This document shows, piece by piece, positions 1-64,000 of a stretch of 64,000 nt of DNA. The notes beneath the pieces were generated by a model, which saw nothing but the letters and a program-made list of their open reading frames with translations, was not told the origin of the DNA and ran no database searches. The stretch comes from a virus (taxonomy: Duplodnaviria; Caudoviricetes). Location of the stretch: IMG/VR virus record IMGVR_UViG_2630968832_000009, positions 3,088 to 67,087 of that record; one strand, 5' to 3'. A program made the translations under genes and the position numbers. Within the stretch, counting starts at the first letter, position 1. Every line of letters starts with the position of its first letter.

Positions 1-260
1 TTGAGTGCTTTAACAAGCAGTTCAAGGCATGGTACAAAACCAAACAGGGCTTTTCCTCTTTTTCCTCTGCCAACAACCTCATTTCCATGTTCATCTTTTT
101 CTACAACTTCGTCCGCCCTCACTCCGCCTTGAATGGCCTTACTCCGGCTCAGTGTGCCGGCCTTCAACTATCCAAAAAGCGTAAGCGCGAGCTTCTGCTC
201 GTTGCATAGAGCTTTTTTGTGCTTTCGGGTCCTATTTTTTCATTTTTACTTTACAGTGCC
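1..260 (+). mobile_element. Right end of IS6-family insertion sequence
   Basis: Transposase C-terminus followed by a terminal IR ending ...ACAGTGCC at 260 (reverse complement GGCACTGT, the IS6/IS26-type end). Confidence 0.75.
3..209 (+). CDS. DDE transposase, C-terminal part (5' end outside window)
   Basis: Frame 3 reads ECFNKQFKAWYKTKQGF...FFYNFVRPHSALNGLTPAQ..LLLVA*, a typical integrase-core C-terminus. Confidence 0.8.
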   Translation, partial: ECFNKQFKAWYKTKQGFSSFSSANNLISMFIFFYNFVRPHSALNGLTPAQCAGLQLSKKRKRELLLVA

Positions 261-326
261 GTTTATTGGAATTCTGATCGACCCAAGGATCATCAGTTTT
301 TATGCAATTATATCCGAGTCCACTTT

Positions 327-962
327 TCACGTTCTATTCTCCCAATTACACTTCTGGCCCTCCAATATCTCCATGCCATAGCAGATACTTGAAATCACAC
401 CATCCAGTGCAATCCCCTGTCCTGTATTGCCTCTGCCCCAATACCAATGGCCCCATCCTTCGATCACTACTTCGCCGCGTTCTTTCAGTTTATCGCCAAG
501 CCAGTTTGTTACCGCCCACCATTCATATACTTCTTGAGGTTTTTCATCCAGATATTCGTACTCTTCTTCTGTATACACGTGACCGCAGCTTTGGCACTTA
601 TACAATTTTTCAGTAGAACAACATTCCCGCGCTTCTGCCTCAGTATCATAATACAATCCGCATACAGGGCACATATATGTTCCATCTTCATCTTTCTCTA
701 TTTCAATTTTTTTGTCATCGGGATAAAACTCATCAAACCCATACTGGCTACCGCATTTATCACATTCTTTCACAAAATAGTTACTTACATCTCCTTCGGT
801 GAACGGAGCATCGTAACCGCTTAATTCATTCGCCAATCTCAATATGTATTCGACTTCTGAAGTCATACAACACATAACTTCACGGTTTACAAAATCTTGT
901 TTTATTCGCTGATTTACGCAGGAATCAAAATCGTATTCAACACCATTTACCGTATACGGCAT
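327..962 (-). CDS. Hypothetical phage protein with Zn-ribbon motifs
   Basis: 211 aa, three CxxC pairs, GAGG RBS, co-oriented operon. Confidence 0.7.
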   Translation of the reverse strand: MPYTVNGVEYDFDSCVNQRIKQDFVNREVMCCMTSEVEYILRLANELSGYDAPFTEGDVSNYFVKECDKCGSQYGFDEFYPDDKKIEIEKDEDGTYMCPVCGLYYDTEAEARECCSTEKLYKCQSCGHVYTEEEYEYLDEKPQEVYEWWAVTNWLGDKLKERGEVVIEGWGHWYWGRGNTGQGIALDGVISSICYGMEILEGQKCNWENRT

Positions 963-984
963 ACGAACACCTCATTTTCAAATG

Positions 985-1320
985 TTAATCTATGCTATCG
1001 ACTTCTCCAGTTTCCATCATTTTATGAATTTCAATTAATTGGTTTTTTAAAAAACGAACGCAGCCTGCATACAGCTTGTCCATTTCCTTTTTCGGAAACT
1101 TATTCTTTACCGCTTTTGCGTAATCTTCCCATGGCGAAAAATCACGTTCAAACAAACAACAACTTGTTTTCTCCAGACAAAAATCAAATGTTTGTGCCAA
1201 CACACCATAGCACAACGCAGAATGATCTGCCCGTACACGCGCGGCCCTCGGCAACGCTTTAACTTTGTCACAGCACTCATACAATGCTTTTCTGCTATAG
1301 CATGCTTTTTCAAATTTCAT
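985..1320 (-). CDS. Hypothetical early protein
   Basis: 111-aa ORF packed in operon. Confidence 0.65.
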   Translation of the reverse strand: MKFEKACYSRKALYECCDKVKALPRAARVRADHSALCYGVLAQTFDFCLEKTSCCLFERDFSPWEDYAKAVKNKFPKKEMDKLYAGCVRFLKNQLIEIHKMMETGEVDSID

Positions 1321-1329
1321 ACTGTATCT

Positions 1330-1782
1330 TTAATCCTCCTCGTTTTCTTCTTCCTGTCCAATGGTTTTGCGGATATATGCTGCAGCCATTTCGTACTCAT
1401 TCCATATCTTTCCCGGTACGAGATGTCTGTAAAGAGCTTCTGTTTCAAACAACATCTCAGCAATAAGCTGCCACTCCACGATATAGTTTGGGGATTCTCT
1501 GTCCAACGTGCCATCCGCTTTACGCTCAATAGTTGCCGGTGAAATCTCCTGAACAAAGTCGTCCAGATTTTCGTAGCTATAATAATGAAGGACATCTTCA
1601 ATTTCATCTTCCGAGTAATCGTTAATGTTGATGAATGCGTGGGCAACTGCAAACATATCAAGAACCCCACACACCTGCCACAGCTCAAAAACATTTCCTT
1701 TGAATTCGTCAAGATTACGCACATATTGTGCACAGTCATCATCAGTAAGAATCCATTTTGAAGATCTTATTTGTAAACTCAT
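1330..1782 (-). CDS. Hypothetical acidic early protein
   Basis: 150 aa, AAGGAG RBS. Confidence 0.7.
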   Translation of the reverse strand: MSLQIRSSKWILTDDDCAQYVRNLDEFKGNVFELWQVCGVLDMFAVAHAFININDYSEDEIEDVLHYYSYENLDDFVQEISPATIERKADGTLDRESPNYIVEWQLIAEMLFETEALYRHLVPGKIWNEYEMAAAYIRKTIGQEEENEED

Positions 1783-1824
1783 ATTGAATTTCTCCTTGTA
1801 TTAGATAACTGATAGTTGCTGCCA

Positions 1825-1852
1825 TTTCTGCCCTCGTGACCTCTGGGGCGGG
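1825..1852 (-). repeat. Intergenic GC-rich hairpin motif X, copy 1
   Basis: CCCGCCCCAGAGGTCACGAGGGCAGAAA, near-identical to 2339-2366. Confidence 0.8.
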
Positions 1853-1863
1853 CTGTTGGTTAT

Positions 1864-2094
1864 TTAGCGGGTGGGGTTGCGCTCCATAAATTTTCTTACG
1901 AATTCAAAGCACTTTTCCAAATTAGGGCTGCTATATATTGAATCCAGCCCGCCCGGAACTAATTCAAATTCCACTGAATAATTCCAATGAAAAATATCTC
2001 TAGCATCTATTACTTGCAAAAATTCTCCGCCATTAGTTTCCCATGCTTTAATCGTGCGTCTGCTCATATACGGATGATTTCTAATCACGTTCAT
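1864..2094 (-). CDS. Small hypothetical protein
   Basis: 76 aa, directly behind motif Y. Confidence 0.65.
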   Translation of the reverse strand: MNVIRNHPYMSRRTIKAWETNGGEFLQVIDARDIFHWNYSVEFELVPGGLDSIYSSPNLEKCFEFVRKFMERNPTR

Positions 2095-2134
2095 TTTCTT
2101 TTCTCTTTCTCCCCGTATGCCCGATAGGCCAGGC
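2088..2134 (-). repeat. Intergenic motif Y (hairpin + RBS + start codon), copy 1
   Basis: CCTATCGGGCATACGGGGAGAAAGAGAAAAGAAAATGAACG, near-identical to 2503-2551. Confidence 0.8.
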
Positions 2135-2142
2135 GCATTTTG

Positions 2143-2328
2143 TTACGCAAGCGGAAGCGTATCTACAACGGCTTTAAGCTGTTCCAACTGGCTACTAAGC
2201 CGCTCTATCTGATCGAGGTCTGCGGTAACATCGTACTTATCCTGCATACCCAACAGCTCATTTGTGAGTTGGCTCAGTTGCTTGGCGTAAACGTCCAAAT
2301 AATTGATATGGATTTTGATATTTTCCAT
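2143..2328 (-). CDS. Small coiled-coil hypothetical protein
   Basis: 61 aa from ATG 2328 (MENIKIHINY...), behind motif X. Confidence 0.6.
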   Translation of the reverse strand: MENIKIHINYLDVYAKQLSQLTNELLGMQDKYDVTADLDQIERLSSQLEQLKAVVDTLPLA

Positions 2329-2338
2329 CGTAAAACCC

Positions 2339-2366
2339 TTTCTGCCCTCGTTGCCTCCGGGGCGGG
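2339..2366 (-). repeat. Intergenic motif X, copy 2
   Basis: CCCGCCCCGGAGGCAACGAGGGCAGAAA. Confidence 0.8.
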
Positions 2367-2371
2367 TGTTA

Positions 2372-2509
2372 TTAACACGGGCTTTCAATGGTATAATCGC
2401 CTTCTCCAAACATTTCATCGCCGTATTCTTTCGCTTCTACATAGCTTTCAAAATCCTGCGGCATTTCATCAAGGTCATTCGGGAATACTGTACAAAACCA
2501 TTCGTTCAT
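2372..2509 (-). CDS. Small acidic hypothetical protein
   Basis: 45 aa MNEWFCTVFPND..., behind motif Y. Confidence 0.6.
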   Translation of the reverse strand: MNEWFCTVFPNDLDEMPQDFESYVEAKEYGDEMFGEGDYTIESPC

Positions 2510-2551
2510 TTTCTTTTCTCTCTTTCTCCCCGTCCGGCCGGTAGGACAGCC
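2503..2551 (-). repeat. Intergenic motif Y, copy 2
   Basis: GCTGTCCTACCGGCCGGACGGGGAGAAAGAGAGAAAAGAAAATGAACG. Confidence 0.8.
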
Positions 2552-2654
2552 TGGTTGATTTAAGCTTTCGTACCTACGCATTCTCTTTCACATAAGTAAC
2601 GATATCTTGGGAAATCGGTGCATACGTTCTAAAAGCTCTCTTTCCGGAAGCCTT

Positions 2655-3086
2655 TCATTTACACTGATCCATTTGTTCATTTTGTACACGAGTCCTCCAT
2701 TGCTTTGTCAAATATACACGTTTCAGCTCAACATCACCATCGATACAAGATAGCCGCCAAAACTGGATATACTCTTCGATTCCACATCCGTCATAAACGA
2801 AATTATCAAACTCGATTCCATCTAATTCGTTTCTGTGAAACGATATATCATGCAGACATGTACCATCTTCCCGCAGACAGAGAAGCCATGCATGATTCTT
2901 TCCGCTCTCAACGACGCGATTTAATGTATCAATGTCGTAGAAAATATCTCCTGCGTAGATTTCTGTAATTTTCGCTGCAAGCCTTACCATACGGTCAGAA
3001 ATATTCGAAATATTGCCAGTATCTGACCGCACAACAAATCGCGGATCATCGTCGTACGAGGAATAATTTCTGATTTCGTATTCCAT
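2655..3086 (-). CDS. Hypothetical protein
   Basis: 143 aa, abuts upstream gene. Confidence 0.7.
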   Translation of the reverse strand: MEYEIRNYSSYDDDPRFVVRSDTGNISNISDRMVRLAAKITEIYAGDIFYDIDTLNRVVESGKNHAWLLCLREDGTCLHDISFHRNELDGIEFDNFVYDGCGIEEYIQFWRLSCIDGDVELKRVYLTKQWRTRVQNEQMDQCK

Positions 3087-3983
3087 TCATGCCACCTCTT
3101 CCATTTCTGGCCAGTGCTCGGTCATGCCATTTTCTGTCACATCACTACCATAGAATCCGCCGCAGCTATCGATTTCTTCCCAGAAAATATCTGCATAAAG
3201 GGCCTCTTGTGGGCTAACTTCCTCGCCGGCCACTGTGCCTCCCAGAAATTTTTCAAGACGATACCAATACACATCACCATGAATATATTGATTATAAATA
3301 TCTACTTCTCCCCGAAGCACGCTCATAGCCGTTTCGAGATTCTTTTTATTGAATGCTCCGTACTCTTTTTCAATATCCTCTTTGGTAACATAGATAAAAC
3401 CAACTTGACCAGAATCCCATGAATCGCAAAAACTGCCAGTGCTCATCGTAATTCCCGAATGGTCATAGAGATACAAAGGCAGATAGAAAACTTTGTCCTT
3501 GAGAAGCCTCTTACAATCTTCAAAACCAAGATCTTCTATGATGTCATCCTCAACGTACCAACCACCTGAGCGAAGGTCTTCAATGTCACCTGTGTCATAT
3601 GTCTTATCAATGCACCATGACGCTTTTTGCTTATCCCCCAAGAAAGAAATATATCCCCAATAACAAAGCTCATAGCTTTCTTCGCCATCTTCATCAATCT
3701 CTTTCTGAAGCCTAACGCTCCCATCTCCGGATAGCGCATAAGCGAAAAGCGTATTTCTGTCAATATGCTCACGCACCATATCATGCCAGAAATCAATAGG
3801 TTCACTGTAATCGTGTTTGTCTCCGAGATTATATCTTCTATTCCAACACAGCATATGACCCAGTGGACTCCAATCGCGCGGCGAGTCAATCCAATCGTCC
3901 TGCCCTATTCGCAGCCTGTAATATGTACCGTCAGAACCTCGCGTCAAAAGGTTCTCGTCGAGATCTATGTATCTAAGGTTCAT
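3087..3983 (-). CDS. Conserved acidic phage/ICE early protein (LYLYDHSG...WDSGQVGFIY motif)
   Basis: 298 aa; motif recurrent in early regions of mobile elements; function unknown. Confidence 0.75.
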   Translation of the reverse strand: MNLRYIDLDENLLTRGSDGTYYRLRIGQDDWIDSPRDWSPLGHMLCWNRRYNLGDKHDYSEPIDFWHDMVREHIDRNTLFAYALSGDGSVRLQKEIDEDGEESYELCYWGYISFLGDKQKASWCIDKTYDTGDIEDLRSGGWYVEDDIIEDLGFEDCKRLLKDKVFYLPLYLYDHSGITMSTGSFCDSWDSGQVGFIYVTKEDIEKEYGAFNKKNLETAMSVLRGEVDIYNQYIHGDVYWYRLEKFLGGTVAGEEVSPQEALYADIFWEEIDSCGGFYGSDVTENGMTEHWPEMEEVA

Positions 3984-4509
3984 TTTTTAGTGCCTCCAAC
4001 TTTATAAATTCTTCGTAGTGAATACCCTTGTAAGACAGCTCAAATCTATCTGGATAACTCCAATCGTCACATTTTAAGTAGCCTTTTCCTTCAAGGAAAC
4101 GTATACACTTATCAAACTCAGCTCGATCGATTCCAATCGACTCCATAACTGGAAGCAAGGCATCGTCTCCAAATACCCATGTCTTACTTGAAGAGTGCTC
4201 AAAGTTATTTAATTTTTCCAAGACTCGAATACTTGTTCTATCAAGCACTTTTTTGTCGACTAAATCGTTTTCGCGTTCCTTTGTATTTGCTAACATAAAG
4301 CCACATTTTTCATGAGACGGGCCTTCGCTATATGCGAATTCTAGCTTTCCAAACTCAAATAATTTTTCAATTGCCTTTGTAACTTCTTCGAATGTAGATC
4401 CAATTGCAAACGCAAGATTACTAATTTCATTACTACAAAATCTAAAGATTCTTGTTTCTGCGTTGTACAATTGCATTTGCGTCAACAGCTTTTTTTCAAT
4501 CATATTCAT
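3973..4509 (-). CDS. Hypothetical protein, probable winged-helix domains
   Basis: 178 aa, C-terminal ...FDKCIRFLEGKGYL...LSYKG pattern; AGGAG RBS. Confidence 0.6.
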   Translation of the reverse strand: MNMIEKKLLTQMQLYNAETRIFRFCSNEISNLAFAIGSTFEEVTKAIEKLFEFGKLEFAYSEGPSHEKCGFMLANTKERENDLVDKKVLDRTSIRVLEKLNNFEHSSSKTWVFGDDALLPVMESIGIDRAEFDKCIRFLEGKGYLKCDDWSYPDRFELSYKGIHYEEFIKLEALKNEP

Positions 4510-4523
4510 GTCGGTCTCCTCCT

Positions 4524-4874
4524 CTACGCCGCATTGCTATGCTTTCCCATATAGTGCATATGCCTGCCATCAAACCGGAACAATTTGTAGAAACCAAACG
4601 GGGCAGCTACTGTTTCCATAAATTTTCTCGCTTCAAATTCAGTAGAAAACTCCACTGTATAAGTCGGATGGCTGACAAAGAAAACGCTTTTTTCTTTTGT
4701 CTCCACTTCTTCATCCTCATGCAGCTCATGTTTTACTGCACCGAGCAATTCATTAATGGTCGGACGCCCTGGAAGATCAAGTACTTCTTCAAGGAAGCTC
4801 TTAATAAAGCGCAATTCATTGTCTAAATACATCTCCGCGACATCATTGATGTCCCCATTAATTCGAATACACAC
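4524..4874 (-). CDS. Hypothetical protein
   Basis: 116 aa, AGGAGG RBS. Confidence 0.65.
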   Translation of the reverse strand: MCIRINGDINDVAEMYLDNELRFIKSFLEEVLDLPGRPTINELLGAVKHELHEDEEVETKEKSVFFVSHPTYTVEFSTEFEARKFMETVAAPFGFYKLFRFDGRHMHYMGKHSNAA

Positions 4875-4899
4875 AGTCGTTTCCTCCTAAAATTCACAT

Positions 4900-5433
4900 T
4901 TAAAAATCAATCGTTCCGATTCGTTCTGGTTTATAAACCTTCTCCCAGTGCCAACCATCATCGTACAAATTAGGTACTTTTGTCCGTTTAAAGTCTCGAA
5001 TGACTGTACTCATTCGTGCTTTACTCAATTCATTGAACACAAACTCAGCAGCGCAACGGATGTTGGATTCACTACAATGCTGTCCCCAAAAGCTATCTAT
5101 AAGCCAACCTTTTTTGGTCTCTTCCAAAGCTGCGTCCATTGAGTATTTCCCGTTTTTAATTGGTGTCTTGATATAGTAAAAAGGAAAGAACGGGTTATCA
5201 TCTACCTGGTAGTAGTAGTACACATCATTTAATACAAAACTAATGTACGAAGTATGTGTGACCTTGATCGGTTCAGTGTCCTTACAATTCCGGTCACTGA
5301 TAAAAGCCTGCCTTGTAGGCTTTACCCTGCCGCCGTGCTCTTTCACCAAACTTGCCAGTGCTGACATCATACGCGCCATGTTATAGTCGCAAGAACGAAG
5401 ATACAGCCGTTGATTTTCTTTTGAAACGATCAT
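4900..5433 (-). CDS. Hypothetical protein
   Basis: ATG 5433 with GGAGG RBS. Confidence 0.7.
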   Translation of the reverse strand: MIVSKENQRLYLRSCDYNMARMMSALASLVKEHGGRVKPTRQAFISDRNCKDTEPIKVTHTSYISFVLNDVYYYYQVDDNPFFPFYYIKTPIKNGKYSMDAALEETKKGWLIDSFWGQHCSESNIRCAAEFVFNELSKARMSTVIRDFKRTKVPNLYDDGWHWEKVYKPERIGTIDF

Positions 5434-5515
5434 ATTTGACCCTCCACTAAATATTTTGTTGATACTCAAACCTGTGATAGGGCTTTTATGCAGATGCCCT
5501 TCAGAACTGCTTTTT

Positions 5516-5737
5516 CTATACTCTTACAAACTCAGATAGATAAAAAATGTCGTCTCCGAGCCTGAAGAATATCTTCCCGGTGTGTCTTTCACGCTTCACA
5601 GGCACTGTCCAAAATCCACGTAAAAAGCCATTTTTTCGATAAGTTACCGTTACTTCCGACAATAGATGCTCACGATTCGTTTTGCAGCCTACGATTGTAA
5701 AAACACGTGTTCCCAGATTTAAAACCATATATATCAA
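5516..5737 (-). CDS. Small hypothetical protein
   Basis: 73 aa, AAGGAG RBS. Confidence 0.55.
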   Translation of the reverse strand: MIYMVLNLGTRVFTIVGCKTNREHLLSEVTVTYRKNGFLRGFWTVPVKRERHTGKIFFRLGDDIFYLSEFVRV

Positions 5738-5828
5738 CTCCTTTGGGGCGTTTTTTCTTTAGCCCGCCTTGTATTGACTAATTATAAGATTGCGATATTT
5801 GCCTGTCAATACTTTTGCCATTATAATG

Positions 5829-6686
5829 TCAAAAGATCAAACCACGTGTGGGCAGCTCCTGTACTTTCCGCTCCCCATATTGAGGCAGTTTATTGATGTA
5901 ATGCTCAATCACACTCGCCATTGCATTGCTGGGTTTACGATCGATATAGCATGCTCTTGCCATGTATTCAAACCGCTTCGGAGAACTTTGCGAAATGATT
6001 TTTACAATTTCTGTTCTAAGTTCATTCGGAGAAATGTCACAACGAGCCGTATAGACATAATTCAATGCCATAATAACCGATCTGCTATATGCTCCAGGCT
6101 CCATATGCCAGTTTGCTTCCCGAATAATTCTAAAGATCCACCGAAGTTCATCAGGCTCATTGTTAGTAATGGCAAGCGCAACACCTATCGCAGTCAACAC
6201 GCCGGCACTGTTCTTTCCACATGCCTTTTTGATCTTGATACCATATTCATCGCAGATATCACGCAAAAGCAACGCAGCCTTGCCACGTTCTTCACCGCTG
6301 GCACACGCCGCAATAAATTTGTCGTATTGCGTTAGTTTGGTTACATTTTCTTCTTGTGTTACAAACAGGTGCGCTTCATCTTCGTCTGTAAGACCTGTGC
6401 GAATATTGCAAAGCACATGTGTCTTACCAACCATAACGGCAGCACGCAAACGGTTGCCGCCGTCCCAAATATTAAAATGATCTCCTCGCTCACTCGCTTC
6501 CAAGTGGCCAGCTTTATTATCATCCCAATTCGATGCAATGTGAGCGACATGACGCCCTTGGTCACGCTGGTAAATTGGACTAAGTTCACACAGGTCAACG
6601 GGGATCAATGCAGTCTTGATACCGTTCCCTTCGGTGTGGGCGTTCATCATGATGGTTTCTACTCGGGCTTTGTTCTGCTTGTTCAT
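5829..6686 (-). CDS. ParB/Srx-like N-terminal domain protein
   Basis: YQR...IASNWD...IWDGGNRLRAA resembles the DGxHR ParB-like motif. Confidence 0.65.
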   Translation of the reverse strand: MNKQNKARVETIMMNAHTEGNGIKTALIPVDLCELSPIYQRDQGRHVAHIASNWDDNKAGHLEASERGDHFNIWDGGNRLRAAVMVGKTHVLCNIRTGLTDEDEAHLFVTQEENVTKLTQYDKFIAACASGEERGKAALLLRDICDEYGIKIKKACGKNSAGVLTAIGVALAITNNEPDELRWIFRIIREANWHMEPGAYSRSVIMALNYVYTARCDISPNELRTEIVKIISQSSPKRFEYMARACYIDRKPSNAMASVIEHYINKLPQYGERKVQELPTRGLIF

Positions 6687-6861
6687 GGTAATTCTCCTTT
6701 AAAATATGTATTTATTATGTATTTTTAATACTTACAGCAAAGCTGCAAGCATTTGCGGCACACAGAGATACAGGAGCATAACAGCTCCTACGATAACGCA
6801 GTTCTTTATAAATCTCTTGCGTTTCATTTTCTTTTATGCTCCTTTGTTCTGATTTTGGGTA

Positions 6862-6898
6862 TAAAAAGAGCGCCCTATCTTGTTAGATAGAGCGCTTT
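6862..6898 (-). terminator. Rho-independent terminator
   Basis: AGCGCTCTATC-loop-GATAGGGCGCT followed by a T tract on the minus strand. Confidence 0.65.
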
Positions 6899-6925
6899 AT
6901 GCGAAATCAAAGTATCAAATATTTA

Positions 6926-7156
6926 TCATTTCAAAAGCAAAATCACAAAAATTATAGCCAAACCAATCATTATAGAGGAAACCACTCTGAATAATGAGAC
7001 AACAGGCGATCCCAATTGCTTTTCCTCGTATTTTTTTGATGACTTTACTTCGTGTTTTCTCATCGGAGCAGATTGATTGATCCTATCAACGCTCTGCTTA
7101 TAGTGTACATAACCGTCAAGACCTGAGCCATAAAACCCAAAATCATTTTTGGACAT
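6926..7156 (-). CDS. Small membrane-anchored protein with N-terminal GxGLDGYVHYKQ motif
   Basis: 76 aa, C-terminal TM helix; N-terminus matches 47130-47300. Confidence 0.75.
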   Translation of the reverse strand: MSKNDFGFYGSGLDGYVHYKQSVDRINQSAPMRKHEVKSSKKYEEKQLGSPVVSLFRVVSSIMIGLAIIFVILLLK

Positions 7157-7286
7157 ACAATCGCCTCTATTCGTACAAACCTACATTTACAATTGAATCA
7201 GTTCGTTCTGTCCATTTTAACAGCGTATTCGTTGCGCTGCGAGTAATTGCCACATCCTCAGCCTTATGTCCTTTGCTCGCTTATTT

Positions 7287-7562
7287 TTATTCAGCCTTGC
7301 GAAGATCTTTGAGTACAGCGGTGTGATTCATCACAACAGTTTCCAGCGTGCGCAGCCTGTCGCGCATGTCGTCGATCTGCGCGGCGCGGTCATTCGCCTT
7401 GTCCAGTTTTTCCGCAATATCAGTATACTGCTCAGCAATAAGGCTGATTTTGTGGTCTTGCTGTTCTACAAGCATGCGAGTGCGACGAACTTCTGTCTCC
7501 AGCTTTTCCTGGCCGGCCTTTAATTCACCCAACATCTGCAAAATCAATTCTTCGTTTTTCAT
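7287..7562 (-). CDS. Coiled-coil hypothetical protein
   Basis: MKNEELILQMLGELKAGQ..., AGGAG RBS. Confidence 0.7.
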   Translation of the reverse strand: MKNEELILQMLGELKAGQEKLETEVRRTRMLVEQQDHKISLIAEQYTDIAEKLDKANDRAAQIDDMRDRLRTLETVVMNHTAVLKDLRKAE

Positions 7563-7850
7563 TTGCTTCACTCTCCTGTGCTTGATATTATACCCCATGG
7601 CGAGAGGGGTTACAATTGGTCATTCTCACAAAGTTTTCCGAGCTACATTCAGTAGCTACAATTGAAGCCTACGATGGATTATGCTTAACAAATCATTTCA
7701 GCCACAAAAACGCATTTGAAATCCTCAAATATCGGGCAAAAATAGCGAAAATCAAAGATTAAAAACGGATTTTACGTTTTTATTATATAGCGCAGTATAA
7801 GACAAGCATTGGTGCACAACTCTTGACGGCTCCATTTCGTCGCCTTGGAT

Positions 7851-7879
7851 CAAAAAACGCCCCGCAAAGCAGAGCGTTC
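7851..7879 (-). repeat. Cassette repeat A (terminator part only)
   Basis: AACGCTCTGC-TTT-GCGGGGCGTT-TTTT, same hairpin as in repeats B and C. Confidence 0.85.
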
Positions 7880-7885
7880 ATTGCG

Positions 7886-8200
7886 TTAATCAAATTGTAG
7901 ACGTGATGCAATATCAGATGAACTATATAGCACACGCAGCACTATCACAGAGCTGTTTTCTATTGTATATATTATAGAGTAATTGTCGACTATCAGCTGC
8001 CTGACAACGTGTAATTGTGGGGCTAAGACAATTTGTTTGCAACGATCCGGTAAGGTCTCAAGGGATCGAATTTTCTCTGCAATCCGATCGTATTGCCGCA
8101 TTGCTGTTTCTGGTTCTTGGAAAGCTTTTGCTATATAATCATAGATTGAATTCATATCATCCAGTGCGAGGCTGGTGATTTCTACATTATACTGCTTCAT
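7886..8200 (-). CDS. parE: RelE/ParE-family toxin
   Basis: YNVEITSLALDDMNSIYDYIA...LETLPDR...RQLIVDNYSIIY...VLRVLY. Confidence 0.9.
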   Translation of the reverse strand: MKQYNVEITSLALDDMNSIYDYIAKAFQEPETAMRQYDRIAEKIRSLETLPDRCKQIVLAPQLHVVRQLIVDNYSIIYTIENSSVIVLRVLYSSSDIASRLQFD

Positions 8201-8502
8201 TTGTGGGTTTTATGAAAAGCTGCAAACGCCGCAGAAGCATTTTGCACTTTTCCTTGCTCCATTTCTTCATAGCCTGCTGTTATTGCCGCGCGAAGTTCCG
8301 AATTTGTCATATTATCTGCATTGATCTCTGCTGGTGCCTTTGGAAGTGTAATTGGGAACGGAATCCCGCCAGTAAGAGAAATTTGTCTCAGATACGCGTC
8401 TACTGCAGTTGCCATAGGAATACCTAGTTGTTTTAAAACATTTTCAGCCTGCTGTTTGACCTGTGGATTTACCCGTAGATTCATTGTAACTGACTTTTCC
8501 AT
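8197..8502 (-). CDS. relB: RelB/DinJ-family antitoxin
   Basis: MNLRVNPQVKQQAENVLKQLGIPMATAVDAYLRQISLTGGIPF; overlaps toxin start. Confidence 0.9.
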   Translation of the reverse strand: MEKSVTMNLRVNPQVKQQAENVLKQLGIPMATAVDAYLRQISLTGGIPFPITLPKAPAEINADNMTNSELRAAITAGYEEMEQGKVQNASAAFAAFHKTHK

Positions 8503-8522
8503 ATCATTCACCTCTCGCCACA

Positions 8523-8551
8523 AGTGTAACGCAAACAGCGTTACAAGTCAA
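8523..8551 (-). promoter_or_regulatory. SigA promoter and operator of relB-parE
   Basis: TTGACT-17-TACACT with dyad TGTAACGC-N5-GCGTTACA across the spacer. Confidence 0.75.
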
Positions 8552-8553
8552 GT

Positions 8554-8632
8554 ATCATCCAAAATATTTTTCACGCGCTGCGCAAAAAAACGCCCCGCAA
8601 AGCAGAGCGTTCTTCGTTATATTCAATTAATT
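8554..8632. repeat. Cassette repeat B (~80 bp)
   Basis: ATCATCCAAAATATTTTTCA..CAAAAAAACGCCCCGCAAAGCAGAGCGTTCTTCGTTATATTCAATT, shared with 9380-9461. Confidence 0.9.
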
Positions 8633-8756
8633 TCACTGGCACTAAACTCTGTAACTGGTTCAACCGTTACCTTCGTTTTTTTGCCTCCAACTCGCCCTTT
8701 TCATAGGCAATAGCTTCTTCTAGACCTAATGCAACTTTATCGAAAACGGTACTCAT
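8623..8756 (-). pseudogene. Truncated HigA-type (HTH-XRE) antitoxin N-terminus
   Basis: MSTVFDKVALGLEEAIAYEKGELEAK/(frameshift)TKVTVEPVTEFSASEI, then cut by repeat B before the HTH. Confidence 0.7.
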
Positions 8757-8768
8757 TAAGAAACCTCT

Positions 8769-9038
8769 CTACTTTTCATAATGCGTCCACATTCTGATGA
8801 TTTTTACTATCTTTTCATCTTCAAAAACTTGGTACACTATCCTATGCTGTCTGTTAATTCGTCTTGAGTACATTCCAAACAAATCACCAACCAATTTTTC
8901 ATATGACGGTGGGGTCTGATAAGGATTATTTCTGATTACCTCAATCAAAGCTTTTGCTTTGGTTGCAAGATTCGCTCTTTGAAGCTTTTGAATATCCTTT
9001 ACTGCATCTTTGGAATATACAATTTTATAACTCACCAA
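8769..9038 (-). CDS. yoeB: Txe/YoeB toxin
   Basis: NPYQTPPSYEKLVGDLFGMYSRRINRQHRIVY...MWTHY. Confidence 0.93.
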   Translation of the reverse strand: MVSYKIVYSKDAVKDIQKLQRANLATKAKALIEVIRNNPYQTPPSYEKLVGDLFGMYSRRINRQHRIVYQVFEDEKIVKIIRMWTHYEK

Positions 9039-9280
9039 ACCACCTCGTCTTCAGGAATACACTCGGACAGAGGCGTGTTCATTCCATCGATCAGCGTTTT
9101 TTTCAACTCTGCGTTTGACGACAATTCAAGCGTTGCCATAATACCATTATACTCTTCTTCACTTAGCAAGATAGCATTGCCGGATTTTGTAGAAATATTT
9201 ATTGGCTCATTGTATTTAATTGTATTCTCAAGCATAGCAAAAACATTTTTCCTGAATTGCGTAATATTTGTATTAAGCAT
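9032..9280 (-). CDS. yefM: Phd/YefM antitoxin
   Basis: NITQFRKNVF...PINISTKSGNAILLSEEEYNGIMATLEL. Confidence 0.92.
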   Translation of the reverse strand: MLNTNITQFRKNVFAMLENTIKYNEPINISTKSGNAILLSEEEYNGIMATLELSSNAELKKTLIDGMNTPLSECIPEDEVVW

Positions 9281-9306
9281 TATAGACACCTCTTTGTCAC
9301 AAAACA

Positions 9307-9356
9307 TGTACATTATCGTGTACATATATTATATGCACTCGCTTACGAAATGTCAA
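9307..9356 (-). promoter_or_regulatory. SigA promoter with YefM-type operators
   Basis: TTGACA-17-TATAAT followed by two TGTACA palindromes (9307-9312, 9319-9324). Confidence 0.85.
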
Positions 9357-9379
9357 CAAGCACTGTGGGTTTTCCAGGC

Positions 9380-9461
9380 ATCATCCAAAATATTTTTCAT
9401 GCGCTACATCCAAAAAAACGCCCTGCAAAGCAGAGCGTTCTTCGTTATATTCAATTTAATT
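9380..9461. repeat. Cassette repeat C (~80 bp)
   Basis: Near-identical to repeat B. Confidence 0.9.
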
Positions 9462-9664
9462 CCATGATAAGGTTAGCTTTCGCTTGTTTGATGCACAATC
9501 TTTCAGATATAAATTTATAAGCGTTTGATACGGGATGCGGCCTCTTCAGACTGACTTTTGAAATAGTCTATTGCTTCCGCATCAATGTTTATTGTGATTT
9601 GTCGTTTTAGCTGTTTGCTATATGGGTTTTTCCTTGCATTTGAAAAATCGTATTCTCGTTTCAT
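9456..9664 (-). pseudogene. BrnA-family antitoxin, 1-nt frameshift, no BrnT partner
   Basis: MKREYDFSNARKNPY...ITINID...YFK, continuing in shifted frame GIPYQTLINLYLKDCA...LSWN*. Confidence 0.8.
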
Positions 9665-9681
9665 GTTGTCGCCCACCATAA

Positions 9682-9960
9682 TCAACAATAAAATCTTATT
9701 TCTCCGTGATGATCTTGCCACTTTCTAACGATTTCAAACGATCTGGCTTCGATGACATCCATGATATCGGAAAGCATTCGTTCCGGAATTTTAGAATTAT
9801 TATGGGCTAGCAAACATTTTCCTTGTCGTGTAATCCAAACTTTTGTTGCATTTCCGGATGGAGTCCCCTGTGTGATATGAACGTGTACTGGTTCTAATGG
9901 ATAATTTTCATTTGACCAAAAATACACAAGATATGCCCCAACTCTAAATATTTGCGGCAC
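9682..9960 (-). CDS. DUF4160-family protein (putative HicA-like toxin)
   Basis: MPQIFRVGAYLVYFWSNENYPLEPVHVHI...ATKVWIT. Confidence 0.85.
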   Translation of the reverse strand: MPQIFRVGAYLVYFWSNENYPLEPVHVHITQGTPSGNATKVWITRQGKCLLAHNNSKIPERMLSDIMDVIEARSFEIVRKWQDHHGEIRFYC

Positions 9961-10222
9961 AGCCCATTCCTCCTTGCTTCGAGAACCGAATGATCAAATG
10001 TGCCGTACTTTCAAGGAGTTCCTGAAAATACTGAATTTCAGCGTCACTATATCCATCAACATTTCTCCACGCATATTCAGGCAAACGGCAATATGCATTC
10101 TTGAACCCCGTGCTCACTGGTGTCTCAATAAATACATCTACATGTTCTCCCGTGTCATTTTCAATTGGCTTTCCAAATGTGATTTCTGTGTTATCTGAAA
10201 GTGTCATAAATGGATAAATCAT
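9944..10222 (-). CDS. Partner of DUF4160 (putative antitoxin)
   Basis: MIYPFMTLSDNTEI...AYCRLPEYAW; overlapping two-gene operon. Confidence 0.7.
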   Translation of the reverse strand: MIYPFMTLSDNTEITFGKPIENDTGEHVDVFIETPVSTGFKNAYCRLPEYAWRNVDGYSDAEIQYFQELLESTAHLIIRFSKQGGMGCAANI

Positions 10223-10709
10223 ATTATTCGCCTCTTTTTTACACTTTTAGTACGTAGTGACGATTTCTAAAACACTAAAACAATCAATGCGTGAGCTTGT
10301 GACAGTCTATGTTTCTATATATATTATATTCATTTCATGCAATGAGGTCAATTGCAACATTAAATAATTGCCCCATCTAAATAATCCATTTCCCATTTTT
10401 CAAGCCCAGAGTGATTTTCATAAATACTTTTTGTACCATACAATTTGTAGCTATGCAAAAGATACTCCGGACTTTTACAATGCATATTGCTTGTGTTATA
10501 TCCTTTTGACACCTTGCATCTATGCGTTGTCAAACATTCAGAATGCGACGTTTGCGGCAATTCTTTTGTGCCGTAAAGAGGAACTATTGCAACATCATTA
10601 AAGAAACCGCAAGACAGAGTTTGCGGTCAAGGTGGTGTAAAAAACAAATTGTTATTTATACAAAACGCTTATATAAGATAATTCTGTTTTATGGTAAAAT
10701 GGTAGCGAG

Positions 10710-11333
10710 GTGATTGAAATGAGTAAGGGAGACGGACACGGTATGAGCTTTGTTTACGATTGGCAGCTGTTTACAGAAAAAAATCGTGAATATTCTCATC
10801 CTATTGGCCAATCAAAATGCAAAACATATTCTATTGAAGATTATGCAAAAGGATGCTTATATTATATCAAAGAAAATAGTTGTTGCGCATTGAATAAAAA
10901 GACTTGTGTTTGTTTTACAGATAATTCCAAGCTTTGCGAAAAACATGTGCGTGATACAATCATTTCTCAGCCCCCTAGAACAAATGACGGACACTATAAA
11001 AATAATTCTATAAGCAGTCAGAATTCGAGAAGCACTTCTTTAATTCCCACCAAAACAATTACATTGTCGAATCATAAAACTCATTCTAAAGATTATTATC
11101 CGAAAACATTCAAAGAGCAAAAAAGATATCTATTAAAAACAATTTTACATGTATATGTTTTAGTTGTTTGCATTATGTTCCCAGCAAAAAAAGTCCAACT
11201 TGTAACGCAGGATACGCCTTCAACAAGAGAAAGAAAACTTGTCCGATTTTTTCTTACCGAAAATCAGGCACAATTAGTTTGGGAGATAATTCAAATGCAC
11301 AAAAATGAGGTTGCATATCTTGAAATACAGTAA
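10710..11333 (+). CDS. Hypothetical protein (counter-oriented moron)
   Basis: 207-aa AT-rich ORF with upstream TGnTAAAAT. Confidence 0.55.
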   Translation: MIEMSKGDGHGMSFVYDWQLFTEKNREYSHPIGQSKCKTYSIEDYAKGCLYYIKENSCCALNKKTCVCFTDNSKLCEKHVRDTIISQPPRTNDGHYKNNSISSQNSRSTSLIPTKTITLSNHKTHSKDYYPKTFKEQKRYLLKTILHVYVLVVCIMFPAKKVQLVTQDTPSTRERKLVRFFLTENQAQLVWEIIQMHKNEVAYLEIQ

Positions 11334-11439
11334 CCGCAAAAAACAAACTGCCTTGCCATGAGGTAACGGATCAACTGATTGAATTGCTAACTTACAACCG
11401 GGTGCAACACTCAATATAGTGTAATGCAGTTACAAATCT

Positions 11440-11619
11440 TTATTTATTTTTCTCAATATAATCAATGATAAACTGTTTTAAAACTGAATAACGACTCACA
11501 CCGTTTTTCTTACAACATTCATCAAATTCCTTGGCTATTGAAATAGGTAGATTGGCTCCAACAAGTTTTCTTTGCTCTTTTTCCCTTGCGTATTCCTTAC
11601 TATAATTTCTTTCAGCCAT
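11440..11619 (-). CDS. Ribbon-helix-helix (CopG-like) protein, below ORF-track cutoff
   Basis: 59 aa MAERNYSKEYAREKEQRKLVGANLPISIAKEFDECCKKNGVSRYSVLKQFIIDYIEKNK. Confidence 0.7.
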   Translation of the reverse strand: MAERNYSKEYAREKEQRKLVGANLPISIAKEFDECCKKNGVSRYSVLKQFIIDYIEKNK

Positions 11620-11623
11620 ACTA

Positions 11624-11884
11624 TCACTTACTTATTTTAAATTCCTTTTTAATGATTTTCTTTATAAAATCCGAAGCAGATTTACATTGGTATTCTAAAA
11701 GCAGATCATCAAACAATTCGCCCTCTTGTGTTGTAAGAATTAAATTATATCGCCTTTTTAGTTGCTCTCTCTTTTTTTCTGCTTCTTCTCTCGACATAGC
11801 CATACTATCACCATCCAGTGATGATAGTATACCAAAATTTCCTGGCTTTTTCAATTCAATTGTATTGCACTTTTTCTTGCTCAT
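11624..11884 (-). CDS. Small protein with RHH-like C-terminus
   Basis: YNLILTTQEGELFDDLLLEYQCKSASDFIKKII. Confidence 0.6.
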   Translation of the reverse strand: MSKKKCNTIELKKPGNFGILSSLDGDSMAMSREEAEKKREQLKRRYNLILTTQEGELFDDLLLEYQCKSASDFIKKIIKKEFKISK

Positions 11885-12266
11885 GTGATATACTTATCCG
11901 CAAAGGGGCAGGCGGTTTATAGTGTCGCCCAGCACTTTTTGCTTATTGGCTTATGTATTCTATGGCAGCTTGCCAGCTTTCAAACTTTATTAGTTTGGTG
12001 CCACACCTTACATACCAATATTCCCCCATTGGGAAAGGCAATCATTGCGCCCCCTTTCGCCTGTGTAGATGCACAGGCTTTTTTGTTGCCACTCTGCATT
12101 TTTCATGCGGGCTTGTGACCGCCATTGGCTGCATTAGCTAGGGCGGCTTTTGCCGCCCCGGATTCGTTTTAGCCCTCTTTCTTTGCTCGATGGCAAGCCG
12201 CTTTCGAGGTCATCTTATACTTTCCACCCTCTTTGCGCGTTTTGATTGCCGAAAAAATTGCATTCA

Positions 12267-12992
12267 TCATGGTTTTTCGTTAAAGACTTGGATCGCGTCA
12301 TACTTGACATTTGCGGCACTGATTTTGATAAATTTGACATCCTCTTTCAGCATTTTCGGAAGCACACTCTCCGGACAGATTGCGGCACAAACCTTGCGCA
12401 ACTGTTCTTCCATTTTCGCAAGGCCAATACCCTCCATGCCATATTCTGCTTTTTTCTGTGCTTGCAGATCAGTAAGCGCAGGACTTACGATTTTGATATC
12501 ATCTGCGATAGATTGCGCAATGTTATCCAGGAACATTCTGAGGTACAGGTCAAATTTGCTGTCATTTGCAATAGTCACAGCTTTGTTTAAAATCGGATTG
12601 CCGTTTGCATCTAATTCTTTCGAGTTTTTAAGCTGAAAAGCACGGTTCAGGTCATAGAAATTGAGCTGCTTCTTTACGTCAGCAACTTTATATGCGCTTG
12701 TCTTTTTATCCAATACGATTCGTTTTGTCATATAGAACGGGTCATCAATGAATGCTGTAAACATCGCTTCCCGGTCCATTGTGAGAAATTCTGCGCACTT
12801 TGCGGTTTTGATTCGTCTAGTTTCTTCTTTTGCGGCATTATCTGCCAAATCCGTGACTTTTTCTCCTGCATTCAGCAGATCTGCCCAATCTTGCAGAGTA
12901 AGAGCATCAAATTGTGCTTTTTCTTCGTTGGAAAGCTCTTTTGCAGCGCGGATGTTCTCGATAATAGCGATGATATTCTTTTTGTTTTCCAT
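12267..12992 (-). CDS. Early hypothetical protein (probably extends to 12169 if one A is restored)
   Basis: Long Ala/Lys-rich ORF with AAAGGGG RBS; the shifted frame continues TMMNAIFSAIK...KKEG*. Confidence 0.75.
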   Translation of the reverse strand: MENKKNIIAIIENIRAAKELSNEEKAQFDALTLQDWADLLNAGEKVTDLADNAAKEETRRIKTAKCAEFLTMDREAMFTAFIDDPFYMTKRIVLDKKTSAYKVADVKKQLNFYDLNRAFQLKNSKELDANGNPILNKAVTIANDSKFDLYLRMFLDNIAQSIADDIKIVSPALTDLQAQKKAEYGMEGIGLAKMEEQLRKVCAAICPESVLPKMLKEDVKFIKISAANVKYDAIQVFNEKP

Positions 12993-13122
12993 GGTAAAAG
13001 CCCCTTTCAAATTGTAAAAAATAAAGCCCAGTGGTAAGCTGGGCTTGCGTACAAGAGTGTTTAGCACTCATAAAAAAGCACAAGATACTTGCAACTACTT
13101 CGGCACTTTGGCTGCAATAGCC

Positions 13123-13326
13123 TTACACGTAAGTATACGTTTTACCGCGTTTTGCTTTCTCTTGTGCTTTCGTTATCAATGTTAAACACATTGAATTATG
13201 TAGTTTTTCCGCAGGAATGACCGCTACTTGCTTACAGTCTCCGCAGGCATTCCCGCCACACTTGCCACAAGTAGTACCATGTGTTTTACTTGCGTTTCGC
13301 AAAGTGCGTTTATACTTTTCGTCCAA
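13123..13326 (-). CDS. Small Cys-rich protein
   Basis: 67 aa, CGKC...CGDC. Confidence 0.5.
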   Translation of the reverse strand: MDEKYKRTLRNASKTHGTTCGKCGGNACGDCKQVAVIPAEKLHNSMCLTLITKAQEKAKRGKTYTYV

Positions 13327-13843
13327 TACTCTTTTGTTTCAGTTCGTACCGTTGGACAGCGCCTATAAATAGCGCTTGCTTGCTACTTTACTACGGTTTT
13401 ACATCCGTTCACATCAGGCCACACTTTCCCTATGGACTTTACGGACATTTAACCGCTTTTTCTTGCAAACTATGGGAACAATCCACGTTGCAAGCTATAC
13501 AATGTGCGCGGGCGTCGCAATCTCCTTTATCCCTATGCCTTGCGGTCCCTTGTAAACAAGTTTCCTCGCCTATAATGACACATGTGTCATATAGTGGCAT
13601 TGCACTATTGATTTTTCAAGTTTCTGAAATTCCCTTGCACCGTCCCGGCGCGATATTGGAAACGACTTTTGACGGTATGGAAAGCACCGTCTAAAGATTG
13701 CTTTTTCCCGCAACCTATGTTTGAATATAACGCGCTCCGCGTGTCGTGGGTATGTGTCGCAAGGCGTGGGGCCCGTGCAGCTGTCCCGCGTGACCTCTCA
13801 TGCGTGGCGCTGTCCGTGGGCCGTGTCCCTCTTGACAATGCCT

Positions 13844-13885
13844 ATTTTAAACGTTGGTATTACCAATGTCAATTGGTATTCCCAA
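13844..13885 (-). promoter_or_regulatory. Early SigA promoter with two operator dyads
   Basis: TTGACA(13872-13867)-17-TAAAAT; TTGGTATTACCAA (13854-13866) and TTGGTATTCCCAA (13873-13885) flank the -35. Confidence 0.75.
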
Positions 13886-15166
13886 CATGCGCAATATAAA
13901 CAATATATAGGCGAAAACAGGCATAATACATTGTAAAAAACAAGCCAATTTACCCTATACCTTATTCGCGCGTGCGCGTATGCGCGTACTAATACGCGCG
14001 TATATGCGTATACGTGTGTATGTGTGGCGTTAGATGAACGCGCGCGCATATGGTGTGTTTTTACCGCAAAATGCGGTATAATCGGCGTGTATCTACTACA
14101 AGTGTAGTAGTAAATAGCAAAATGCAAAGTATGCTTTGCAAAATGGCCTCCCGCGCGCCGCGCGCAATCGCGGCATATGGTTTTAAATACTAGATAATAT
14201 TTTATTCATCATCAGATACAGGCAAAAAAAGCCGCAAAATTACCGTTATGCGGCTTTTGGCTTAGTAAAGCCATTTATGGGCATTTATGGGGGGGGATAT
14301 TTACATTTTTCAGGTATAAAAAATCACGCAAAAACCATTAAGTACCTCTCTCCCACACCCCAGATTATTTTCCATAATTTCCCACTATTTCCCCCATTTT
14401 TATTCGGGACTCGCTTCGGCAAAACCCTTGATCTAAGCCATTTTCCCCATTTCCATTCCTCTCAAAATTCACATTAATCACGCTAAAATCCTTTCAAAAA
14501 GCCTCAAAAACCGTTGAAAACACTACGTTTTCCCCGAATATCGCAAAAAAGCGCTAAAAAGTTCAAATCAAATCTCAAAATTTTTCCCTTCAATCCCTTC
14601 ACTTCTCTCCCCTCTCATTCTCACAAAACCGCATCCCAAAGCCATTTTTCCCTCTTATTTCCCTCCCATTTTCGGTATTATTTCCATATCCGAAAATCCT
14701 CTAAAATCGTGTCATTTCAGACAAAAATAACATTCATCCACGGGGTCCAGCATAAAATTCCGATATATAAGCATAAAAAACAGCAGGCCAAGCATGGTCT
14801 GCTGTTCTAAAAGCCAATATATTGTTTTCATATCTAAAACTGAAAAGTACAAGCTGCCATTATGCCAACTCATTAAAGTCTCATTTCTTTCTCTATTGGC
14901 ATGAACGGTATTCCCTTAAATCAATCCGTATCATTTTATATCATGTGCTATCCCTCATCCCCCCATCACAAGGGATTCCGTTTTTGCAGGATATCTTCTC
15001 GTTTGATCTACTGTCGTCCATTATAAAGAGCAGTTGGAAGATTTGTAAATTTGCTTCAATAATCAGAACCTTTTGTGAACACAATTATTATACTTGAATT
15101 TTTGAACATTCACTTTGGCTCTTGGGTGGACTTTGTTCCTCTTTTTCTTTCGATAATAAAAAGCTA

Positions 15167-15195
15167 TTGACATTCGGAAAGCAGAGTGGTATGAT
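15167..15195 (+). promoter_or_regulatory. SigA promoter of T-box leader
   Basis: TTGACA-17-TATGAT with TG extension. Confidence 0.85.
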
Positions 15196-15214
15196 AGCAA
15201 AAAATCAAACAGTC

Positions 15215-15482
15215 AAATGTGTTGATAAGGAAAAGTAGCGAGAGGAAAGCTTACAGAGAGCCGTGGGTTGATGGGACACGGCAACGGAACTTCCGCGAAA
15301 ATCCCCTTAGAACAGTCCGGGTGAAGAGCGCGCCCTACGCTTGCGTAAGCCGGAACGTGTAACATACGTTATCATGTTTATCATTGACGGATGATAATTG
15401 AGCGGCCGTTTTCGGACGGCAAATAGAGTGGTACCGCAGAGTTGAAACCTTTGTCTCTAATTTTAGAGATGAAGGTTTTTTT
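15215..15482 (+). ncRNA. T-box riboswitch, probable Ile (AUC) specifier
   Basis: AGTA/GAA loop E, AGAGA and GGTTGATGGGA distal motifs, GAAAATC specifier loop, AGAGTGGTACCGC T-box, terminator hairpin ending in a T run. Confidence 0.92.
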
Positions 15483-15546
15483 GTATTCTGAGGGAACAGC
15501 GCATTGGCTGAAAGATTCATCACTTCAAAATGAGGAGGAAAAACAA

Positions 15547-16479
15547 ATGAGAGTTTTGGAGAAAATAAGTGATTTTGTAGGAAAGTACATGGCAATCCTT
15601 GTCCTAGCCGTGGCTGCACTTGCCCTGTTCGTGCCACAGTCTGTAAGTTTCATTAAGACAAGCTACGTCAACACACTTCTGGGCATCGTAATGTTCGGTA
15701 TGGGGCTTACCCTGAAAGCCAGCGATTTTAAGGTTGTATTCAGCCGTCCCAAGGATATCATTATCGGCGCTGTTGCACAGTTCACCATCATGCCGCTGCT
15801 TGCCTTTGTTCTGACAAAGCTTTTCCAACTTCCGCCAGAGCTGGCCGTAGGCGTTATTCTGGTGGGCACATGCCCCGGTGGTACTTCCTCCAATGTTATG
15901 ACTTATCTTGCAAAAGGCGATGTGGCCCTGTCTGTTGGCATGACCGGCGTCTCCACCATTCTTGCACCGTTCCTGACTCCGCTTCTAACTAAACTGTATG
16001 CTGGACAGACGGTAGATGTAGATCTTCTGAGTATGTTCTTATCCATCGTAAAGGTTGTGATTGTTCCCATCGTACTGGGCTGCATCATCAATAAGCTGTT
16101 CTCCAGCTTTACCGAGAAGGTTACAAAGGTTCTGCCCCTTGTTTCCGTCACTGCCATCGTGGCCATCGTAGCCGCTGTTGTATCTGCCAACTCTTCCAAA
16201 ATCATGACCTGTGGTTTTCTTATCATGCTGGTAGTTGTTCTTCACAACTGTCTCGGTTATGCGCTGGGCTTCGCTGTGGGCAAGGTTCTGAAGCTTGACA
16301 TGAGTAAATGCAAGGCAGTTGCCATCGAAGTCGGTATGCAGAACTCTGGTCTTGCAACCTCTCTGGCGGCCACCCATTTTGCACAGTATCCGCTGGCTAC
16401 TATCCCTGGCGCTGTATTCAGCGTATGGCATAATATTTCCGGCGCTATCTTTGCAAACTTTATGACGTCCAAAGAGTAA
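15547..16479 (+). CDS. Bile acid:sodium symporter (BASS) family transporter, PanS/YocS-like
   Basis: MFGMGLTL, AQFTIMP, CPGGTSSNVMTYLAKGDVALSV, EVGMQNSGLA, FSVWHN. Confidence 0.93.
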   Translation: MRVLEKISDFVGKYMAILVLAVAALALFVPQSVSFIKTSYVNTLLGIVMFGMGLTLKASDFKVVFSRPKDIIIGAVAQFTIMPLLAFVLTKLFQLPPELAVGVILVGTCPGGTSSNVMTYLAKGDVALSVGMTGVSTILAPFLTPLLTKLYAGQTVDVDLLSMFLSIVKVVIVPIVLGCIINKLFSSFTEKVTKVLPLVSVTAIVAIVAAVVSANSSKIMTCGFLIMLVVVLHNCLGYALGFAVGKVLKLDMSKCKAVAIEVGMQNSGLATSLAATHFAQYPLATIPGAVFSVWHNISGAIFANFMTSKE

Positions 16480-16749
16480 TCTGGTAATGATAACTATTTT
16501 GCTGTTGACTTACAGTGCAGATAGTGATATTCTAGCCATGATAAGACTTTCACAAACGAAGTTTTGCGGTTGAATTAGGAGTAATTCCCCATGAAGAAAC
16601 CTGCTTGCTTTAGCTCTGGCGGCTGTGGCTGGCGCAACTTCTTCCCGCGAGTCCGTGAAAGCGCTGATGGCAGCTGTTGAGAAGCAGGCCAAAGCTGGCA
16701 ATACGGAAGTTGTTCTCGTAGATAATGCGAAATAACTTCAACTTTTAAG

Positions 16750-16779
16750 AAAAAGGGAAGCAAGAGCTTCCCTTTTTTT
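16750..16779 (+). terminator. Terminator, possibly bidirectional
   Basis: AAAAAGGGAAGC-AAGA-GCTTCCCTTTTTTT. Confidence 0.8.
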
Positions 16780-16861
16780 GTACATAAGCATTTTTTAGTT
16801 TGTAAAGCAATCCTTTATCATTGTCCATAAGCAATTACATTTTTCGAAGGAGGTCTTTCAA

Positions 16862-17089
16862 GTGACACAGGAAGAGCTGCAGATCATTTCTAACCGCGAT
16901 GCGCACTGGGACGAGGTTATAAATCTTTGCAGGAAATACGGCTTCATCACGCAGGAGTATGGAAACGCTGTAACACTCATGACAAACAGCTATCAAATCG
17001 ACTCATGGCAAGAGCCGACTTACCGCTTTCGTCAGGAGCAACTGTTTGGCAGCTTCCCGCAACCTGAGGAGACCTCTGGGAAAAAGTAA
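16862..17089 (+). CDS. Small hypothetical phage protein
   Basis: 75 aa, AAGGAGGT RBS. Confidence 0.7.
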   Translation: MTQEELQIISNRDAHWDEVINLCRKYGFITQEYGNAVTLMTNSYQIDSWQEPTYRFRQEQLFGSFPQPEETSGKK

Positions 17090-17855
17090 ATCGTGCAATT
17101 CAACTTACCACAAATTTCATTGATTATAATCAGCAAAATAAATACTAATTGTTTAAGCAACAACTTTATCGGCTTAACTCCATCAGTCTTCAAAAACAAA
17201 TAAATTTCCAACAAATCAAGGTATACTTGGGTATGATACTCAAAAACCTATACAAACTTCAAACCTAGACACTTTTCTATAACGAAAAATCCGAGTGGAC
17301 TCAGATATTTCTGATCCGCCCGGATTTTTTTATTGCCCCCAATATCTACGCTGCGCTACACACCACAACTCACAACAGTTCCCAGCTCTGTTTCAAGTAC
17401 CACTCAAATCCTAAGAAATTTATTACGTTTTAAGAGTTATCACTTCCATCGACAACTTTTACCGCATCATCCAAACAGGCCACAAAACATATAGAAACTT
17501 CAATAAAATCTCCATATACTTGGCCACGGTAACGCCAAGTCTAAATTTTTTTATAGCCTCACCCATAACTCCGCTTCACTTCGCTCTCTTCCCCATCATC
17601 TGGACACCGGATCGGATGGTGCACGCAGCACCATTGCACCCCCACGCTCCACAGCTCTCCAAAAGCATTTTCAAGCCACTCTCAACTACCACTATTTTTT
17701 ATTGAAATTTACAGTGTTTTGAAACACATTGCCTTCCAGCGACATCTTTTACTACTTCTACCCCATCGTTCCAAAAAAATATATGAATTTACTAGGAATT
17801 TAGGTGTACTTGGCCATGTTTTTCGATTTTCTTCAAAAAACTTTCACAGAAAGTA

Positions 17856-17884
17856 TTGACTTTTTATTTGGCTCCGAGTATACT
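17856..17884 (+). promoter_or_regulatory. SigA promoter of recombinase
   Basis: TTGACT-17-TATACT. Confidence 0.7.
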
Positions 17885-17908
17885 TAGGGCATCAAGGGAG
17901 GTTGAACA

Positions 17909-18826
17909 ATGCCTGATAACACAGTAAGTCTAAAAAATAATGCTGAAAAATGTATCCTGATCGATGCCAGTTCTTTATTCCAGAATCGTTTGATGAACGC
18001 CCACTCTTTTGAACGCAAGCCGCGCACAGCAAAGCCCGCAGCTTCATCCACTTCCTCAAAGAAGTCTGCAGACCCGATCTATGACCCATATCTCATCAAG
18101 CAGATCTCCGAGTATCTTATCTCTGTCAATAAGCCATGGGCATACCGGCTCAATGCCATCTGGTGTCTCGGCATCACTACAGGCTGTCGCATCAGTGCGT
18201 TGGTGCGCAAGGGCAAGAAAGGGAAGGCAAGTGATCCAGATGATGATTACACGCCTTTGTTCATTAGGGACATCATGGACACTCCGGATACCTTCAAGGA
18301 ACGCATTATTCTCCACGAACGCAAGGTAAAAAAAATGTTTGGCCCAATTCTCACAAAGATGGCTACAGACGCTATTTCTCTGTATCTTTCCAAGTGCCGC
18401 AAAGGCTTCTCGATGGACGAGCCTCTGTTTATAGGACAGAAAAGCAAGACAGAGGCTATTGAGGAAGGCACAGTAAATCGTGACTTTGCCAGAGTAAAAG
18501 CAGCGCTAAACATCCGTACGGCCTTTACCACGCACACTATGAGAAAAACATTTGCCCACTACGCAGCGCCTGTTATTTCGAAGCTTCGGCTTGAAGGAAT
18601 CGTTTTTATCGATCCCCATACACTCGATATCATTCGTGTCAGCACATGCCATTACGACAACAGCCTGACAAAGCAATATGCTGGTTGGGATATCCCCACT
18701 TCTGACGCCGTTCGCAATGAGCTGTCCCGCTTCTACGAAAACCCAAGCATCATGCCGCAAGTTGAACGATTGTTGACTCTTGCTTCTCAGCATAAATCCC
18801 ATTTGAATTTCTCAAGAGAGGATTGA
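17909..18826 (+). CDS. Tyrosine recombinase/integrase family protein
   Basis: TGCRISAL (R), HTMRK (HxxR), CH...TKQY (H...Y). Confidence 0.88.
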   Translation: MPDNTVSLKNNAEKCILIDASSLFQNRLMNAHSFERKPRTAKPAASSTSSKKSADPIYDPYLIKQISEYLISVNKPWAYRLNAIWCLGITTGCRISALVRKGKKGKASDPDDDYTPLFIRDIMDTPDTFKERIILHERKVKKMFGPILTKMATDAISLYLSKCRKGFSMDEPLFIGQKSKTEAIEEGTVNRDFARVKAALNIRTAFTTHTMRKTFAHYAAPVISKLRLEGIVFIDPHTLDIIRVSTCHYDNSLTKQYAGWDIPTSDAVRNELSRFYENPSIMPQVERLLTLASQHKSHLNFSRED

Positions 18827-18923
18827 TATTTTACCATTATTTCCCATTTCCAATTATCAGCCAATATTCGCAAAGAAGTATTTGTCAAAGGCCCTGATGG
18901 GCAGAAAGGACATCAAACAGAAA

Positions 18924-19268
18924 ATGAATCAAACACAAACAGCTATGCAGATTTTTGAGTACCAAGGGAATGAGGTCCGTACGATCCAACACGGAAACGA
19001 AGTATGGTGGGTATTGAGGGATGTATGCCGGGCGCTTAGTCTAAGCAATCCTGCTAAGGTTGCACAGCGTCTGGACGAGGATGAAAGGGATATAACTCTG
19101 AGTTACACCCCTGGTGGATACCAAGAAATAACCATCGTTAACGAACCAGGTCTATATTCTGTTATCCTACGTTCGGATAAACCGGAAGCAAAGACATTTA
19201 AACGTTGGGTGACGCATGAAGTTTTTCAAATTGTATTCGCCCTCAAATTTTTAGCTCTAGGGAGGTAA
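18924..19268 (+). CDS. Bro-N domain protein (antirepressor-like, C-domain absent)
   Basis: FEYQGNEVRT...WWVLRDVC...VNEPGLYSVILRSDKPEAKTFKRWVTHEV. Confidence 0.85.
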   Translation: MNQTQTAMQIFEYQGNEVRTIQHGNEVWWVLRDVCRALSLSNPAKVAQRLDEDERDITLSYTPGGYQEITIVNEPGLYSVILRSDKPEAKTFKRWVTHEVFQIVFALKFLALGR

Positions 19269-19275
19269 CCAGAAA

Positions 19276-19488
19276 ATGAAGCAAACAGCTATGCAGATTT
19301 TTACAAACCACACATTCGGCAGCATTCGTACCGTAGAAAGCGATGGCAAGATATTGTTCTGCGGATCGGATGTAGCCAAAGCACTGGGATATGCCAGACC
19401 GAACGAGGCTGTTGCCAAGCACTGTAAGGGTACGCTGAAACGGAGTATCCTCTCTTTTCCGATTTACGTCGTAATGGCAAAGCAATGA
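19276..19488 (+). pseudogene. Bro-N fragment
   Basis: FTNHTFGSIRTVESDGKILFCGSDVAKALGY; similarity breaks after ~55 aa. Confidence 0.75.
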
Positions 19489-19517
19489 TACATCAAATTT
19501 ATTTGGGAGACAACTAA

Positions 19518-20324
19518 ATGACAAGCAGCTTTACACTTGCACATACCGATATTTTTTATGATTCACCTGTAGATCTCTATGAGAACGAAGAACACGAAAT
19601 CTTTATGACTGCATTGCAACTTTCAAATTGTTTGGAATATGAATCAAAAGCCAATTTCAAAAGATTTCTCAATCGTCATCAAAATCTGAGGAATGAAGAA
19701 TTTTCACGTATTGAGCTGATTCCTATATGGAGTTCTCAATGGGATGACACTCTGACACCTCCTCACAATTCTCTGGTAATGCGTGACACCCGCGTATTCA
19801 GCGAAGATGGCATCTACGAAGTATGTATGTTATCGCGCAAACCAAAGGCACAGGAATTTCGTCGCCATATCCGGCAAATCCTGAAATCCTTACGGCGCGG
19901 GGAAATGCAGTTGGTTGCCACACAGCCTGTACAGGCATTAGCCTTACAGGCACAGCTCACAGCAATGATGAACAGCATCTCAGAATTAAAGGCCGAATTG
20001 AAACATCAATCGTCATCGCTACAGCGAATTGTAGGCGCTGTGTGTACATATCACTCGTCTCCGTGGAAAACTACCGTATATAGGCGCGTTAAAGCACTTG
20101 CTGAAGAAATCAATTGTACTGACAACAAACAAATATTCGCCAACATATACAACTCCATGAGAGATACATACGGAAAGGACCTGAATACGTATGCTGATAT
20201 CTACGCACAGCATCATCCCGGAGACAAAAGGCTGAATGGCATTGATGCGGTAGACGCATTCGAAGAATTGCAACCATTGTTTGATACACTGCTCAATAAC
20301 TATGTGAACCTGTTTGTTAATTAA
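19518..20324 (+). CDS. Bro-N-like antirepressor with helical C-domain
   Basis: FSEDGIYEVCMLSRKPKAQEFR. Confidence 0.8.
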   Translation: MTSSFTLAHTDIFYDSPVDLYENEEHEIFMTALQLSNCLEYESKANFKRFLNRHQNLRNEEFSRIELIPIWSSQWDDTLTPPHNSLVMRDTRVFSEDGIYEVCMLSRKPKAQEFRRHIRQILKSLRRGEMQLVATQPVQALALQAQLTAMMNSISELKAELKHQSSSLQRIVGAVCTYHSSPWKTTVYRRVKALAEEINCTDNKQIFANIYNSMRDTYGKDLNTYADIYAQHHPGDKRLNGIDAVDAFEELQPLFDTLLNNYVNLFVN

Positions 20325-20379
20325 ACTGTTGGCTCCGCCACTGTTACATGTATTCTCGCACGATTGTTGTGCACACGAT

Positions 20380-20900
20380 TCAAGGGCGGCGTCAGCCGCC
20401 CGCGGCCGAGCGAAGCGAAGGCCGCCTAGGGAAGAGGGGTTGTAAGGGGAGAAACCGTGAGTGAATGAGCGCAGCGAATGAACGATAGGTGTCTCCCCTT
20501 ACCATAGGGACCTACTAACTGATTGATTGCTCTGATCGTATTACCGCAGTCCTATCGAATGCTCCTATCGCATGATTGTTTTCAGATTGTTTTCCGCTTC
20601 ATTTCCCTGCTTCGATTTTCGTCCGTTTTCCATTTTCTCTTTTTCGCGATATTGGGAGACCGGTTTTTCGAATATTTAATATTTATATTAAATATGAGAA
20701 AAACCGGTTAGGGTTTTCAGTTCTTATTCTTATAAAGAGTTCTTATTCTTCTGTATCGCCTAACTCAACCGAAATTTTTCCCATCTTTTTAGTACCGCGC
20801 TATAGTCTAAAAAAACAGAGAAAATCTCCCTTTTGAGTTTCGTGGTTTTTTTGAGACGAAACAGGAAAAAACGTATCCTTTTTTGGAGTATAGCAATTTG
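20380..20900. other. Putative replication origin region
   Basis: GC hairpins with GAGCGAAGCGA/GAGCGCAGCGA, GGGGAGA...TCTCCCC stem, AT-rich palindrome near 20670-20695 and repeated GTTTTC/GAAAA words, directly upstream of a wHTH protein. Confidence 0.45.
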
Positions 20901-20965
20901 AGCTTTTTGATTATAAAAAAGCGGAAGAAATCACCGTTATTTTATTATTTGGAGGAACTACAAAT

Positions 20966-21829
20966 TTGGATAATTTTGTAAAAATCGACACCGAGCTTTT
21001 CGAGAAAGGATTACACCGGTATAGCAGTATTTCAACAACAAAAGAAGATTTAAAAACGCTAAAGAACAACTTGGCGATTCTTATGACGATAAAATATTTC
21101 AAATATGCTAATGCTCCATACTATGCTTTTTCCCATGAGGATCTATGCAAATCACTTGGTTTGTCTATAATCTCTAATGATAGTCCGGCAATTGTAAGAA
21201 AGCATTTCAGGCACTTCTTGGGTTCTTCATTTTCCGGATACAAATTTGAAGTCATACTATATCGAAAACGCTTCGATAGCCTTATCTGCGTAGAAGAAAA
21301 GGAGACATTTAATGGTAAAAAGTTTGGCAGAATTTTCTTTTCTGAATTCGAAAAAATCATGAGGATTGATTATCCCAGCAAGCCATTACTCCTTTGGGCA
21401 TTTGCTTTTATTGCTTCGCAAATTTTCAAGCGAAGCCCTGATGATGACCCCTCTATCTTTCCAGAAGCCTATGATGTCACCTACGAAGAAATTGCAGAAC
21501 AATGCGGTGTATCCAAAATGACTGCCATCAAATTGATGTCTCTCCTTGAGGAAAATCAGCTTCTATGCGTCTACCACTCCAATACCGCTACTCGTTTTGG
21601 AGATCAATTTTTTAAAATTCCTAACATCTATGCACGGTTTGGACAAGAACAGGAGCTTAAATACAAACTGGAGCAACTGGATTCCAGAAAGGAAAAAAGA
21701 AAACTCAGAAAGGGCTCTAAGGACAACGCTGCCAAGGATAATAGTAAACCAAATACCAGCACCAATGATGAAGACGACCCTTGGGATGATGACGATGACA
21801 AGGTTTGGGGTACTCCGCAGCCGGCGTGA
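20966..21829 (+). CDS. Winged-helix DNA-binding protein, putative replication initiator
   Basis: VTYEEIAEQCGVSKMTAIKLMSLLEENQLL...PNIY; acidic tail. Confidence 0.6.
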   Translation: MDNFVKIDTELFEKGLHRYSSISTTKEDLKTLKNNLAILMTIKYFKYANAPYYAFSHEDLCKSLGLSIISNDSPAIVRKHFRHFLGSSFSGYKFEVILYRKRFDSLICVEEKETFNGKKFGRIFFSEFEKIMRIDYPSKPLLLWAFAFIASQIFKRSPDDDPSIFPEAYDVTYEEIAEQCGVSKMTAIKLMSLLEENQLLCVYHSNTATRFGDQFFKIPNIYARFGQEQELKYKLEQLDSRKEKRKLRKGSKDNAAKDNSKPNTSTNDEDDPWDDDDDKVWGTPQPA

Positions 21830-21978
21830 GCCTCTCTTGACTGGTTGTTCCGCGCCGCGCATGCTCTGGCGTCGATTCTATGGCTGTTGCACGGCGTTTT
21901 ATAGCGGAAGGCATAAAATCCTTACTTATTGCTTCAAAGGTAAAAATTCACTTAAATTTTAGGAGGAAACACATATAC

Positions 21979-22308
21979 ATGACACTTTACACGAATTCAA
22001 AGCCCAGCGTAGAAGAACAGGAGACTCATTTGTACATTGATTCCCGTGAAACATGGTTCGCTGACACCACAATCAGAAAAGACATGACAAAGTTTAAGAA
22101 ACAGGGTTGGGAGATCGTAGACGTTACTTGCCTAACTGGTACTGACTCCGTTGTTGGGATGCGCTTTCGCGCCCCTCGACGCGCACTTACCATTGGTAAG
22201 GCAGTAAGAAACAGACCCGCGCTGACGGATGAACAACGCCGCGCAGCTGCTGAGCGCATGGCAGCTTGTAGGCGCATGAAGGACACGGAGGTTCGTAAGG
22301 TTGTATAA
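21979..22308 (+). CDS. Conserved hypothetical phage protein
   Basis: AGGAGG RBS; EEQETH...LTDEQRRAAAERM. Confidence 0.75.
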   Translation: MTLYTNSKPSVEEQETHLYIDSRETWFADTTIRKDMTKFKKQGWEIVDVTCLTGTDSVVGMRFRAPRRALTIGKAVRNRPALTDEQRRAAAERMAACRRMKDTEVRKVV

Positions 22309-23461
22309 AAATTCACTCATATATTTTGACAACGCCGCAACGACTCCCCTCTCCCCTACAGCGCTCAGCGCAATGAAACCGTGGCTTACAAGTGAATATG
22401 GAAATCCGTCATCATTGTATAGCGCCGGGCGCAAGGCCAAAGAAGCACTTGAGTGTGCACGTGCAATGATAGCTCGCACCATAAATGCAGAACCTGATGA
22501 AATCTTTTTTACGAGCGGCGGCACCGAGGCAGATAACTGGGCGATCGATATGATCGGTACTCATGGCGATATAATCACAAGCGGCATTGAGCATCACGCT
22601 ATTTTAAATGCGGCGCATAATCGACTTGAACGAGATGTAAAAGCGCTTAAATTAATGACAGATCGCCACGGATATATTGTTCCACCAAATGAATCCGCAA
22701 CGCGATCGCTAGTCTTGCAAAACAAGCCTGTAATGTGCTCTTTTATGTTTGTAAACAACGAGATTGGTACCGTTCAAGATCTTCGTAAACTTTTTAAATC
22801 CTTTAATGGATGCGGTCTAATTTACCACACGGACGCAGTTCAGGCGGTTGGGCACATCCAAGTGGATGTAAAGAAGCTTGGGGTAGATATGCTCTCAATG
22901 AGCGCTCACAAATTCAATGGCCCGCGCGGTATTGGTGCGCTGTACGTCCGTAATGGAGTGCCAATGTATCCCATGATTTGTGGAGGCGGACAGGAACGAA
23001 AGATGCGAGCTGGAACTGAGAATGTTGCAGGAGCTGTTGGGATGGCTGTTGCTTTGGACGAAGCCGTTCGATTTATGGACGAACGTATGGCACACACAGA
23101 CTCTTTGAAGCACAGATTCGTTGATGCGTGCACAAAAAACAATATTCGATTTGCCACAACGTTGGATGATCCATTTTCAAACAATACAGGCATTTTAAGT
23201 ATGCGTTTCCCTGAAGTCGAGGCGGAATCCTTATTGCTTCTGCTTGATTCTTTTGGGATATGTGTCTCTACTGGCAGCGCATGCGATTCAAAGTCGGTTA
23301 ACATTTCTCATGTCCTTTCCGCAATTGGATTATCCGACACAGATGCCCGCTCCACCATCCGCTTTAGCTTTGGCCATCAAAACACTTTTGAAGAAGTTGA
23401 TTACGCTGTGGATTCATTGGCGAAGTGTATCGACATGATACGCAGTGTTAATACTGTATAA
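22301..23461 (+). CDS. iscS: Cysteine desulfurase (IscS/NifS class I)
   Basis: YFDNAATT, FTSGGTEA, HTDAVQ, SAHKFNGPRG (PLP Lys), STGSAC (catalytic Cys). Confidence 0.95.
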   Translation: MYKNSLIYFDNAATTPLSPTALSAMKPWLTSEYGNPSSLYSAGRKAKEALECARAMIARTINAEPDEIFFTSGGTEADNWAIDMIGTHGDIITSGIEHHAILNAAHNRLERDVKALKLMTDRHGYIVPPNESATRSLVLQNKPVMCSFMFVNNEIGTVQDLRKLFKSFNGCGLIYHTDAVQAVGHIQVDVKKLGVDMLSMSAHKFNGPRGIGALYVRNGVPMYPMICGGGQERKMRAGTENVAGAVGMAVALDEAVRFMDERMAHTDSLKHRFVDACTKNNIRFATTLDDPFSNNTGILSMRFPEVEAESLLLLLDSFGICVSTGSACDSKSVNISHVLSAIGLSDTDARSTIRFSFGHQNTFEEVDYAVDSLAKCIDMIRSVNTV

Positions 23462-23488
23462 TGTGCAGCACAGACAGGTGGTGAGGTT

Positions 23489-23578
23489 TTGATCAAGGGA
23501 CTTGTTGTGTGCGTATTGTATTTGTACACGGTTTTAGTGATAGCGAGATTTTGTGCTATTAACGATCGAAATTATTGA
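23489..23578 (+). CDS. Small hydrophobic peptide
   Basis: 29 aa MIKGLVVCVLYLYTVLVIARFCAINDRNY with GGTGAGG RBS. Confidence 0.45.
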   Translation: MIKGLVVCVLYLYTVLVIARFCAINDRNY

Positions 23579-23593
23579 TTGGAGGTCACAGAA

Positions 23594-26422
23594 ATAAGCA
23601 AAGAAAAATTCAATGGAGTGTACATTCTTGGTATAGACGCGAAAGACATTTATTTAAGCAATCATTACTTGAATACTCCTGACAAAACAGGATATCGCAT
23701 TAGAGGAACGAACGGTACAATTTCCACAAGAAAGTTCGTTAATACTCTTGATTACTCTCTTGATCTTATTAAACTTCGCGAGATTTATGAAAAAGTTTAT
23801 CGCAGAATCAATTTTGGTTGGAATGTCGGCGATAAAGAGTATACGCAGTATGTTATCAACGTCACGTTTAAATATTCCGTAAAAGCCTATAATCGAATCC
23901 GAAAAGGCCTATACATAAAGAACGGCTGGAGTCCGCATGAAATAGCCTTAACAGATTGCGCAGATGTACGTAATGGAGAGCTTGTTGCTATACAAATCGA
24001 CGCCGATGTTGATGAACCAATTTGCGATGATTTGCTCGGCAATTATTTCTGGTTTTGTGACGGCCAATATCATGTAAAACAAAATGTAAAAACAGAGGTT
24101 GGCGTTGCAGCCTTGCGCAAGGATCTTTATGAAAACGGCTTCTACTGCGATGGGATTCATTATGTGCGCTTTAAAAGGTCATCCGGATCGAGCCGTGTTG
24201 GCAAATGTCTGTTTATTGACGAAAAGCTTTACAGAGGGATGGATAAATGGGCACACTGTGGAATCAAAATTAAAGATGGACAGGAAATTGACCTGGCCGC
24301 TTGGGAGGCATACATTGCACTTACCACAAGCAGCATTATCGACACAATAGAAATCAACCCTGAAAATATCCTTGTAATCAATGATTTTGAAAGTGTGTTC
24401 TCGGATGATGTCATAGCGACACGAATCGATGATAACGGACGATTGATCTCGAAACCGGAACAAGTCGAAATTAAGAATTCAATTTGGGATGGGCAATCAT
24501 TGCTCGATTCAGAACTTTTTACCGGATATGATCGCTATGGTATGTTGCTTTTGCGCAACCGCTTCTTTAAGAGCGCCTGTTTTAATACAAACATCCAGTG
24601 GTTCTTCCGCCAAAAAGGAATTACGTCTGTCAGTCAATTGAACGGATATACAATTGCCAAACGGATCGAAGACATCAAATTGATTACTACACCTAGCAGT
24701 ATTAAATACTTGAAGTTCGGTTCTCTTCAACAATGGCTCGATAATCTGGACCCGATTTTCGGAATTGTTAAGCATGAAAAGCCAACGCACTATTTTGATG
24801 GACGTTTGGTACAAACACATTATCAATTGATCAACTCTCTCCAGCTCACATACGAAGAAATGGAGGAATTTCTAAAGCCATCAATTGATTATATCCATCT
24901 TTTAAACACAGAACCTGCAGTGATTAGAAATCATATCAGGTACCCAAGTAAAGATGACTGGCACCTGCCTATGACAGCTTTGGAAAGCAAAAACGATATC
25001 GTTTACAAACTGCTCGGTTTAAACGAACGTTTTTGTGAAACAAAATTATATTCAGAGTTCAGAAGAGATTTGGTAAGGTCTTTTGTGAAGAATTTAAAAT
25101 GTGGGCACGTTCTTGTAAACGGAAATTATTCCACATTGCTGGGTAATCCTCTTGAAATGCTTTATAATGCTATCGGAAGTTGGAACGGAGAAAGTATGCT
25201 TGGGATTGGGAATGTTTGTTCAACGCGCTTTTGCGATGGGCAAGAGCTGCTTGGGTCTCGCAGTCCGCATGTTACAATGGGAAACATATTGCTCACCAAA
25301 AATGTTCGCAATGAAGAAATTTATAAATATTTCAACCTGTCTGACGAAGTAATTGCCATAAACTCAATTAATGAAAACATTCTATCAAAACTGAATGGGT
25401 CGGATTTCGATAGTGATACTATGCTTGTCACTGATGATAAAGTTCTGATAGAAGCGGCAAGAAGAAATTACAATAAATTTCTTGTCCCAACTAGCCTGAT
25501 ATCGTCTAAGAAAACCAAGCGTCAATATACTAATTCCGAAAAAGCAGATTTGGATGTTAAAACTGCGGTTAATAAGATTGGCGAAATAATTAATTTGTCG
25601 CAGGAGATAAATACATTGATCTGGGACATGCTGAACTCTGGCACTGCGTTTGATGAAATTCTTCCGCTATATTGTGATGTCGCACAACTTGATGTAATGA
25701 GCGGTATCGAGATTGATCGCGCAAAAAAAGAATTTGTTGTTGATAATACGCTTGAGTTGAAATATCTCAAAGAAAAGTATAACCGACGCGATGACAATGG
25801 ACGCTTGATCAAGCCAAACTTTTTCGGTCACATTTCTCGTCAAAAAGGATACTACAATCCACAAAAGAAGAACTATCAAAGGCATAACACTGCGATGGAT
25901 TATCTGCAGGCAGTTATCGCTACACACTGCAAGCGGTTTAGAAGCGCTGATTTACTAATGCCATTTTCGTATATTCTGAATGATTACCAGTACATACCAA
26001 GAATGATAAATTGGAATCAGGTTAATAGAATTATTCGATTGGTACGTGAAACCAAAAGCGATATCTCTTCTATATGGGCTGCTTATATGGAGCACTGTCA
26101 ATGTAGCGAAAACAGTTCTTTGTCAACTACAGATGAAGAATACACGATTACCAAGAAACGAGTTGATGAGGCTCGGCAGAAGTGTATTGATTACATTGCT
26201 GAGATAAAATTAAATTATTCAACCGTTTATTATTTACTTAAATTGTTGGACGAGAAAGCATACAGAGATATTTCCTATACTATGTTTTCGATTTTGTTCG
26301 GGGTCCCCAACAAATCATTCTTTAGGGCAATCCGTAAGAGTAGTGAACCCGTTAAAGAACTGATGCCAAACAAATCCGGCTCAATTGAAATATATGGCTT
26401 GCGATATTCAAAAGTATACTGA
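23594..26422 (+). CDS. yonO: YonO-type single-chain double-psi-barrel RNA polymerase
   Basis: RSPH motif and NGSDFDSD (DxDxD) catalytic loop, KRSSGSSRVG; located just upstream of late operon as in SPbeta; probable ATA start. Confidence 0.88.
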   Translation: MSKEKFNGVYILGIDAKDIYLSNHYLNTPDKTGYRIRGTNGTISTRKFVNTLDYSLDLIKLREIYEKVYRRINFGWNVGDKEYTQYVINVTFKYSVKAYNRIRKGLYIKNGWSPHEIALTDCADVRNGELVAIQIDADVDEPICDDLLGNYFWFCDGQYHVKQNVKTEVGVAALRKDLYENGFYCDGIHYVRFKRSSGSSRVGKCLFIDEKLYRGMDKWAHCGIKIKDGQEIDLAAWEAYIALTTSSIIDTIEINPENILVINDFESVFSDDVIATRIDDNGRLISKPEQVEIKNSIWDGQSLLDSELFTGYDRYGMLLLRNRFFKSACFNTNIQWFFRQKGITSVSQLNGYTIAKRIEDIKLITTPSSIKYLKFGSLQQWLDNLDPIFGIVKHEKPTHYFDGRLVQTHYQLINSLQLTYEEMEEFLKPSIDYIHLLNTEPAVIRNHIRYPSKDDWHLPMTALESKNDIVYKLLGLNERFCETKLYSEFRRDLVRSFVKNLKCGHVLVNGNYSTLLGNPLEMLYNAIGSWNGESMLGIGNVCSTRFCDGQELLGSRSPHVTMGNILLTKNVRNEEIYKYFNLSDEVIAINSINENILSKLNGSDFDSDTMLVTDDKVLIEAARRNYNKFLVPTSLISSKKTKRQYTNSEKADLDVKTAVNKIGEIINLSQEINTLIWDMLNSGTAFDEILPLYCDVAQLDVMSGIEIDRAKKEFVVDNTLELKYLKEKYNRRDDNGRLIKPNFFGHISRQKGYYNPQKKNYQRHNTAMDYLQAVIATHCKRFRSADLLMPFSYILNDYQYIPRMINWNQVNRIIRLVRETKSDISSIWAAYMEHCQCSENSSLSTTDEEYTITKKRVDEARQKCIDYIAEIKLNYSTVYYLLKLLDEKAYRDISYTMFSILFGVPNKSFFRAIRKSSEPVKELMPNKSGSIEIYGLRYSKVY

Positions 26423-26426
26423 TCGT

Positions 26427-26458
26427 GAGGCTCGGAGTTTTCCGGGCCTCATTTTTTT
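26427..26458 (+). terminator. Rho-independent terminator
   Basis: TGAGGCTCGGA-GTTT-TCCGGGCCTCA followed by a T run. Confidence 0.8.
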
Positions 26459-26627
26459 ACAATTTTAGGCCATTTTTTTATGCATAGGTTTTTATAAACC
26501 CGCATTGCAGCAAGGTTTGTTGGCATTTCTATAACGACTTAATATGGTAGGGATACGATAATTGTGTTCTTACACATCACTTCGGTTTTTTCCAAAGGCC
26601 GAAAATAATAACAAAGGAAGAAGATAT

Positions 26628-26837
26628 TTGATTTCAATCAACAAAGACGAGGCTCTATATCTGGCCAAACTATTTCCGCCAAAGAAAGTTCGCGATATGT
26701 ACACTGGTGATTTACACATTGAAAGAATGGTGCGTCGCACTAAGAATCATTTCTTGTGCACTGAAATTAGTGCTGTCACGAACGCACTAAAAAAATACCG
26801 TGGGCTTAATGTTACACAAACAGAAAAGGTAAGGTAG
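26628..26837 (+). CDS. Small hypothetical protein, first late gene
   Basis: AAAGGAAG RBS, TTG start. Confidence 0.6.
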   Translation: MISINKDEALYLAKLFPPKKVRDMYTGDLHIERMVRRTKNHFLCTEISAVTNALKKYRGLNVTQTEKVR

Positions 26838-26842
26838 TCAAA

Positions 26843-27037
26843 TTGGCAAGTAAAGTAAATAAAAAATTCGGACTTGATATCACCGGCACTATTGATCTTG
26901 ATTCTCTCGACAAGGAGCACGACGTACTTTTTGAGGTTGAAGGTCTTTCTGAACCGGTAAGTTTGGCTGAACTCGCAGATGAGTTCAATGGTAAGGAAGT
27001 CAAGCTTAGCATCGCATTTACAGACCAACTTGGCTAA
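26843..27037 (+). CDS. yonK: YonK-like protein
   Basis: MASK...G.ID...LADEFNGKEVKLSI; size and position match SPbeta YonK. Confidence 0.75.
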   Translation: MASKVNKKFGLDITGTIDLDSLDKEHDVLFEVEGLSEPVSLAELADEFNGKEVKLSIAFTDQLG

Positions 27038-28035
27038 TGGTGAATCCAATGTACAACAATCGACGCTACGAACACGAAAGTTTTGATGAATATTTCGTGC
27101 GTATTGGTGATGCGGCAAGAAGACACGAGATCACATGGATCGAGGCCGCAGACTATTTAAATGCTGCAAGCGGTGAATGCCTTGGTGAATGCGCATATCG
27201 AAAAAAGTATAAAGCGTTCTATGCCGGCATGCTGTTTGAGCGTGACCATCGTGTAAAAAACATCAACACGCGCATTCTTTCCATATCGGACTTGCACATT
27301 CCATTTCATAAACCAACTTCTGTATTTGATAAATATGCTGGCCGCGTGGACATTCTTCAGTTAAATGGTGACATAATTGATTGCCAGGCACTATCGAGAT
27401 TCCCCAAGGTATATCGTAAAAGTCCAATGGAAGAAATCTTGATTGCTCGCGAATATATTATCGAATTGATAGAACGTATTGAGCCGCGCAAGGTCGTTGT
27501 AAATTATGGCAATCACGATCTTCGATTTCAAAATTATCTGGCCAAAAATCTTGATTCAGACATTCTTGAGCTGATGCCCAAGACAGCTCTCGAGCTTATT
27601 TTAATTGATGGTTTTAACCATTACAACAAAGAACTGCATACCAAAGTGCATTATGATGCATTACGTGACGTATTCGATGGATCGGTTGAGATCGTGTACA
27701 ACGATGCCTGGTACTCTGTGATTGGCGATGTGATCTTTTGCCACCCACTTGCCTATTCATCCGGCATGATGGCAACAAGCGAAAAAGCACGTAGATTCTT
27801 TAAGGACGAAGGATACGAATTCGGTTGTCTTGTTATGGCACATACACACCATACTGGTAGCTATGATGTTGGAGATATCGTGATGTATGAGCAAGGCGCT
27901 GCGTGTGAAACATCAAAACAGAATTACTCTGATGGTAAGCTTTTCCGGTCCCAGAAGGAAGGCTTTATTTTTTTATGTCTGGACATGGATGGGAAATTAA
28001 TCCAGAACGCAACTGAATTAGTGAAGCTAAATTAA
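27037..28035 (+). CDS. Calcineurin-like metallophosphoesterase (YonJ-like)
   Basis: SDLH, NGDIID, GNHD, H, AHTH motifs. Confidence 0.9.
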   Translation: MVNPMYNNRRYEHESFDEYFVRIGDAARRHEITWIEAADYLNAASGECLGECAYRKKYKAFYAGMLFERDHRVKNINTRILSISDLHIPFHKPTSVFDKYAGRVDILQLNGDIIDCQALSRFPKVYRKSPMEEILIAREYIIELIERIEPRKVVVNYGNHDLRFQNYLAKNLDSDILELMPKTALELILIDGFNHYNKELHTKVHYDALRDVFDGSVEIVYNDAWYSVIGDVIFCHPLAYSSGMMATSEKARRFFKDEGYEFGCLVMAHTHHTGSYDVGDIVMYEQGAACETSKQNYSDGKLFRSQKEGFIFLCLDMDGKLIQNATELVKLN

Positions 28036-28068
28036 GAAATTCAATTGAACATATGGGGGGTGATTGCC

Positions 28069-29061
28069 ATGGCCGTTATAAGCAGCACTCCCGATAGGAT
28101 AACACCGTTAAAAAATGATATCCGTAGTCCTAGATGCACTACATGTGGCAAAACATTCACAAAACAAACTGGCAATTTTCCAGCATCGCAAAGTCCGATA
28201 TACGCCTGCAACAATCATTTTTTGCCTGTTTGTAAAACATGCATTGATAAGCTTTACGAACATTATTGTGCTGTGCTTGGGAACGATGAGGATGCAATTC
28301 GGCGCATATGTATGAAATTTGATATTTATTATAGCAAGGCGCTTGCTGAATCGTCACGTAAAATTGCTGTAGACAGAAGCCGTGTTCATACATATATATC
28401 GCGCGCAAACCTTTCACAATTTAGAGGAAAAACTTACGACACAACAATTGATGAAGAATCCAGACAAGTAATTGAATCAGTAGAAGAGGTAAAGGAAAGC
28501 GGTGTAAAAATTTTACAACGCACTGTAAAATTCTTTGGCGTAGGTTTTTCTGAAGATGAGTACAAATTTCTTCAGGATCAGTATGATGATTGGACGGCAC
28601 GGCATGAATGTCAGACAAAATCTCAGGAAGAAATCTTTAAAGCAATTTGCATTGCGCAGCTTAATATACAGCGTGCCAACATTTCCGGCGATCAAAAAAA
28701 GCTGGATACATCTATGAAATTATTTCAGGATTTGCTCGGCGCGGCTAAGATAAAGCCAAATCAAATCAAGGGCGATGTCATTAGCGATCAGCAAACATTT
28801 GGTACGTTGATTCAAAAATGGGAAACTGAGAAACCGATCCCAGAGCCAGATCCTGAATTTGCAGACGTTGACAATATCCGAAAGTATATTGGCACATTCT
28901 TCTTTGGGCATCTCTGTAAAATGATTGGTATTAAGAATTCATATTCTGAAGAATACGAAAAATATTTAAAGCAATACAGTGCTACGAAACCTGAGTTTTC
29001 AGATGATGCCGTAAACGAGGACATCTTCAATAAATTAACTGGTGATGCCGATGGCCAGTAA
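28069..29061 (+). CDS. Zn-finger protein upstream of terminase (possible small subunit)
   Basis: CTTC...CKTC; TFGTLIQKWE..KPIPEPDP; SPbeta-like synteny. Confidence 0.6.
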   Translation: MAVISSTPDRITPLKNDIRSPRCTTCGKTFTKQTGNFPASQSPIYACNNHFLPVCKTCIDKLYEHYCAVLGNDEDAIRRICMKFDIYYSKALAESSRKIAVDRSRVHTYISRANLSQFRGKTYDTTIDEESRQVIESVEEVKESGVKILQRTVKFFGVGFSEDEYKFLQDQYDDWTARHECQTKSQEEIFKAICIAQLNIQRANISGDQKKLDTSMKLFQDLLGAAKIKPNQIKGDVISDQQTFGTLIQKWETEKPIPEPDPEFADVDNIRKYIGTFFFGHLCKMIGIKNSYSEEYEKYLKQYSATKPEFSDDAVNEDIFNKLTGDADGQ

Positions 29062-30916
29062 ACGACTATCTCAGGAGGAAATTGCGAATCAAAAAGCTGA
29101 ACGCATCATGAATGGCGTGGCGACTTGGTGTTCTTATTATAGGGCCAACCCACATCGTTTCTGTAAAGACTATTTAGGATTGAACCTAAAGTTGTTTCAG
29201 AAAATTTTGATTTTCATGATGAACATTTCAGATGCGTTTATGTTCATCGCTGCTCGTGGCCTTGGCAAAACATATCTTACAGCGATTTATTGTTGTGTGC
29301 GTGCCATTCTATATCCTGGCACAATTATTTGTATTGCTTCCGGTGCTCGCTCACAGGCAGTTGGAGTGCTTGAGAAAATAACGAACTTGTTAATGCCCGA
29401 TTCTGGCAACCTAAGATTCGAGATTGAGACCTCGGTTATCAACCAACAGATGGCATTTATCAAATTCAAAAATTCGTCGATGATAAAAGTTGTAACTGCA
29501 GCAGATAGCGCGCGCGGCAACCGCGCACATATTATTATCGTTGATGAATTTCGGCTTGTATCTCGCGAAGTGATCGATAAGGTTTTGAAAAAATTTCTTA
29601 CCGCACGCCGGCATCCAAAATTTCTTGACAAGCCCGAATACAAAAATCTTCCCAAGGAAGAAAACAAACAGATTTATATGAGTTCCGCGTGGTATAAAAG
29701 CCATTGGTCTTATGACAAGCTTCGAGCATTTTCCGCAAACATGCTTGATGATACAAAGCAGTACTTTGCGTGCGGTTTTCCCTATCAACTTTCTGTTAAG
29801 GAAGATCTTCTTAGCCTTCGGTCTGTAGAGGACGATATGTCCGAGTCTGACTTCAATGAGCTTAGTTTTGAAATGGAAATGGGCGCTATATGGCTTGGAG
29901 ATAGCGAAGGCTCCCTGTTCTCGTTCGATGATATTAACCAGAACCGTGAACTTACATATCCATTTTATCCCAAACGTGTAGCAAGCCTTTTGTCAGATAA
30001 AAAACTACAACTTCCTGCGAAGAAAAAGGGAGAAATCAGAATTATAACTGCGGACATAGCCTTGATGAAAAGCACAAAACACGATAACGATGCGACTGCT
30101 ATTTTCGTTACGCAAGCATTGCCAACCAGTGGCAACAAGTATTTAGTAAACGTTGTATATACGGAAAATCTTGAAGGCGGTATCACAAGCGAACAGGCTC
30201 TTATGGTACGCAGGTACTATGAGGAGTTCCAATGTGATTATATTGGCATCGATACGTCAGGTGTTGGTCTTGGTGTGTATGACACGCTAATTTCAGATAT
30301 TTATGATCCGTTGACAGGTGTTACATATTCCCCACTTTCCTGCTGCAATAGTGCCGAAATGGCTGATAGATGTCCAGATCCAGCTGCGCCGAAAGTAATA
30401 TGGAGTATTAAGGGCAATGCACAATTCAACTCAGACTGTGCAATTACTTTGCGCGAAGGTCTGCGCCAAGAACGAATCAAACTCCTTATCCAAGAGCAAA
30501 ATTGCGACGAAGTGTTGCATACAGTTCGCGGATATGATTCGCTTGATTTTATAGACAAACTTCAATTCAAGCTGCCTTATATTAACACATCTTTGTTAGT
30601 AAATGAGCTTGTGAATCTACAGTATGAGACCAAAAACAATGTCGTACGTGTATTTGAGAAAACAGGTTTCCGAAAAGATAGATATTCGAGTCTCAGCTAC
30701 AATTACTGGATAATTAAGCAACTTGAACTAAAACTGAACAGGCCTAAGCATGAGCTGGATTTCAAATCCGGATATTTTGTTTTAGGCGACCAAAATAAAA
30801 TAGGGGGTGATGTTGTATGGCCGAGAGTAATGCGGCATCGCCCAAGAGACGTGGCAGGTCTCCTGCTAGAAAGAATACTGCTGCTGAGGTCAGCAAAAGT
30901 TTCTCAGTGGATATGA
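29051..30916 (+). CDS. terL: Terminase large subunit
   Basis: ARGLGKT (Walker A), ARGNRAHIIIVDE (Walker B), ADIA and KDRYSS nuclease motifs; true end probably ~30798. Confidence 0.92.
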   Translation: MASKRLSQEEIANQKAERIMNGVATWCSYYRANPHRFCKDYLGLNLKLFQKILIFMMNISDAFMFIAARGLGKTYLTAIYCCVRAILYPGTIICIASGARSQAVGVLEKITNLLMPDSGNLRFEIETSVINQQMAFIKFKNSSMIKVVTAADSARGNRAHIIIVDEFRLVSREVIDKVLKKFLTARRHPKFLDKPEYKNLPKEENKQIYMSSAWYKSHWSYDKLRAFSANMLDDTKQYFACGFPYQLSVKEDLLSLRSVEDDMSESDFNELSFEMEMGAIWLGDSEGSLFSFDDINQNRELTYPFYPKRVASLLSDKKLQLPAKKKGEIRIITADIALMKSTKHDNDATAIFVTQALPTSGNKYLVNVVYTENLEGGITSEQALMVRRYYEEFQCDYIGIDTSGVGLGVYDTLISDIYDPLTGVTYSPLSCCNSAEMADRCPDPAAPKVIWSIKGNAQFNSDCAITLREGLRQERIKLLIQEQNCDEVLHTVRGYDSLDFIDKLQFKLPYINTSLLVNELVNLQYETKNNVVRVFEKTGFRKDRYSSLSYNYWIIKQLELKLNRPKHELDFKSGYFVLGDQNKIGGDVVWPRVMRHRPRDVAGLLLERILLLRSAKVSQWI

Positions 30917-32352
30917 ATAAGCTATGGCGAACTAACTTCAGAGCCCTTGAAAAACTTATATGGCGCGATTTAAACAACAACCCGAAGTCGCAGACATTTT
31001 ATAAATATACAAAAGATAATATTGTCGAGTATCTAAAAGATCCGCAAAAGAATGAAAAACAACTCCGGAACGCTGTAATCTACATGTACGGCGCAAGCTC
31101 GCATTTTCGAAGACTCATTCAATATTTTGTTGGCCTTTCTGATCTGTCGTATTTCATTTTACCTTGTGGAATTGACGCATCGTCTGCCAAAGGAGATTTG
31201 CGAAAAAAATTTCTGAAGGCAAGCGATTATGTTTCCAAGTTTGATATTAAACGGCAGTGTAAAGATATTTTGACAGTATGTTTGCGCGAGGATGTTTACT
31301 ACTGTACTGCACGAGAAATCGGAAACAAAATCACATTTCAGCAGCTGCCATCCGATTACTGCAAAATCTCATCGATGTCAGATAATGTTTGTAACGTCAC
31401 TTTTGATTTCTCATATTTTGATGCCGACCAAGCACTTATTGACTATTATTCGCCTGAATTCTCCACAAAATATGCAGCATATCAAAAAGACCGGACGCAA
31501 CGGTACCAAGATTTAGAGCCTCCATTTTCCTTTGCGATTAAATGCAATACAGAGATCTTGAATTATGCGATGCCGCCATTTGCAGGTGTGTTACGCAATT
31601 TATACGATATTTCAGATTATGAAGATCTAAAGTTGACAAAAACCGAACTTGAAAACTATGCTCTGCTTGTTATGAAGTTGGGAATCGACAAGGACGGCAA
31701 CTGGTTGATGGATTATCAAAAAGCAGTTGAATTTTGGCAGAATCTTGATCAGGTAATGCCAGAAGAAATCGGCTCTGTTTTAAGTCCAATGGACATCGAA
31801 AAAATCAGTTTTGATAGAGCCGGAGGTACAAACGACACCGATAAAGTAAGTGATTCTGAAAACCATCTATGGTCAGCGGCAGGCGTTTCAAGCCTATTGT
31901 TCAATAACACCAAAGCATCAAGTGCTGCTTTGCTGCTCTCAATTAAGTCTGACCAAGCCATTACATTTTCAATTGTACAGAGCATTGAACTTGCATTGAA
32001 TCGGATTTTTCAAAATCAGGCCGTTGGAAAATCGTTTAGAATTTCTTTTCTCGATATTAGCCCGTACAATCGCCAAGAAATGGCAAAGCAATATCTTGAT
32101 GCAGCCAGATACGGATTTCCAACAATATCAATGTACTGTGCGTCAATTGGAATGCTGCCATGCGAAGTTGAAAGTCTTGCTTTCTTGGAGTCGGATGCTC
32201 TTAGTCTTCATGATAAATTGATTCCGCTACAAAGTTCGAATACTATGTCATCCTCTTCTTCAGGACGTCCAACCAACCAGTCTAAGGGTGAAGGATTGGA
32301 TGATTCTGGTGAGCAAACTGCAGATAGCGATCAAAACGCTAGTCGCATTTAA
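30817..32352 (+). CDS. Portal protein
   Basis: 511 aa after terminase; C-terminal PLQSSNT...GRP typical of SPbeta-like portals. Confidence 0.8.
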   Translation: MAESNAASPKRRGRSPARKNTAAEVSKSFSVDMNKLWRTNFRALEKLIWRDLNNNPKSQTFYKYTKDNIVEYLKDPQKNEKQLRNAVIYMYGASSHFRRLIQYFVGLSDLSYFILPCGIDASSAKGDLRKKFLKASDYVSKFDIKRQCKDILTVCLREDVYYCTAREIGNKITFQQLPSDYCKISSMSDNVCNVTFDFSYFDADQALIDYYSPEFSTKYAAYQKDRTQRYQDLEPPFSFAIKCNTEILNYAMPPFAGVLRNLYDISDYEDLKLTKTELENYALLVMKLGIDKDGNWLMDYQKAVEFWQNLDQVMPEEIGSVLSPMDIEKISFDRAGGTNDTDKVSDSENHLWSAAGVSSLLFNNTKASSAALLLSIKSDQAITFSIVQSIELALNRIFQNQAVGKSFRISFLDISPYNRQEMAKQYLDAARYGFPTISMYCASIGMLPCEVESLAFLESDALSLHDKLIPLQSSNTMSSSSSGRPTNQSKGEGLDDSGEQTADSDQNASRI

Positions 32353-32368
32353 GGGGGGGGGGACTGTA

Positions 32369-33952
32369 GTGGAAAGAAATTTTAGTATCCCCGTAACGTT
32401 CGCTATTATGGATGAAGTACAAGGTAAGGATACCAGATTCTTGAAAATCGTTATTGATGTACTTCACACTGGAAAAAACTTCAACGGGTCTATATTTGAT
32501 GAAGATGTTGTGAACGATGCAATCCCGTCAATTAAAAACACACCAATTTTGGGATATATCTTAGTTGACGATGATGGCGACACCGACGATTTCGCCGCGC
32601 ACGAATATAAAATCGTCAAGCAATCTGAGGGTTACAAGTATATGTATGATGGCTCCGCCTATGGAGTGATTCCTGAATCGTGTAACCCCAGATGGATCAA
32701 TAAAGTTTGCGACGATGGAAAGCTTCGTAAATTTTTACAGGTTGACGCATTGCTTTGGACCAAATTTGAGCGCGCTGTTGAAATTTTCCAGCGTGACATT
32801 GTTAAAGGACAAAGCATGGAGCTTTCCAATGATTTTGAAGGAATCGAAAATCCCGACGGTTCATTCACATTTACAAAATTCAAGTTTGATGGATGCTGTA
32901 TCTTGTCAACGTCAGATCCAAAAATTCAGCCTGCAATGATCAACAGCACGGCAATCGCCTGTTTCTCTGCGGATACTATTGCTTCTGAAATAAAAGAAAA
33001 GCTTGACGAATACGCTTCTATTATAAATGGTCGTAATGAAAACGGCCTGTTAAAATCCAAAGAAGAAGGAGGTATTTTTGATTTGAACAAAGAACAATTG
33101 GATATTCTGAGCAAATATAGCATCAAACCTGAAGCTTTGGATTTTAGTGTTGATGACACAATGGGCTTGGAAGAGTTTGAGGAAAAGGTTGCCGCGTTCG
33201 CTTCTGCCAATGAATCGAATGACGATGGCAATAGCGTTCTCTGTGAAGACGCTACCACCGATTTTGCGTTGAATGGCGCGTTTGAGACAGAGCTTAAAGA
33301 AGCTCTATATGAAGAAATGATGGAAGATGAAGATTGGGGTAAATATCCTAAATATTCTTTCTATGATTTCGATCCTGAATTGTCTGAAGTTTACGCATAT
33401 GATTACGCAGATTGGAAGATTTATGGCTTTACGTATTCCGTAAACGGTGACAAAGTAACTGTCGATTTCGCAAGTAAAAAGCGTAAAAAGCTTGTAATTG
33501 CCGACTTTGACGAAGGAGATAAGGACTTGTCAATTGAGTCGTTGTTTACTGCAATTAAGAACAAGGCTGTAGAGAACGCTAACGCTACATTCATGGCCGA
33601 AAAAGAGCAGTTTGCATCTCAAATTAACGAACTCAATGGCAAATACTCCAAACTTGAAGGCGACTATAATACGCTTGTTTCTGAAAACAATGCTAAAATT
33701 GCTGCTGAGGAAACCGCCGCTAAAGATTCTATCTTTGAAATGTTCGAGAAGGAGCTTAGCAACGATGCAGAGTTCACGGCATTGAAAGAAAACGCAAATG
33801 AATTTTCCGCTACTGAGATTGAGAATAAATGCTTTATGCTGGTTGGGAAAAAGAAAGCTAATTTCTCCCGCAAAACGGAAAAATTTTCGAAAGTTATTAT
33901 TCCCGAAAGCGTTCCCGTCATCCCCAACCCATATGGGGATCTTTTTGATTAA
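32369..33952 (+). CDS. Prohead protease/scaffold protein
   Basis: HTGKNFNGS, PILG, QSMEL N-domain plus acidic coiled coil. Confidence 0.75.
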   Translation: MERNFSIPVTFAIMDEVQGKDTRFLKIVIDVLHTGKNFNGSIFDEDVVNDAIPSIKNTPILGYILVDDDGDTDDFAAHEYKIVKQSEGYKYMYDGSAYGVIPESCNPRWINKVCDDGKLRKFLQVDALLWTKFERAVEIFQRDIVKGQSMELSNDFEGIENPDGSFTFTKFKFDGCCILSTSDPKIQPAMINSTAIACFSADTIASEIKEKLDEYASIINGRNENGLLKSKEEGGIFDLNKEQLDILSKYSIKPEALDFSVDDTMGLEEFEEKVAAFASANESNDDGNSVLCEDATTDFALNGAFETELKEALYEEMMEDEDWGKYPKYSFYDFDPELSEVYAYDYADWKIYGFTYSVNGDKVTVDFASKKRKKLVIADFDEGDKDLSIESLFTAIKNKAVENANATFMAEKEQFASQINELNGKYSKLEGDYNTLVSENNAKIAAEETAAKDSIFEMFEKELSNDAEFTALKENANEFSATEIENKCFMLVGKKKANFSRKTEKFSKVIIPESVPVIPNPYGDLFD

Positions 33953-33978
33953 TTAAGATTTGAGAGGAAGTAAATATT

Positions 33979-34497
33979 ATGGCGAAACATTGTGTGGTAC
34001 GTTTGGACAATATGTCTGGTACAACTGATGGCACTCTGCTCCGCAGTGTGCGTTTTAACAACGGCTCTGCCGATGCCGATATTGATAACGGTATGATTGT
34101 TAAGCTCGATTCGTTGCTTCCCAACGAACGTGAACTTTGGAAGGCGCTGACTCCTGAAGCCGCTACCCCCATTGAGGAGGTTGCTCTTGTGGCCACCCCC
34201 GAAGTAATGGCAGATGAGCGTCTGCGCAATTTGACTGATTTTTATAACACTGCCGGTTCCAATGCCCGTGCATACAAGTTGCATGCCGGCGACATTTTTT
34301 CTGTTACGACTGATGCCATCGATGGCACTGCCACTGTTGGGCACTTTGTCGAGCTGCAGGCCAATACGAAACTGAAGGATGTTGAGAGTGCAACGGGTGG
34401 CTCCACGATTGTCGGTAAGGTAATTCAGCTGGAAACTGTCGGTTCGCTTAATTACGCCGTCATTGAAGTGCGTCCCGGCAAAGGTGCCGCAGGCTAA
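33979..34497 (+). CDS. Head decoration/minor capsid protein
   Basis: DIDNG motif; lies between scaffold and capsid genes. Confidence 0.65.
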   Translation: MAKHCVVRLDNMSGTTDGTLLRSVRFNNGSADADIDNGMIVKLDSLLPNERELWKALTPEAATPIEEVALVATPEVMADERLRNLTDFYNTAGSNARAYKLHAGDIFSVTTDAIDGTATVGHFVELQANTKLKDVESATGGSTIVGKVIQLETVGSLNYAVIEVRPGKGAAG

Positions 34498-34583
34498 TAG
34501 CACTTTAAAGTCTGTTTAAACGAATAGTAATTACCAATCCCGCCAAATTACGGCGGGATTTTTGCGAAGGAGATGTAACAACA

Positions 34584-35591
34584 ATGGCAGATATGAAAGC
34601 TATTGCTACACTTGCCTATGATTTGTATTACGGCAAGGTCGCCAAGGATTTTACGAATGGCAAGGATCCGGAGAAGCAGCTGCGCGAAGCGCTGATTGAG
34701 GCCAACGGTGGCAGCAGCAAAATCACCGCTCGATCTTTGCGAGATCACGGCCGAGAACTTTTCGCCATGATTGAGGTGGCTGTCGAGCCCATTCTTCGAG
34801 AGGGATTCGAAGGCGACGAATTTTTCAACGATTTTGTTGAGTATGTAAACACCGCTGAGGGCGATCAGAATCTGTTCACGGCAGAAGACAATACTACTTT
34901 TATCGTTTCTGACATGTCTAAGGGGATTCAGACTCCGCGCCGTCAGCGCATTGGCGAGAAGACGGAAGTGACCGTTCCGACATCCGTGAAAGGCATTCGC
35001 ATTTATGAGGAAGCCACTCGTCTGCTGGCTGGTCGCAGTGACTGGAATACCTTTGTCCAGAAACTGATGAAGGCGGTGAAAGACAACCGCTATGAAATGA
35101 TTTATACCGCGTTCAGTGGCCTGAGCGCTTCTACACCTGGCCTTGACACTACCTATGTGGTGTCCGGTACTTATGAGGAAGAGAAGCTTCTTGAGCTGGT
35201 GGCACACGTTGAGGCAGCCACGGGTATGACCGCACGTATTATTGGCACCAAACCTGCCTTGCGTAAGGTAACGAGTGCTGTAATGTCTGATGCGGCAAAA
35301 GACAGCTATTATAACGTTGGCCACTTCGGTCGTGTGGCCGGCGTTGATATGGTCGCTGTCGTAAATCACCATAAGGTTGGCTCTACTGAGTTTATCATTC
35401 CCGATAATAAGCTCTATGTTGTGGCAGCAAACGATAAGTTCATTAAGTTTGTTACAACTGGCGAGAGCTACATCGGAACCAAGGATATGACCGAGAACGC
35501 AGACATGTCTCAGGAATACGTATATCTTGAGGATACGGGTTGTGCAGTCATGATGGGTGCAAAGATGGGTATTTACACCATTTCTGGCTGA
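34584..35591 (+). CDS. Major capsid protein
   Basis: 335 aa, strong codon bias, position, followed by terminator. Confidence 0.82.
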   Translation: MADMKAIATLAYDLYYGKVAKDFTNGKDPEKQLREALIEANGGSSKITARSLRDHGRELFAMIEVAVEPILREGFEGDEFFNDFVEYVNTAEGDQNLFTAEDNTTFIVSDMSKGIQTPRRQRIGEKTEVTVPTSVKGIRIYEEATRLLAGRSDWNTFVQKLMKAVKDNRYEMIYTAFSGLSASTPGLDTTYVVSGTYEEEKLLELVAHVEAATGMTARIIGTKPALRKVTSAVMSDAAKDSYYNVGHFGRVAGVDMVAVVNHHKVGSTEFIIPDNKLYVVAANDKFIKFVTTGESYIGTKDMTENADMSQEYVYLEDTGCAVMMGAKMGIYTISG

Positions 35592-35652
35592 TAAGACGTG
35601 TATGGGGACGGCGCTGTGCTGTCCCCTATTTTTTTACAAAGGAGAGTTAATA

Positions 35653-36213
35653 TTGCCACCGAGAACTAAGACTGAAAACAAACAGAAAAATCCAGAAGTC
35701 GATGTTATTAAAGCCACTGCATCCACTCCAACAAAAATCACGGCTGTTAAGCCTAAGATTAAAAAAATGTCTCCAGATGAGCTTGTTGAGGTAAAAAGTA
35801 ATTTTTACGGCACGCTCTTTTATAAATCGAAGGTCACTGGCTTTGAATGTGAGTGGAGTAATTGTGGGGATGTAAATCTTCTCACTATTGCTGAACTCCA
35901 GAATATGCGTAATGGGCAGCGTGATTTCTTCTCTGAGAACTGGGTAATGCTTGTTGGCGACAACGCAGAACAGGCTCTCGATTGGCTCCAAATCCGCAAA
36001 TATTATAGCGATATCGTTGAGCTCGATGATCTGGATGAGGTGTTTACGTGGTCGCCTGAAAAGATTGAGACTGTCGTAACTAAAATTGCACGCGGGGCAA
36101 AAGACAGCATTGCAATGCGCGCTTATGATCTTATTGAATCTGGAAGTCTTGATAGCATCAAAACGATCAAGGCAATTGAGGCTGCTACCGGCTATGTTTT
36201 GATGGAGAAATAA
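35653..36213 (+). CDS. Virion morphogenesis protein
   Basis: Follows capsid gene; LDSIKTIKAIE motif. Confidence 0.65.
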   Translation: MPPRTKTENKQKNPEVDVIKATASTPTKITAVKPKIKKMSPDELVEVKSNFYGTLFYKSKVTGFECEWSNCGDVNLLTIAELQNMRNGQRDFFSENWVMLVGDNAEQALDWLQIRKYYSDIVELDDLDEVFTWSPEKIETVVTKIARGAKDSIAMRAYDLIESGSLDSIKTIKAIEAATGYVLMEK

Positions 36214-36224
36214 GGAGGGCTCGT

Positions 36225-36659
36225 ATGACTCCTTATAAAGCTTTTATTGATACATTCCTAGACAAGATATCGGATTACAAGCTTCTAAACTACGAAGATT
36301 ATTTAGTTGATGAACTTGCCGTTGGGTATATGAAACGTGTATGCACGAAATTTGACAAAATATGCCAAGCTGATTTGAGCCAACAAGATGATAACGAATA
36401 CGCCTTTTTGTCCGACGAAATAGATGATGAAATCATAGATATTGTGACTGACGGGATGGTTGTTGAATGGCTGCGCCAATACGTAAATAATTCTGACAAC
36501 CTTGAAAACATTCTGAATACAAAAGACTTTACGATGTACAGTTCTAAAAATCTTTTGGCCGAGATTAAATCACTATATCAAGATGAGCAGAAAGCATTTA
36601 CGAATTCGATGCGAGAATATTCTTACAATCACGGGGATCTTTCAAACTTACATCTGTAG
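36225..36659 (+). CDS. Head-tail adaptor
   Basis: MTPY...FLDKI.DY...KDFTMYS..NLL; synteny. Confidence 0.65.
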   Translation: MTPYKAFIDTFLDKISDYKLLNYEDYLVDELAVGYMKRVCTKFDKICQADLSQQDDNEYAFLSDEIDDEIIDIVTDGMVVEWLRQYVNNSDNLENILNTKDFTMYSSKNLLAEIKSLYQDEQKAFTNSMREYSYNHGDLSNLHL

Positions 36660-36668
36660 TGAGGTGAC

Positions 36669-37661
36669 GTGAGCAAAATGATTGATTACCGTATGCGGCT
36701 TGAAGCTATGGGTAAAACGAAGCGCGATAGGATTATTCATAACGCCAAACGAATGACACAAAAATTCGCAATTCACAATCCTGCCTATAAAAGTGTGACG
36801 ATTGATGGTACTGACGATAATTTGATAATCATATCGACTCAAACTGTGTCTACGAAAACAATTGAAGCTCTTCCCTCTCGTGATTTTAAAATAGGCTCAA
36901 TTGTATTTTGGAATGGTTCACACTGGCTTATCACCAAACGTGATGCAGAAAGTGACATCACTGTGCGTGGCGAGATTGAACAGTGCAATCGGCAGATCCG
37001 TTGGCAAAATCCAAGCACTAAAGAAATCCATGAGCGATGGTGTGTAGTTGATAAGCCATATTTTAGCAATCTTGAATCGAATGCAACAAGTACAGAATCA
37101 AAGCGCGAGTTTAAAATACAGCTTCCATATGATAATGAGAGTGCGTTGCTCGATGTCGATAAACGTTTTATGCTTGAAATTATAGGAAAGACGCCCCGTA
37201 CATATCGATTAACGTCCGTTGACAGTATGACGGAGCGATACGACTACAATGGAGAAGCTAGTGGTTTTCTTGTAATTAATGTAGAACAAGACGCTTATAA
37301 TCCCCAAACCGACAACTCTGAACTTATGATTTGCGATTATGTCACTGATAATTCTACTTCGGCTCCGGCAGAGAGGGAAATTTTTTATACGGGAACAAAA
37401 GAGATCAAGGCCGGCGGACCACACAAAAAATTTGTTGCTACATTGAATGAAGTTAAAGATCCAACCGTAACATGGTCGATTGATATGGATGACAATCTGA
37501 AACAGTACAAAGAGTTGATTTCAGTTAACACGTCCGGCGGTGAACTGCTTATAAAAACTCCCAACAACACTTCATTGTACTATGGTGTCATTCGAATTAC
37601 GGCAACATTTACTGATGGATTCATCGCAAAACTTGATACCAGCATTGTTCCTTTAGTGTAG
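36669..37661 (+). CDS. Head closure/neck protein
   Basis: 330 aa, beta-rich; synteny. Confidence 0.55.
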   Translation: MSKMIDYRMRLEAMGKTKRDRIIHNAKRMTQKFAIHNPAYKSVTIDGTDDNLIIISTQTVSTKTIEALPSRDFKIGSIVFWNGSHWLITKRDAESDITVRGEIEQCNRQIRWQNPSTKEIHERWCVVDKPYFSNLESNATSTESKREFKIQLPYDNESALLDVDKRFMLEIIGKTPRTYRLTSVDSMTERYDYNGEASGFLVINVEQDAYNPQTDNSELMICDYVTDNSTSAPAEREIFYTGTKEIKAGGPHKKFVATLNEVKDPTVTWSIDMDDNLKQYKELISVNTSGGELLIKTPNNTSLYYGVIRITATFTDGFIAKLDTSIVPLV

Positions 37662-37669
37662 GTGATATT

Positions 37670-38173
37670 ATGGCATACGGCAAAGAAATAGTAACCTACA
37701 AAAATCAGATTGCCTCTACAATTTTAAATGACAATGAAATCGTGTCGATGATTACAGAAATAATTCCGCCAGAGAAACCCGTAGAGGATTTGCTATATAC
37801 ATATATTTTCCCGTTTGATTATATTCCTGATGCTATCCAAGAAGTCGGTTGTTATATCTGCTATGAAATAGAGGTCCCAAAGGTTTCAACAGTAAACTAT
37901 TTTTTCAAAGATGTTATTATAACGTTCAGAATTATATGCCATCAAGCTGCAATGAAAACTTCATACGGAGCAACCAGAATTGATTATTTAGCTCACTTGA
38001 TTGAGCTGCTGTTCAACGGTAATACGGAATATGGTTTTAACAATCTAGAACTTGTCTCAAGCGTACCTGGGCATATTTCTCAGATGCATCGGTGCAGGAC
38101 TGTCCGATTCGCCACGAAGGACAGTAACCGATTGCCCGATACTTGCAGCGAAGAGGATGAATTTGATGGTTGA
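37670..38173 (+). CDS. Tail terminator-like protein
   Basis: IFPFDYIP...RIDYLA; synteny. Confidence 0.6.
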   Translation: MAYGKEIVTYKNQIASTILNDNEIVSMITEIIPPEKPVEDLLYTYIFPFDYIPDAIQEVGCYICYEIEVPKVSTVNYFFKDVIITFRIICHQAAMKTSYGATRIDYLAHLIELLFNGNTEYGFNNLELVSSVPGHISQMHRCRTVRFATKDSNRLPDTCSEEDEFDG

Positions 38174-38978
38174 GATTGATAGGCTTTATTTGGAAAGCGG
38201 ATTGCCATATAAACTTAATTCGACAGTATCAGTACGCCACCCACTACTACGAGACATATTGGGATTAGGAAGAAACGGAGAGTCGATTTATTGGGAATAT
38301 GTCGGTAGAATCCTAGCTGATCCATATCAAAATATGGTTTGGTTAGATGATAATGGCATCGACTACGAAGATGTGGACTGCTTCGATGTGTTTTGCTTGC
38401 AATGGAAATATTTAAGCAATATATACTCTCAAAACAAAACAGCATTTGATCAAAGTGGGTTCAATCCGCTTATTCCAATTGCAGCTGCACTTGACTTTTT
38501 CTTGGGCGAGAATCATGCATATCGGCTAAGCTCATCAGGTAGCAATGACACATACATTGAAGATCCTTTTGTCAATAACTTTTCAATAAATAGAGAAGAA
38601 TATCTTGCTTTTTCGACATTTGTGCAAAAAATAAACGGCATTTCTTTCGAGGGCAGAATAAAACCAAGAGATAAAACGGCAAAACGCATTCTGATAGAAG
38701 ATATGCGCGATGAGATTAATCGCAAAAAAAACAAGCCGCAAACTGCAGGAACAGATGAGAGCTCTTCTTTTTTAGGAAATATGGTCGCATCCGTATTGCA
38801 CGGCGGGAACGGAGCAATAAACACATTCAACTTTACCGGCGCTCCAATCTTTTCAATTGTATCGGCATATAAAGTACTTCACAAAAAAGAAAATATTGAT
38901 CATATATTAACTGGAGTTTATTCCGGCACTGTGAAAAGTGATGCATTAAAAAACACCAATATGGATTGGGCAACCTAA
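38166..38978 (+). CDS. Tail morphogenesis protein
   Basis: C-terminal GVYSGTV...WA; synteny. Confidence 0.55.
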   Translation: MVEIDRLYLESGLPYKLNSTVSVRHPLLRDILGLGRNGESIYWEYVGRILADPYQNMVWLDDNGIDYEDVDCFDVFCLQWKYLSNIYSQNKTAFDQSGFNPLIPIAAALDFFLGENHAYRLSSSGSNDTYIEDPFVNNFSINREEYLAFSTFVQKINGISFEGRIKPRDKTAKRILIEDMRDEINRKKNKPQTAGTDESSSFLGNMVASVLHGGNGAINTFNFTGAPIFSIVSAYKVLHKKENIDHILTGVYSGTVKSDALKNTNMDWAT

Positions 38979-39015
38979 TGCCCTCTCTTCTATTTAATAA
39001 GAAAGGAACACAGCT

Positions 39016-39819
39016 ATGAGATATGCATTTAAAAAGGCACGTGCGCTTCGAATCAACAATCTTGAGACCGATGAGCTTGAGGTTAGACTGGTTGACCTGA
39101 AAACAGTAACTTGGACGAACGGGCAGGAAACAGTATATGCCGAAGGTACCGATGGTGCTAAACTTGCGGCTTTTGATAATAACAAAATTTCTACGCTTAA
39201 GGCGACCAACGGTACTGTCGATACTGGCTACCTGGCGATGGCGGTAGGCGCTGACGAGGAAGTAATTCAGAACGGCTCTGAGATTTCTCTGTGTGAAATT
39301 TATAAAGTAACCAATGCTACAAAAATTACACTAAACCATAAAGCCACTGGTGCCGTGGGCGCAGAAATCAAATTTATTTATGCAGTTGATAAGCAGAAAA
39401 ACAAGATTGACACCTACGATCAGGCTGCTGAAGCGTCAGAAACAGCTTTTGCCTACGCCCCTGACACGAAAGAAATTACTCTCCCCACCGGAAAATTTAA
39501 GATTGGTGATCGTGTGATGGTCGAGTATCATCCCAAGTTCAGTGAGTACCGCAAAATTGTAAATGACTCCAATAAATTTTCAAAAAGCGGACGTATCGTT
39601 CTGGACGCATGGTTCCATGATATTTGCGAGGATGTAGACGTCCCGCTTCAGGTTGTTATGGAGCGTGGTAAAGTCTCTGGCAATTTTGAACTTGCATTTG
39701 GTGATCAGGCAGCTGTTATGAACGTTGAAATCGAAGGCATGACTGGCACATGCAGCGATGAGACTCAAGCACTTTGGACGCTCTATGACTATGATATGTC
39801 TAAAATTATTGATACCTAA
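39016..39819 (+). CDS. Major tail (tube) protein
   Basis: 267 aa, high codon bias, beta-rich, upstream of tape measure. Confidence 0.7.
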   Translation: MRYAFKKARALRINNLETDELEVRLVDLKTVTWTNGQETVYAEGTDGAKLAAFDNNKISTLKATNGTVDTGYLAMAVGADEEVIQNGSEISLCEIYKVTNATKITLNHKATGAVGAEIKFIYAVDKQKNKIDTYDQAAEASETAFAYAPDTKEITLPTGKFKIGDRVMVEYHPKFSEYRKIVNDSNKFSKSGRIVLDAWFHDICEDVDVPLQVVMERGKVSGNFELAFGDQAAVMNVEIEGMTGTCSDETQALWTLYDYDMSKIIDT

Positions 39820-39838
39820 TTGATTGGTCGTGATATCA

Positions 39839-40087
39839 ATGGACAGAAAACCTAATCACGTGTGCAAATATTCTAAATGCCATCAGAAGTATTATGCGTG
39901 CAATCGATCTCTTGACGGATCAACCCATTGGAAATCAATGTGCTGTTGTCCAGAACACTACCAAAAATATATGCAAGAGGTCTTTGATGCGCGCAATCCA
40001 GTTTCTGTTAGCGAAAAGAATAAAAAGCAACGCGGACCCGCACATGATCGCGTCAACACAGATGCGGTACCTGCAAATAATGAATAA
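39839..40087 (+). CDS. Small Cys-rich protein
   Basis: C..SKC...YYAC...CCCPEHY. Confidence 0.65.
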   Translation: MDRKPNHVCKYSKCHQKYYACNRSLDGSTHWKSMCCCPEHYQKYMQEVFDARNPVSVSEKNKKQRGPAHDRVNTDAVPANNE

Positions 40088-40183
40088 GGAAAATAGGGGC
40101 GATTTCCTGCCCCTATTTTTTTACAACAAACAATTTCAGTTTCACGAGGTGCTATTACGTCAAACAATAGATCGAAATTTAAT

Positions 40184-40606
40184 GTGTCAGCAGATATTTC
40201 TAAACGCACATACAATGGCATCGTATTTGATTCCGTACTTGAAATGAAGTTCTTTAGAGATGTGGTTTTGCCCGGAATGGGAAGCGGCCAAATTGTAAGC
40301 TATGAACTACAAAAATCATATGAGTTGCAACCAAAATTCACCTATCAAGGAAAAACAATACGTCCTATTACTTACGTTGCAGATTTTGTTCTTGAGTTGC
40401 CAGACGGGCATAAATACGTGATTGACACGAAAGGGATGCCGGATTCAACGGCAAAATTAAAAGCTAAACTATTTCATTATAAGTTCCCCAATATAGATTA
40501 CTATTGGGTTTCTTACAGCAAAATTGATGGTGGCTGGGTGACTTATGAAAAACTCAAGGCCGCAAGAGCAAATCGAAAAAAATTAAAATCCGGAGGAAAA
40601 TGTTAG
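40184..40606 (+). CDS. DUF1064-family PD-(D/E)XK nuclease-like protein
   Basis: GIVFDSVLE...YELQPKF...ITYVADF...VIDTKG. Confidence 0.85.
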   Translation: MSADISKRTYNGIVFDSVLEMKFFRDVVLPGMGSGQIVSYELQKSYELQPKFTYQGKTIRPITYVADFVLELPDGHKYVIDTKGMPDSTAKLKAKLFHYKFPNIDYYWVSYSKIDGGWVTYEKLKAARANRKKLKSGGKC

Positions 40607-41277
40607 TGAGCAAGCAAACTGTTAATACTGTAAGCAAATTTATTGATAGCTGTGATAATAATTCAATTTATGAAATTAATATAGAAGGAACTGATGTAAA
40701 AATCAAGCGCAATCTTTCTCTTGAAGAACGCGCTAAGTTTGTAACACTAGCCGCTACATCATGCTTTGATGATGATGGGATGTATCTTCCCGAGCTGGAA
40801 TTATTCTTCTGGCGTTATGCCATTATAAAGTTTTTTACCAACTTGGAACTTCCTGCGGAGCAACATGATTTGGAAATATTTTTACTCAATTCAGACGCAT
40901 ACTGTGAGATTGAAGATCATATTGAGTGTGCCACTAGAGGAAACTTGGATTTTGCGGTTAGTGAAAAAATCAACTATTTGAAAAGTTATTATTTGTCACA
41001 GCTCGCCCCAAATCCATTGCAAGAAATCGCTCATAAAACAAACAACTTTTTGGATTCCTTGCTTGAACTTAACTCGGATGAAAAAATCGCTAACCTCAAA
41101 CTGATGCTGGAAAAGATGGATACTCTTAACAATAAACGTATCGCAGATACAGTCGCGGTGGAACAACATAGAAATGCTTCTTTATCCACTGTAAAAAACA
41201 CGCCTAAATCAAATAAAAAGGCAGATGCAGATAATAGACAAATTACTTTTGAAGAAATCCTTGCTTCAAAAAAGTAA
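40600..41277 (+). CDS. Hypothetical protein (possible tail chaperone)
   Basis: 225 aa, GGAGG RBS. Confidence 0.6.
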   Translation: MLVSKQTVNTVSKFIDSCDNNSIYEINIEGTDVKIKRNLSLEERAKFVTLAATSCFDDDGMYLPELELFFWRYAIIKFFTNLELPAEQHDLEIFLLNSDAYCEIEDHIECATRGNLDFAVSEKINYLKSYYLSQLAPNPLQEIAHKTNNFLDSLLELNSDEKIANLKLMLEKMDTLNNKRIADTVAVEQHRNASLSTVKNTPKSNKKADADNRQITFEEILASKK

Positions 41278-41300
41278 CTGCTAGTACAAAGTGATGTATT

Positions 41301-41786
41301 ATGGCTTATAAGAAATATTGTGACACATTATATGGTGAGGGCAATGGATTGGACAACGAGCTTCGCAAGCGAGTTGAACTAGCTATGCGTAATGAAGTTT
41401 TTAAGGAAGCCAAATCGGCGATATCCAACCATATTTCATCTGAAGTCTATGATGTTTATGATCCGGTTCTTTATGAGCGACGATATATTCTTGAAAAAGC
41501 CCCCATAAACAAAGATTTATATGATGACGGCGATATAACGCTGAACGTTTTTTCGAGTGCTGAGCCGGCTCCATCTGTGCGCAATGTACCATATAATGGC
41601 CCAAAAGGAACCTTTGCACAGTGGATAAACGATGGATCTGTTAACAACATTTTCAATGACACACACTATGTGTGGGAAGACGAACGACCTTTTTATAAAA
41701 GAGCTGTTGAAGAGCTTGAGGCAACTGAAAGTTATAAACAAGCTCTGGCTGACGGTTTGCTCAGACGGGGTGTCAATATCACGTAA
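41301..41786 (+). CDS. Tail completion (HK97 gp10-like) protein
   Basis: VYD.YDP..YER...RPF...A.E.L pattern. Confidence 0.55.
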   Translation: MAYKKYCDTLYGEGNGLDNELRKRVELAMRNEVFKEAKSAISNHISSEVYDVYDPVLYERRYILEKAPINKDLYDDGDITLNVFSSAEPAPSVRNVPYNGPKGTFAQWINDGSVNNIFNDTHYVWEDERPFYKRAVEELEATESYKQALADGLLRRGVNIT

Positions 41787-41974
41787 CAGCTAGCCGTAAG
41801 AAAGCGCTTTGCTTTCTGTGGAGCTGTTGGCCCTGTAATGTGTATTATTCAAAACATAAGCCAGTCACGGAATGCACCATGGCTGGCTTTCACTTTTATG
41901 CGGGTGCCACCTGCACTATTTTGAGGGGTGAGGCTCAATGCTGGAAAACAAAAGTTTTTTTCGTGGAGGACAAT

Positions 41975-42376
41975 ATGGAAAATTGCCCTCAACATGAAGC
42001 ACTTGAATTCAGAGTTAAGCAAGCAGAAAAGAAAATTGAACTAATTGATCATCAGCTCACCAACTTAGACAAAAATGAAGCGGTTTTTAATCAACGCATC
42101 GCAGATGCTTTGGAAAATTTGTCTGCTTTGCCAAACGCCATTGATCGTTTAAACAAATCGACTACAGAAATGAAATTTAGCATGGAAAAAATGCAAAACG
42201 AACTTACCAAAAACACTCAAAAAGTAGATCGGCTTGAAAACAAATTGGAAGCAATAGAAGAAAAAGGTAAGTTTGATATTTGGGGATGGATAAAGTCGAA
42301 CTGGCTTTTAATTGGAACGTCGCTACTGGTGATCGTTGCAGTAATTGGTGAACTAATCAAGAACATTATTAGGTAA
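41975..42376 (+). CDS. Coiled-coil protein with C-terminal TM helix (XhlA/BhlA holin-like)
   Basis: GGAGG RBS; heptads followed by WLLIGTSLLVIVAVIG. Confidence 0.6.
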   Translation: MENCPQHEALEFRVKQAEKKIELIDHQLTNLDKNEAVFNQRIADALENLSALPNAIDRLNKSTTEMKFSMEKMQNELTKNTQKVDRLENKLEAIEEKGKFDIWGWIKSNWLLIGTSLLVIVAVIGELIKNIIR

Positions 42377-42420
42377 ACAGGGTCCGCTCCCCTGTTTTTT
42401 GTATTGATAGAGGTGATAGT

Positions 42421-43743
42421 GTGGCAGACGAACTGGGTATAAAGCTTAAAGCAAGTCTTGGCGATTATAGAGAACTAATTAAGGGGATCTCAAATCTCGA
42501 AAAGGAAATAAAACCTATAAAAATCAAATTGGATTTGGGAAATGCCAGAGAACTTGTTGACATATTAAAAAAAGCAACCAATCTAATGCAAGGAACCGGT
42601 TCCAGTTCCGCACATGCTTCTGTTGTCCAAACTATCAACTCAAACGACATTTCCCAGTCAATAAATCTACTAACGAGATATTCTGTTCTGTTGGAGAAGA
42701 TCAAATCGGCAAAATATGATGGCACTGGATTTGATTTTGGAAAATTAAATTTATCTGAACTGGAAAAATACGCCTCTTTACTGAAATCCGCACTCTCAAA
42801 CGGCGAAATTTCTAGAGATGAATTAAATAAATTCAAAATTGACCTTATATCTGCCGAGGGTGTAATCAGACAATTTGACGTAGAACTGGCCAACATGCGT
42901 GGCGACGAGAAATTTGCAAAAGATATTCAAAATGCAACAGTGCAGCTTCAGAACTTGCAGAATCAGATGCTTTCTTATTTGAAGAACACGCCCAATCTGT
43001 CGGCTTCTACGCGCAATGCTATTCAAAGCAGATATGATAACATCACACAAATAATAAACAGCGGGACAGCAACTGATAAAAACGTTTTGGACGCACGTGA
43101 CTTTTTCAGTGCAATACAGCGTGATGCGAAAATAGCTGGTGAAGAGGTTGAATCCTTCGGTGGTAAAATTCGCAGACTGTTTAGAGAGCATTTCAATACA
43201 GCAGTCGCGATGGCGGGCGTACATCTTCTTCAAACTGCTATGCGTGAATTATGGCAGAATGTCCAAGATGTAGATGCTGCGATGACCGAATTGAAAAAGG
43301 TCACTGATCTTTCTGACTCTAGCGCTTTGGAGTTCATGGATAAAGCTGCCGTCAAAGCAAAAGAGCTTGGCGCAAGCATGAGCGGATATATCAATTCTGT
43401 TGCAGACTGGAGCCGCCTCGGATATAAACTTGACGATGCGGAAATGCTTGCCGATGCGAGTCAGCTTTATTTGAATGTAGGCGATGATGTGGATGACATA
43501 AATGAATCCACATCTACACTTATTAGTACGGTTCGCGCCTTTAAGCTGGAAGCAAGCGATGCGGCGGGCGTGGTTGACAAACTGAATGAAGTTTCTAACA
43601 ATTACGCCACAAGTGCAGGAGATATTGGTGCGGCGCTTGCACGTTCCAGTGCGGCGTTGTTTGCAGGTGGAAACAGTCTTGAAGAAAGTATCGCGCTGAT
43701 TACAGCGGCACAAAGTACCATTCAAGACGCCGAAAAAGTGGGT
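42421..43743 (+). CDS. Tape measure protein, exon 1
   Basis: TP901-type core: DAAMTELKKVT, VDKLNEVSN, SLEESIALITA; ends EKVG at GGT. Confidence 0.9.
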
Positions 43744-45042
43744 GGACATATGCGCCCCACTGCTTAGTAATAAGCAGATGAAAAAATAGCTATATCGGTT
43801 AAACCCCAGGGATGGGCAAGACCGAGGTAAGACTTTATGAACGGGTTATTTGTGGCGGCAGTTAGGAGTTGTCGTCGCAGAAAGGGTATACTAAATGCCA
43901 GCGAAAGGGCAAAGAAATGGATATACAATAAATTGTGAGTGGTGTGGAAAAGAGATTTATAAAACCAAAACTCAATATAACAGAAACAAACATCATTTTT
44001 GTTCAAACAGTTGCCAAATGAAATGGAACCATTCACAAGTATATGAAATGCGCCCCTGTGAACTTTGTGGGATAAAATTTGAAGTAAGAAAGACTTCCAC
44101 ACAAAAATTATGTTCTGTAGGATGTCAGAAGAAATGGCAAAAGACGAGAACGGGATTTTTGAATCCTAAATTTGAGGGTGGAGCCAAGCTGTGCGCGTGG
44201 TGCGGAAAGAAGTACATTGTAGGAAAATATAAGATGAATAATGAAAGCAACCGCTTTTGCTGTATAGGATGTAAAAGAGCGTGGTTTGCTAATGTATGGA
44301 GTCAACAGGATAGTTGGAAAGAAGAATCAAGAAAAAGAGCGGCCACATTGTTAAAGAACAATAAAGTTATAACGAATACATCCATTCAAATAATGGTAAA
44401 TCAAATACTTGACAGTATGAAAATTTCATATGAAAATGAAAAAGCATTTGATTTCTATTCCGTTGACAATTATTTACTCGAAAGCAACTTGATTATAGAA
44501 GTAATGGGCGATTATTGGCACTGTTCCCCATTAAAGTTTTTTAAAGTTGAATCTCCTATACACAGAAGAAGTGTTAGAAGAGATAAAGCCAAACGTACTT
44601 TTATACTCAATAAATATGGCATAAAAATATTAAACCTGTGGGAATACGACATTCTAAATCGCACAGAAGTTTGTCGATATTTAATTGAAAAGTACATAAC
44701 TGCGCATGGCAAGATAGAAAACTATAATTCTTTCAATTACACTTTATATGAATGTAATAACCTTATATTAAACAGGGATATTATGTATCCTTATTTTGAA
44801 GAAAATAGGCTACAGTTAGTTTCCTAACGACTGAACTGGAGCTCGTTCATAAAGAAACCGTAGAGACTGTAATATTTTTCGCGGTAACGCGAAAGGTTTC
44901 GCTATTCCCCCTAAAGTTGGGGTGAAGATACAGTCCGATCTCACGATATAATCCTGATTTTTGAAACGTGAGAGCATGGCCGAAAGACCATGCCGCCGCT
45001 TCCACAGCGGTCAGTAGCCATGGCGGCGAAAGTAACAGAATG
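43744..45042 (+). mobile_element. Group I intron 1 (IA-like) with homing endonuclease
   Basis: P3 AATAGC/GCTATT, P4 TCGGT/ACCGA, P7 GACTGT (44865-44870)/ACAGTC (44930-44935), P7.1 hairpin; U| 5' site and G| 3' site; splicing gives EKVG|TALKTISM. Confidence 0.9.
43895..44827 (+). CDS. Intron-encoded homing endonuclease (Zn-finger repeats + Vsr/DUF559 EDxHD-like nuclease)
   Basis: Three CxxC...CxxxC repeats; VDNY...IIEVMGDYWH...RDKAK...LWEYDI. Confidence 0.85.
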   Translation: MPAKGQRNGYTINCEWCGKEIYKTKTQYNRNKHHFCSNSCQMKWNHSQVYEMRPCELCGIKFEVRKTSTQKLCSVGCQKKWQKTRTGFLNPKFEGGAKLCAWCGKKYIVGKYKMNNESNRFCCIGCKRAWFANVWSQQDSWKEESRKRAATLLKNNKVITNTSIQIMVNQILDSMKISYENEKAFDFYSVDNYLLESNLIIEVMGDYWHCSPLKFFKVESPIHRRSVRRDKAKRTFILNKYGIKILNLWEYDILNRTEVCRYLIEKYITAHGKIENYNSFNYTLYECNNLILNRDIMYPYFEENRLQLVS

Positions 45043-45627
45043 ACAGCCCTAAAAACAATTTCCATGTACCTGCGTTCCACCAAGACAGAGTTGGAAGCAG
45101 CCGGTGAATCGACAGAAGGCATGGCCGATTCAGTATCGAAGTTGCGTGAAGAACTGCTTGCTCTGACGCATGGGAAAGTTGACATTCAACTGGATGAGGA
45201 CAGTTATAAATCCACATATCAAATCCTGAAGGAAATGGCCGGCGCATGGCAGGATATGACCGACATGGAGCGTGCTGCTGCCACGGAACTCATGGGTGGT
45301 AAGCGAAACAGCAACGTAATAAGTGCCCTGATTTCAGACTTCAGCATCGCAGAAAACTCTTTGCAAACGGCGCTGAACAGCACGGGGAGCGCTGCAAAAG
45401 AAAACGAGAAATACCTTGATAGCATCGCAGGTAAACTCTCGCAGTTCGAAGCACAATTCGAATCTCTTTCTACATCTGTAGTAGATAGCGGTCTTCCAAA
45501 GTTCTTTATTGAATTAGGAACCAACGTACTATCTGCAACAGAAGGGATTATTAACTTCATTGACGTATTTCCCGCGTTAATGGGGTTACTTAGTGGTGGG
45601 CTATCTCTCACTGGGCAAAAGGCCGGT
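45043..45627 (+). CDS. Tape measure protein, exon 2
   Basis: TALKTISMYLR...YKSTYQILKE...GSAAKENEKYLDSI. Confidence 0.9.
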
Positions 45628-46029
45628 AAAAGTAATATGCCCTCTTACGCCAGTTGTGATTTAATTGCGGCGTAGGATGCAACCTTTTGTTTCGTATAGG
45701 ACTCAAATTGCTGGGATGGGCTAAAGATCATCTGCTACAATAGCGCAGAAATTACGCTATGAACGAGCCGAAAGGCGGAAACAAGTGATGATATTCGTAT
45801 ATGCTGAGATAAAAGCATACATATAAAACGTATGTGCTAAGTACGATAGATAAAATGTCCTATCAGCAGCCACATATCCAAAGGCCGCAAGTTTCCGGAG
45901 TGTGTGGCCGGAGCGGAAACTGGATTTATGGTTCAACGACTGGAAGAGTCGGGTGTCACAACGCCATGAAGTACAGTCTGAACATCCGGAGAAAAACCGG
46001 AGTGGTCATAAAAAGTTTAACAAAAAAGC

Positions 46030-46072
46030 ACAAAACCACCCACGATAAATGTGAAGTGTGGGTGGTCTTTTT
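46030..46072. terminator. Hairpin terminating the antisense cassette
   Basis: AAAACCACCCAC...GTGGGTGGTCTTTT flanked by A and T runs. Confidence 0.6.
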
Positions 46073-46126
46073 GCTATTGCATTGGCAAACATTTTTCTTT
46101 TACTTTTTCAGCATTCTTGGATGTTC

Positions 46127-46924
46127 TTAGCTTTTGGGGGACCACAAACCACATTCTTGCAGTTTGTCCCAGTTTGCAGATAATACCAATACAGAATTAT
46201 TGAAATCAACGCGCCTACGTTTTTTGCAGATGAGATCGCTATCCAGCATTTGATTTAACGCTTGGATTATAATTGCCTCAGAAACCTCATTCCGCTGTGA
46301 AACATATCTTACAGTATTCATGAACGTTACAATGACTTCCGGATGTTTTGCTGCCCAGTCCAAACGCTCAATAATCATTGGATAATATACAGAAGGCTTA
46401 ATATCCTCTGTCGGAACAGAATAATGCTCTAGTGCTGCATCACATAACTGTTTTGAGCAGCATCCCTTAACACCATATTGGATAACCTTTTTATCACATT
46501 TGTTGCGAAGGAATTTGACGACGCTTTGAAAGTGGCCATCCCCAGTGAACAAAACAAAGTATTTGACATCTGGATACTCCATTGCCTTGCGGTAAATATA
46601 ATCGAGCATCACAAAATCCGACATGTCCTTTTTGTTTTTTCCCGCAAAATTGCCAGTCTCGATAATAGAATCACTTACTGTACGAATGTGCCCAGGTTCA
46701 TCTTTAAGTACAGGTATGCCCGTAAAATCGGCAAAAAAGAATGCTTCTTCTACTTGAAATCGAGTGCAAATGCTATCATACCATTCCTTTATATTGGGCT
46801 TGAGCCCAAACAAATTTTTGTAGCCAAAAAACCAATGTTCGTAATCGACAAAAACTAAAGCTCTTTCTTTTTGTGGTTTTCTAAATCGATTCAGTATACG
46901 CTCTCCAATATTAGAAATATCCAT
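46127..46924 (-). CDS. NYN-domain (LabA/DUF88, PIN-like) protein with C-terminal winged helix
   Basis: VFVDYEH, KKDMSDFVMLD, LFTGDGHF, LCDAA acidic motifs; GGGGAG RBS. Confidence 0.9.
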   Translation of the reverse strand: MDISNIGERILNRFRKPQKERALVFVDYEHWFFGYKNLFGLKPNIKEWYDSICTRFQVEEAFFFADFTGIPVLKDEPGHIRTVSDSIIETGNFAGKNKKDMSDFVMLDYIYRKAMEYPDVKYFVLFTGDGHFQSVVKFLRNKCDKKVIQYGVKGCCSKQLCDAALEHYSVPTEDIKPSVYYPMIIERLDWAAKHPEVIVTFMNTVRYVSQRNEVSEAIIIQALNQMLDSDLICKKRRRVDFNNSVLVLSANWDKLQECGLWSPKS

Positions 46925-47129
46925 ATCTTCTCCCCTTTTTTTACATATTCAAGCCTATTTAGTATAGCACTGATAAAGAAGCTACTCAATGGCTTTGTAT
47001 CCAGCCGGATTATTTCAGGCAAAGAGACAAGTTGATCTGTCATTTGGAAGATTCTAACCAATACGCAACCGTACACTCGGCTCATCACTCGCCATCTCTA
47101 GTGGTATTATTCGGGTCTAAACTCCTTGT

Positions 47130-47300
47130 TCAATTATATATTTCATCATCTTCTGGATACTCAGCTTCAATAAAGCTCTCCTCGCTTAAAAACTCGTCTT
47201 CGCTGAGGCCGCCATTTTCTTTAAAGATGTCATCAAACGTCTGCTTGTAATGGACATACCCATCTAATCCATCGCCAAAGTACCCATAGTCTTTTGACAT
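47130..47300 (-). CDS. 56-aa acidic micro-protein with GxGLDGYVHYKQ motif
   Basis: MSKDYGYFGDGLDGYVHYKQTFDDIFKENGGLSEDEFLSEESFIEAEYPEDDEIYN; AGGGGG RBS. Confidence 0.7.
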   Translation of the reverse strand: MSKDYGYFGDGLDGYVHYKQTFDDIFKENGGLSEDEFLSEESFIEAEYPEDDEIYN

Positions 47301-47445
47301 AACACACATCCCCCTACTTGCGCTTATTCCAACTCATTTCAATCGCTCAACAAGCGCTACTATTATTGGTGCTTTTATAATACCACAAAATCAACAAAAT
47401 GACCACATTATAGAGATCACACACTATCTATAGTGAACATTATTG

Positions 47446-50400
47446 ATATTTACGCTGTTTGATTTTGATGTAGAACAGGCCAAAAATGGTATTTTAGACT
47501 TCGGAGAATCGATTAGCTTTCTTGGCAAATCTCTAAGTTCTATAAAAGATGATTTCTCTGGGAACGGTTTCTCTGGATTTGTAAATGGGCTAAAAACACT
47601 ATTTGTATCTCAAAGTAAAAGGGATGCGTCACTCCATCTTGAAACAGACATAAAAGCTTTATCTGAATATGTTGATGCGGTACAAAACGGCACTAATGCT
47701 GGCAAGGCGTTTGACGACACTATGAAAAACGCCTCAACAACTGCGATAAACTATGCCAGATCAACCGATGCACCCAAAGTAAGCGTTCAAGAATTTACAG
47801 CAATGCAAAAGGCAGCAACGCTAAGCACTATCGGTTTGAAAGCAGCTACTGTTGCACTGAACATGGCTATTTCAATGGGAATTGGGGTTGCCATCAATTT
47901 TGCAATCAGCGCCCTGGATGATTACATCCATCGCCATGAACGTCTTATTGAAGCTGCAGAAAAAGAGGCCAGCGATTACAATTCGCTTAGCAGTGAATTG
48001 AAGTCTTTGGATGACCAAATGGAAAGCAACTCCGATCGGATTAAGGAATTGCAAAGTTTGGGAACATTGACGTTTGTTGAACAGGAAGAGCTTGATAATT
48101 TACAGGAAGCAAATGAAAAACTCGAAACGCAGCTTAACTTAAAAAATGCATTAGCCAATATTGAATATGGTGAAGCGCGCGACGCTGCAATTAAAGTAAT
48201 TGATGATAAAAGCGAAGTTGTTCAAGAATTTGATTCTAACGGGCTTTATATTGGTAGTTACGATGCTACGCGTTCTGAAAAAATCAAAGCTAATGTCTCT
48301 GATTTGGACCATATTGATTCCGAGATTCAAAGGTATCTTTCCGAATACGTAGAAGCTTTGAAAGCCAATTTTATTGGCGACTTTGAGTTCTCAACCAAAG
48401 AAGATTATGAAGAACAAATCAAAGAGTTGCGCGAGGGCAGGCAGCTTGTTTTAGACGAAACTCTTAAGCTACAAGCAGCACTGCAGGAACAAGCGGATGT
48501 TCTTATCGGAGATGACGATGCAAGTCGTAAATACCGCGATGAAGTAAAACAGAGCGGTATCATATTGGATGATTATCTGGGGAATAGCGCGACACAGAAA
48601 ACAAATGACTTCAACTCTGTCTTCGACAACAACCAATTTGCTAAAGAGAAAGAGCAACTAGAGGATCTCGCCAAACAGGGAAAGCTTACTGCGGATGTAT
48701 TCGATAATACTGATGCATATGATTCGTTAGTAGAGGCACTTGAAGTTCTTGGCATCTCAATCGAAGATATCGCCAATCAGTTCAATGCTTTGGCCGAATC
48801 TGAAGCCGGAGCTCAGGAATCATTTGATCCTGAAAAATTCGAAAGTCTCAATTCAGAGTTTGGTGACCAGATTTCAAATGTTGACGCATTGTATAACGGC
48901 TATCAATCGCTTACAACGGCGATAGATGAATACAATACGTACGGTTATATGACGGCAGAAACACTGAGTTCTCTTGCCAATTCTGGAATGATTCAGTATT
49001 TGGAGGCTACGGCAACTGGTCTCTCAATTAATACTGATGCGTTGCTGCAAAATGCTGAAGCTGCCAAGGTATCAGCAATTAACGCTCTTCAAAATTCTGT
49101 TGCTCAACAATTGGTAGCGCTTGCGGCTGGTGACGTAGCCATTGCTGCTCCGGGTGCCGGTGACGCTATCGTGGCAGCTGGCGAAATGGCCGCTGCATCT
49201 GCAGCTGGATTTAAAACGGCTTCTGCGGCTGCGGCCGAAACAACAATTTTTCTTGAAGGCGTTCGAGACGCACAAGCCGGAAATGCTGTTGACCCTGACG
49301 CTTATCGTGATCGTGCAGATCAATTGATCGCCAACGCTCAGGCTGTTGCCGACTCTATCGCCAAAATAGATATTGCGTCTGCTGGATATCAAAAAGCTAT
49401 GGCGGGCAATGCCAAATCTACCGGCTCGGCTAAAAGCGCAGCGGAGGAATATGTAGAGTCGCTAAAAAAAGAGAAAGAGGCTTTACAGGATGTAAAGAAT
49501 GAGCTGGACGATCAAAAAGATGCCTATGATTCTGTTATCCGCGCTGTCCAGAAAGCACTAGACAAGGAAATCGAAGCTCTTGAAAAGCAAAAAGATGCTT
49601 TATCGGATCCTGATATTGAAGGTTCGTACGGCAACCGTATCAACCTCATCCAGATGGAGATTGATGCGCTCAATAATTTAAGGGACGCTAAAGAGCGCGA
49701 AATAGCCGTAGAAAAAGCCAAGGCCGAACTTGAACGGTTGAAGGACCAGAAAACGCTACGTGTATACATGGAAGGCGAAGGCTTTGTTTGGCGCACTGAT
49801 GAATCTGCCATTCGTGATGCACAGGAAGCCCTTGATAAGGCCGAACTGGATAAACAAATTTCTGATCTTGAGGATGCCAAAGAAAAGCTTGAAGATATGC
49901 TTGAACAAGAGGAAGAAGCTCTTGACAAAAACATTGAAAAGCTTCAAGAATATAAAGATAAATGGGGCGAAATCGCCGATGCTTATCAAGACGAGCAAGA
50001 TAGGCTTATGGCCGCTCAGGTGCTTGGGCAAAACTGGGAAGTTGAAATTCTGAATGGTCGAATTGAGACGCTCACTTCTTTTCGTGACAAATATATTTCA
50101 ATCATGGCTGAAATCGCAGCAAAGGTTGAAGAAATCGAAGCCTTGGAGCGCCGTATTAAAGAGGCGCAAAACAGCATCGGCTCTTCTAGTGGAAACTCTG
50201 GCGGTGGCGGCAGTGGGGCTACAAATGCGTCTTTACCACGGTATCGCGTCGTAAACACTAGGTATGGAACAGTTTCCCGTTCCGGATTTACCACACAATC
50301 TGCGGCCCAAGAATATATTAAAACTCTGGGCGCATCACAAGGATTTTTCCGCATTGAGAAATATGCCAACGGCACTATGTTCTCCCCTACGACGCTTGCT

Positions 50401-50742
50401 TATGTGGATGATGGAATTGGCAGCAACGCCGGCAGTGAGCTGATCGTGCGAGCGCCTAAGCATGGAAGGCTTACATCTCTTGAATTAGGTTCAGGTGTTA
50501 TCCCCGCGCAGGCAACAAAAAATCTAATCGCGATGGCAAAGTCTCCTCAAGCAATGCTGCAAGAACAGTTCAAGAATTTGTTTAACAATCAGATGTTGGC
50601 AGCTAATACAGTTGGTACAAACAAAATCTTCGAATTCAAATTTGGAGATATTATCATGCATGGCGTGAATGATACAACGTCGTTCGCTAAAATACTCACT
50701 CGCGAGTTCCCCGCTATCTTGAAGCAGGAGCTCGGGCGGTGA
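47446..50742 (+). CDS. Tape measure protein, exon 3
   Basis: Long coiled coil ending YANGT...GSELIV...GSGVIPA; no RBS before 47443. Confidence 0.88.
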   Translation: MFTLFDFDVEQAKNGILDFGESISFLGKSLSSIKDDFSGNGFSGFVNGLKTLFVSQSKRDASLHLETDIKALSEYVDAVQNGTNAGKAFDDTMKNASTTAINYARSTDAPKVSVQEFTAMQKAATLSTIGLKAATVALNMAISMGIGVAINFAISALDDYIHRHERLIEAAEKEASDYNSLSSELKSLDDQMESNSDRIKELQSLGTLTFVEQEELDNLQEANEKLETQLNLKNALANIEYGEARDAAIKVIDDKSEVVQEFDSNGLYIGSYDATRSEKIKANVSDLDHIDSEIQRYLSEYVEALKANFIGDFEFSTKEDYEEQIKELREGRQLVLDETLKLQAALQEQADVLIGDDDASRKYRDEVKQSGIILDDYLGNSATQKTNDFNSVFDNNQFAKEKEQLEDLAKQGKLTADVFDNTDAYDSLVEALEVLGISIEDIANQFNALAESEAGAQESFDPEKFESLNSEFGDQISNVDALYNGYQSLTTAIDEYNTYGYMTAETLSSLANSGMIQYLEATATGLSINTDALLQNAEAAKVSAINALQNSVAQQLVALAAGDVAIAAPGAGDAIVAAGEMAAASAAGFKTASAAAAETTIFLEGVRDAQAGNAVDPDAYRDRADQLIANAQAVADSIAKIDIASAGYQKAMAGNAKSTGSAKSAAEEYVESLKKEKEALQDVKNELDDQKDAYDSVIRAVQKALDKEIEALEKQKDALSDPDIEGSYGNRINLIQMEIDALNNLRDAKEREIAVEKAKAELERLKDQKTLRVYMEGEGFVWRTDESAIRDAQEALDKAELDKQISDLEDAKEKLEDMLEQEEEALDKNIEKLQEYKDKWGEIADAYQDEQDRLMAAQVLGQNWEVEILNGRIETLTSFRDKYISIMAEIAAKVEEIEALERRIKEAQNSIGSSSGNSGGGGSGATNASLPRYRVVNTRYGTVSRSGFTTQSAAQEYIKTLGASQGFFRIEKYANGTMFSPTTLAYVDDGIGSNAGSELIVRAPKHGRLTSLELGSGVIPAQATKNLIAMAKSPQAMLQEQFKNLFNNQMLAANTVGTNKIFEFKFGDIIMHGVNDTTSFAKILTREFPAILKQELGR

Positions 50743-50772
50743 TTAGTAAACAAATGTTTGACATCAATTTAA

Positions 50773-51177
50773 ACGGACGTTAAGGGATATCCAGACAGTT
50801 GCCCTCCAGCCATATTTGATTCAGAAGAAGTACTTGGGAAACTTTCCAGCGCGACTCCGAATATAATAAATCAGATAGTTGCGAAAGCACAACAGGAGTA
50901 TTTACGCCCTATCACACAATCAGTAGCAACATTGCCAATTGAGGAGCTTGCTTTGTTGGCAGAATCGATGATAAATATTACGTCACTTCGTCGGAAAGTT
51001 GCAATCGATAATAATATTGGTACTGTGGGTGGCCCAATTGATGTTGGTATGATAACTAAAAGTGATGGTTTTATTTGGATAAAGCGTAAGCACTATTTCG
51101 ATCAATCGTATAATCTTCAGTACTTCTACTCACATTATATGCGTGAAGGGAGTGTAGGAAGTGAACATCATGAATGA
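50773..51177 (+). pseudogene. C-terminal remnant of Ntn-hydrolase/proteasome-beta-like protein
   Basis: LPIEELALLAESMINITSLRRK...TVGGPIDVGMITKSDGFIWIKRKHYF; N-terminal portion absent. Confidence 0.65.
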
Positions 51178-51463
51178 TAATATTGAACAGAGGTGTTATT
51201 TGCAATACCTTCTTTCCAAATATATTTCTAGACCTTGTAGTGAATCATTAGCACAAGAATTTGGAACACGATATAATGCAATAAACTGGTGTGTTGGCCC
51301 CCCTCATATAATTATACCTACTACAGAGCAGTATCAATAAACTTATGTTCTCTCAACTTTTTTCACAACTTACAAGAGTCACGCAAATGTGTGGCTCTTT
51401 TTTTGATACACATACTCCAAAATCACCTTAAATATGGTATACTCATATTGAGGTGATTTAAAA

Positions 51464-51628
51464 GTGGATAACAAAACAAAGCATCATGATGATACCAATA
51501 GCAATATTTCTAAAACCAGTTCAAGGTTAACTTTTACACGTACTGTAAATAAACCAGATACCTCTAAGGCGGTCAATGCCAATATTGTTAAGAGCAAAGA
51601 AAAACAAACATCATCAAAAACGGAGTAG
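51464..51628 (+). CDS. Small low-complexity peptide leading the moron
   Basis: 54 aa, GAGGTG RBS, upstream TGnTATACT. Confidence 0.45.
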   Translation: MDNKTKHHDDTNSNISKTSSRLTFTRTVNKPDTSKAVNANIVKSKEKQTSSKTE

Positions 51629-51632
51629 CAAA

Positions 51633-52274
51633 ATGCCATCGTTAGAAATCTTCCATTCAATCCCAGAAATACTGTCTTATTTTTTCCCAGGGTTTGTTTC
51701 TATTTCTATTTTCTTATTTTTAAGCTCAAACGAACTGGAATATAGCCATATAAACGTTTATAGTATTTGCATTAGCTATGCAATAAAAGTTTTAATTGAT
51801 TCTATTTTATACAAGTTCAACTTAATTTACACTACTGGTTTGATCTATGTTATATATTTATGCTTTGGCGTTGTATCCGGCTATATTGTGTACTGTATAT
51901 ATAGGAATCCAAAGATAAAAAAAGCATTATCAAAGTTTGCAAACAAGTCACAAAACAATAACATATGGAATGATATTATTGATCATAAATTTGGCACCAG
52001 CCTTATATTGTATCCATCGTTCAATAATGACTCGTACATTGTTGGCACTTTAGTAGAATACGAAGAAAACGGAACAGAATCTTGGTTTGCACTACAGGAC
52101 TATTATGTATATGAAAATGGAAATAAAAGAGCATCTTCTGATGATTATTCATATCCGGCAATAATCGCGGTGCAGCTTTCTCATATAGATCATGTAGAAA
52201 TTCTGTATCCAAGTGAAAATTCAGAAGTCGTTATGACTTATAACCTTCAAACAAGCAGCAAAGCAGCCGAATAA
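51633..52274 (+). CDS. Membrane protein moron (3 TM + soluble C-domain)
   Basis: YFFPGF start, three hydrophobic segments, IWNDI motif; AT-rich; flanked by twin terminators. Confidence 0.7.
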   Translation: MPSLEIFHSIPEILSYFFPGFVSISIFLFLSSNELEYSHINVYSICISYAIKVLIDSILYKFNLIYTTGLIYVIYLCFGVVSGYIVYCIYRNPKIKKALSKFANKSQNNNIWNDIIDHKFGTSLILYPSFNNDSYIVGTLVEYEENGTESWFALQDYYVYENGNKRASSDDYSYPAIIAVQLSHIDHVEILYPSENSEVVMTYNLQTSSKAAE

Positions 52275-52382
52275 ATCGTTTAACAGTAGCCATTTGCCTG
52301 TTGCTTTTGATAAAACAATAAGATTTATGGAAAGAGTCACACTAGCATGTGACTCTTTTTTATTACAAAGGAGGCATGTCTT

Positions 52383-53783
52383 ATGACTCCTTCTGAACAT
52401 GATGAACTACAAAAGGCATTACGCGTACTCGCAGAGCGCATTGTGAAAACATGCCGCGAGGAAATTGAGAAAGCTCATTTTGATAAAACATATACAGCTA
52501 AAATTGTTGGAGTCAAATCCAACAATCAATATGTTGTCGAATATAACGGAAAACAGCTTACTGTAAAAGGACAGCCCAGCGCACGTTTTAATCTTGGAGA
52601 TTACGTGCGTATTTTGTCGCCGCAAAATAACATCAAAAATACTATTATCATTCCTAAAACCGGAAGTTCTGGAGACCCGTCAGAGGGCGGCAATTCCCAT
52701 ACACATTCAAATCTTGATGTATTGCATCAGCTTACTCAAAAAATGATTGATAATATGGGAGATCTGAAAGCGTTGGCCTTTAAAAGCAACGTCGATTTTT
52801 CTGATCTCACTGCTGAGTTATTGGCTGAAATAAACAAAATTTCAAGTAAAGCCAATCTCACTGATATCGTTCAAACTGATTGGGCAGAGGCAAACAGCTC
52901 ATCAAAGGCATTCTTAAAGAACAAGCCATCTTCCCTACCTGCAAGTGATGTATATTCGTGGGCGAAGCAACCTAACAAGCCAACTTACACAGCTAGTGAA
53001 GTTGGCGCATTACCTGCCGATACAGAGTTGCATACTCACTCTAACAAGTCTGTTCTTGATAAAATAACGCAAACACTGATTGGTGCATGGAATAGTGCCG
53101 CGTCCCATGTAAGCGATGCTGTAAAACACATCACTTCTGCCGAAAGGACATTGTGGAACTCAGTAAAAGATAAAGCAAACACATCAGATGTACTCACCAA
53201 AACGAACACGACACAATATTCCCCTACTTCAAATTATCATCCTGCTACAAAGAAGTATGTCGATGATTACGTCCAAGACCATTCGCCTGGAGATATGCTC
53301 AAAAGCATATATGATACTAATAATGATGGTATTGTAGATAAGGCGGCGCATTCCAATAACGCAGACCGAATTAGCGGCAAAGAAGTAAATGACTCTTTGG
53401 ATACAGGCGTTATTTGGACGGCAGATCGTATCAAAGCCGAGTTGGAGCAAAATCTTCCGATACAGCTTCTACAATGGTCTGGTACTGTTACGTCCAACCA
53501 AGTGATTGATTTTGGCATTCCGACTTCAGAAGGATATAAAACAAATTCACTGGAAGTATTGATGCGATTGGATGACGGGAAATTAACAAAAGCGATCCAC
53601 GCAATAGATTATGGATATACATATAGAGATACGTCACACATTGAAATAAGATTTTTCAATGCTGGTACATACACTGTCAATTATGGCTATTGTGCGTTAG
53701 GCACTTTAACAACAACAAGAATTGATTCATCAGAACCAGTAAACTTAAACGCCAACGATATTTGGCTTGAAGTACTGAGCTAA
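52383..53783 (+). CDS. Tail/baseplate protein with fibre repeats
   Basis: N-terminal FDKTYTAKI OB-like domain; HTHSNK and WAKQPNKPTYTASEVGA repeats. Confidence 0.75.
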   Translation: MTPSEHDELQKALRVLAERIVKTCREEIEKAHFDKTYTAKIVGVKSNNQYVVEYNGKQLTVKGQPSARFNLGDYVRILSPQNNIKNTIIIPKTGSSGDPSEGGNSHTHSNLDVLHQLTQKMIDNMGDLKALAFKSNVDFSDLTAELLAEINKISSKANLTDIVQTDWAEANSSSKAFLKNKPSSLPASDVYSWAKQPNKPTYTASEVGALPADTELHTHSNKSVLDKITQTLIGAWNSAASHVSDAVKHITSAERTLWNSVKDKANTSDVLTKTNTTQYSPTSNYHPATKKYVDDYVQDHSPGDMLKSIYDTNNDGIVDKAAHSNNADRISGKEVNDSLDTGVIWTADRIKAELEQNLPIQLLQWSGTVTSNQVIDFGIPTSEGYKTNSLEVLMRLDDGKLTKAIHAIDYGYTYRDTSHIEIRFFNAGTYTVNYGYCALGTLTTTRIDSSEPVNLNANDIWLEVLS

Positions 53784-53798
53784 AGATTGGAGGCCCGT

Positions 53799-55094
53799 AT
53801 GAGCTATTTTAAAATTAAACGAGACAGTAATACTCCAGTAGAACTTGGTGTATTAGTCGAAAACGTCGAGGGACTTGATGAAAGGCTTGCTCTAAAGGTT
53901 GATAAGGTTGAAGGTAAGGGGCTTTCTACAAACGATTATACAACAACTGAGAAAAATAACGTTGCAAGCAACACTGCAGCGCGGCACTCTCATGGAAACA
54001 AATCTGTAATTGACAAAATTACACAGGCGCTATTGGACAATTGGAATGCAGCATTTTCTCATATCTCGGATGCTGTAAAGCATATCACTGCCTCTGAGCG
54101 CACTTTATGGAACACTGTATCTTCAAAGGCCAATAAGTCCGATGTGCTTACCAAAACAAACACTACAGAATACACGCCTACATCAGATTATAACCCCTCT
54201 ACAAAGAAGTATGTCGATGACGCAATTGCCGACAAGGGTGTAGGAAATATGCTTAAAAGCGTTTACGACATAAATGATAATGGTGTCGTAGACAACGCAG
54301 AAAAGGTAAACGGACTCACTGTTCTTACCGCTGTGCCAGCAAACGCTAAATTTACGGATACTATTTATACGCATCCAACATCCTCTGGCAATAAACATAT
54401 TCCTTCCGGTGGCGCAAGCGGTCAGATATTAAAATGGAGTGCAGACGGAACAGCCGTATGGGGTTCGGAAAAAGTTTACACACACCCTAATAGCGGTGTT
54501 ACTGCCGGCACATACAAAAGCGTGACCGTAAACGATCAGGGCCATGTTACTGCTGGTTCCAATCCTACGACACTGGCGGGTTATGGAATTACTGATGCTG
54601 CATCAAAAACTCATTCTCATACCAAAAGTCAAATTACTGACTTTCCTACCTCTTTACCGGCCAATGGCGGCAATGCAGACACTGTAGATAAAGTACATGT
54701 AAATGATTCGGGTTCCGGTAACGTCCTTTGGACAGCTTCTCGAATACAAGAAGAGCTTCAGTCAAATCTTCCTACTGGTGTTGTTCACTGGAGCGGAACT
54801 GTGACTGCTGGTAAGGAAATAGAAATTGTAATTCCACATACGGATGATTTCAAGACATGCTCTGTTGAGATTTTGGCTCAAAGAAATAGCATATGGGAAA
54901 AAGCAATTCATGGTATTGATTATAACTACGCAATTGTAGATGCAACACATATTTCTGTTATCTTTCTGCTTGCAGGAACATTCATTGCCAATTATGCGTT
55001 CTGCGCGCAAGGGCATGTACAGTTAATCGAAGTCAGCAATAGCGAACCCGCATCACTTAAGAGTGGAGATTTCTGGTACGAGGTTCTGTCGTAA
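53799..55094 (+). CDS. Tail fibre protein
   Basis: KVDKVEGKGLSTNDYT, YTHP, NPTTLAGYGITDA, HSHTKSQITDFP repeats. Confidence 0.85.
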   Translation: MSYFKIKRDSNTPVELGVLVENVEGLDERLALKVDKVEGKGLSTNDYTTTEKNNVASNTAARHSHGNKSVIDKITQALLDNWNAAFSHISDAVKHITASERTLWNTVSSKANKSDVLTKTNTTEYTPTSDYNPSTKKYVDDAIADKGVGNMLKSVYDINDNGVVDNAEKVNGLTVLTAVPANAKFTDTIYTHPTSSGNKHIPSGGASGQILKWSADGTAVWGSEKVYTHPNSGVTAGTYKSVTVNDQGHVTAGSNPTTLAGYGITDAASKTHSHTKSQITDFPTSLPANGGNADTVDKVHVNDSGSGNVLWTASRIQEELQSNLPTGVVHWSGTVTAGKEIEIVIPHTDDFKTCSVEILAQRNSIWEKAIHGIDYNYAIVDATHISVIFLLAGTFIANYAFCAQGHVQLIEVSNSEPASLKSGDFWYEVLS

Positions 55095-55110
55095 GAGGGG
55101 TGGGTTGATA

Positions 55111-57171
55111 TTGGCAAATAAATTTAAGCGGTTCAATAAAACAAACGAAGAAATCATTGTAAAAAGCGAGAATGTCGAAGGCCTCTCTTCTCTTCTGTCC
55201 AATAAAGTGTCTGTCGTAACCGGCAAACAATTATCTACAAATGATTTTACCAACACAGACAAGTCGAATGTTTCCGCTAACACATCTGCACGCCATACAC
55301 ATTCCAATAAAGGCATAATCGATGAAATCACTCAAGCTTTTATTAACAACTGGACTGCAGCATACACTCATATATCTGACACAGTAAAACACATCACGGC
55401 AGCGGAACGAACAAAGTGGAATGGAGCTGCTACAAGTCAACACACACATTCAAATAAAAGTGTATTAGATGGAATAACGTCCACGTTGGTATCCAATTGG
55501 AATTCTGCATATACACATATTTCTGACGCTATTAAGCATATAACGGCAACCGAACGAACAAACTGGAATAGCGCAAAAAGTAAGGCGGACGCGGCACTTC
55601 CTGCTTCCAGCTATACCGCTGCAGATATATTGAAAAAGTTACTGACAGTAGATGGTTCTGGCTCAAAACTTGATGCAGATTTGCTTGATGGCAAGGAAGC
55701 AACAAATTTCGCGTCATCAACGCATACACATACGGTATCCTCTATTGGTGCGGCTAATGCAAAACATAATCATTCTACTCTCGATATTGTGCGCGGTGGC
55801 AACGAAAATTGGGCTGGCAATATTGGTTCGACCGATAGAGGAATGATCAATACGGCACGTAGTCCTAAAAGTGCCTTTCTTCCTGCAAACTGCATCACTG
55901 TAGAATATTCGTCCGATGCCGGAAAAACGTGGGAAGATTACGGCCTGAGCGAAACGCAGAAACGCGATTTATTCTCAATGACATCCAACTATAGTGTTAA
56001 GTTGTCAAAAAGTTCACCGGTTTCCACAAACGACTGCGTACGGATCACGATTGAACCTCTGGACCGATACGCAAGTTTTGATCAGCTGTACATTTGGTTT
56101 TCGACCGGGTCACATACTTGTGCGCTCGACTTGGAACGATCCACAATTGGCGCAAAAGACACTTTTTCGTTTATTCGTAAGGATGTGCCTCTCGGTGGAT
56201 GGTCAGGGCCTAATGTGATCAACTTCCCTTACGGAACATTTGGCGGCAACCACAGTCAGACTAGCAACGCCTACAAGTACCGGATGACATTCAAAACCAC
56301 GAAACTCGGTAGCAGCACCACGCAATCTCCGTGGATTAGCGACATTCGATTTTATGGCGATAGCGCATGGGGAATTCCCAATGATATGGTGAAAGGCGAC
56401 TATCCATTCTCCTGGGACCGGGATATGAATGTGAATTTCTCGAAGCAGCTGAAAGAACAAGGAAAGCGCGTTTATTCAGACAATAACAAACCAACACCTG
56501 CCGCCATCGGCGCGGCAACTGCTGAGCAAGGCATAAAGGCTGATGCGGCATTGCCAAAAAGCGGCGGTACAATGACTGGATTTATTACGCTTCATGCAGC
56601 ACCTACAGCTAACATGCATCCGGCTACTAAAAAATACGTGGACGATAAAATGATAGCTGCTGGTAACGGTGATATGACGAAGGCCGTATATGATGCAAAT
56701 GGTGATGGAGTCGTAGATAAAGCTGAGACTGTTCCATGGTCGGGCGTGACGGGAAAACCCAACACGTTCCCGCCGTCCACGCACAAACACACAAAGAGTG
56801 AAATCACGGATTTCCCAGTATCGCTTAAGAACCCCGCAGCACTGGCAATCAGCTTGAACGGTACGAGCCAAGGTACATACGATGGAAGTGTGGCCAAATC
56901 TGTAAACATTACACCCGCAGGTATTGGTGCCTTGGGCAGAACAGAGAAAGCAGCCGATTCGTCAAAACTTGCGGGACTTACGCCTGTTGTAGACAACCCC
57001 GGTCCGAGCAACCGGAATACGTGGTATTTTCCTTTTACCGGAACCAATAACAAAGATGGTACGCGGAAATATTACGCTGCGCTGTATGCTGACCATGCAA
57101 CAACATCTGGACGTGCAAACAATCTTTCCATGGGGCTAAACGGTTCTGATTTATGGGTGTACTACAGTTGA
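55111..57171 (+). CDS. Tail fibre protein
   Basis: HTHSNK repeats, GSKLDADLLDG, LPKSGGTMTG, HPATKKYVD. Confidence 0.85.
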   Translation: MANKFKRFNKTNEEIIVKSENVEGLSSLLSNKVSVVTGKQLSTNDFTNTDKSNVSANTSARHTHSNKGIIDEITQAFINNWTAAYTHISDTVKHITAAERTKWNGAATSQHTHSNKSVLDGITSTLVSNWNSAYTHISDAIKHITATERTNWNSAKSKADAALPASSYTAADILKKLLTVDGSGSKLDADLLDGKEATNFASSTHTHTVSSIGAANAKHNHSTLDIVRGGNENWAGNIGSTDRGMINTARSPKSAFLPANCITVEYSSDAGKTWEDYGLSETQKRDLFSMTSNYSVKLSKSSPVSTNDCVRITIEPLDRYASFDQLYIWFSTGSHTCALDLERSTIGAKDTFSFIRKDVPLGGWSGPNVINFPYGTFGGNHSQTSNAYKYRMTFKTTKLGSSTTQSPWISDIRFYGDSAWGIPNDMVKGDYPFSWDRDMNVNFSKQLKEQGKRVYSDNNKPTPAAIGAATAEQGIKADAALPKSGGTMTGFITLHAAPTANMHPATKKYVDDKMIAAGNGDMTKAVYDANGDGVVDKAETVPWSGVTGKPNTFPPSTHKHTKSEITDFPVSLKNPAALAISLNGTSQGTYDGSVAKSVNITPAGIGALGRTEKAADSSKLAGLTPVVDNPGPSNRNTWYFPFTGTNNKDGTRKYYAALYADHATTSGRANNLSMGLNGSDLWVYYS

Positions 57172-57184
57172 GGGGGCGAATGAC

Positions 57185-57739
57185 GTGAGTTATCGCCAAA
57201 ATGATATACTTATCCCCGAGTCGAGCTATATCCGGTTTAACGATGTGCAGTTAAAAAAGTATTATTTCAACGATGTGCTTGTATGGCAGCGGCAACAGAA
57301 AATATACCCCGGAATACCAGTGGCAAAGACGCAGAACCTTGGATATTCACCATATTTCACTGTGACAAACCTAGGCTATCATATTAAGGTAGACGCATTC
57401 GGCGGTACTGAACGCGGATGGGGCCGCGTGATGCTCGGTCCATTCAGTTCTATAGGATATTCAAAACTGTTCTTTGCAAACCTGCACGCGTACATCACCA
57501 ATGCTTTTTCAAAAATAGCGGTGTCTCTTGGCGACATCAATGGGAATTGGGTTCAACGTCTTATCGCTTATGATACAGGGGAATCACTTGGCGGATATGA
57601 TAGAACATTCGTATCCTCAAATTTGTTTACGATCAACTCGGCCAATGGGAATTATTATCTGATATTAGAAGTGGATTCTGGAGCTACTTCGCGCGGTTTA
57701 AATGCAACTATCGAAATGAACGGCTGCTATCTGATTTGA
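57185..57739 (+). CDS. Putative fibre tip/receptor-binding protein, paralogue 1
   Basis: 184 aa, strongly similar to 62016-62567. Confidence 0.6.
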   Translation: MSYRQNDILIPESSYIRFNDVQLKKYYFNDVLVWQRQQKIYPGIPVAKTQNLGYSPYFTVTNLGYHIKVDAFGGTERGWGRVMLGPFSSIGYSKLFFANLHAYITNAFSKIAVSLGDINGNWVQRLIAYDTGESLGGYDRTFVSSNLFTINSANGNYYLILEVDSGATSRGLNATIEMNGCYLI

Positions 57740-57771
57740 AATATATAATTATCTTGAGGGTGGTGATAAAA

Positions 57772-58815
57772 ATAAAACCCATATTAAAACCACAAAATGC
57801 GTTTGATGCCACCAAAGAGCACGAGTTCGAATTCTCTTATCCTTCAATTATTTCAAAAAGCAAACTGATTGTATACACCAATTCTAATGAAAAAACCGTT
57901 TATGAGCAAACACAAACCTCTTCAAAGAAAGCATATGTGTTGCCTGCTAAAACACTTTCAAATGGTACATATTACAGCGCTAAAATTTATGTGTATGACG
58001 CGTCAGGAAAAATAAGCGAAGAGAGCAACCATATTGACTTTTATTGTTATAGTGCCCCCATATTGTCAATTAATATAACACCTAACCAAGTGATTGCATA
58101 TGCATCTTATCTATTACAACTGTCATATTTGCAACGCGAAAAAGAACTGCTAAATACATATTCTATTCTCATTAAAGATAACAACGCGAATGACAAAACG
58201 GTTTTTGATTCTGGCGCAAGATACGCCATGCAAGGGTTAGATGTTATGGTGACAGGGCTTGAATCTGGGCATTCTTACACCGCCTATGTGTATTTCGATA
58301 CGGTGAATGGACTACATGCTGAGATTGAACCGGTGACTTTTTCAGTTGAATATTCTTCTCCATACCTTTCTGCATTGCTTTTGGGCCAGAATAATAAATG
58401 CGAAGGCACTGTTTCAATTACTTTTAATATTCACTCAATCATTGGCGAAACCGAAAATGGAGACGCTATCTATATTAACGGCGAAAAGATTGATCTTCGA
58501 AACGATAAAGTTGTGTTTTCCGAAGGAGTTAACTTAGCAGGCGACTACACCATTCAAATTGATTGCAGCGATTTAAACGGATGCACTACAATTATGGAAA
58601 TGAAAAATTCAAACGGCGACCGTGTAACGGTTGAATATATGGAGGATACTTTTTCAAACATAGGGGTAAAAAAAGCCTACTTAGAATTAAAGGCCTATCA
58701 TTCCGGAGTATGCTATGATAAATTAAGCAATTTTATCGATCCGCCCTCAAGTTCTCAAATGGTACATATCTGGATTCGAAAATTCAACAATTTATACGAC
58801 TTAAAGCTTCAGTGA
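57772..58815 (+). CDS. Baseplate protein with FnIII-like domains
   Basis: KPIL...AFDATK N-terminus, beta-rich; probable ATA start. Confidence 0.65.
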   Translation: MKPILKPQNAFDATKEHEFEFSYPSIISKSKLIVYTNSNEKTVYEQTQTSSKKAYVLPAKTLSNGTYYSAKIYVYDASGKISEESNHIDFYCYSAPILSINITPNQVIAYASYLLQLSYLQREKELLNTYSILIKDNNANDKTVFDSGARYAMQGLDVMVTGLESGHSYTAYVYFDTVNGLHAEIEPVTFSVEYSSPYLSALLLGQNNKCEGTVSITFNIHSIIGETENGDAIYINGEKIDLRNDKVVFSEGVNLAGDYTIQIDCSDLNGCTTIMEMKNSNGDRVTVEYMEDTFSNIGVKKAYLELKAYHSGVCYDKLSNFIDPPSSSQMVHIWIRKFNNLYDLKLQ

Positions 58816-58825
58816 GGGTGGTTAT

Positions 58826-59713
58826 ATGCTATTTTTAAGTACAGCCTTTTTAGGTGAGGCACAAACAGCGGCTCCCACTCCGACAAGCGTCGCTCTCATC
58901 AACAATATATCGCTTGGTAACGGCATATTTGACAGATTGAAAATCACAAATGACACTTCATTTGCATATACAATATCTATTTCTGACATTTGGGATATGA
59001 ATACGGTGTTGGACGCAAAATTCAATGGAAACACCCTTGCTGGCAATGTTGATTTCACGGCAGACAACGTTGATATGCTTCGCCTAAAAAAACGTCTAAA
59101 AGGTACAACTGACTGGGCAACCGTTTTTGAAAAAGCGATTCATAAAGCTGCCGATTTTTATGACATCTACATTGACCGATTCGCCGGAAACATGAGATCA
59201 TACGAGTACGCTGTCGTCCCAGTGTATGGAGATATAGAGGGCAATTTAAGCTTGATAGAAGTGCAAAGTGAATTCAAGGGATATTTCATTGCTGATGCAG
59301 AGACTATTTATGGTACCGAGTACAATGTTGCAACGGGGAATGTTTCTAAAAATCAAAATGCACAAGTTGTAAACACACTTGATTCCAAATATCCATATGT
59401 GATATCAAATAGCCAAAATAATTACTATGCGTCTACTTTCGCTGCATTCTTTTTTGTTCCGTCAATGGATTGGTATGACAATACTGATAGGCGTAATCAA
59501 ATTCTAGAGTGGCTGCAAAATCGGAAGGCAAAAATTCTTAAATATGAAGACGGCCGGGTTTGGATGATTCGAGTTACAGGTTCCCCCTCTCTCTCCCCGT
59601 CTGGGCATCGCGAAGTACCATCAATCAATTTTGACTGGGTAGAAATTGGAGATTGCAACAGCACGAATGATTTGGTGAGTAATGGATTGGTAAACGTCGG
59701 TTTGGAGGTGTGA
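58826..59713 (+). CDS. Distal tail-like protein
   Basis: YEYAVVPV, WL.N.KAKILK..DGR.W, FDWVEIG. Confidence 0.65.
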   Translation: MLFLSTAFLGEAQTAAPTPTSVALINNISLGNGIFDRLKITNDTSFAYTISISDIWDMNTVLDAKFNGNTLAGNVDFTADNVDMLRLKKRLKGTTDWATVFEKAIHKAADFYDIYIDRFAGNMRSYEYAVVPVYGDIEGNLSLIEVQSEFKGYFIADAETIYGTEYNVATGNVSKNQNAQVVNTLDSKYPYVISNSQNNYYASTFAAFFFVPSMDWYDNTDRRNQILEWLQNRKAKILKYEDGRVWMIRVTGSPSLSPSGHREVPSINFDWVEIGDCNSTNDLVSNGLVNVGLEV

Positions 59714-61254
59714 GCATGCACTTTCAAACCAAGCGTGATCTTTCAATCTTACATCAGCATACTAAAAATATGTATGTAATGGCGCAGATTCTTAATTATG
59801 ATATGCAAATTGTTGATTCATTTCAAGGTTCAATTACCGAATACTCTTATAGCGAAGACTGCGACTCTGATACAAGAAGAACAATCTCTCTTTCTGTTGT
59901 AATCAAAGACAAAACTTTTGACGTCGATGCGAACGCAAAAATTTGGCTTGATAAACTTATTCGTGTATATGTAGGATATGAAGATATGCGCACGTCAGAA
60001 ATCGCATATTACCCCAAAGGAGTTTATACGATTTGTGATAATAGTTTCAGCTGGGATTCAAGTACTTCTTCCCTTCAGATTTCATGTGTTGACCAATCAG
60101 CTTGCTGCGATGGAACACGTAATGGCTATGTGCGTGGCCTGACAACAAAGATTGAAGAAGGAAGTAGTATTCGAGGCGCACTGATATCTCTTATCACCCA
60201 AGAGGCTGGATTTAAAAAGTATCGTATAGACACATACCACAGAAGCGTTCCTGATGGGTACGAGGAAACCATTGCAGAATTTGATGAAATCCCATATGAC
60301 ATGGAATTTGACGTAAACACCAGTATCTGGGAAAAAGTTGTTGAAATACGTGATTTGTATCCCGGTTGGGAAGCCTTTTTCGATGTAGATGGAACATTTG
60401 TGTTTCAAGGTATCCCCACGTGCGAATTTGACGAACCTGTAATTACTGCAGAGCAATTGGCCCCGCTTGTTCAAGGAGAGCCTTGTACCATTACTTTCAC
60501 TGAAGTTGCAAACGTCACCGACCTTTATGGACAAAATATTGAACCAGATCATTATAGCGACAAATGCACGGTCTCTGGAGATACATACAAGATGACTATT
60601 GAAGACGAGAACTTTGATGGCAACAATCTTGTCCTCAACACCAAGTTTCAAGTGTCAGTCAGCGCGACCTCAGTGAAAGGGCAAAAAATGTCTTTTAACA
60701 ATGGTCCATCCTATCCAATTGTATACGAAGGCAATATTCCAATAAGCGCTGGCGATATGCGGCCTGAAACGCAATATATTGTGAAGTATAAAAAAGGACG
60801 CTTCTATTTTTATGGGGAGTGCCAAGTACACGCGATTTGCAAAGAAGTTGCTTTTACGCCAACCGCAGAACAAATTGCTGAAGATAAAGTCTATGAAAGT
60901 TGCAACAACATAAAATATCGTGTGATTCCTGATAGTCCGTTTGCAATAAAGGAAATGTGGAAAGACGAAATTCGACGACCACTGGCTGGCGGAGAATATG
61001 AAAATATATTTTCTAATGATTTAGCTTCTCAACGAGCTGACTATGAAACATGGAAAACAACACGCCTCATGAGCCGATTAGAACTTCCAATCATCGAAAT
61101 CCCATGGCTTTCAACAAATCAGCTTATTGAATACACTTCAAAGCGCACAGGTGAAACAAAAAAATATATTGTAAAGCAAATAAGCACTTCAAATGGACTG
61201 TCAACGCTGAGCTGCATTGAGTTTTATCCGTTATATCCGTTTATCGTCCAATAG
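59710..61254 (+). CDS. Baseplate hub-like protein (DUF5048-like)
   Basis: SDTRRT, IPYD.EF, LYPGWEAFFDVDG.F, IPWL. Confidence 0.7.
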   Translation: MSMHFQTKRDLSILHQHTKNMYVMAQILNYDMQIVDSFQGSITEYSYSEDCDSDTRRTISLSVVIKDKTFDVDANAKIWLDKLIRVYVGYEDMRTSEIAYYPKGVYTICDNSFSWDSSTSSLQISCVDQSACCDGTRNGYVRGLTTKIEEGSSIRGALISLITQEAGFKKYRIDTYHRSVPDGYEETIAEFDEIPYDMEFDVNTSIWEKVVEIRDLYPGWEAFFDVDGTFVFQGIPTCEFDEPVITAEQLAPLVQGEPCTITFTEVANVTDLYGQNIEPDHYSDKCTVSGDTYKMTIEDENFDGNNLVLNTKFQVSVSATSVKGQKMSFNNGPSYPIVYEGNIPISAGDMRPETQYIVKYKKGRFYFYGECQVHAICKEVAFTPTAEQIAEDKVYESCNNIKYRVIPDSPFAIKEMWKDEIRRPLAGGEYENIFSNDLASQRADYETWKTTRLMSRLELPIIEIPWLSTNQLIEYTSKRTGETKKYIVKQISTSNGLSTLSCIEFYPLYPFIVQ

Positions 61255-61313
61255 TGCAACAAGCCAAAGCGCCTTTTAAATGGCGCTTTTTATTTTACAG
61301 GGAGGTGGCCGCA

Positions 61314-61673
61314 ATCAGCGCAACATATCCAAATTTAAATGGTACTTCCTTTCCAGAAAACATTGATTCGTTCCCTAAAAAAACTGAGCCTGGGATTGAA
61401 GATCTCACCAAAATTGAACAATATCACGCCAAGTATGCTGCGCATGACCTGGCAGGAGCTAATGCAATTCTCTCTACTTATCCTGAGCTTAAAACAATGC
61501 TCATCAATGCTGAGACACTCAATCAGTATCGTGATGCCATCATTGCGATTGAAACATACTACAAATATCAGTATGAAACATATCTCGCAAATACCACTAA
61601 GCAGATCATAATTAATCAAAATCAGCCATCAGGTCAGTTAAAAGACGATATATGGCTTGAGGTCATCTCGTAG
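61314..61673 (+). CDS. Baseplate/fibre anchor protein
   Basis: GGAGGT RBS then ATC; SFPENID...INAE.LN..RDAI.AIE. Confidence 0.7.
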   Translation: MSATYPNLNGTSFPENIDSFPKKTEPGIEDLTKIEQYHAKYAAHDLAGANAILSTYPELKTMLINAETLNQYRDAIIAIETYYKYQYETYLANTTKQIIINQNQPSGQLKDDIWLEVIS

Positions 61674-61685
61674 GGAGGGATTTCA

Positions 61686-62003
61686 ATGGCGAAAAAAATT
61701 GTTCGAGCACATCAGAAACTTGCCGATGGCTCATATGATACTTTACATTATGAAACAGAAAAAGCTGCAATCGTTGACTTTGAACATACTCATGACGACA
61801 GGTACTATACCGAAGCAGAGATGAACACAAAACTGAATGCAAAAGAACCCGCATTCACAAAAAACAATGCATTCAATAAAAACTTCGGCACAGCGGCGGG
61901 CACTGTATGCCAAGGCAACGACAGCCGCCTGTCCAATGCGCGGCGGGCAAGCAACATCACAATGAGCCTGTCCGGCACTACGCTGACAATCAACTATTCG
62001 TGA
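61686..62003 (+). CDS. Short fibre protein
   Basis: HTHDDRYYTE, FGTAAGTVCQGNDSRLSNAR. Confidence 0.75.
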   Translation: MAKKIVRAHQKLADGSYDTLHYETEKAAIVDFEHTHDDRYYTEAEMNTKLNAKEPAFTKNNAFNKNFGTAAGTVCQGNDSRLSNARRASNITMSLSGTTLTINYS

Positions 62004-62015
62004 GGCGGTGCAAAC

Positions 62016-62567
62016 ATGCCTTTGATTTTTAATGGTAATTCAATACCCGGCAACGGGGCCGTCATAGAGAACGGTGTGTCGTTGTCGAGCCTTAAAGCCA
62101 ATAATGTAGAAGTTTGGAAACGTCAAAAAACGGTCTATCCAGGAATACCAGTTGCTAAAACACAAAATCTTGGGTATGCCGCATATTTTACCGTTACAAA
62201 TAGTGGATCAGATATTAAAGTTGACGCATTCGGAGGAACTGAACGCGGATATGGCCGTGTAATGCTCGGCGGATTCAATTCATGGGGATATTCAAAAATA
62301 TACTTTTCGAACCTCAGTATATCACTGGCCAACTCTTTCTCTCATGCCAAAGTAGCGCTTAGTGATATTAACGGGAATGTAGTACAGCAGCTTATTTACC
62401 GCGAAACAGGAGAGGCTGGCGGCGTCTATGTAACTTACGCAGCCAGTGACATATTCACAATCAATGCGGAAAACGGAAACTATTATTTGATGCTCGAAGT
62501 GGCTTCCGGCGCTACGAGTGGTGGTTTACATGCGACCATTCAAATGAACGGATGCTATTTGATTTAA
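62016..62567 (+). CDS. Putative fibre tip/receptor-binding protein, paralogue 2
   Basis: 183 aa, similar to 57185-57739. Confidence 0.6.
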   Translation: MPLIFNGNSIPGNGAVIENGVSLSSLKANNVEVWKRQKTVYPGIPVAKTQNLGYAAYFTVTNSGSDIKVDAFGGTERGYGRVMLGGFNSWGYSKIYFSNLSISLANSFSHAKVALSDINGNVVQQLIYRETGEAGGVYVTYAASDIFTINAENGNYYLMLEVASGATSGGLHATIQMNGCYLI

Positions 62568-62582
62568 AATGGAGGACCACAT

Positions 62583-62987
62583 ATGCTTAAAATTACATTG
62601 AAGAATGGAAAAGAATATACAGCTCTTGATTCTACGGCAGTTTACCCCAGCGGCAATCCGAGCACACGGAGTCGGATGGAGATTCACTTGCCAGAAGACG
62701 CCATGCCCGTAGATACGTTCGCCGCAATATTTGCAGACGAAAATGCAACGTCTGAAATCCGCATGACACGTACGGTAGATGAGGACAACCCTGAAAAAGG
62801 CCAGAAAGCTGGAGACATCATTTATGACACGCTCTACAAGCAGTATTGTATCGTTACGAGTGTTGGGAAGAAACGGATCACGAATACCAATTTTTCCAGT
62901 GGACAAGTATCTGATGCCATGCATTTGGTGGTAGAGCTTGAGCAACGCACTTATATTGAGCAACAGCTTGCCGCACTTGGCCTGTAA
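62583..62987 (+). CDS. Hypothetical late protein
   Basis: 134 aa, GGAGG RBS. Confidence 0.7.
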   Translation: MLKITLKNGKEYTALDSTAVYPSGNPSTRSRMEIHLPEDAMPVDTFAAIFADENATSEIRMTRTVDEDNPEKGQKAGDIIYDTLYKQYCIVTSVGKKRITNTNFSSGQVSDAMHLVVELEQRTYIEQQLAALGL

Positions 62988-63001
62988 GGGAGGGTCGCCT
63001 T

Positions 63002-64000
63002 ATGGCACAAAAAGTATTGTTTCCTGGTACACATATGCGTATTACTCAGGACGAATACGGTGTAACTTCGCATAAGGGAAGCTTGGCTCGTGACGATGGC
63101 GGAGAAAGCACAGCATTCGACAGCCCAGTGCTTGCACCGTTTGATGGATATTTTACCCGTGTGCGCACCGACAGCAGCCACGAAACGTATTTCGTCAGCG
63201 ATGAACCGGTAGAGTGTGCGAACGGCTATGTGGGTATCATTACCTTTTTATTTATGCATGACAATCTTAACCGATTTGCTGCCGGAGCACATGTCAAACA
63301 GGGAACCATTATTGGATATGAAGGTGGGTTTGGCAACGGCCGAAAGGACCGGTTCGCACACCACACGCACCGTGAGTGGAGCCAAGGCAAAAATACAACT
63401 CAGTATAAAAATAGCCGAGGCACATATGTAATTGCAAATCAGATGCATGAATATGATGTGTGTTTCCTTCGCCCCGACACAATGGTTTATACCAGAAGTG
63501 GCTTTGTACGCGCCGACAACCTAACCATCGTCAAAGACAACGTAGGACACGCATTTAAGATTGATAAGGAGGCTGAAAACGATATGAAATTCCTAAAAGT
63601 TCTTTCCGACAAGTGCGAAGTGTTCTCTCGTGCTGATGTGAATGCCGTAGATACCACCTACAATGGTGGACGTCTAAAGGTAGGCGAACACTACCCCATT
63701 CAAGCAGATGTAGGTAGCGATGGCACCTATGCATGGGTGCGAATTCAGGCGGGAGCCGAAAAACGGTATGCTGTGGTGCTACCTGATCGCAGCGAAATTG
63801 TGGAACTATCTGCCGGGGATGCCATTACGGCATGTATGGCACAGGCAGACAGCGGAGGCACAGCAGAATTGGAAGCGGAATTGGCGCAGGCTACTGCCGA
63901 AAGAGATGCGGCTATCAGTCTTGCCAGCAAAGAGACCACACGTGCAGATGCAGCGAACAAAAAGATCTCTGATATTAAAACATATGTTGCGAGTGTATAA
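63002..64000 (+). CDS. M23-family peptidase endolysin
   Basis: H....D (HKGSLARD), APFDG, GAHVKQG..IG..G, HTH; SH3-like and coiled-coil C-terminus. Confidence 0.8.
   Translation: MAQKVLFPGTHMRITQDEYGVTSHKGSLARDDGGESTAFDSPVLAPFDGYFTRVRTDSSHETYFVSDEPVECANGYVGIITFLFMHDNLNRFAAGAHVKQGTIIGYEGGFGNGRKDRFAHHTHREWSQGKNTTQYKNSRGTYVIANQMHEYDVCFLRPDTMVYTRSGFVRADNLTIVKDNVGHAFKIDKEAENDMKFLKVLSDKCEVFSRADVNAVDTTYNGGRLKVGEHYPIQADVGSDGTYAWVRIQAGAEKRYAVVLPDRSEIVELSAGDAITACMAQADSGGTAELEAELAQATAERDAAISLASKETTRADAANKKISDIKTYVASV

Follow-up and report, generated by a model that had tools for sequence, protein, structure and literature searches.

Integrons comprise the integrase IntI, an attI site, a common promoter Pc and mostly promoterless cassettes bounded by attC sites (RYYYAAC ... 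GTTRRRY); toxin-antitoxin (TA) cassettes occur in Vibrio superintegrons. Phage morons are accessory genes that come as self-contained units, each with a promoter and a terminator. Tandem accretion brings integrative or cis-mobilizable elements together at the 3' end of a gene. dif modules are bounded by XerC/XerD sites of 28 nt that resemble the chromosomal dif and are alternately inverted. Hotspots for cargo, including defence genes, are described in prophages such as P2/P4 (PMC9122126). According to PMC3945230, temperate-phage mosaics form by relaxed homologous recombination and phage genomes are usually devoid of repeats.

The locus described here is a minus-strand array in a phage-derived stretch of a gut bacterium, within a window of 64,000 nucleotides (the whole stretch of DNA that was analysed; IMGVR_UViG_2630968832_000009:3088-67087). 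It holds three self-promoted TA modules in series. As in integrons, small co-oriented cassettes with TA cargo are separated by a hairpin-bearing repeated element and vary in number among relatives. Unlike integrons, the array has no IntI, attI or Pc, its repeat is a Rho-independent terminator, each cassette has a promoter and the order is fixed. With morons and P2/P4 hotspots the array shares units that have their own promoter and terminator, a single slot between conserved phage genes and TA or defence cargo that differs among close relatives. It departs from both in that several TA operons stand in series, joined by a reiterated linker of ~88 nt made of a terminator and a severed gene end. 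This linker appears to be gene-converted and marks cassette-sized indels.

As in tandem accretion, a putative remnant of a target-gene 3' end (R) recurs after successive units, each time beside a terminator. However, the units here, of ~0.75 kb, lack an integrase, neither a partner att site nor a neighbouring recombinase was found for the array, the final unit has no remnant and the arms differ between units. The modules resemble the dif modules of Acinetobacter plasmids, as presented in PMC6449649 and PMC13141974, in being small, often TA pairs, bounded by short repeats and shuffled among related replicons. They differ from these in having direct repeats, no dif-like second site in the genome at up to 3 mismatches and a phage-derived host element rather than a Rep_3 plasmid. 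Finally, PMC3945230 has related temperate phages recombining over short conserved segments with unrelated DNA beside them, as here. In our case, however, these segments are repeated within one genome, so that unequal exchange is possible and cassettes can be stacked and deleted.

Architecture of the array and its linker

All genes of the array lie on the minus strand and the same 27-nt terminator core follows each of the three co-oriented modules, in agreement with the preliminary description of this DNA. The modules are, in order, X with a DUF4160 gene and a frameshifted brnA, then yefM-yoeB with an HTH fragment, then relB-parE (Table 1). Adjacent pairs of matching families, scores above the cut-offs for YoeB, ParE, RelB and PhdYeFM, and predicted promoters with palindromes argue for type II TA systems.

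Table 1 Features of the array, listed in the direction of transcription
Feature	Position	Strand	Basis or remark
Gene Z 3' remnant, 218 nt	10360..10577	-	marks upstream border of the probable cargo slot; no Pfam match
Module 1 promoter-like site	10323..10351	-	11/12 consensus positions
Deletion scar, last codons (GWLTH, stop) of parE-like toxin gene	10284..10296	-	comparison with L020
X, 92 aa, first gene of module 1	9944..10222	-	no Pfam, NCBIfam or PADLOC family
DUF4160 protein, 92 aa	9682..9960	-	PF13711, 55 bits vs cut-off 23
Frameshifted orphan CopG/BrnA-like antitoxin gene (brnA)	9456..9664	-	Pfam, DNA identity, frames
Repeat C	9375..9464	-	L 9456-9440, T core 9439-9413, R about 9411-9375
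Promoter of yefM-yoeB, TTGACA-17-TATAAT, with two operator half-sites, TGTACA	9306..9356	-	promoter 9356-9328, 12/12; TGTACA 9306-9324
yefM antitoxin gene	9032..9280	-	PF02604, 30.7 bits vs cut-off 29.8
yoeB toxin gene	8769..9038	-	TIGR02116, 97.4 bits vs cut-off 51.8
HTH_3 antitoxin N-terminal fragment, first 43 codons of 104 aa	8623..8756	-	full-length relatives
Repeat B	8549..8636	-	L 8628-8612, T 8611-8585, R about 8583-8549
relB-parE promoter-like site	8523..8551	-	9/12 consensus positions
relB/dinJ antitoxin gene	8197..8502	-	TIGR02384, 52.8 vs 45.65 bits
parE/relE-family toxin gene	7886..8200	-	PF05016, 48.2 bits vs cut-off 23
Repeat A, T core alone at the downstream border of the slot	7852..7878	-	core match
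Variable flank, type 'a'	7681..7851	-	relatives have type 'b' or 'c' here

Module 1 had been described as containing a pair of DUF4160 genes. Only one such gene was found; its partner X has relatives of ~90 aa in Atlas clusters of hypothetical proteins, and PADLOC returned nothing for X, the DUF4160 protein or Z. In brnA, frame 1 ends at 9515. The shifted frame reads ...IPYQTLINLYLKDCASNKRKLTLSWN up to a TAA at 9458-9456, which is the left edge of repeat C; the stop codon reported at this edge is that of the original frame. The gene scores below the cut-off of the Pfam BrnA model (20.1 vs 26.1 bits) and its C-terminal frame scanned alone has no Pfam match. At the DNA level it is 70% identical to a gene annotated as a CopG-family antitoxin, the neighbour of a BrnT toxin gene in a record of Agathobacter rectalis. 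That pair is intact, whereas no BrnT-BrnA pair is formed here, since brnA is frameshifted and the upstream gene encodes DUF4160 instead of BrnT (DUF497).

Modules 2 and 3 each have their own promoter and operator, as had been noted: the promoter-like sites were scored at 12 consensus positions, and both are accompanied by palindromes. That of relB-parE, operator-like, reads TGTAACGC-N5-GCGTTACA at 8525-8545. The HTH fragment ends ...SEIN at the start of repeat B, where full-length 104-aa relatives go on ...SEIKNIRNS, so that the antitoxin remnant is indeed cut at the repeat. The HTH_3 domain of these relatives begins at residue 43, which places the cut at the domain start. In the window the fragment is also frameshifted in an A-run near 8675, with an extra base at 8675 in three of four runs.

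The linker common to repeats B and C can be split into L (17 nt), the terminator T and R (~36 nt). B and C agree in 80 of 91 aligned columns, L-T being 94% identical over 52 nt, and A is the core only; the repeat seen after each module, near-identical between B and C over ~80 bp, stands with this qualification. Allowing at most one mismatch, the T core has three matches in the window and none in any of 100 shuffles. The whole 4.1-Mb genome contains three T copies, all at this locus, and two R copies, which rules out a genome-wide element; no further site there resembles R when up to 3 mismatches in 24 nt are allowed. Neither L-T nor R, searched as exact patterns, had a match in IMG/VR or in 185,579 species genomes. 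Repeat B produced short matches in 7 of 400 same-family genomes (21-32 nt, E 2.5e-4 to 9.6e-4), with no true copy.

T is predicted to fold as a terminator hairpin followed by U7, with centroid energies of -17.7 to -20.5 kcal/mol; only the terminator stem of 10-14 bp forms, and L and R are left unpaired. A terminator scan did not list this hairpin, which is visible in the fold prediction. The relative L013 has an ORF remnant whose last part, before its stop, reads ...SYKLYGDVNKSYSDYLDVAHEKYFG and whose 3' end is R. This remnant aligns with residues 149-194 of the 196-aa protein Z (35% identity, pairwise E 7e-5), so R appears to be the 3' end of a diverged Z allele. A longer protein with an R-type C-terminus was not found, which is weak evidence. 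R also includes a 20-nt imperfect, AT-rich palindrome, CATGAAAAATATTTTGGATG. Two other functions were considered for R. Its A/T-rich part lies 10-23 nt upstream of the -35 element at B vs 31-44 nt at C, and a role as UP element was rejected because this spacing is inconsistent. The mini-ORF MKNILDD... of R is not accompanied by a convincing ribosome-binding site.

The backbone around the array is of phage type, as judged from PHROG families. Its ParB-like gene has a 99%-identical copy in an IMG/VR contig, and the relative located in this way stops about 240 nt before the array. Comparison of the array region with phage and plasmid records gave gene-level matches only (68-79% identity), and an Rfam scan of the array gave no match. 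Full-length Z, an ORF of 196 aa, belongs to no known family and is intact in L015, L018, L019, L022, L023 and L026. No Z relative was found in IMG/VR, and the 400 family genomes yielded one weak match (E 7e-4) with internal stops; two borderline matches of the 66-aa remnant (E about 0.003) were not used as evidence. On the other side, the T core closes the last cassette in the window, where parE precedes it, and also in L017, where the preceding gene is a different yoeB; backbone flanks then follow in both. Flank type 'b' corresponds to the promoter and 5' region of the AAA ATPase gene that L017 carries. Self-contained promoter-genes-terminator units occupy a fixed slot of a phage-type backbone, and their content varies between flanks of 96-100% identity. 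Such an arrangement is that of morons and cargo hotspots. We consider that the locus is probably the cargo slot of a phage-derived element, bordered on its upstream side by gene Z and on its downstream side by a terminator of the backbone, T. The TA pairs would likely serve to stabilise the element or to exclude other phages.

Variation among relatives

A metagenome scan identified 16 related loci on 15 contigs. The query was the T core itself, a choice that makes arrays devoid of T invisible. Twelve contigs cover at least two cassette positions. Eight of them have the three cassettes of the window in the same order. The other four lack the first cassette (1), lack the last (1), carry an extra phd-parE (1) or have other content (1). 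The content is therefore not fixed, as the preliminary description had anticipated. The variable order that it also envisaged is not seen: shared cassettes keep the same order in all 11 contigs that have at least two of them.

Content varies among relatives, with breakpoints at pieces of the linker. L015 has no relB-parE; the join falls inside the T core, and the difference is exactly one unit between two T cores. In L017, relB-yafQ, relB-yoeB and an AAA ATPase gene replace the window's cassettes, and R and T still join them. The ATPase has only weak P-loop matches in PADLOC, and the first cassette of L017 ends in a different terminator and has no L. L020 carries a whole phd-parE pair of 610 bp (PF02604 38.9 bits; PF05016 25.4 bits) at the point of the deletion scar, so that the promoter-like site of module 1 sits there ahead of phd-parE, then X-DUF4160. 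Such repeat-bounded indels are unpolarised, 'loss' and 'gain' of a cassette being interchangeable. Plain internal deletions away from the repeat are also observed, namely the phd-parE scar and the deletions of brnA and of the HTH fragment.

The two orphan antitoxin genes are decaying scars, one of the roles suggested for them earlier. In 5 of 11 contigs brnA is deleted, and all copies that are present share one frameshift. Deletion of the HTH fragment is likewise seen in 5 of 11; two of the remaining six have it frameshifted, as does the window. In a four-gamete test, all four combinations of the two occur: both present (window, L014, L015, L016, L022), HTH fragment only (L019), brnA only (L021) and neither (L020, L023, L025, L026).

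Further traces of recombination are seen at or near the linker. L021 is 99.7% identical to the window over 10650-8770 and 91.8% over 8643-7851; the change falls at repeat B. The segment between the T-run and AGCGCATG exists in four forms, GGATGT, GGACGT, GGTGG and GCGC. Position C has one of the first three. Position B has GCGC in the window and in 8 of the 10 metagenome contigs that cover it, with GGATGT in L014 and GGACGT in L020. This swapping of junction variants between B and C points to gene conversion. Microhomology is present at the left edge, where the HTH fragment ends GAAATTAA/TTG and brnA ends GGAATTAA/ATTG (slash at the edge); full-length relatives have ...SEIK... there. In Logan contigs, which hide rare forms, the array is at even depth in all four runs, and no cassette-skipping joint or recombination intermediate was seen in these.

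Origin of the linker and competing readings

These observations are probably best explained by cassettes being stacked and exchanged through homologous and microhomology-mediated recombination at a duplicated linker in a phage cargo slot. The order of events and the enzymes that we infer are the following. Self-regulated type II TA operons would be stacked serially in the slot between Z and T, each insulated from its neighbours because it has its own promoter and operator and an intrinsic terminator at its end. L-T-R would be a composite scar, in which L-T is the 3' untranslated end and terminator formerly behind brnA and R is the last ~36 nt of the diverged Z allele. The T|R joint may have arisen once, by an illegitimate join at the T-run, and have then been copied; the most economical route would be that the slot was duplicated in tandem, or that two phages of differing cargo recombined unequally. 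Later homologous recombination at linker copies and within near-identical cassettes would have let co-circulating variants gain, lose and exchange cassettes, gene conversion homogenising the linkers. Small microhomology deletions would now be clearing the orphan antitoxin remnants.

The agent could be either RecA or a phage single-strand-annealing recombinase. No family of the Red-beta, RecT or Erf type was found among the ORFs at 1-7000. Linker copies offer perfectly identical stretches of 27-32 nt, near the minimal pairing lengths that PMC3945230 quotes for Red-beta (23-27 nt) and for RecA (31-34 nt). Perfect identity of 27-36 nt is at the low end for RecA; this, the missing recombinase family and the lack of a recombination intermediate speak against our explanation. 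Against it also, two different terminators, T and the second one of L017, meet R at points that lie no more than 1-2 nt apart. A random illegitimate join is not expected twice, and we suggest microhomology between the T-run and TTTGGATG as its cause.

The array had been called integron-like. The whole genome contains no integron integrase (IntI, TIGR02249): the best match reaches 54.4 bits vs a cut-off of 265, none lies at the array, and 14 control genomes give similar sub-threshold matches. Folds show no attC-like pairing of the repeat ends. Visual inspection shows an ATATAAC in L that departs from RYYYAAC at a single base, with no GTTRRRY after it on the same strand. Cassettes with their own promoters and a constant shared order likewise count against an integron. 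The idea of the repeat edge as a recurrent recombination junction survives in part: the L015 join in the T core and the L017 pairs joined by R and T agree with it, but the integron-like capture machine is not supported.

A related reading, which we regard as unlikely, is site-specific tandem accretion of an integron- or CIME-like kind. The 3' end of Z would hold an att site, at which integrase-less units insert successively; the role of L-T-R would be that of an attP-like joint with L-T as P arm, a crossover around TTTGGATG and R as P' arm, and the enzyme would be a tyrosine recombinase acting in trans and encoded elsewhere, e.g. at 17909. R would then be a displaced target-gene end, like the attR of elements that integrate at gene ends. 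Direct L-T-R copies do flank the yefM-yoeB cassette, but the first and the last unit are not bracketed in this way: module 1 has no R on its left, and the last cassette is closed by T alone, with three alternative flanks that have nothing in common with R. That two different terminators meet R at a nearly identical nucleotide fits a crossover site, yet the first cassette of L017, with its other terminator, has no L. The palindrome of R could be a core site, but the genome has no further copy of L, T or R, hence no attP, attB or partner site, and no copy occurs in the species genomes or IMG/VR. By our own reading of its sequence, the 17909 ORF (PF00589, 32.6 bits) has kept R, H-x-x-R, H and Y, and these follow one another as expected. 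However, no recombinase gene adjoins the array; this candidate, already put forward in the preliminary description, is 8.4 kb off, beyond a T-box-regulated gene, and has no L, T or R copy near it, which does not favour it. Another tyrosine recombinase of the contig is encoded at C8:87092-87334. The fixed order of shared cassettes and the shift of junction variants between B and C, as in homologous exchange, also stand against accretion. That L-T-R is a true recombination site, used in trans by a recombinase of phage or host to insert and excise TA cassettes that have no integrase, seems to us very doubtful. If true, the locus would be an integron-like platform for addiction or defence modules in a Firmicute-type gut phage, with a different site and enzyme.

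The repeat could instead be a passive duplicated terminator, a by-product of one local duplication, with the differences among relatives due to independent deletions and illegitimate replacements. The losses of phd-parE, brnA and the HTH fragment off the repeat are of this type, the same three cassettes are retained in most informative contigs and the repeat is absent outside this lineage in the collections searched. We nevertheless find this quite improbable, given an L015 indel exactly bounded by two T cores, B/C junction types exchanged in L014 and L020, the L021 identity switch at repeat B, and other TA pairs in L017 that are still R-joined and T-closed.

Lastly, host XerC/XerD moving TA modules at a dif-like palindrome in R is hardly credible: dif modules often hold TA pairs (PMC6449649 and PMC13141974), the palindrome is AT-rich and imperfect and the 17909 protein matches XerC and XerD models weakly (25.4 and 17.8 bits), but these scores are far under cut-offs of about 330 bits, R has no other genome match at up to 3 mismatches in 24 nt and so would not mimic a chromosomal dif, all repeats are direct and no R lies behind the last cassette.

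Meaning for phage cargo

If recombination at a duplicated linker is the right reading, a terminator joined illegitimately, on one occasion, to the end of a gene became a reusable linker that insulates operons and provides homology for unequal exchange. Genetic elements would not gain a new class by it, unless recombination here is site-specific. One could follow at the sequence level how the cargo slot of a temperate phage grows from a single TA operon to three or four. The thirteen natural variants at this one locus cover gain or loss, allele replacement, gene conversion and decay of orphan antitoxins. They offer a natural series for studying how defence and addiction modules build up in gut phages, and whether 27-36 nt of homology suffices for cassette traffic.

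Modules, genes and repeat

Region 7851-10222 contains three co-oriented modules on the minus strand, whose genes and repeat copies are listed in the table. The preliminary description of three toxin-antitoxin (TA) modules, each closed by a common terminator-bearing repeat, is borne out by the gene families and by the repeat itself. In the window, T occurs in three copies at no more than one mismatch (matched by 0 of 100 shuffles), and the L-T and R probes each detect two copies; no further copy of T or R was found elsewhere in the 4.1-Mb genome. The centroid energy of the T hairpin is -17.7 to -20.5 kcal/mol. An alignment of copies B and C has identical bases in 80 of its 91 columns, and copy A consists of T only. 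Identity is perfect over 27 nt between copies A and B (T) and over 32 nt between copies B and C (L-T). A promoter-like site precedes every module (12/12 consensus positions for yefM-yoeB, 9/12 for relB-parE and 11/12 for module 1), and palindromic operator-like sites are observed upstream of yefM and of relB.

Genes of the array and its repeat, in window coordinates
Feature	Position	Strand	Module	Remarks
X	10222-9944	minus	1	no family in Pfam, NCBIfam or PADLOC
DUF4160 protein	9960-9682	minus	1	PF13711, 55 bits
brnA*	9664-9456	minus	1	frameshifted orphan antitoxin gene
yefM	9280-9032	minus	2	
yoeB	9038-8769	minus	2	TIGR02116, 97.4 bits
HTH fragment	8756-8623	minus	2	codons 1-43 of a 104-aa HTH_3 protein
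relB	8502-8197	minus	3	
parE	8200-7886	minus	3	
Repeat copy C	9464-9375		1	end of module
Repeat copy B	8636-8549		2	end of module
Repeat copy A	7878-7852		3	end of module
L				first part of repeat, AATTGAATATAACGAAG
T				terminator core, AACGCTCTGCTTTGCRGGGCGTTTTTT; 10-14-bp hairpin then U7
R				about 36 nt, ends ...GCGCATGAAAAATATTTTGGATGATGC

Module 1 had been described as holding a DUF4160 pair, but just one of its genes is DUF4160. X falls into clusters of hypothetical proteins of about 90 aa that have no Pfam family (Atlas score 0.96). DUF2442 is the usual partner at the position preceding DUF4160, and X, sited there, may represent an unnamed partner family. The brnA stop codon lies at the edge of repeat C, as proposed, only in the original and now shifted frame (TAA 9458-9456); frame 1 ends early, with a stop at 9515. 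The match of brnA* to Pfam BrnA is below the cut-off (20.1 versus 26.1 bits). At the DNA level, brnA* is 70% identical to a CopG-family antitoxin annotated in an Agathobacter rectalis record, where the antitoxin follows a BrnT toxin gene; brnA* is thus an orphan without its former toxin partner. The HTH fragment shows 95-98% identity to two metagenome proteins that read on ...SEIKNIRNS... past its end, ...SEIN*; in these intact proteins the HTH_3 domain starts at residue 43.

Related loci and their breakpoints

The repeat was absent from the species-genome collection and from IMG/VR in our searches. No real copy was found among 400 same-family genomes, seven of which gave matches, all of 21-32 nt and of borderline E-value. 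Searching metagenomes with the T core yielded 16 loci on 15 contigs (L022 and L024 are parts of one contig); these loci, ascertained through T itself, were then mapped onto the window. Twelve contigs cover at least two cassette positions and are informative; L018, L027 and L028 reach one edge only. Most related loci are 96-100% identical to the window and therefore belong to one lineage rather than being independent inventions.

The three cassettes of the window are found in the same order in 8 of the 12 contigs (L014, L016, L019, L021, L022/L024, L023, L025 and L026). L013 is without module 1 and L015 without relB-parE. L020 has an additional phd-parE pair (PF02604, PF05016) 5' of X. In L017 the same site, which lies upstream of the coiled-coil genes found in the window too, is occupied by different cargo, namely relB-yafQ, relB-yoeB and a 407-aa AAA ATPase. 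These differences are not polarisable as gain or loss. Public runs of seven studies carry most of the stretch. In contigs of four runs, array depth is even and the repeat is at double depth; cassette-skipping joints were not found at this contig level, where rare forms are invisible.

The difference between L015 and the window is precisely the unit from T of copy B to T of copy A. In L013, an ORF remnant upstream of yefM ends ...SYKLYGDVNKSYSDYLDVAHEKYFG*, its final ca 36 nt being R, and aligns to residues 149-194 of Z (35% identity, E 7e-5). R therefore represents the cut-off 3' end of a divergent Z allele; Z itself is an ORF of no known family. Full-length Z (196 aa) lies directly upstream of the array in six contigs; the window keeps its final 218 nt only. 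In L017, another terminator meets R within 1-2 nt of the joining point of T, and the last cassette ends in the T core, as in the window. Three alternative flanks follow the last T; two of them, types b and c, are allelic forms of the L017 ATPase gene's promoter and 5' region. That gene (L017 1538-2761; AAA_16, ATPase_2, KAP P-loop) lies behind the final terminator of L017; only a 160-nt piece of it, from the promoter and 5' region, is left in L013 (1969-2128), L016, L019, L020, L024 and L027. The window and L015 have a third, unrelated flank.

A scar of phd-parE persists in the window as the promoter of the pair and the final parE codons (10296-10284). Of the 11 contigs with module 1, five have lost brnA* through an internal deletion, and the other six carry it with the identical frameshift. 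The HTH fragment is deleted, except for its final ca 14 nt, in 5 of the 11 contigs with the module 2 end; in the other six it is in frame in four and frameshifted in two, and it is frameshifted in the window as well. The orphan antitoxins are most likely scars undergoing loss.

Several observations point to homologous exchange. The segment from the T-run to AGCGCATG exists in four forms. Position C shows GGATGT, GGACGT or GGTGG; position B shows GCGC in the window and in 8 of 10 metagenome contigs, GGATGT in L014 and GGACGT in L020. These mixed forms at B and C mean that the two copies have undergone gene conversion. L021 matches the window at 99.7% identity as far as repeat B and at 91.8% past it, and the brnA* and HTH-fragment deletions occur in all four possible combinations. 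The 27- and 32-nt perfect stretches are close to the minimal pairing lengths quoted in PMC3945230 (23-27 nt for Red-beta, 31-34 nt for RecA).

Neighbouring DNA

On the right side of the window lie phage genes (terminase at 29042, portal, tape measure). Left of the array are PHROG-type genes, including a ParB-like nuclease gene; an IMG/VR viral contig whose end falls just before the array carries this gene at 99% identity. Metagenome relatives are colinear with the window over about 260-16635, with several segments replaced. In view of these phage-type neighbours and of this mosaic colinearity, we treat the array as a component of a phage-derived mosaic region.

A 790-bp segment (10651-11441), located between two copies of the 8-nt ATAAATAA right after the stop codon of an RHH gene, encodes a plus-strand 207-aa Cys-rich ORF (10710-11333) of no family. 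Missing in L013, L014, L016, L020, L021 and three of four runs, and found in L025 and run X5, the segment resembles a small insertion that duplicated its target. A second mosaic zone adjoins the array upstream (window 10577-14112; L018 326-3590; L019 2531-5198; L023 2504-5728). There, the three contigs carry, in place of the RHH genes and 266-aa ORF of the window, DNA with full-length Z, two or three small HTH repressor-like genes and an Ala-rich protein of 222-229 aa. In L016, L019 and L023, conservation over 14112-16635 is 96-97%. At 15213-16479, between phage-like regions, a 345-aa membrane-protein ORF (15442-16479) is immediately preceded by a T-box leader (RF00230, 128 bits); the ORF may resemble bile-acid:sodium symporter-type transporters.

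About 520 bp (3997-4518) are missing in L015, L016, L019, L023 and L024, whose alignments skip from 4518 to 3997. L016 and L017 have a divergent allele (82-83% identity) of the coiled-coil gene 7287-7598 (zone 7263-7680). Relatives have 166 additional nt between 7263 and 7269, and in L017 another 83-aa coiled-coil ORF (L017 3343-3594) follows the gene. ORF 17909-18826, earlier put forward as a candidate enzyme, encodes a divergent 305-aa tyrosine recombinase (PF00589, 32.6 bits; XerC model, just 25 bits) in which the catalytic R, H-x-x-R, H and Y are, by eye, apparently retained. A second recombinase of 313 aa is found on the same contig beyond the window (C8:87092-87334).

Origin of the stack

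The integron-like nature first envisaged is not supported, and the locus is not an integron: there is no IntI (best match in the genome 54 bits versus a cut-off of 265), the repeat has no attC-like fold, each cassette has its own promoter and shared cassettes keep one order in all 11 contigs with at least two of them.

We consider it fairly probable, and the most likely account, that stacking in a slot occurred by an illegitimate T-R join followed by homologous exchange at the composite linker. Z and the backbone terminator T would border a cargo slot in which the TA operons differ among relatives. A single illegitimate join, linking a T-run with a Z allele's end, would have produced the T-R joint, either by tandem duplication of the slot or by unequal exchange between two phages. 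The cut in the HTH gene, at the left edge, would lie at GAAATTAA; 7 of the 8 bases of this motif are shared with GGAATTAA at the brnA end, which suggests a join by microhomology. The composite linker would then have had two roles, insulating autoregulated operons from one another and offering homology for unequal exchange and conversion.

Site-specific tandem accretion at the Z end, with L-T-R as an attP-like joint, would account for the displaced gene end, for the direct repeats flanking the yefM-yoeB unit and for the coincidence of the two terminator-R joints. We hold it to be rather unlikely, since no recombinase adjoins the array, no partner site was found anywhere in the genome, the arms are not uniform and cassette order is never altered. 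That the repeat is a purely passive duplicated terminator is improbable, as this leaves L015, L014, L020 and L021 unexplained. Modules of the dif/Xer type are almost unsupported and very improbable.

The locus is thus a real stack of TA cassettes that varies among relatives and occupies a phage cargo slot. The nearest known systems, in the portions of the literature consulted, are phage morons and prophage cargo hotspots, from which it differs by its reiterated linker made of a terminator and a gene-end remnant. It is the reiteration of this linker that makes stacking possible.

Follow-up and report, generated by a model that had tools for sequence, protein, structure and literature searches.

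A prophage tape-measure gene interrupted by a putative group I intron whose helix-closed loop may hold exchangeable accessory genes

Positions 45628-47445 of the window, the whole stretch of 64,000 nucleotides of viral DNA analysed here, appear to be a group I intron interrupting a prophage gene for the tape-measure protein, with a loop that is closed off by a helix and serves as a permissive slot for accessory genes, a reading to which we assign a probability of about 0.8. The element begins directly after T45627 and has G47445 as its last base, and its ribozyme core makes up the first 374 nt. An earlier note on this DNA had outlined such an arrangement from the sequence alone, and every element that it listed was found where it had been placed, although what it further supposed about antisense silencing of tail synthesis and an anti-phage role of the cargo fared less well, as discussed below.

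The ribozyme core and the splice junction

At gathering score Rfam returned no group I match anywhere in the 64,000-nt window, nor was there one at E<=10 in 43500-48000, and group I matches surfaced in short-range searches only. When 45600-46030 was searched alone it aligned to the full length of the Intron_gpI model (RF00028, model positions 1-253) with a sub-threshold 14.6 bits (E 0.28), and homologous introns that occupy this site of the gene in loci L051 and L029 aligned to the same model positions with 21.5 bits (E 0.0022) and 29.4 bits (E 8.2e-6), all three scores being below the gathering cut-off of 50 bits. Nonetheless the group I core, which the earlier note had described as complete, is judged on sequence grounds to be beyond chance despite Rfam not calling it, since the sub-threshold match is full-length, since homologues score higher and since the helices are paired in three diverged sequence types.

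These types, A (that of the window), B and C, emerged from 16 related loci. Helices were picked by eye and subsequently checked by script in the three independent types, on a structural realignment that was likewise made by eye with guidance from Rfam alignments (MAFFT misaligned P6-P8 of type B and several helices between types A and C), and covariation is given as a helix table without a statistic over a core of ~387 columns. P1, P10, P2-P5, P5a-d, P7-P9 and the closing helix are 100% paired and follow one another in an unchanged order in all three types, while the letters differ among the types in every checked helix save P4 and the GAAA hairpin, a covariation that rests on few lineages, since there are only three sequence types and the helices were chosen by eye. 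A P3-P9 core with the P3/P7 pseudoknot topology is present in three types with compensatory changes, and in P7 (CGACTG/CAGTC(T)G), where a guanosine-binding pocket would lie, the one-base bulge and the G-C pairs are conserved in all of them. P1 (GGT/GCC) places a U45627.G45639 wobble at the 5' splice site, and this wobble is retained in type B (GGGT/GCCC) and type C (AGT/GCT) with altered flanking pairs. Indeed the letters of both P1 and P10 vary in step with the exons across the types, P10 being 5 bp long in the window (AATAT/ATATT) and longer in type B (8 bp) and type C (7 bp). P2 covaries as well, reading CTTATATTC/GAATATAGG in type B and CTTATGCAG/CTGCATAGG in type C. The long-range pairing that had been proposed to shut a peripheral loop of ~1.39 kb proved to be a perfect 8-bp helix (Table 1), which covaries in type C, where its two positions read AAGGTTAT/ATAACCTT, and the hairpin of the 3' tail likewise has a type C counterpart in the same place (CTAATTA/TAATTAG). 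Together, the closing helix and the 47-nt 3' tail would return the distant 3' splice site to the ribozyme core. A 5' splice site after U45645 was also considered, with the hairpin 45644-51/45669-76 and its U.G wobble read as P1, but this candidate was rejected, since identity between the types begins right after GGT, since P10 fits 45627 only and since six additional residues would not fit into the intron-less homologues; the hairpin is P2.

Table 1. Positions of the intron, its helices, the insert and the neighbouring exons in the window
Feature	Position	Strand	Details
Tape-measure exon 2	45043..45627	+	start approximate (protein alignment, tblastn to intron-less homologues); ends GGT 45625-27 = P1 5' strand
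Group I intron 2 (type A)	45628..47445	+	1,818 nt; omega-G at 47445
Internal guide sequence	45634..45641	+	P10: AATAT (45634-38) with nt 1-5 of exon 3; P1: GCC (45639-41) with GGT of exon 2
P2 hairpin	45644..45676	+	CTTACGCC/GGCGTAGG
Catalytic core	45700..45980	+	from helix table; Rfam alignment puts P3-P9 at same positions
P3	45700-04/45946-50	+	
P4	45709-14/45863-68	+	
P5	45718-21/45857-60	+	
P5 extension	45727-45846	+	includes GCC-GAAA-GGC hairpin 45767-76
P6	45870-80/45921-31	+	
P6a	45891-97/45914-20	+	
P7	45937-42/45974-80	+	
P8	45952-56/45961-65	+	
P9 hairpin	45985..46001	+	TCCGG/CCGGA
Closing helix (P9.1-like), 5' strand	46002..46009	+	GTGGTCAT; pairs with 47399-47406
Variable part of insert	46013..47142	.	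other DNA in L008 and L054 (blastn of window vs L008 and of L008 vs L054)
Terminator hairpin	46036..46075	-	-24.9 kcal/mol, z -4.6, then U-rich run
NYN + winged-helix-like gene	46127..46924	-	265 aa; GGGGAG 6-7 nt before ATG
Promoter-like site TTGAGT-17-TATACT (TG-extended)	46961..46989	-	upstream of NYN gene; consensus match only
Small acidic ORF	47130..47309	-	59 aa; 56 aa from second ATG 47300
Promoter-like site TGGTCA-17-TATTAT (TG-extended)	47377..47405	-	-35 box overlaps 3' strand of closing helix
Closing helix, 3' strand	47399..47406	+	ATGACCAC
3' tail	47409..47445	+	hairpin TATAGA/TCTATA (47409-14/47427-32), then GTGAACATTATTG, omega-G last
Tape-measure exon 3	47446..50742	+	

The tape-measure gene has a further exon at ~42421-43743, which together with the two exons of Table 1 amounts to ~1,734 aa. 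Among 42 viral tape-measure loci the site between exons 1 and 2 is uninterrupted in 39 and the site of intron 2 in 40, the two interrupted ones being L008 and L029. The predicted spliced proteins align without gaps to intron-less homologues, as for instance at the junctions KTKGS|ILNLFNMFGT versus GSILNLFNLFGT and QKAG|IFTLF versus KNFGIFSQ. The predicted junction GCCGGT|ATATTT at 45627/47446 is thus upheld by gapless alignment as well as by the fit of P1 and P10, and joining its two halves would rebuild a single tape-measure frame, which suggests that intron 2 is spliced.

The minus-strand unit and the exchange of cargo

The insert of the window (46010-47398) carries on its minus strand a small acidic ORF and a 265-aa NYN gene, and the second ATG of the small ORF has a better Shine-Dalgarno spacing than the first. 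The unit predicted earlier, consisting of an extended -10-like box, a 56-aa ORF, the NYN gene and a terminator hairpin, could be located in full, the box being TGGTATTAT at 47377-47385 and forming part of the promoter-like site at 47405..47377. Promoter-like sites are found five times against 6.0 +- 2.4 in shuffles and are thus not in excess. Homing-endonuclease families (LAGLIDADG, GIY-YIG, HNH, His-Cys, PD-(D/E)XK and EDxHD) have no match in 46010-47398 on either strand, in agreement with the claim that the loop holds no such enzyme: NYN was the sole match when the two minus-strand genes, one further minus-strand ORF and five plus-strand ORFs were searched with Pfam, and neither NCBIfam nor PHROGs gave a homing-endonuclease match in the insert.

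The unit in the loop has promoter-like boxes, ribosome-binding sites and a terminator of its own and would probably be transcribed by itself, apart from the late operon. The notion that its antisense transcription silences tail synthesis found no support, however, since both the promoter-like site and the terminator lie inside the insert, so that antisense RNA would be complementary to looped-out intron RNA only and to neither the core nor the exons. The terminator hairpin also folds on the plus strand (-19.4 kcal/mol, followed by CTTTTTG), where it might end some of the late transcripts before they leave the intron, and inserts of 1.4-3.9 kb may slow the folding of the ribozyme.

NYN domains are RNases. 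The protein of the window matches the Pfam NYN family (PF01936) with 27.6 bits against a cut-off of 24.2 (E 4.8e-6), it has 276 homologues, and D27, D100, D103, D108 and D129 are invariant in 16/16 aligned NYN homologues. Its AF2 model (pLDDT 89) is matched by Foldseek to VPA0982 (2qip; E 7.3e-11, TM(target) 0.81) and also to the NYN domain of MARF1 (5yaa/6fdl), and it has the fold of these NYN/LabA-like proteins together with their acidic active-site residues, whereas the C-terminal winged-helix-like fusion and the occurrence as a phage accessory gene set it apart. No tape-measure or intron motif occurs within 6 kb of the NYN homologues in 9/9 viral loci; the family is elsewhere a free-standing accessory gene of prophage lysogeny or early regions, with serine recombinases, an amidase, a PemK toxin and SNF2 protein and an XRE/IrrE pair as Pfam-confirmed neighbours. 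The protein probably acts as an RNA-cleaving accessory factor that serves the lysogen or the phage. The small acidic ORF has only 12 close homologues and is conserved wherever a type A insert extends to its position, and its product is part of the intron backbone. Neither this ORF nor the NYN protein has a match in PADLOC, PHROGs or NCBIfam.

The expectation that homologous loci would hold different cargo in the same loop was confirmed. L008 and L054 have type A backbones that are 99% identical to that of the window, with different inserts of 2.9 kb and 3.9 kb, respectively. A blastn comparison of the window with L008 shows 99.9% identity along 5,761 nt of upstream sequence and 99.1% through the intron core, after which the two differ completely (1.13 kb versus 2.9 kb) up to 47143. 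In place of NYN, L008 and L054 (variants A2 and A3) encode a 358-aa CoiA_N + Zn_ribbon_Top1 protein, and types B and C have still other gene sets at the same tape-measure site, comprising aspartyl-protease-like, membrane and zinc-ribbon proteins with no nuclease domain by Pfam. A HATPase + STAS-like pair is likewise among the cargo families, the gene number per insert reaches five or more, and altogether eight distinct gene sets occur among ten complete introns (17 loci). The interpretation of the loop as a cargo bay is supported, as far as sequence comparison goes, by the very fact that eight gene sets are found in ten complete introns that are near-identical or related. Transposase families are found neither in the insert of the window nor among 18 cargo proteins of other loci. 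In L005 (MT837120.1) the tape-measure ORF stops near the site and is followed by minus-strand genes, and there is no group I match in 5040-5560, so no intron is claimed for this locus.

Contigs of four metagenome runs from four studies carry the intron with the NYN insert at ~99% identity; in one 48-kb contig the full 2,501 nt are present, with 20 differences. A look-up of sequencing runs that contain the stretch listed no RNA run. No intron-less or cargo-less joints were found in the contigs of these four runs, which does not imply their absence elsewhere. No GenBank phage was matched by 45500-47600 in blastn, a DNA search of the genomes of 60 relatives gave a 32-nt match in G058 only, a pattern scan of genome contigs gave 0 matches, and the window's own genome (G000) has one copy each of the intron and the NYN gene.

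Cassettes are probably exchanged by recombination between the conserved arms of the intron. Intron 1 of the tape-measure gene contains an HNH-like ORF (43895-44827; phrog_1271, E 6e-12) and is separated from intron 2 by ~585 nt of exon, and the cargo can presumably travel along when this neighbouring intron homes. We would only tentatively go further and propose that the P9.1-like loop is a dedicated bay for exchangeable genes within a gene that gut phages need for their virions, whose cargo is spread to intron-less or otherwise-loaded rivals by homing and co-conversion, making the intron a gene-drive vehicle; the cargo would be copied into rivals since the bay is inside an intron at such a short distance from an endonuclease-encoding one. 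If so, the intron would ferry genes for defence, counter-defence or host control while splicing keeps it phenotypically silent.

Alternative explanations

It seems very improbable that the intron is a dead relic, with two separate tape-measure proteins on either side of it and 45628-47445 an intergenic hot spot for morons. The sub-threshold Rfam scores and the terminator-like hairpin on the plus strand would agree with such a state, as would the frame of exon 2, which extends 16 codons into the intron up to a stop at 45675, but that P1, P10 and the closing helix still pair through compensatory changes in three types is unexpected for a dead intron. Furthermore, exon 3 has no Shine-Dalgarno sequence, its sole in-frame start-like codon being TTG 47443, 3 nt ahead of the splice site, the reading frame is kept over the junction in 6/6 introns examined, and the recurrence of a ~99%-identical element in the metagenomes of four studies likewise speaks against decay. 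It is also improbable, if slightly less so, that the NYN protein, and in A2 and A3 the CoiA-like/zinc-ribbon protein, is an atypical antisense-encoded homing endonuclease of the intron and not passive cargo. Each type A variant does have exactly one nuclease-like gene, on the minus strand just downstream of the small ORF, and the NYN and CoiA-like proteins both have, next to a nuclease-type domain, one that is likely to bind nucleic acids. Moreover, homologous phage introns carry unrelated endonuclease families (PMC2504315) and antisense homing-endonuclease genes are known in nuclear group I introns (PMC3679873). However, among solved structures the NYN domains of MARF1 and VPA0982 come closest, the viral NYN homologues lie outside introns and tape-measure genes in all nine cases, the cargo of types B and C is without a Pfam nuclease domain, and up to five or more genes occur per insert.

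What the cargo does is a separate matter, and the proposal that it is an anti-phage or toxin-antitoxin-like module expressed in the lysogen, in which the small acidic protein neutralises or regulates the NYN nuclease, concerns this role only and is compatible with a cargo slot. We regard it as conceivable but doubtful. It would be in line with a unit that has promoter-like boxes and a terminator of its own in antisense to the late operon, with the position of the small acidic ORF upstream of a PIN-like nuclease, and with the presence of NYN homologues in prophage accessory regions, once adjoining a PemK/MazF toxin gene. The two genes however lie ~205 nt apart, with a further promoter-like site between them, and the small ORF is retained where other genes replace NYN and is therefore not a dedicated partner of it. 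The anti-phage role envisaged in the earlier note is furthermore not borne out by PADLOC-DB 2.0, which gave no convincing match among 10 cargo proteins: there was none for NYN or the small ORF, and the best elsewhere was an unconvincing one to Csx23 (E 5.7e-4, 18 bits).

Significance and comparison with known introns

An intron family with a helix-closed slot for changing non-endonuclease genes would constitute a new route by which phages store and trade accessory genes in an essential gene, where deletion is costly and where the insertion is hidden by splicing. For annotation it would mean that a single tape-measure gene of a gut phage is wrongly split into two or three, with 'hypothetical' genes between them. 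To our knowledge, textbooks present phage group I introns as vehicles for homing endonucleases and nothing else. The nrdD (sunY) intron of phage T4 resembles the present one in that its ORF is looped out downstream of P9, which leaves the 3' splice site far from the core, but this ORF is a single gene and encodes a homing endonuclease on the sense strand. A literature search of papers, supplementary files being outside it, found none that describes variable cargo other than endonuclease genes in a group I intron of a phage.

Similar in location are the group I introns TMP-IVS1, IVS2 and IVS3, which interrupt the tape-measure genes of prophages in the Bacillus cereus group (Tourasse & Kolsto 2008, PMC2504315); they likewise occur several per gene and are adapted to their sites through P1/IGS, and most of them are without a complete endonuclease gene, such genes being swapped between homologous introns. 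They are set apart by their description, as they are ORF-less or have GIY-YIG/HNH genes and the part of the paper used here describes no multi-gene antisense inserts of non-endonuclease genes (PMC2504315). An antisense protein gene within a peripheral helix is also found in the nuclear group I intron S956-2 of Didymium iridis, but there it encodes a homing endonuclease and the host gene is eukaryotic rDNA (Mob DNA 2013, PMC3679873). Many non-endonuclease genes are contained in a peripheral segment of the giant group I intron ND5-717 of hexacoral mitochondria, which is still removed; these genes, however, reside in P8 and not in a P9.1-like loop, the host is mitochondrial and not a phage, and the cargo consists of the organelle's own essential genes, which are fixed and not swappable (Chi et al. 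2019, PMC6545197). Finally, IStrons, in which a group I intron is fused to an IS element, are likewise found in Firmicutes and likewise have a ribozyme that renders a large foreign insertion harmless to the host gene, but their passenger is an appended, transposase-encoding IS that gives mobility, whereas the insert of the window is bracketed by a ribozyme helix and no transposase family is found among the scanned cargo proteins (Tourasse et al. 2014, PMC4227781).

The interrupted tape-measure gene and its second intron

The prophage in the window, which extends from about 29 kb on and has terminase, portal, capsid and tail genes, carries its tape-measure gene in three pieces. That they form one gene is shown by intron-less homologues: exons 1 and 2 are uninterrupted and in a single frame in three GenBank phage records, and of the 42 IMG/VR loci that a search with exon 2 retrieved, 39 likewise have the two contiguous. 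The first interruption (intron 1) holds a 310-aa zinc-finger/HNH-like ORF that is missing from L008, the same prophage in another genome, where window positions 43837-44803 are cleanly absent although the prophages are otherwise 99.9% identical, and this presence/absence polymorphism is typical of a mobile endonuclease gene within an intron. Intron 1 of L008 has a full-length, sub-threshold match of 12.9 bits to the Rfam group I model. Related tape-measure genes on five viral contigs have breaks of 1.2-3.5 kb elsewhere in the gene, inside exon 1 in L035, L042, L043 and L044 and inside exon 2 in L044 and L046, and these genes look like intron hot spots; intron 1 is partly similar to L042, L043, L044 and L035.

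The second interruption, intron 2, was put forward in an earlier note as a group I intron, and the element and its pairing are borne out by sequence and comparative data, all coordinates of its parts being correct on rechecking. Rfam gives no group I match at gathering score over the whole window and none at E<=10 over the 4.5-kb range round intron 2. A search of 45600-46030 alone yields a full-length model match (1-253) of 14.6 bits (E 0.28), which taken by itself is weak support for group I identity. The sole gathering-level RNA family match in the window is a T-box leader.

Using a pattern from the stretch conserved between the window and the viral contig L029, we found intron 2 in 16 further loci, namely L008, L029 and L051 on viral contigs and 13 on metagenome contigs. 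All occupy the same tape-measure site and belong to type A (the window and nine other loci), type B (six loci) or type C (one locus), and the cores of types B and C give full-length Rfam matches of 29.4 bits (E 8.2e-6) and 21.5 bits (E 0.0022), respectively. When one representative per type was compared by script, helices P1, P10, P2, P3, P4, P5, P7, P8 and P9 were fully paired and colinear in all three, as were four P5-extension helices and the long-range helix, and the letters vary among the types except in P4 and a GCC-GAAA-GGC hairpin. In types A, B and C, respectively, P3 is GACTC/GAGTC, TCCC/GGGA and TACCCA/TGGGTA, P8 is GGTGT/ACGCC, CGGCG/CGCCG and TGGT/ACCA, and P7 is GACTG/CAGTC, GACTA/TAGTC and GACTGT/ACAGTC; within type B, L059 has CGGCA/TGCCG as P8 and TCTATG/CATAGA as P9. 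With the helices chosen by eye under the guidance of Rfam alignments, and with only three independent lineages, this conservation is good comparative support for a group I intron and not a statistic.

The identity between intron types starts exactly 3' of an exon GGT, which forms P1 (GGT/GCC) with U45627.G45639 at the splice site, and AATAT (45634-38), the five bases ahead of G45639, forms P10 with the five bases that open exon 3. P1 and P10 are GGGT/GCCC and 8 bp in type B and AGT/GCT and 7 bp in type C, and G is the last base of all introns. The predicted spliced proteins furthermore align without gap to intron-less homologues, the junctions (slash) being ...QKAG/IFTLF in the window versus KNFGIFSQ in L032, ...KDWG/VLTPFTS in type B versus QGSILTPFTLSG in L022, and ...KTKGS/ILNLFNMFGT in type C versus GSILNLFNLFGT in L009. 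Exon 3 (47446 on) is not preceded by a Shine-Dalgarno sequence, and its only start-like codon is a TTG that lies three bases ahead of the splice site. A splice site after U45645 was considered first and then rejected.

Features of the prophage and of related loci (window coordinates unless a locus is named)
Feature	Coordinates	Strand	Remarks
T-box leader	15213-15461	+	128 bits, above Rfam gathering score
76-aa ORF	6926-7156	-	early region, same prophage
Tape-measure piece 1	42421-43767		Pfam PhageMin_Tail, profile positions 3-139 of 201 only
Intron 1	~43744-45042		holds 310-aa ORF
310-aa ORF	43895-44827	+	phrog_1271 E 6e-12; weak DUF559
Tape-measure piece 2	44968-45675		
Terminator hairpin	46036-46075	-	-24.9 kcal/mol, z -4.6; then U-rich run
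Same hairpin, sense strand	46028-46082	+	-19.4 kcal/mol, then CTTTTTG
NYN gene	46127-46924	-	Pfam 27.6 bits vs cut-off 24.2
Small ORF	47130-47309	-	56 aa from second ATG; GGGGGA box 9-10 nt upstream
TG-extended -10-like box	near 47380	-	
Tape-measure piece 3	47443-50742		
Aspartyl-protease-like gene, L051	8521-8931	-	
Aspartyl-protease-like genes, L059	6161-6619; 6837-7265	-; -	
Aspartyl-protease-like gene, L065	1510-1923	+	

The closing helix

The 8-bp long-range pairing (46002-09/47399-406) proposed earlier is, on comparison of the intron sequences, real and conserved in function, since it covaries between types A and C and since type B pairs its tail in another way. The helix is GTGGTCAT/ATGACCAC in type A versus AAGGTTAT/ATAACCTT in type C, three positions being altered on both sides, and in both types its 5' strand follows directly after P9 (intron positions 375 and 373), its 3' strand lies 46 nt ahead of omega-G, and a hairpin is found 3' of it (TATAGA/TCTATA in type A, CTAATTA/TAATTAG in type C). 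In type B a short 3' tail, GCACATTC, instead pairs with GAATGTGC in a loop downstream of P9, and the same pairing occurs without change in the four loci of this type whose ends were examined.

Contents of the slot

L008 is 99.86% identical to the window over 5,761 nt upstream and its intron 2 matches at 99% as far as 46012, after which follow 2.9 kb of different DNA that rejoin the window at 47143, just past the stop of the small ORF. In L008 the insert has genes for a STAS-like protein with DUF4325 (E 1e-10), a membrane protein of 321 aa and, on the minus strand, a CoiA_N + Zn_ribbon_Top1 protein of 358 aa; the 3.9-kb insert of L054, likewise of type A, has genes for a HATPase_c-like protein (phrog_3364), DUF4325 and a membrane protein of 188 aa, together with the CoiA-like gene. 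Among type B loci, L029 and L060 hold minus-strand genes of 172 and 114 aa, L058 a 197-aa gene (+) and a 109-aa gene (-), L065 an aspartyl-protease-like gene and the 109-aa gene, and L059 a zinc-ribbon gene alongside two aspartyl-protease-like genes; the type C insert of L051 comprises five genes or more, on both strands. Both intron ends are present in 10 of the 17 loci, which hold eight different gene sets, and in every type the start of a minus-strand gene adjoins the intron 3' segment. The gene set of the window is seen again in L053 and at the beginning of L056, and its version of intron and NYN gene is found at about 99% identity in contigs of four runs from four studies, labeled bovine, mouse and pig gut, the fourth having no label; one 48-kb contig covers all 2,501 nt. 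The notion that the intron is a cargo vehicle is supported by these different inserts in the same slot. Exchange of cassettes between 99%-identical arms would most simply reflect homologous recombination, and the cargo could spread by co-conversion when intron 1, separated from intron 2 by only about 585 nt of exon, undergoes homing.

The aspartyl-protease-like proteins recurring in type B and C inserts are retropepsin-like (Pfam Asp_protease_2/gag-asp_proteas, E down to 5e-10). In the closest GenBank homologue (L005, MT837120.1, 5100-7667) the tape-measure ORF also ends near the intron 2 site, and its stop is followed by minus-strand genes, two of which encode a protein of 307 aa and a zinc-ribbon protein of 74 aa, the latter with a C-terminus resembling cargo proteins of L059 and L051. 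A search of L005 5040-5560 gave no group I match, and the record ends ahead of any exon 3.

The NYN protein has 276 homologues at E<=1e-3, mostly of 250-280 aa and 40-45% identical, and D27, D100, D103, D108 and D129 are invariant in 16 aligned sequences. In a structure search with its AlphaFold model (mean pLDDT 89) VPA0982 (2qip, E 7e-11) and the NYN domain of MARF1 match the N-terminal half, and residues 177-250 are predicted as three helices and a beta-hairpin, a pattern that in the model appears winged-helix-like; one homologue is annotated with a TrmB HTH. The family seems to be a normal accessory gene of prophages that here has landed in the intron slot, since in nine of nine viral contigs with a homologue its members are free-standing, with neither a tape-measure nor an intron motif within 6 kb. 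Pfam confirms as their neighbors large serine recombinases and an amidase in L068 and L069, a PemK toxin together with an SNF2 helicase in L067, and an XRE repressor with an IrrE-like peptidase in L072. Nothing in the insert matches homing-endonuclease, transposase or PADLOC families. The small intron-borne protein (47130-47300, minus strand) shares G-x-G-L-D-G-Y-V-H-Y-K-Q with the 76-aa ORF of the early region, which has a C-terminal hydrophobic helix in place of the acidic tail.

Proposed working and known introns

We infer that late transcription would run through the intron, that the first 374 nt would fold as the core, and that the closing helix and tail would dock the distant 3' splice site, so that splicing would regain the tape-measure frame. 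The insert would be transcribed separately from the minus strand, its terminator ending this RNA 27 nt short of the ribozyme core. It had also been suggested that antisense transcription could silence tail synthesis, but with promoter and terminator both placed within the loop, antisense RNA would overlap neither exons nor core, which argues against such silencing; this idea, as well as that of a function in defence, is best considered speculative or unlikely. Promoter-like boxes occur no more often than in shuffles, and a search of sequencing runs found no RNA run that contains the stretch. On the sense strand the terminator hairpin can fold as well and may there be a partial terminator in the intron, costing some full-length late tape-measure RNA.

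Known group I introns include those of prophage tape-measure genes in the Bacillus cereus group, in which endonuclease genes may be present, missing or exchanged (PMC2504315). In IStrons a group I intron is linked to an IS element (PMC4227781), in the ND5-717 intron of coral mitochondria P8 contains the greater part of the mitochondrial genome (PMC6545197), and some nuclear group I introns carry endonuclease genes in antisense orientation (PMC3679873). A literature search found no description of an arrangement like that of intron 2, which differs from all four, as far as these sources describe them, in being a phage intron whose helix-closed slot takes changing, non-endonuclease, largely antisense gene sets.
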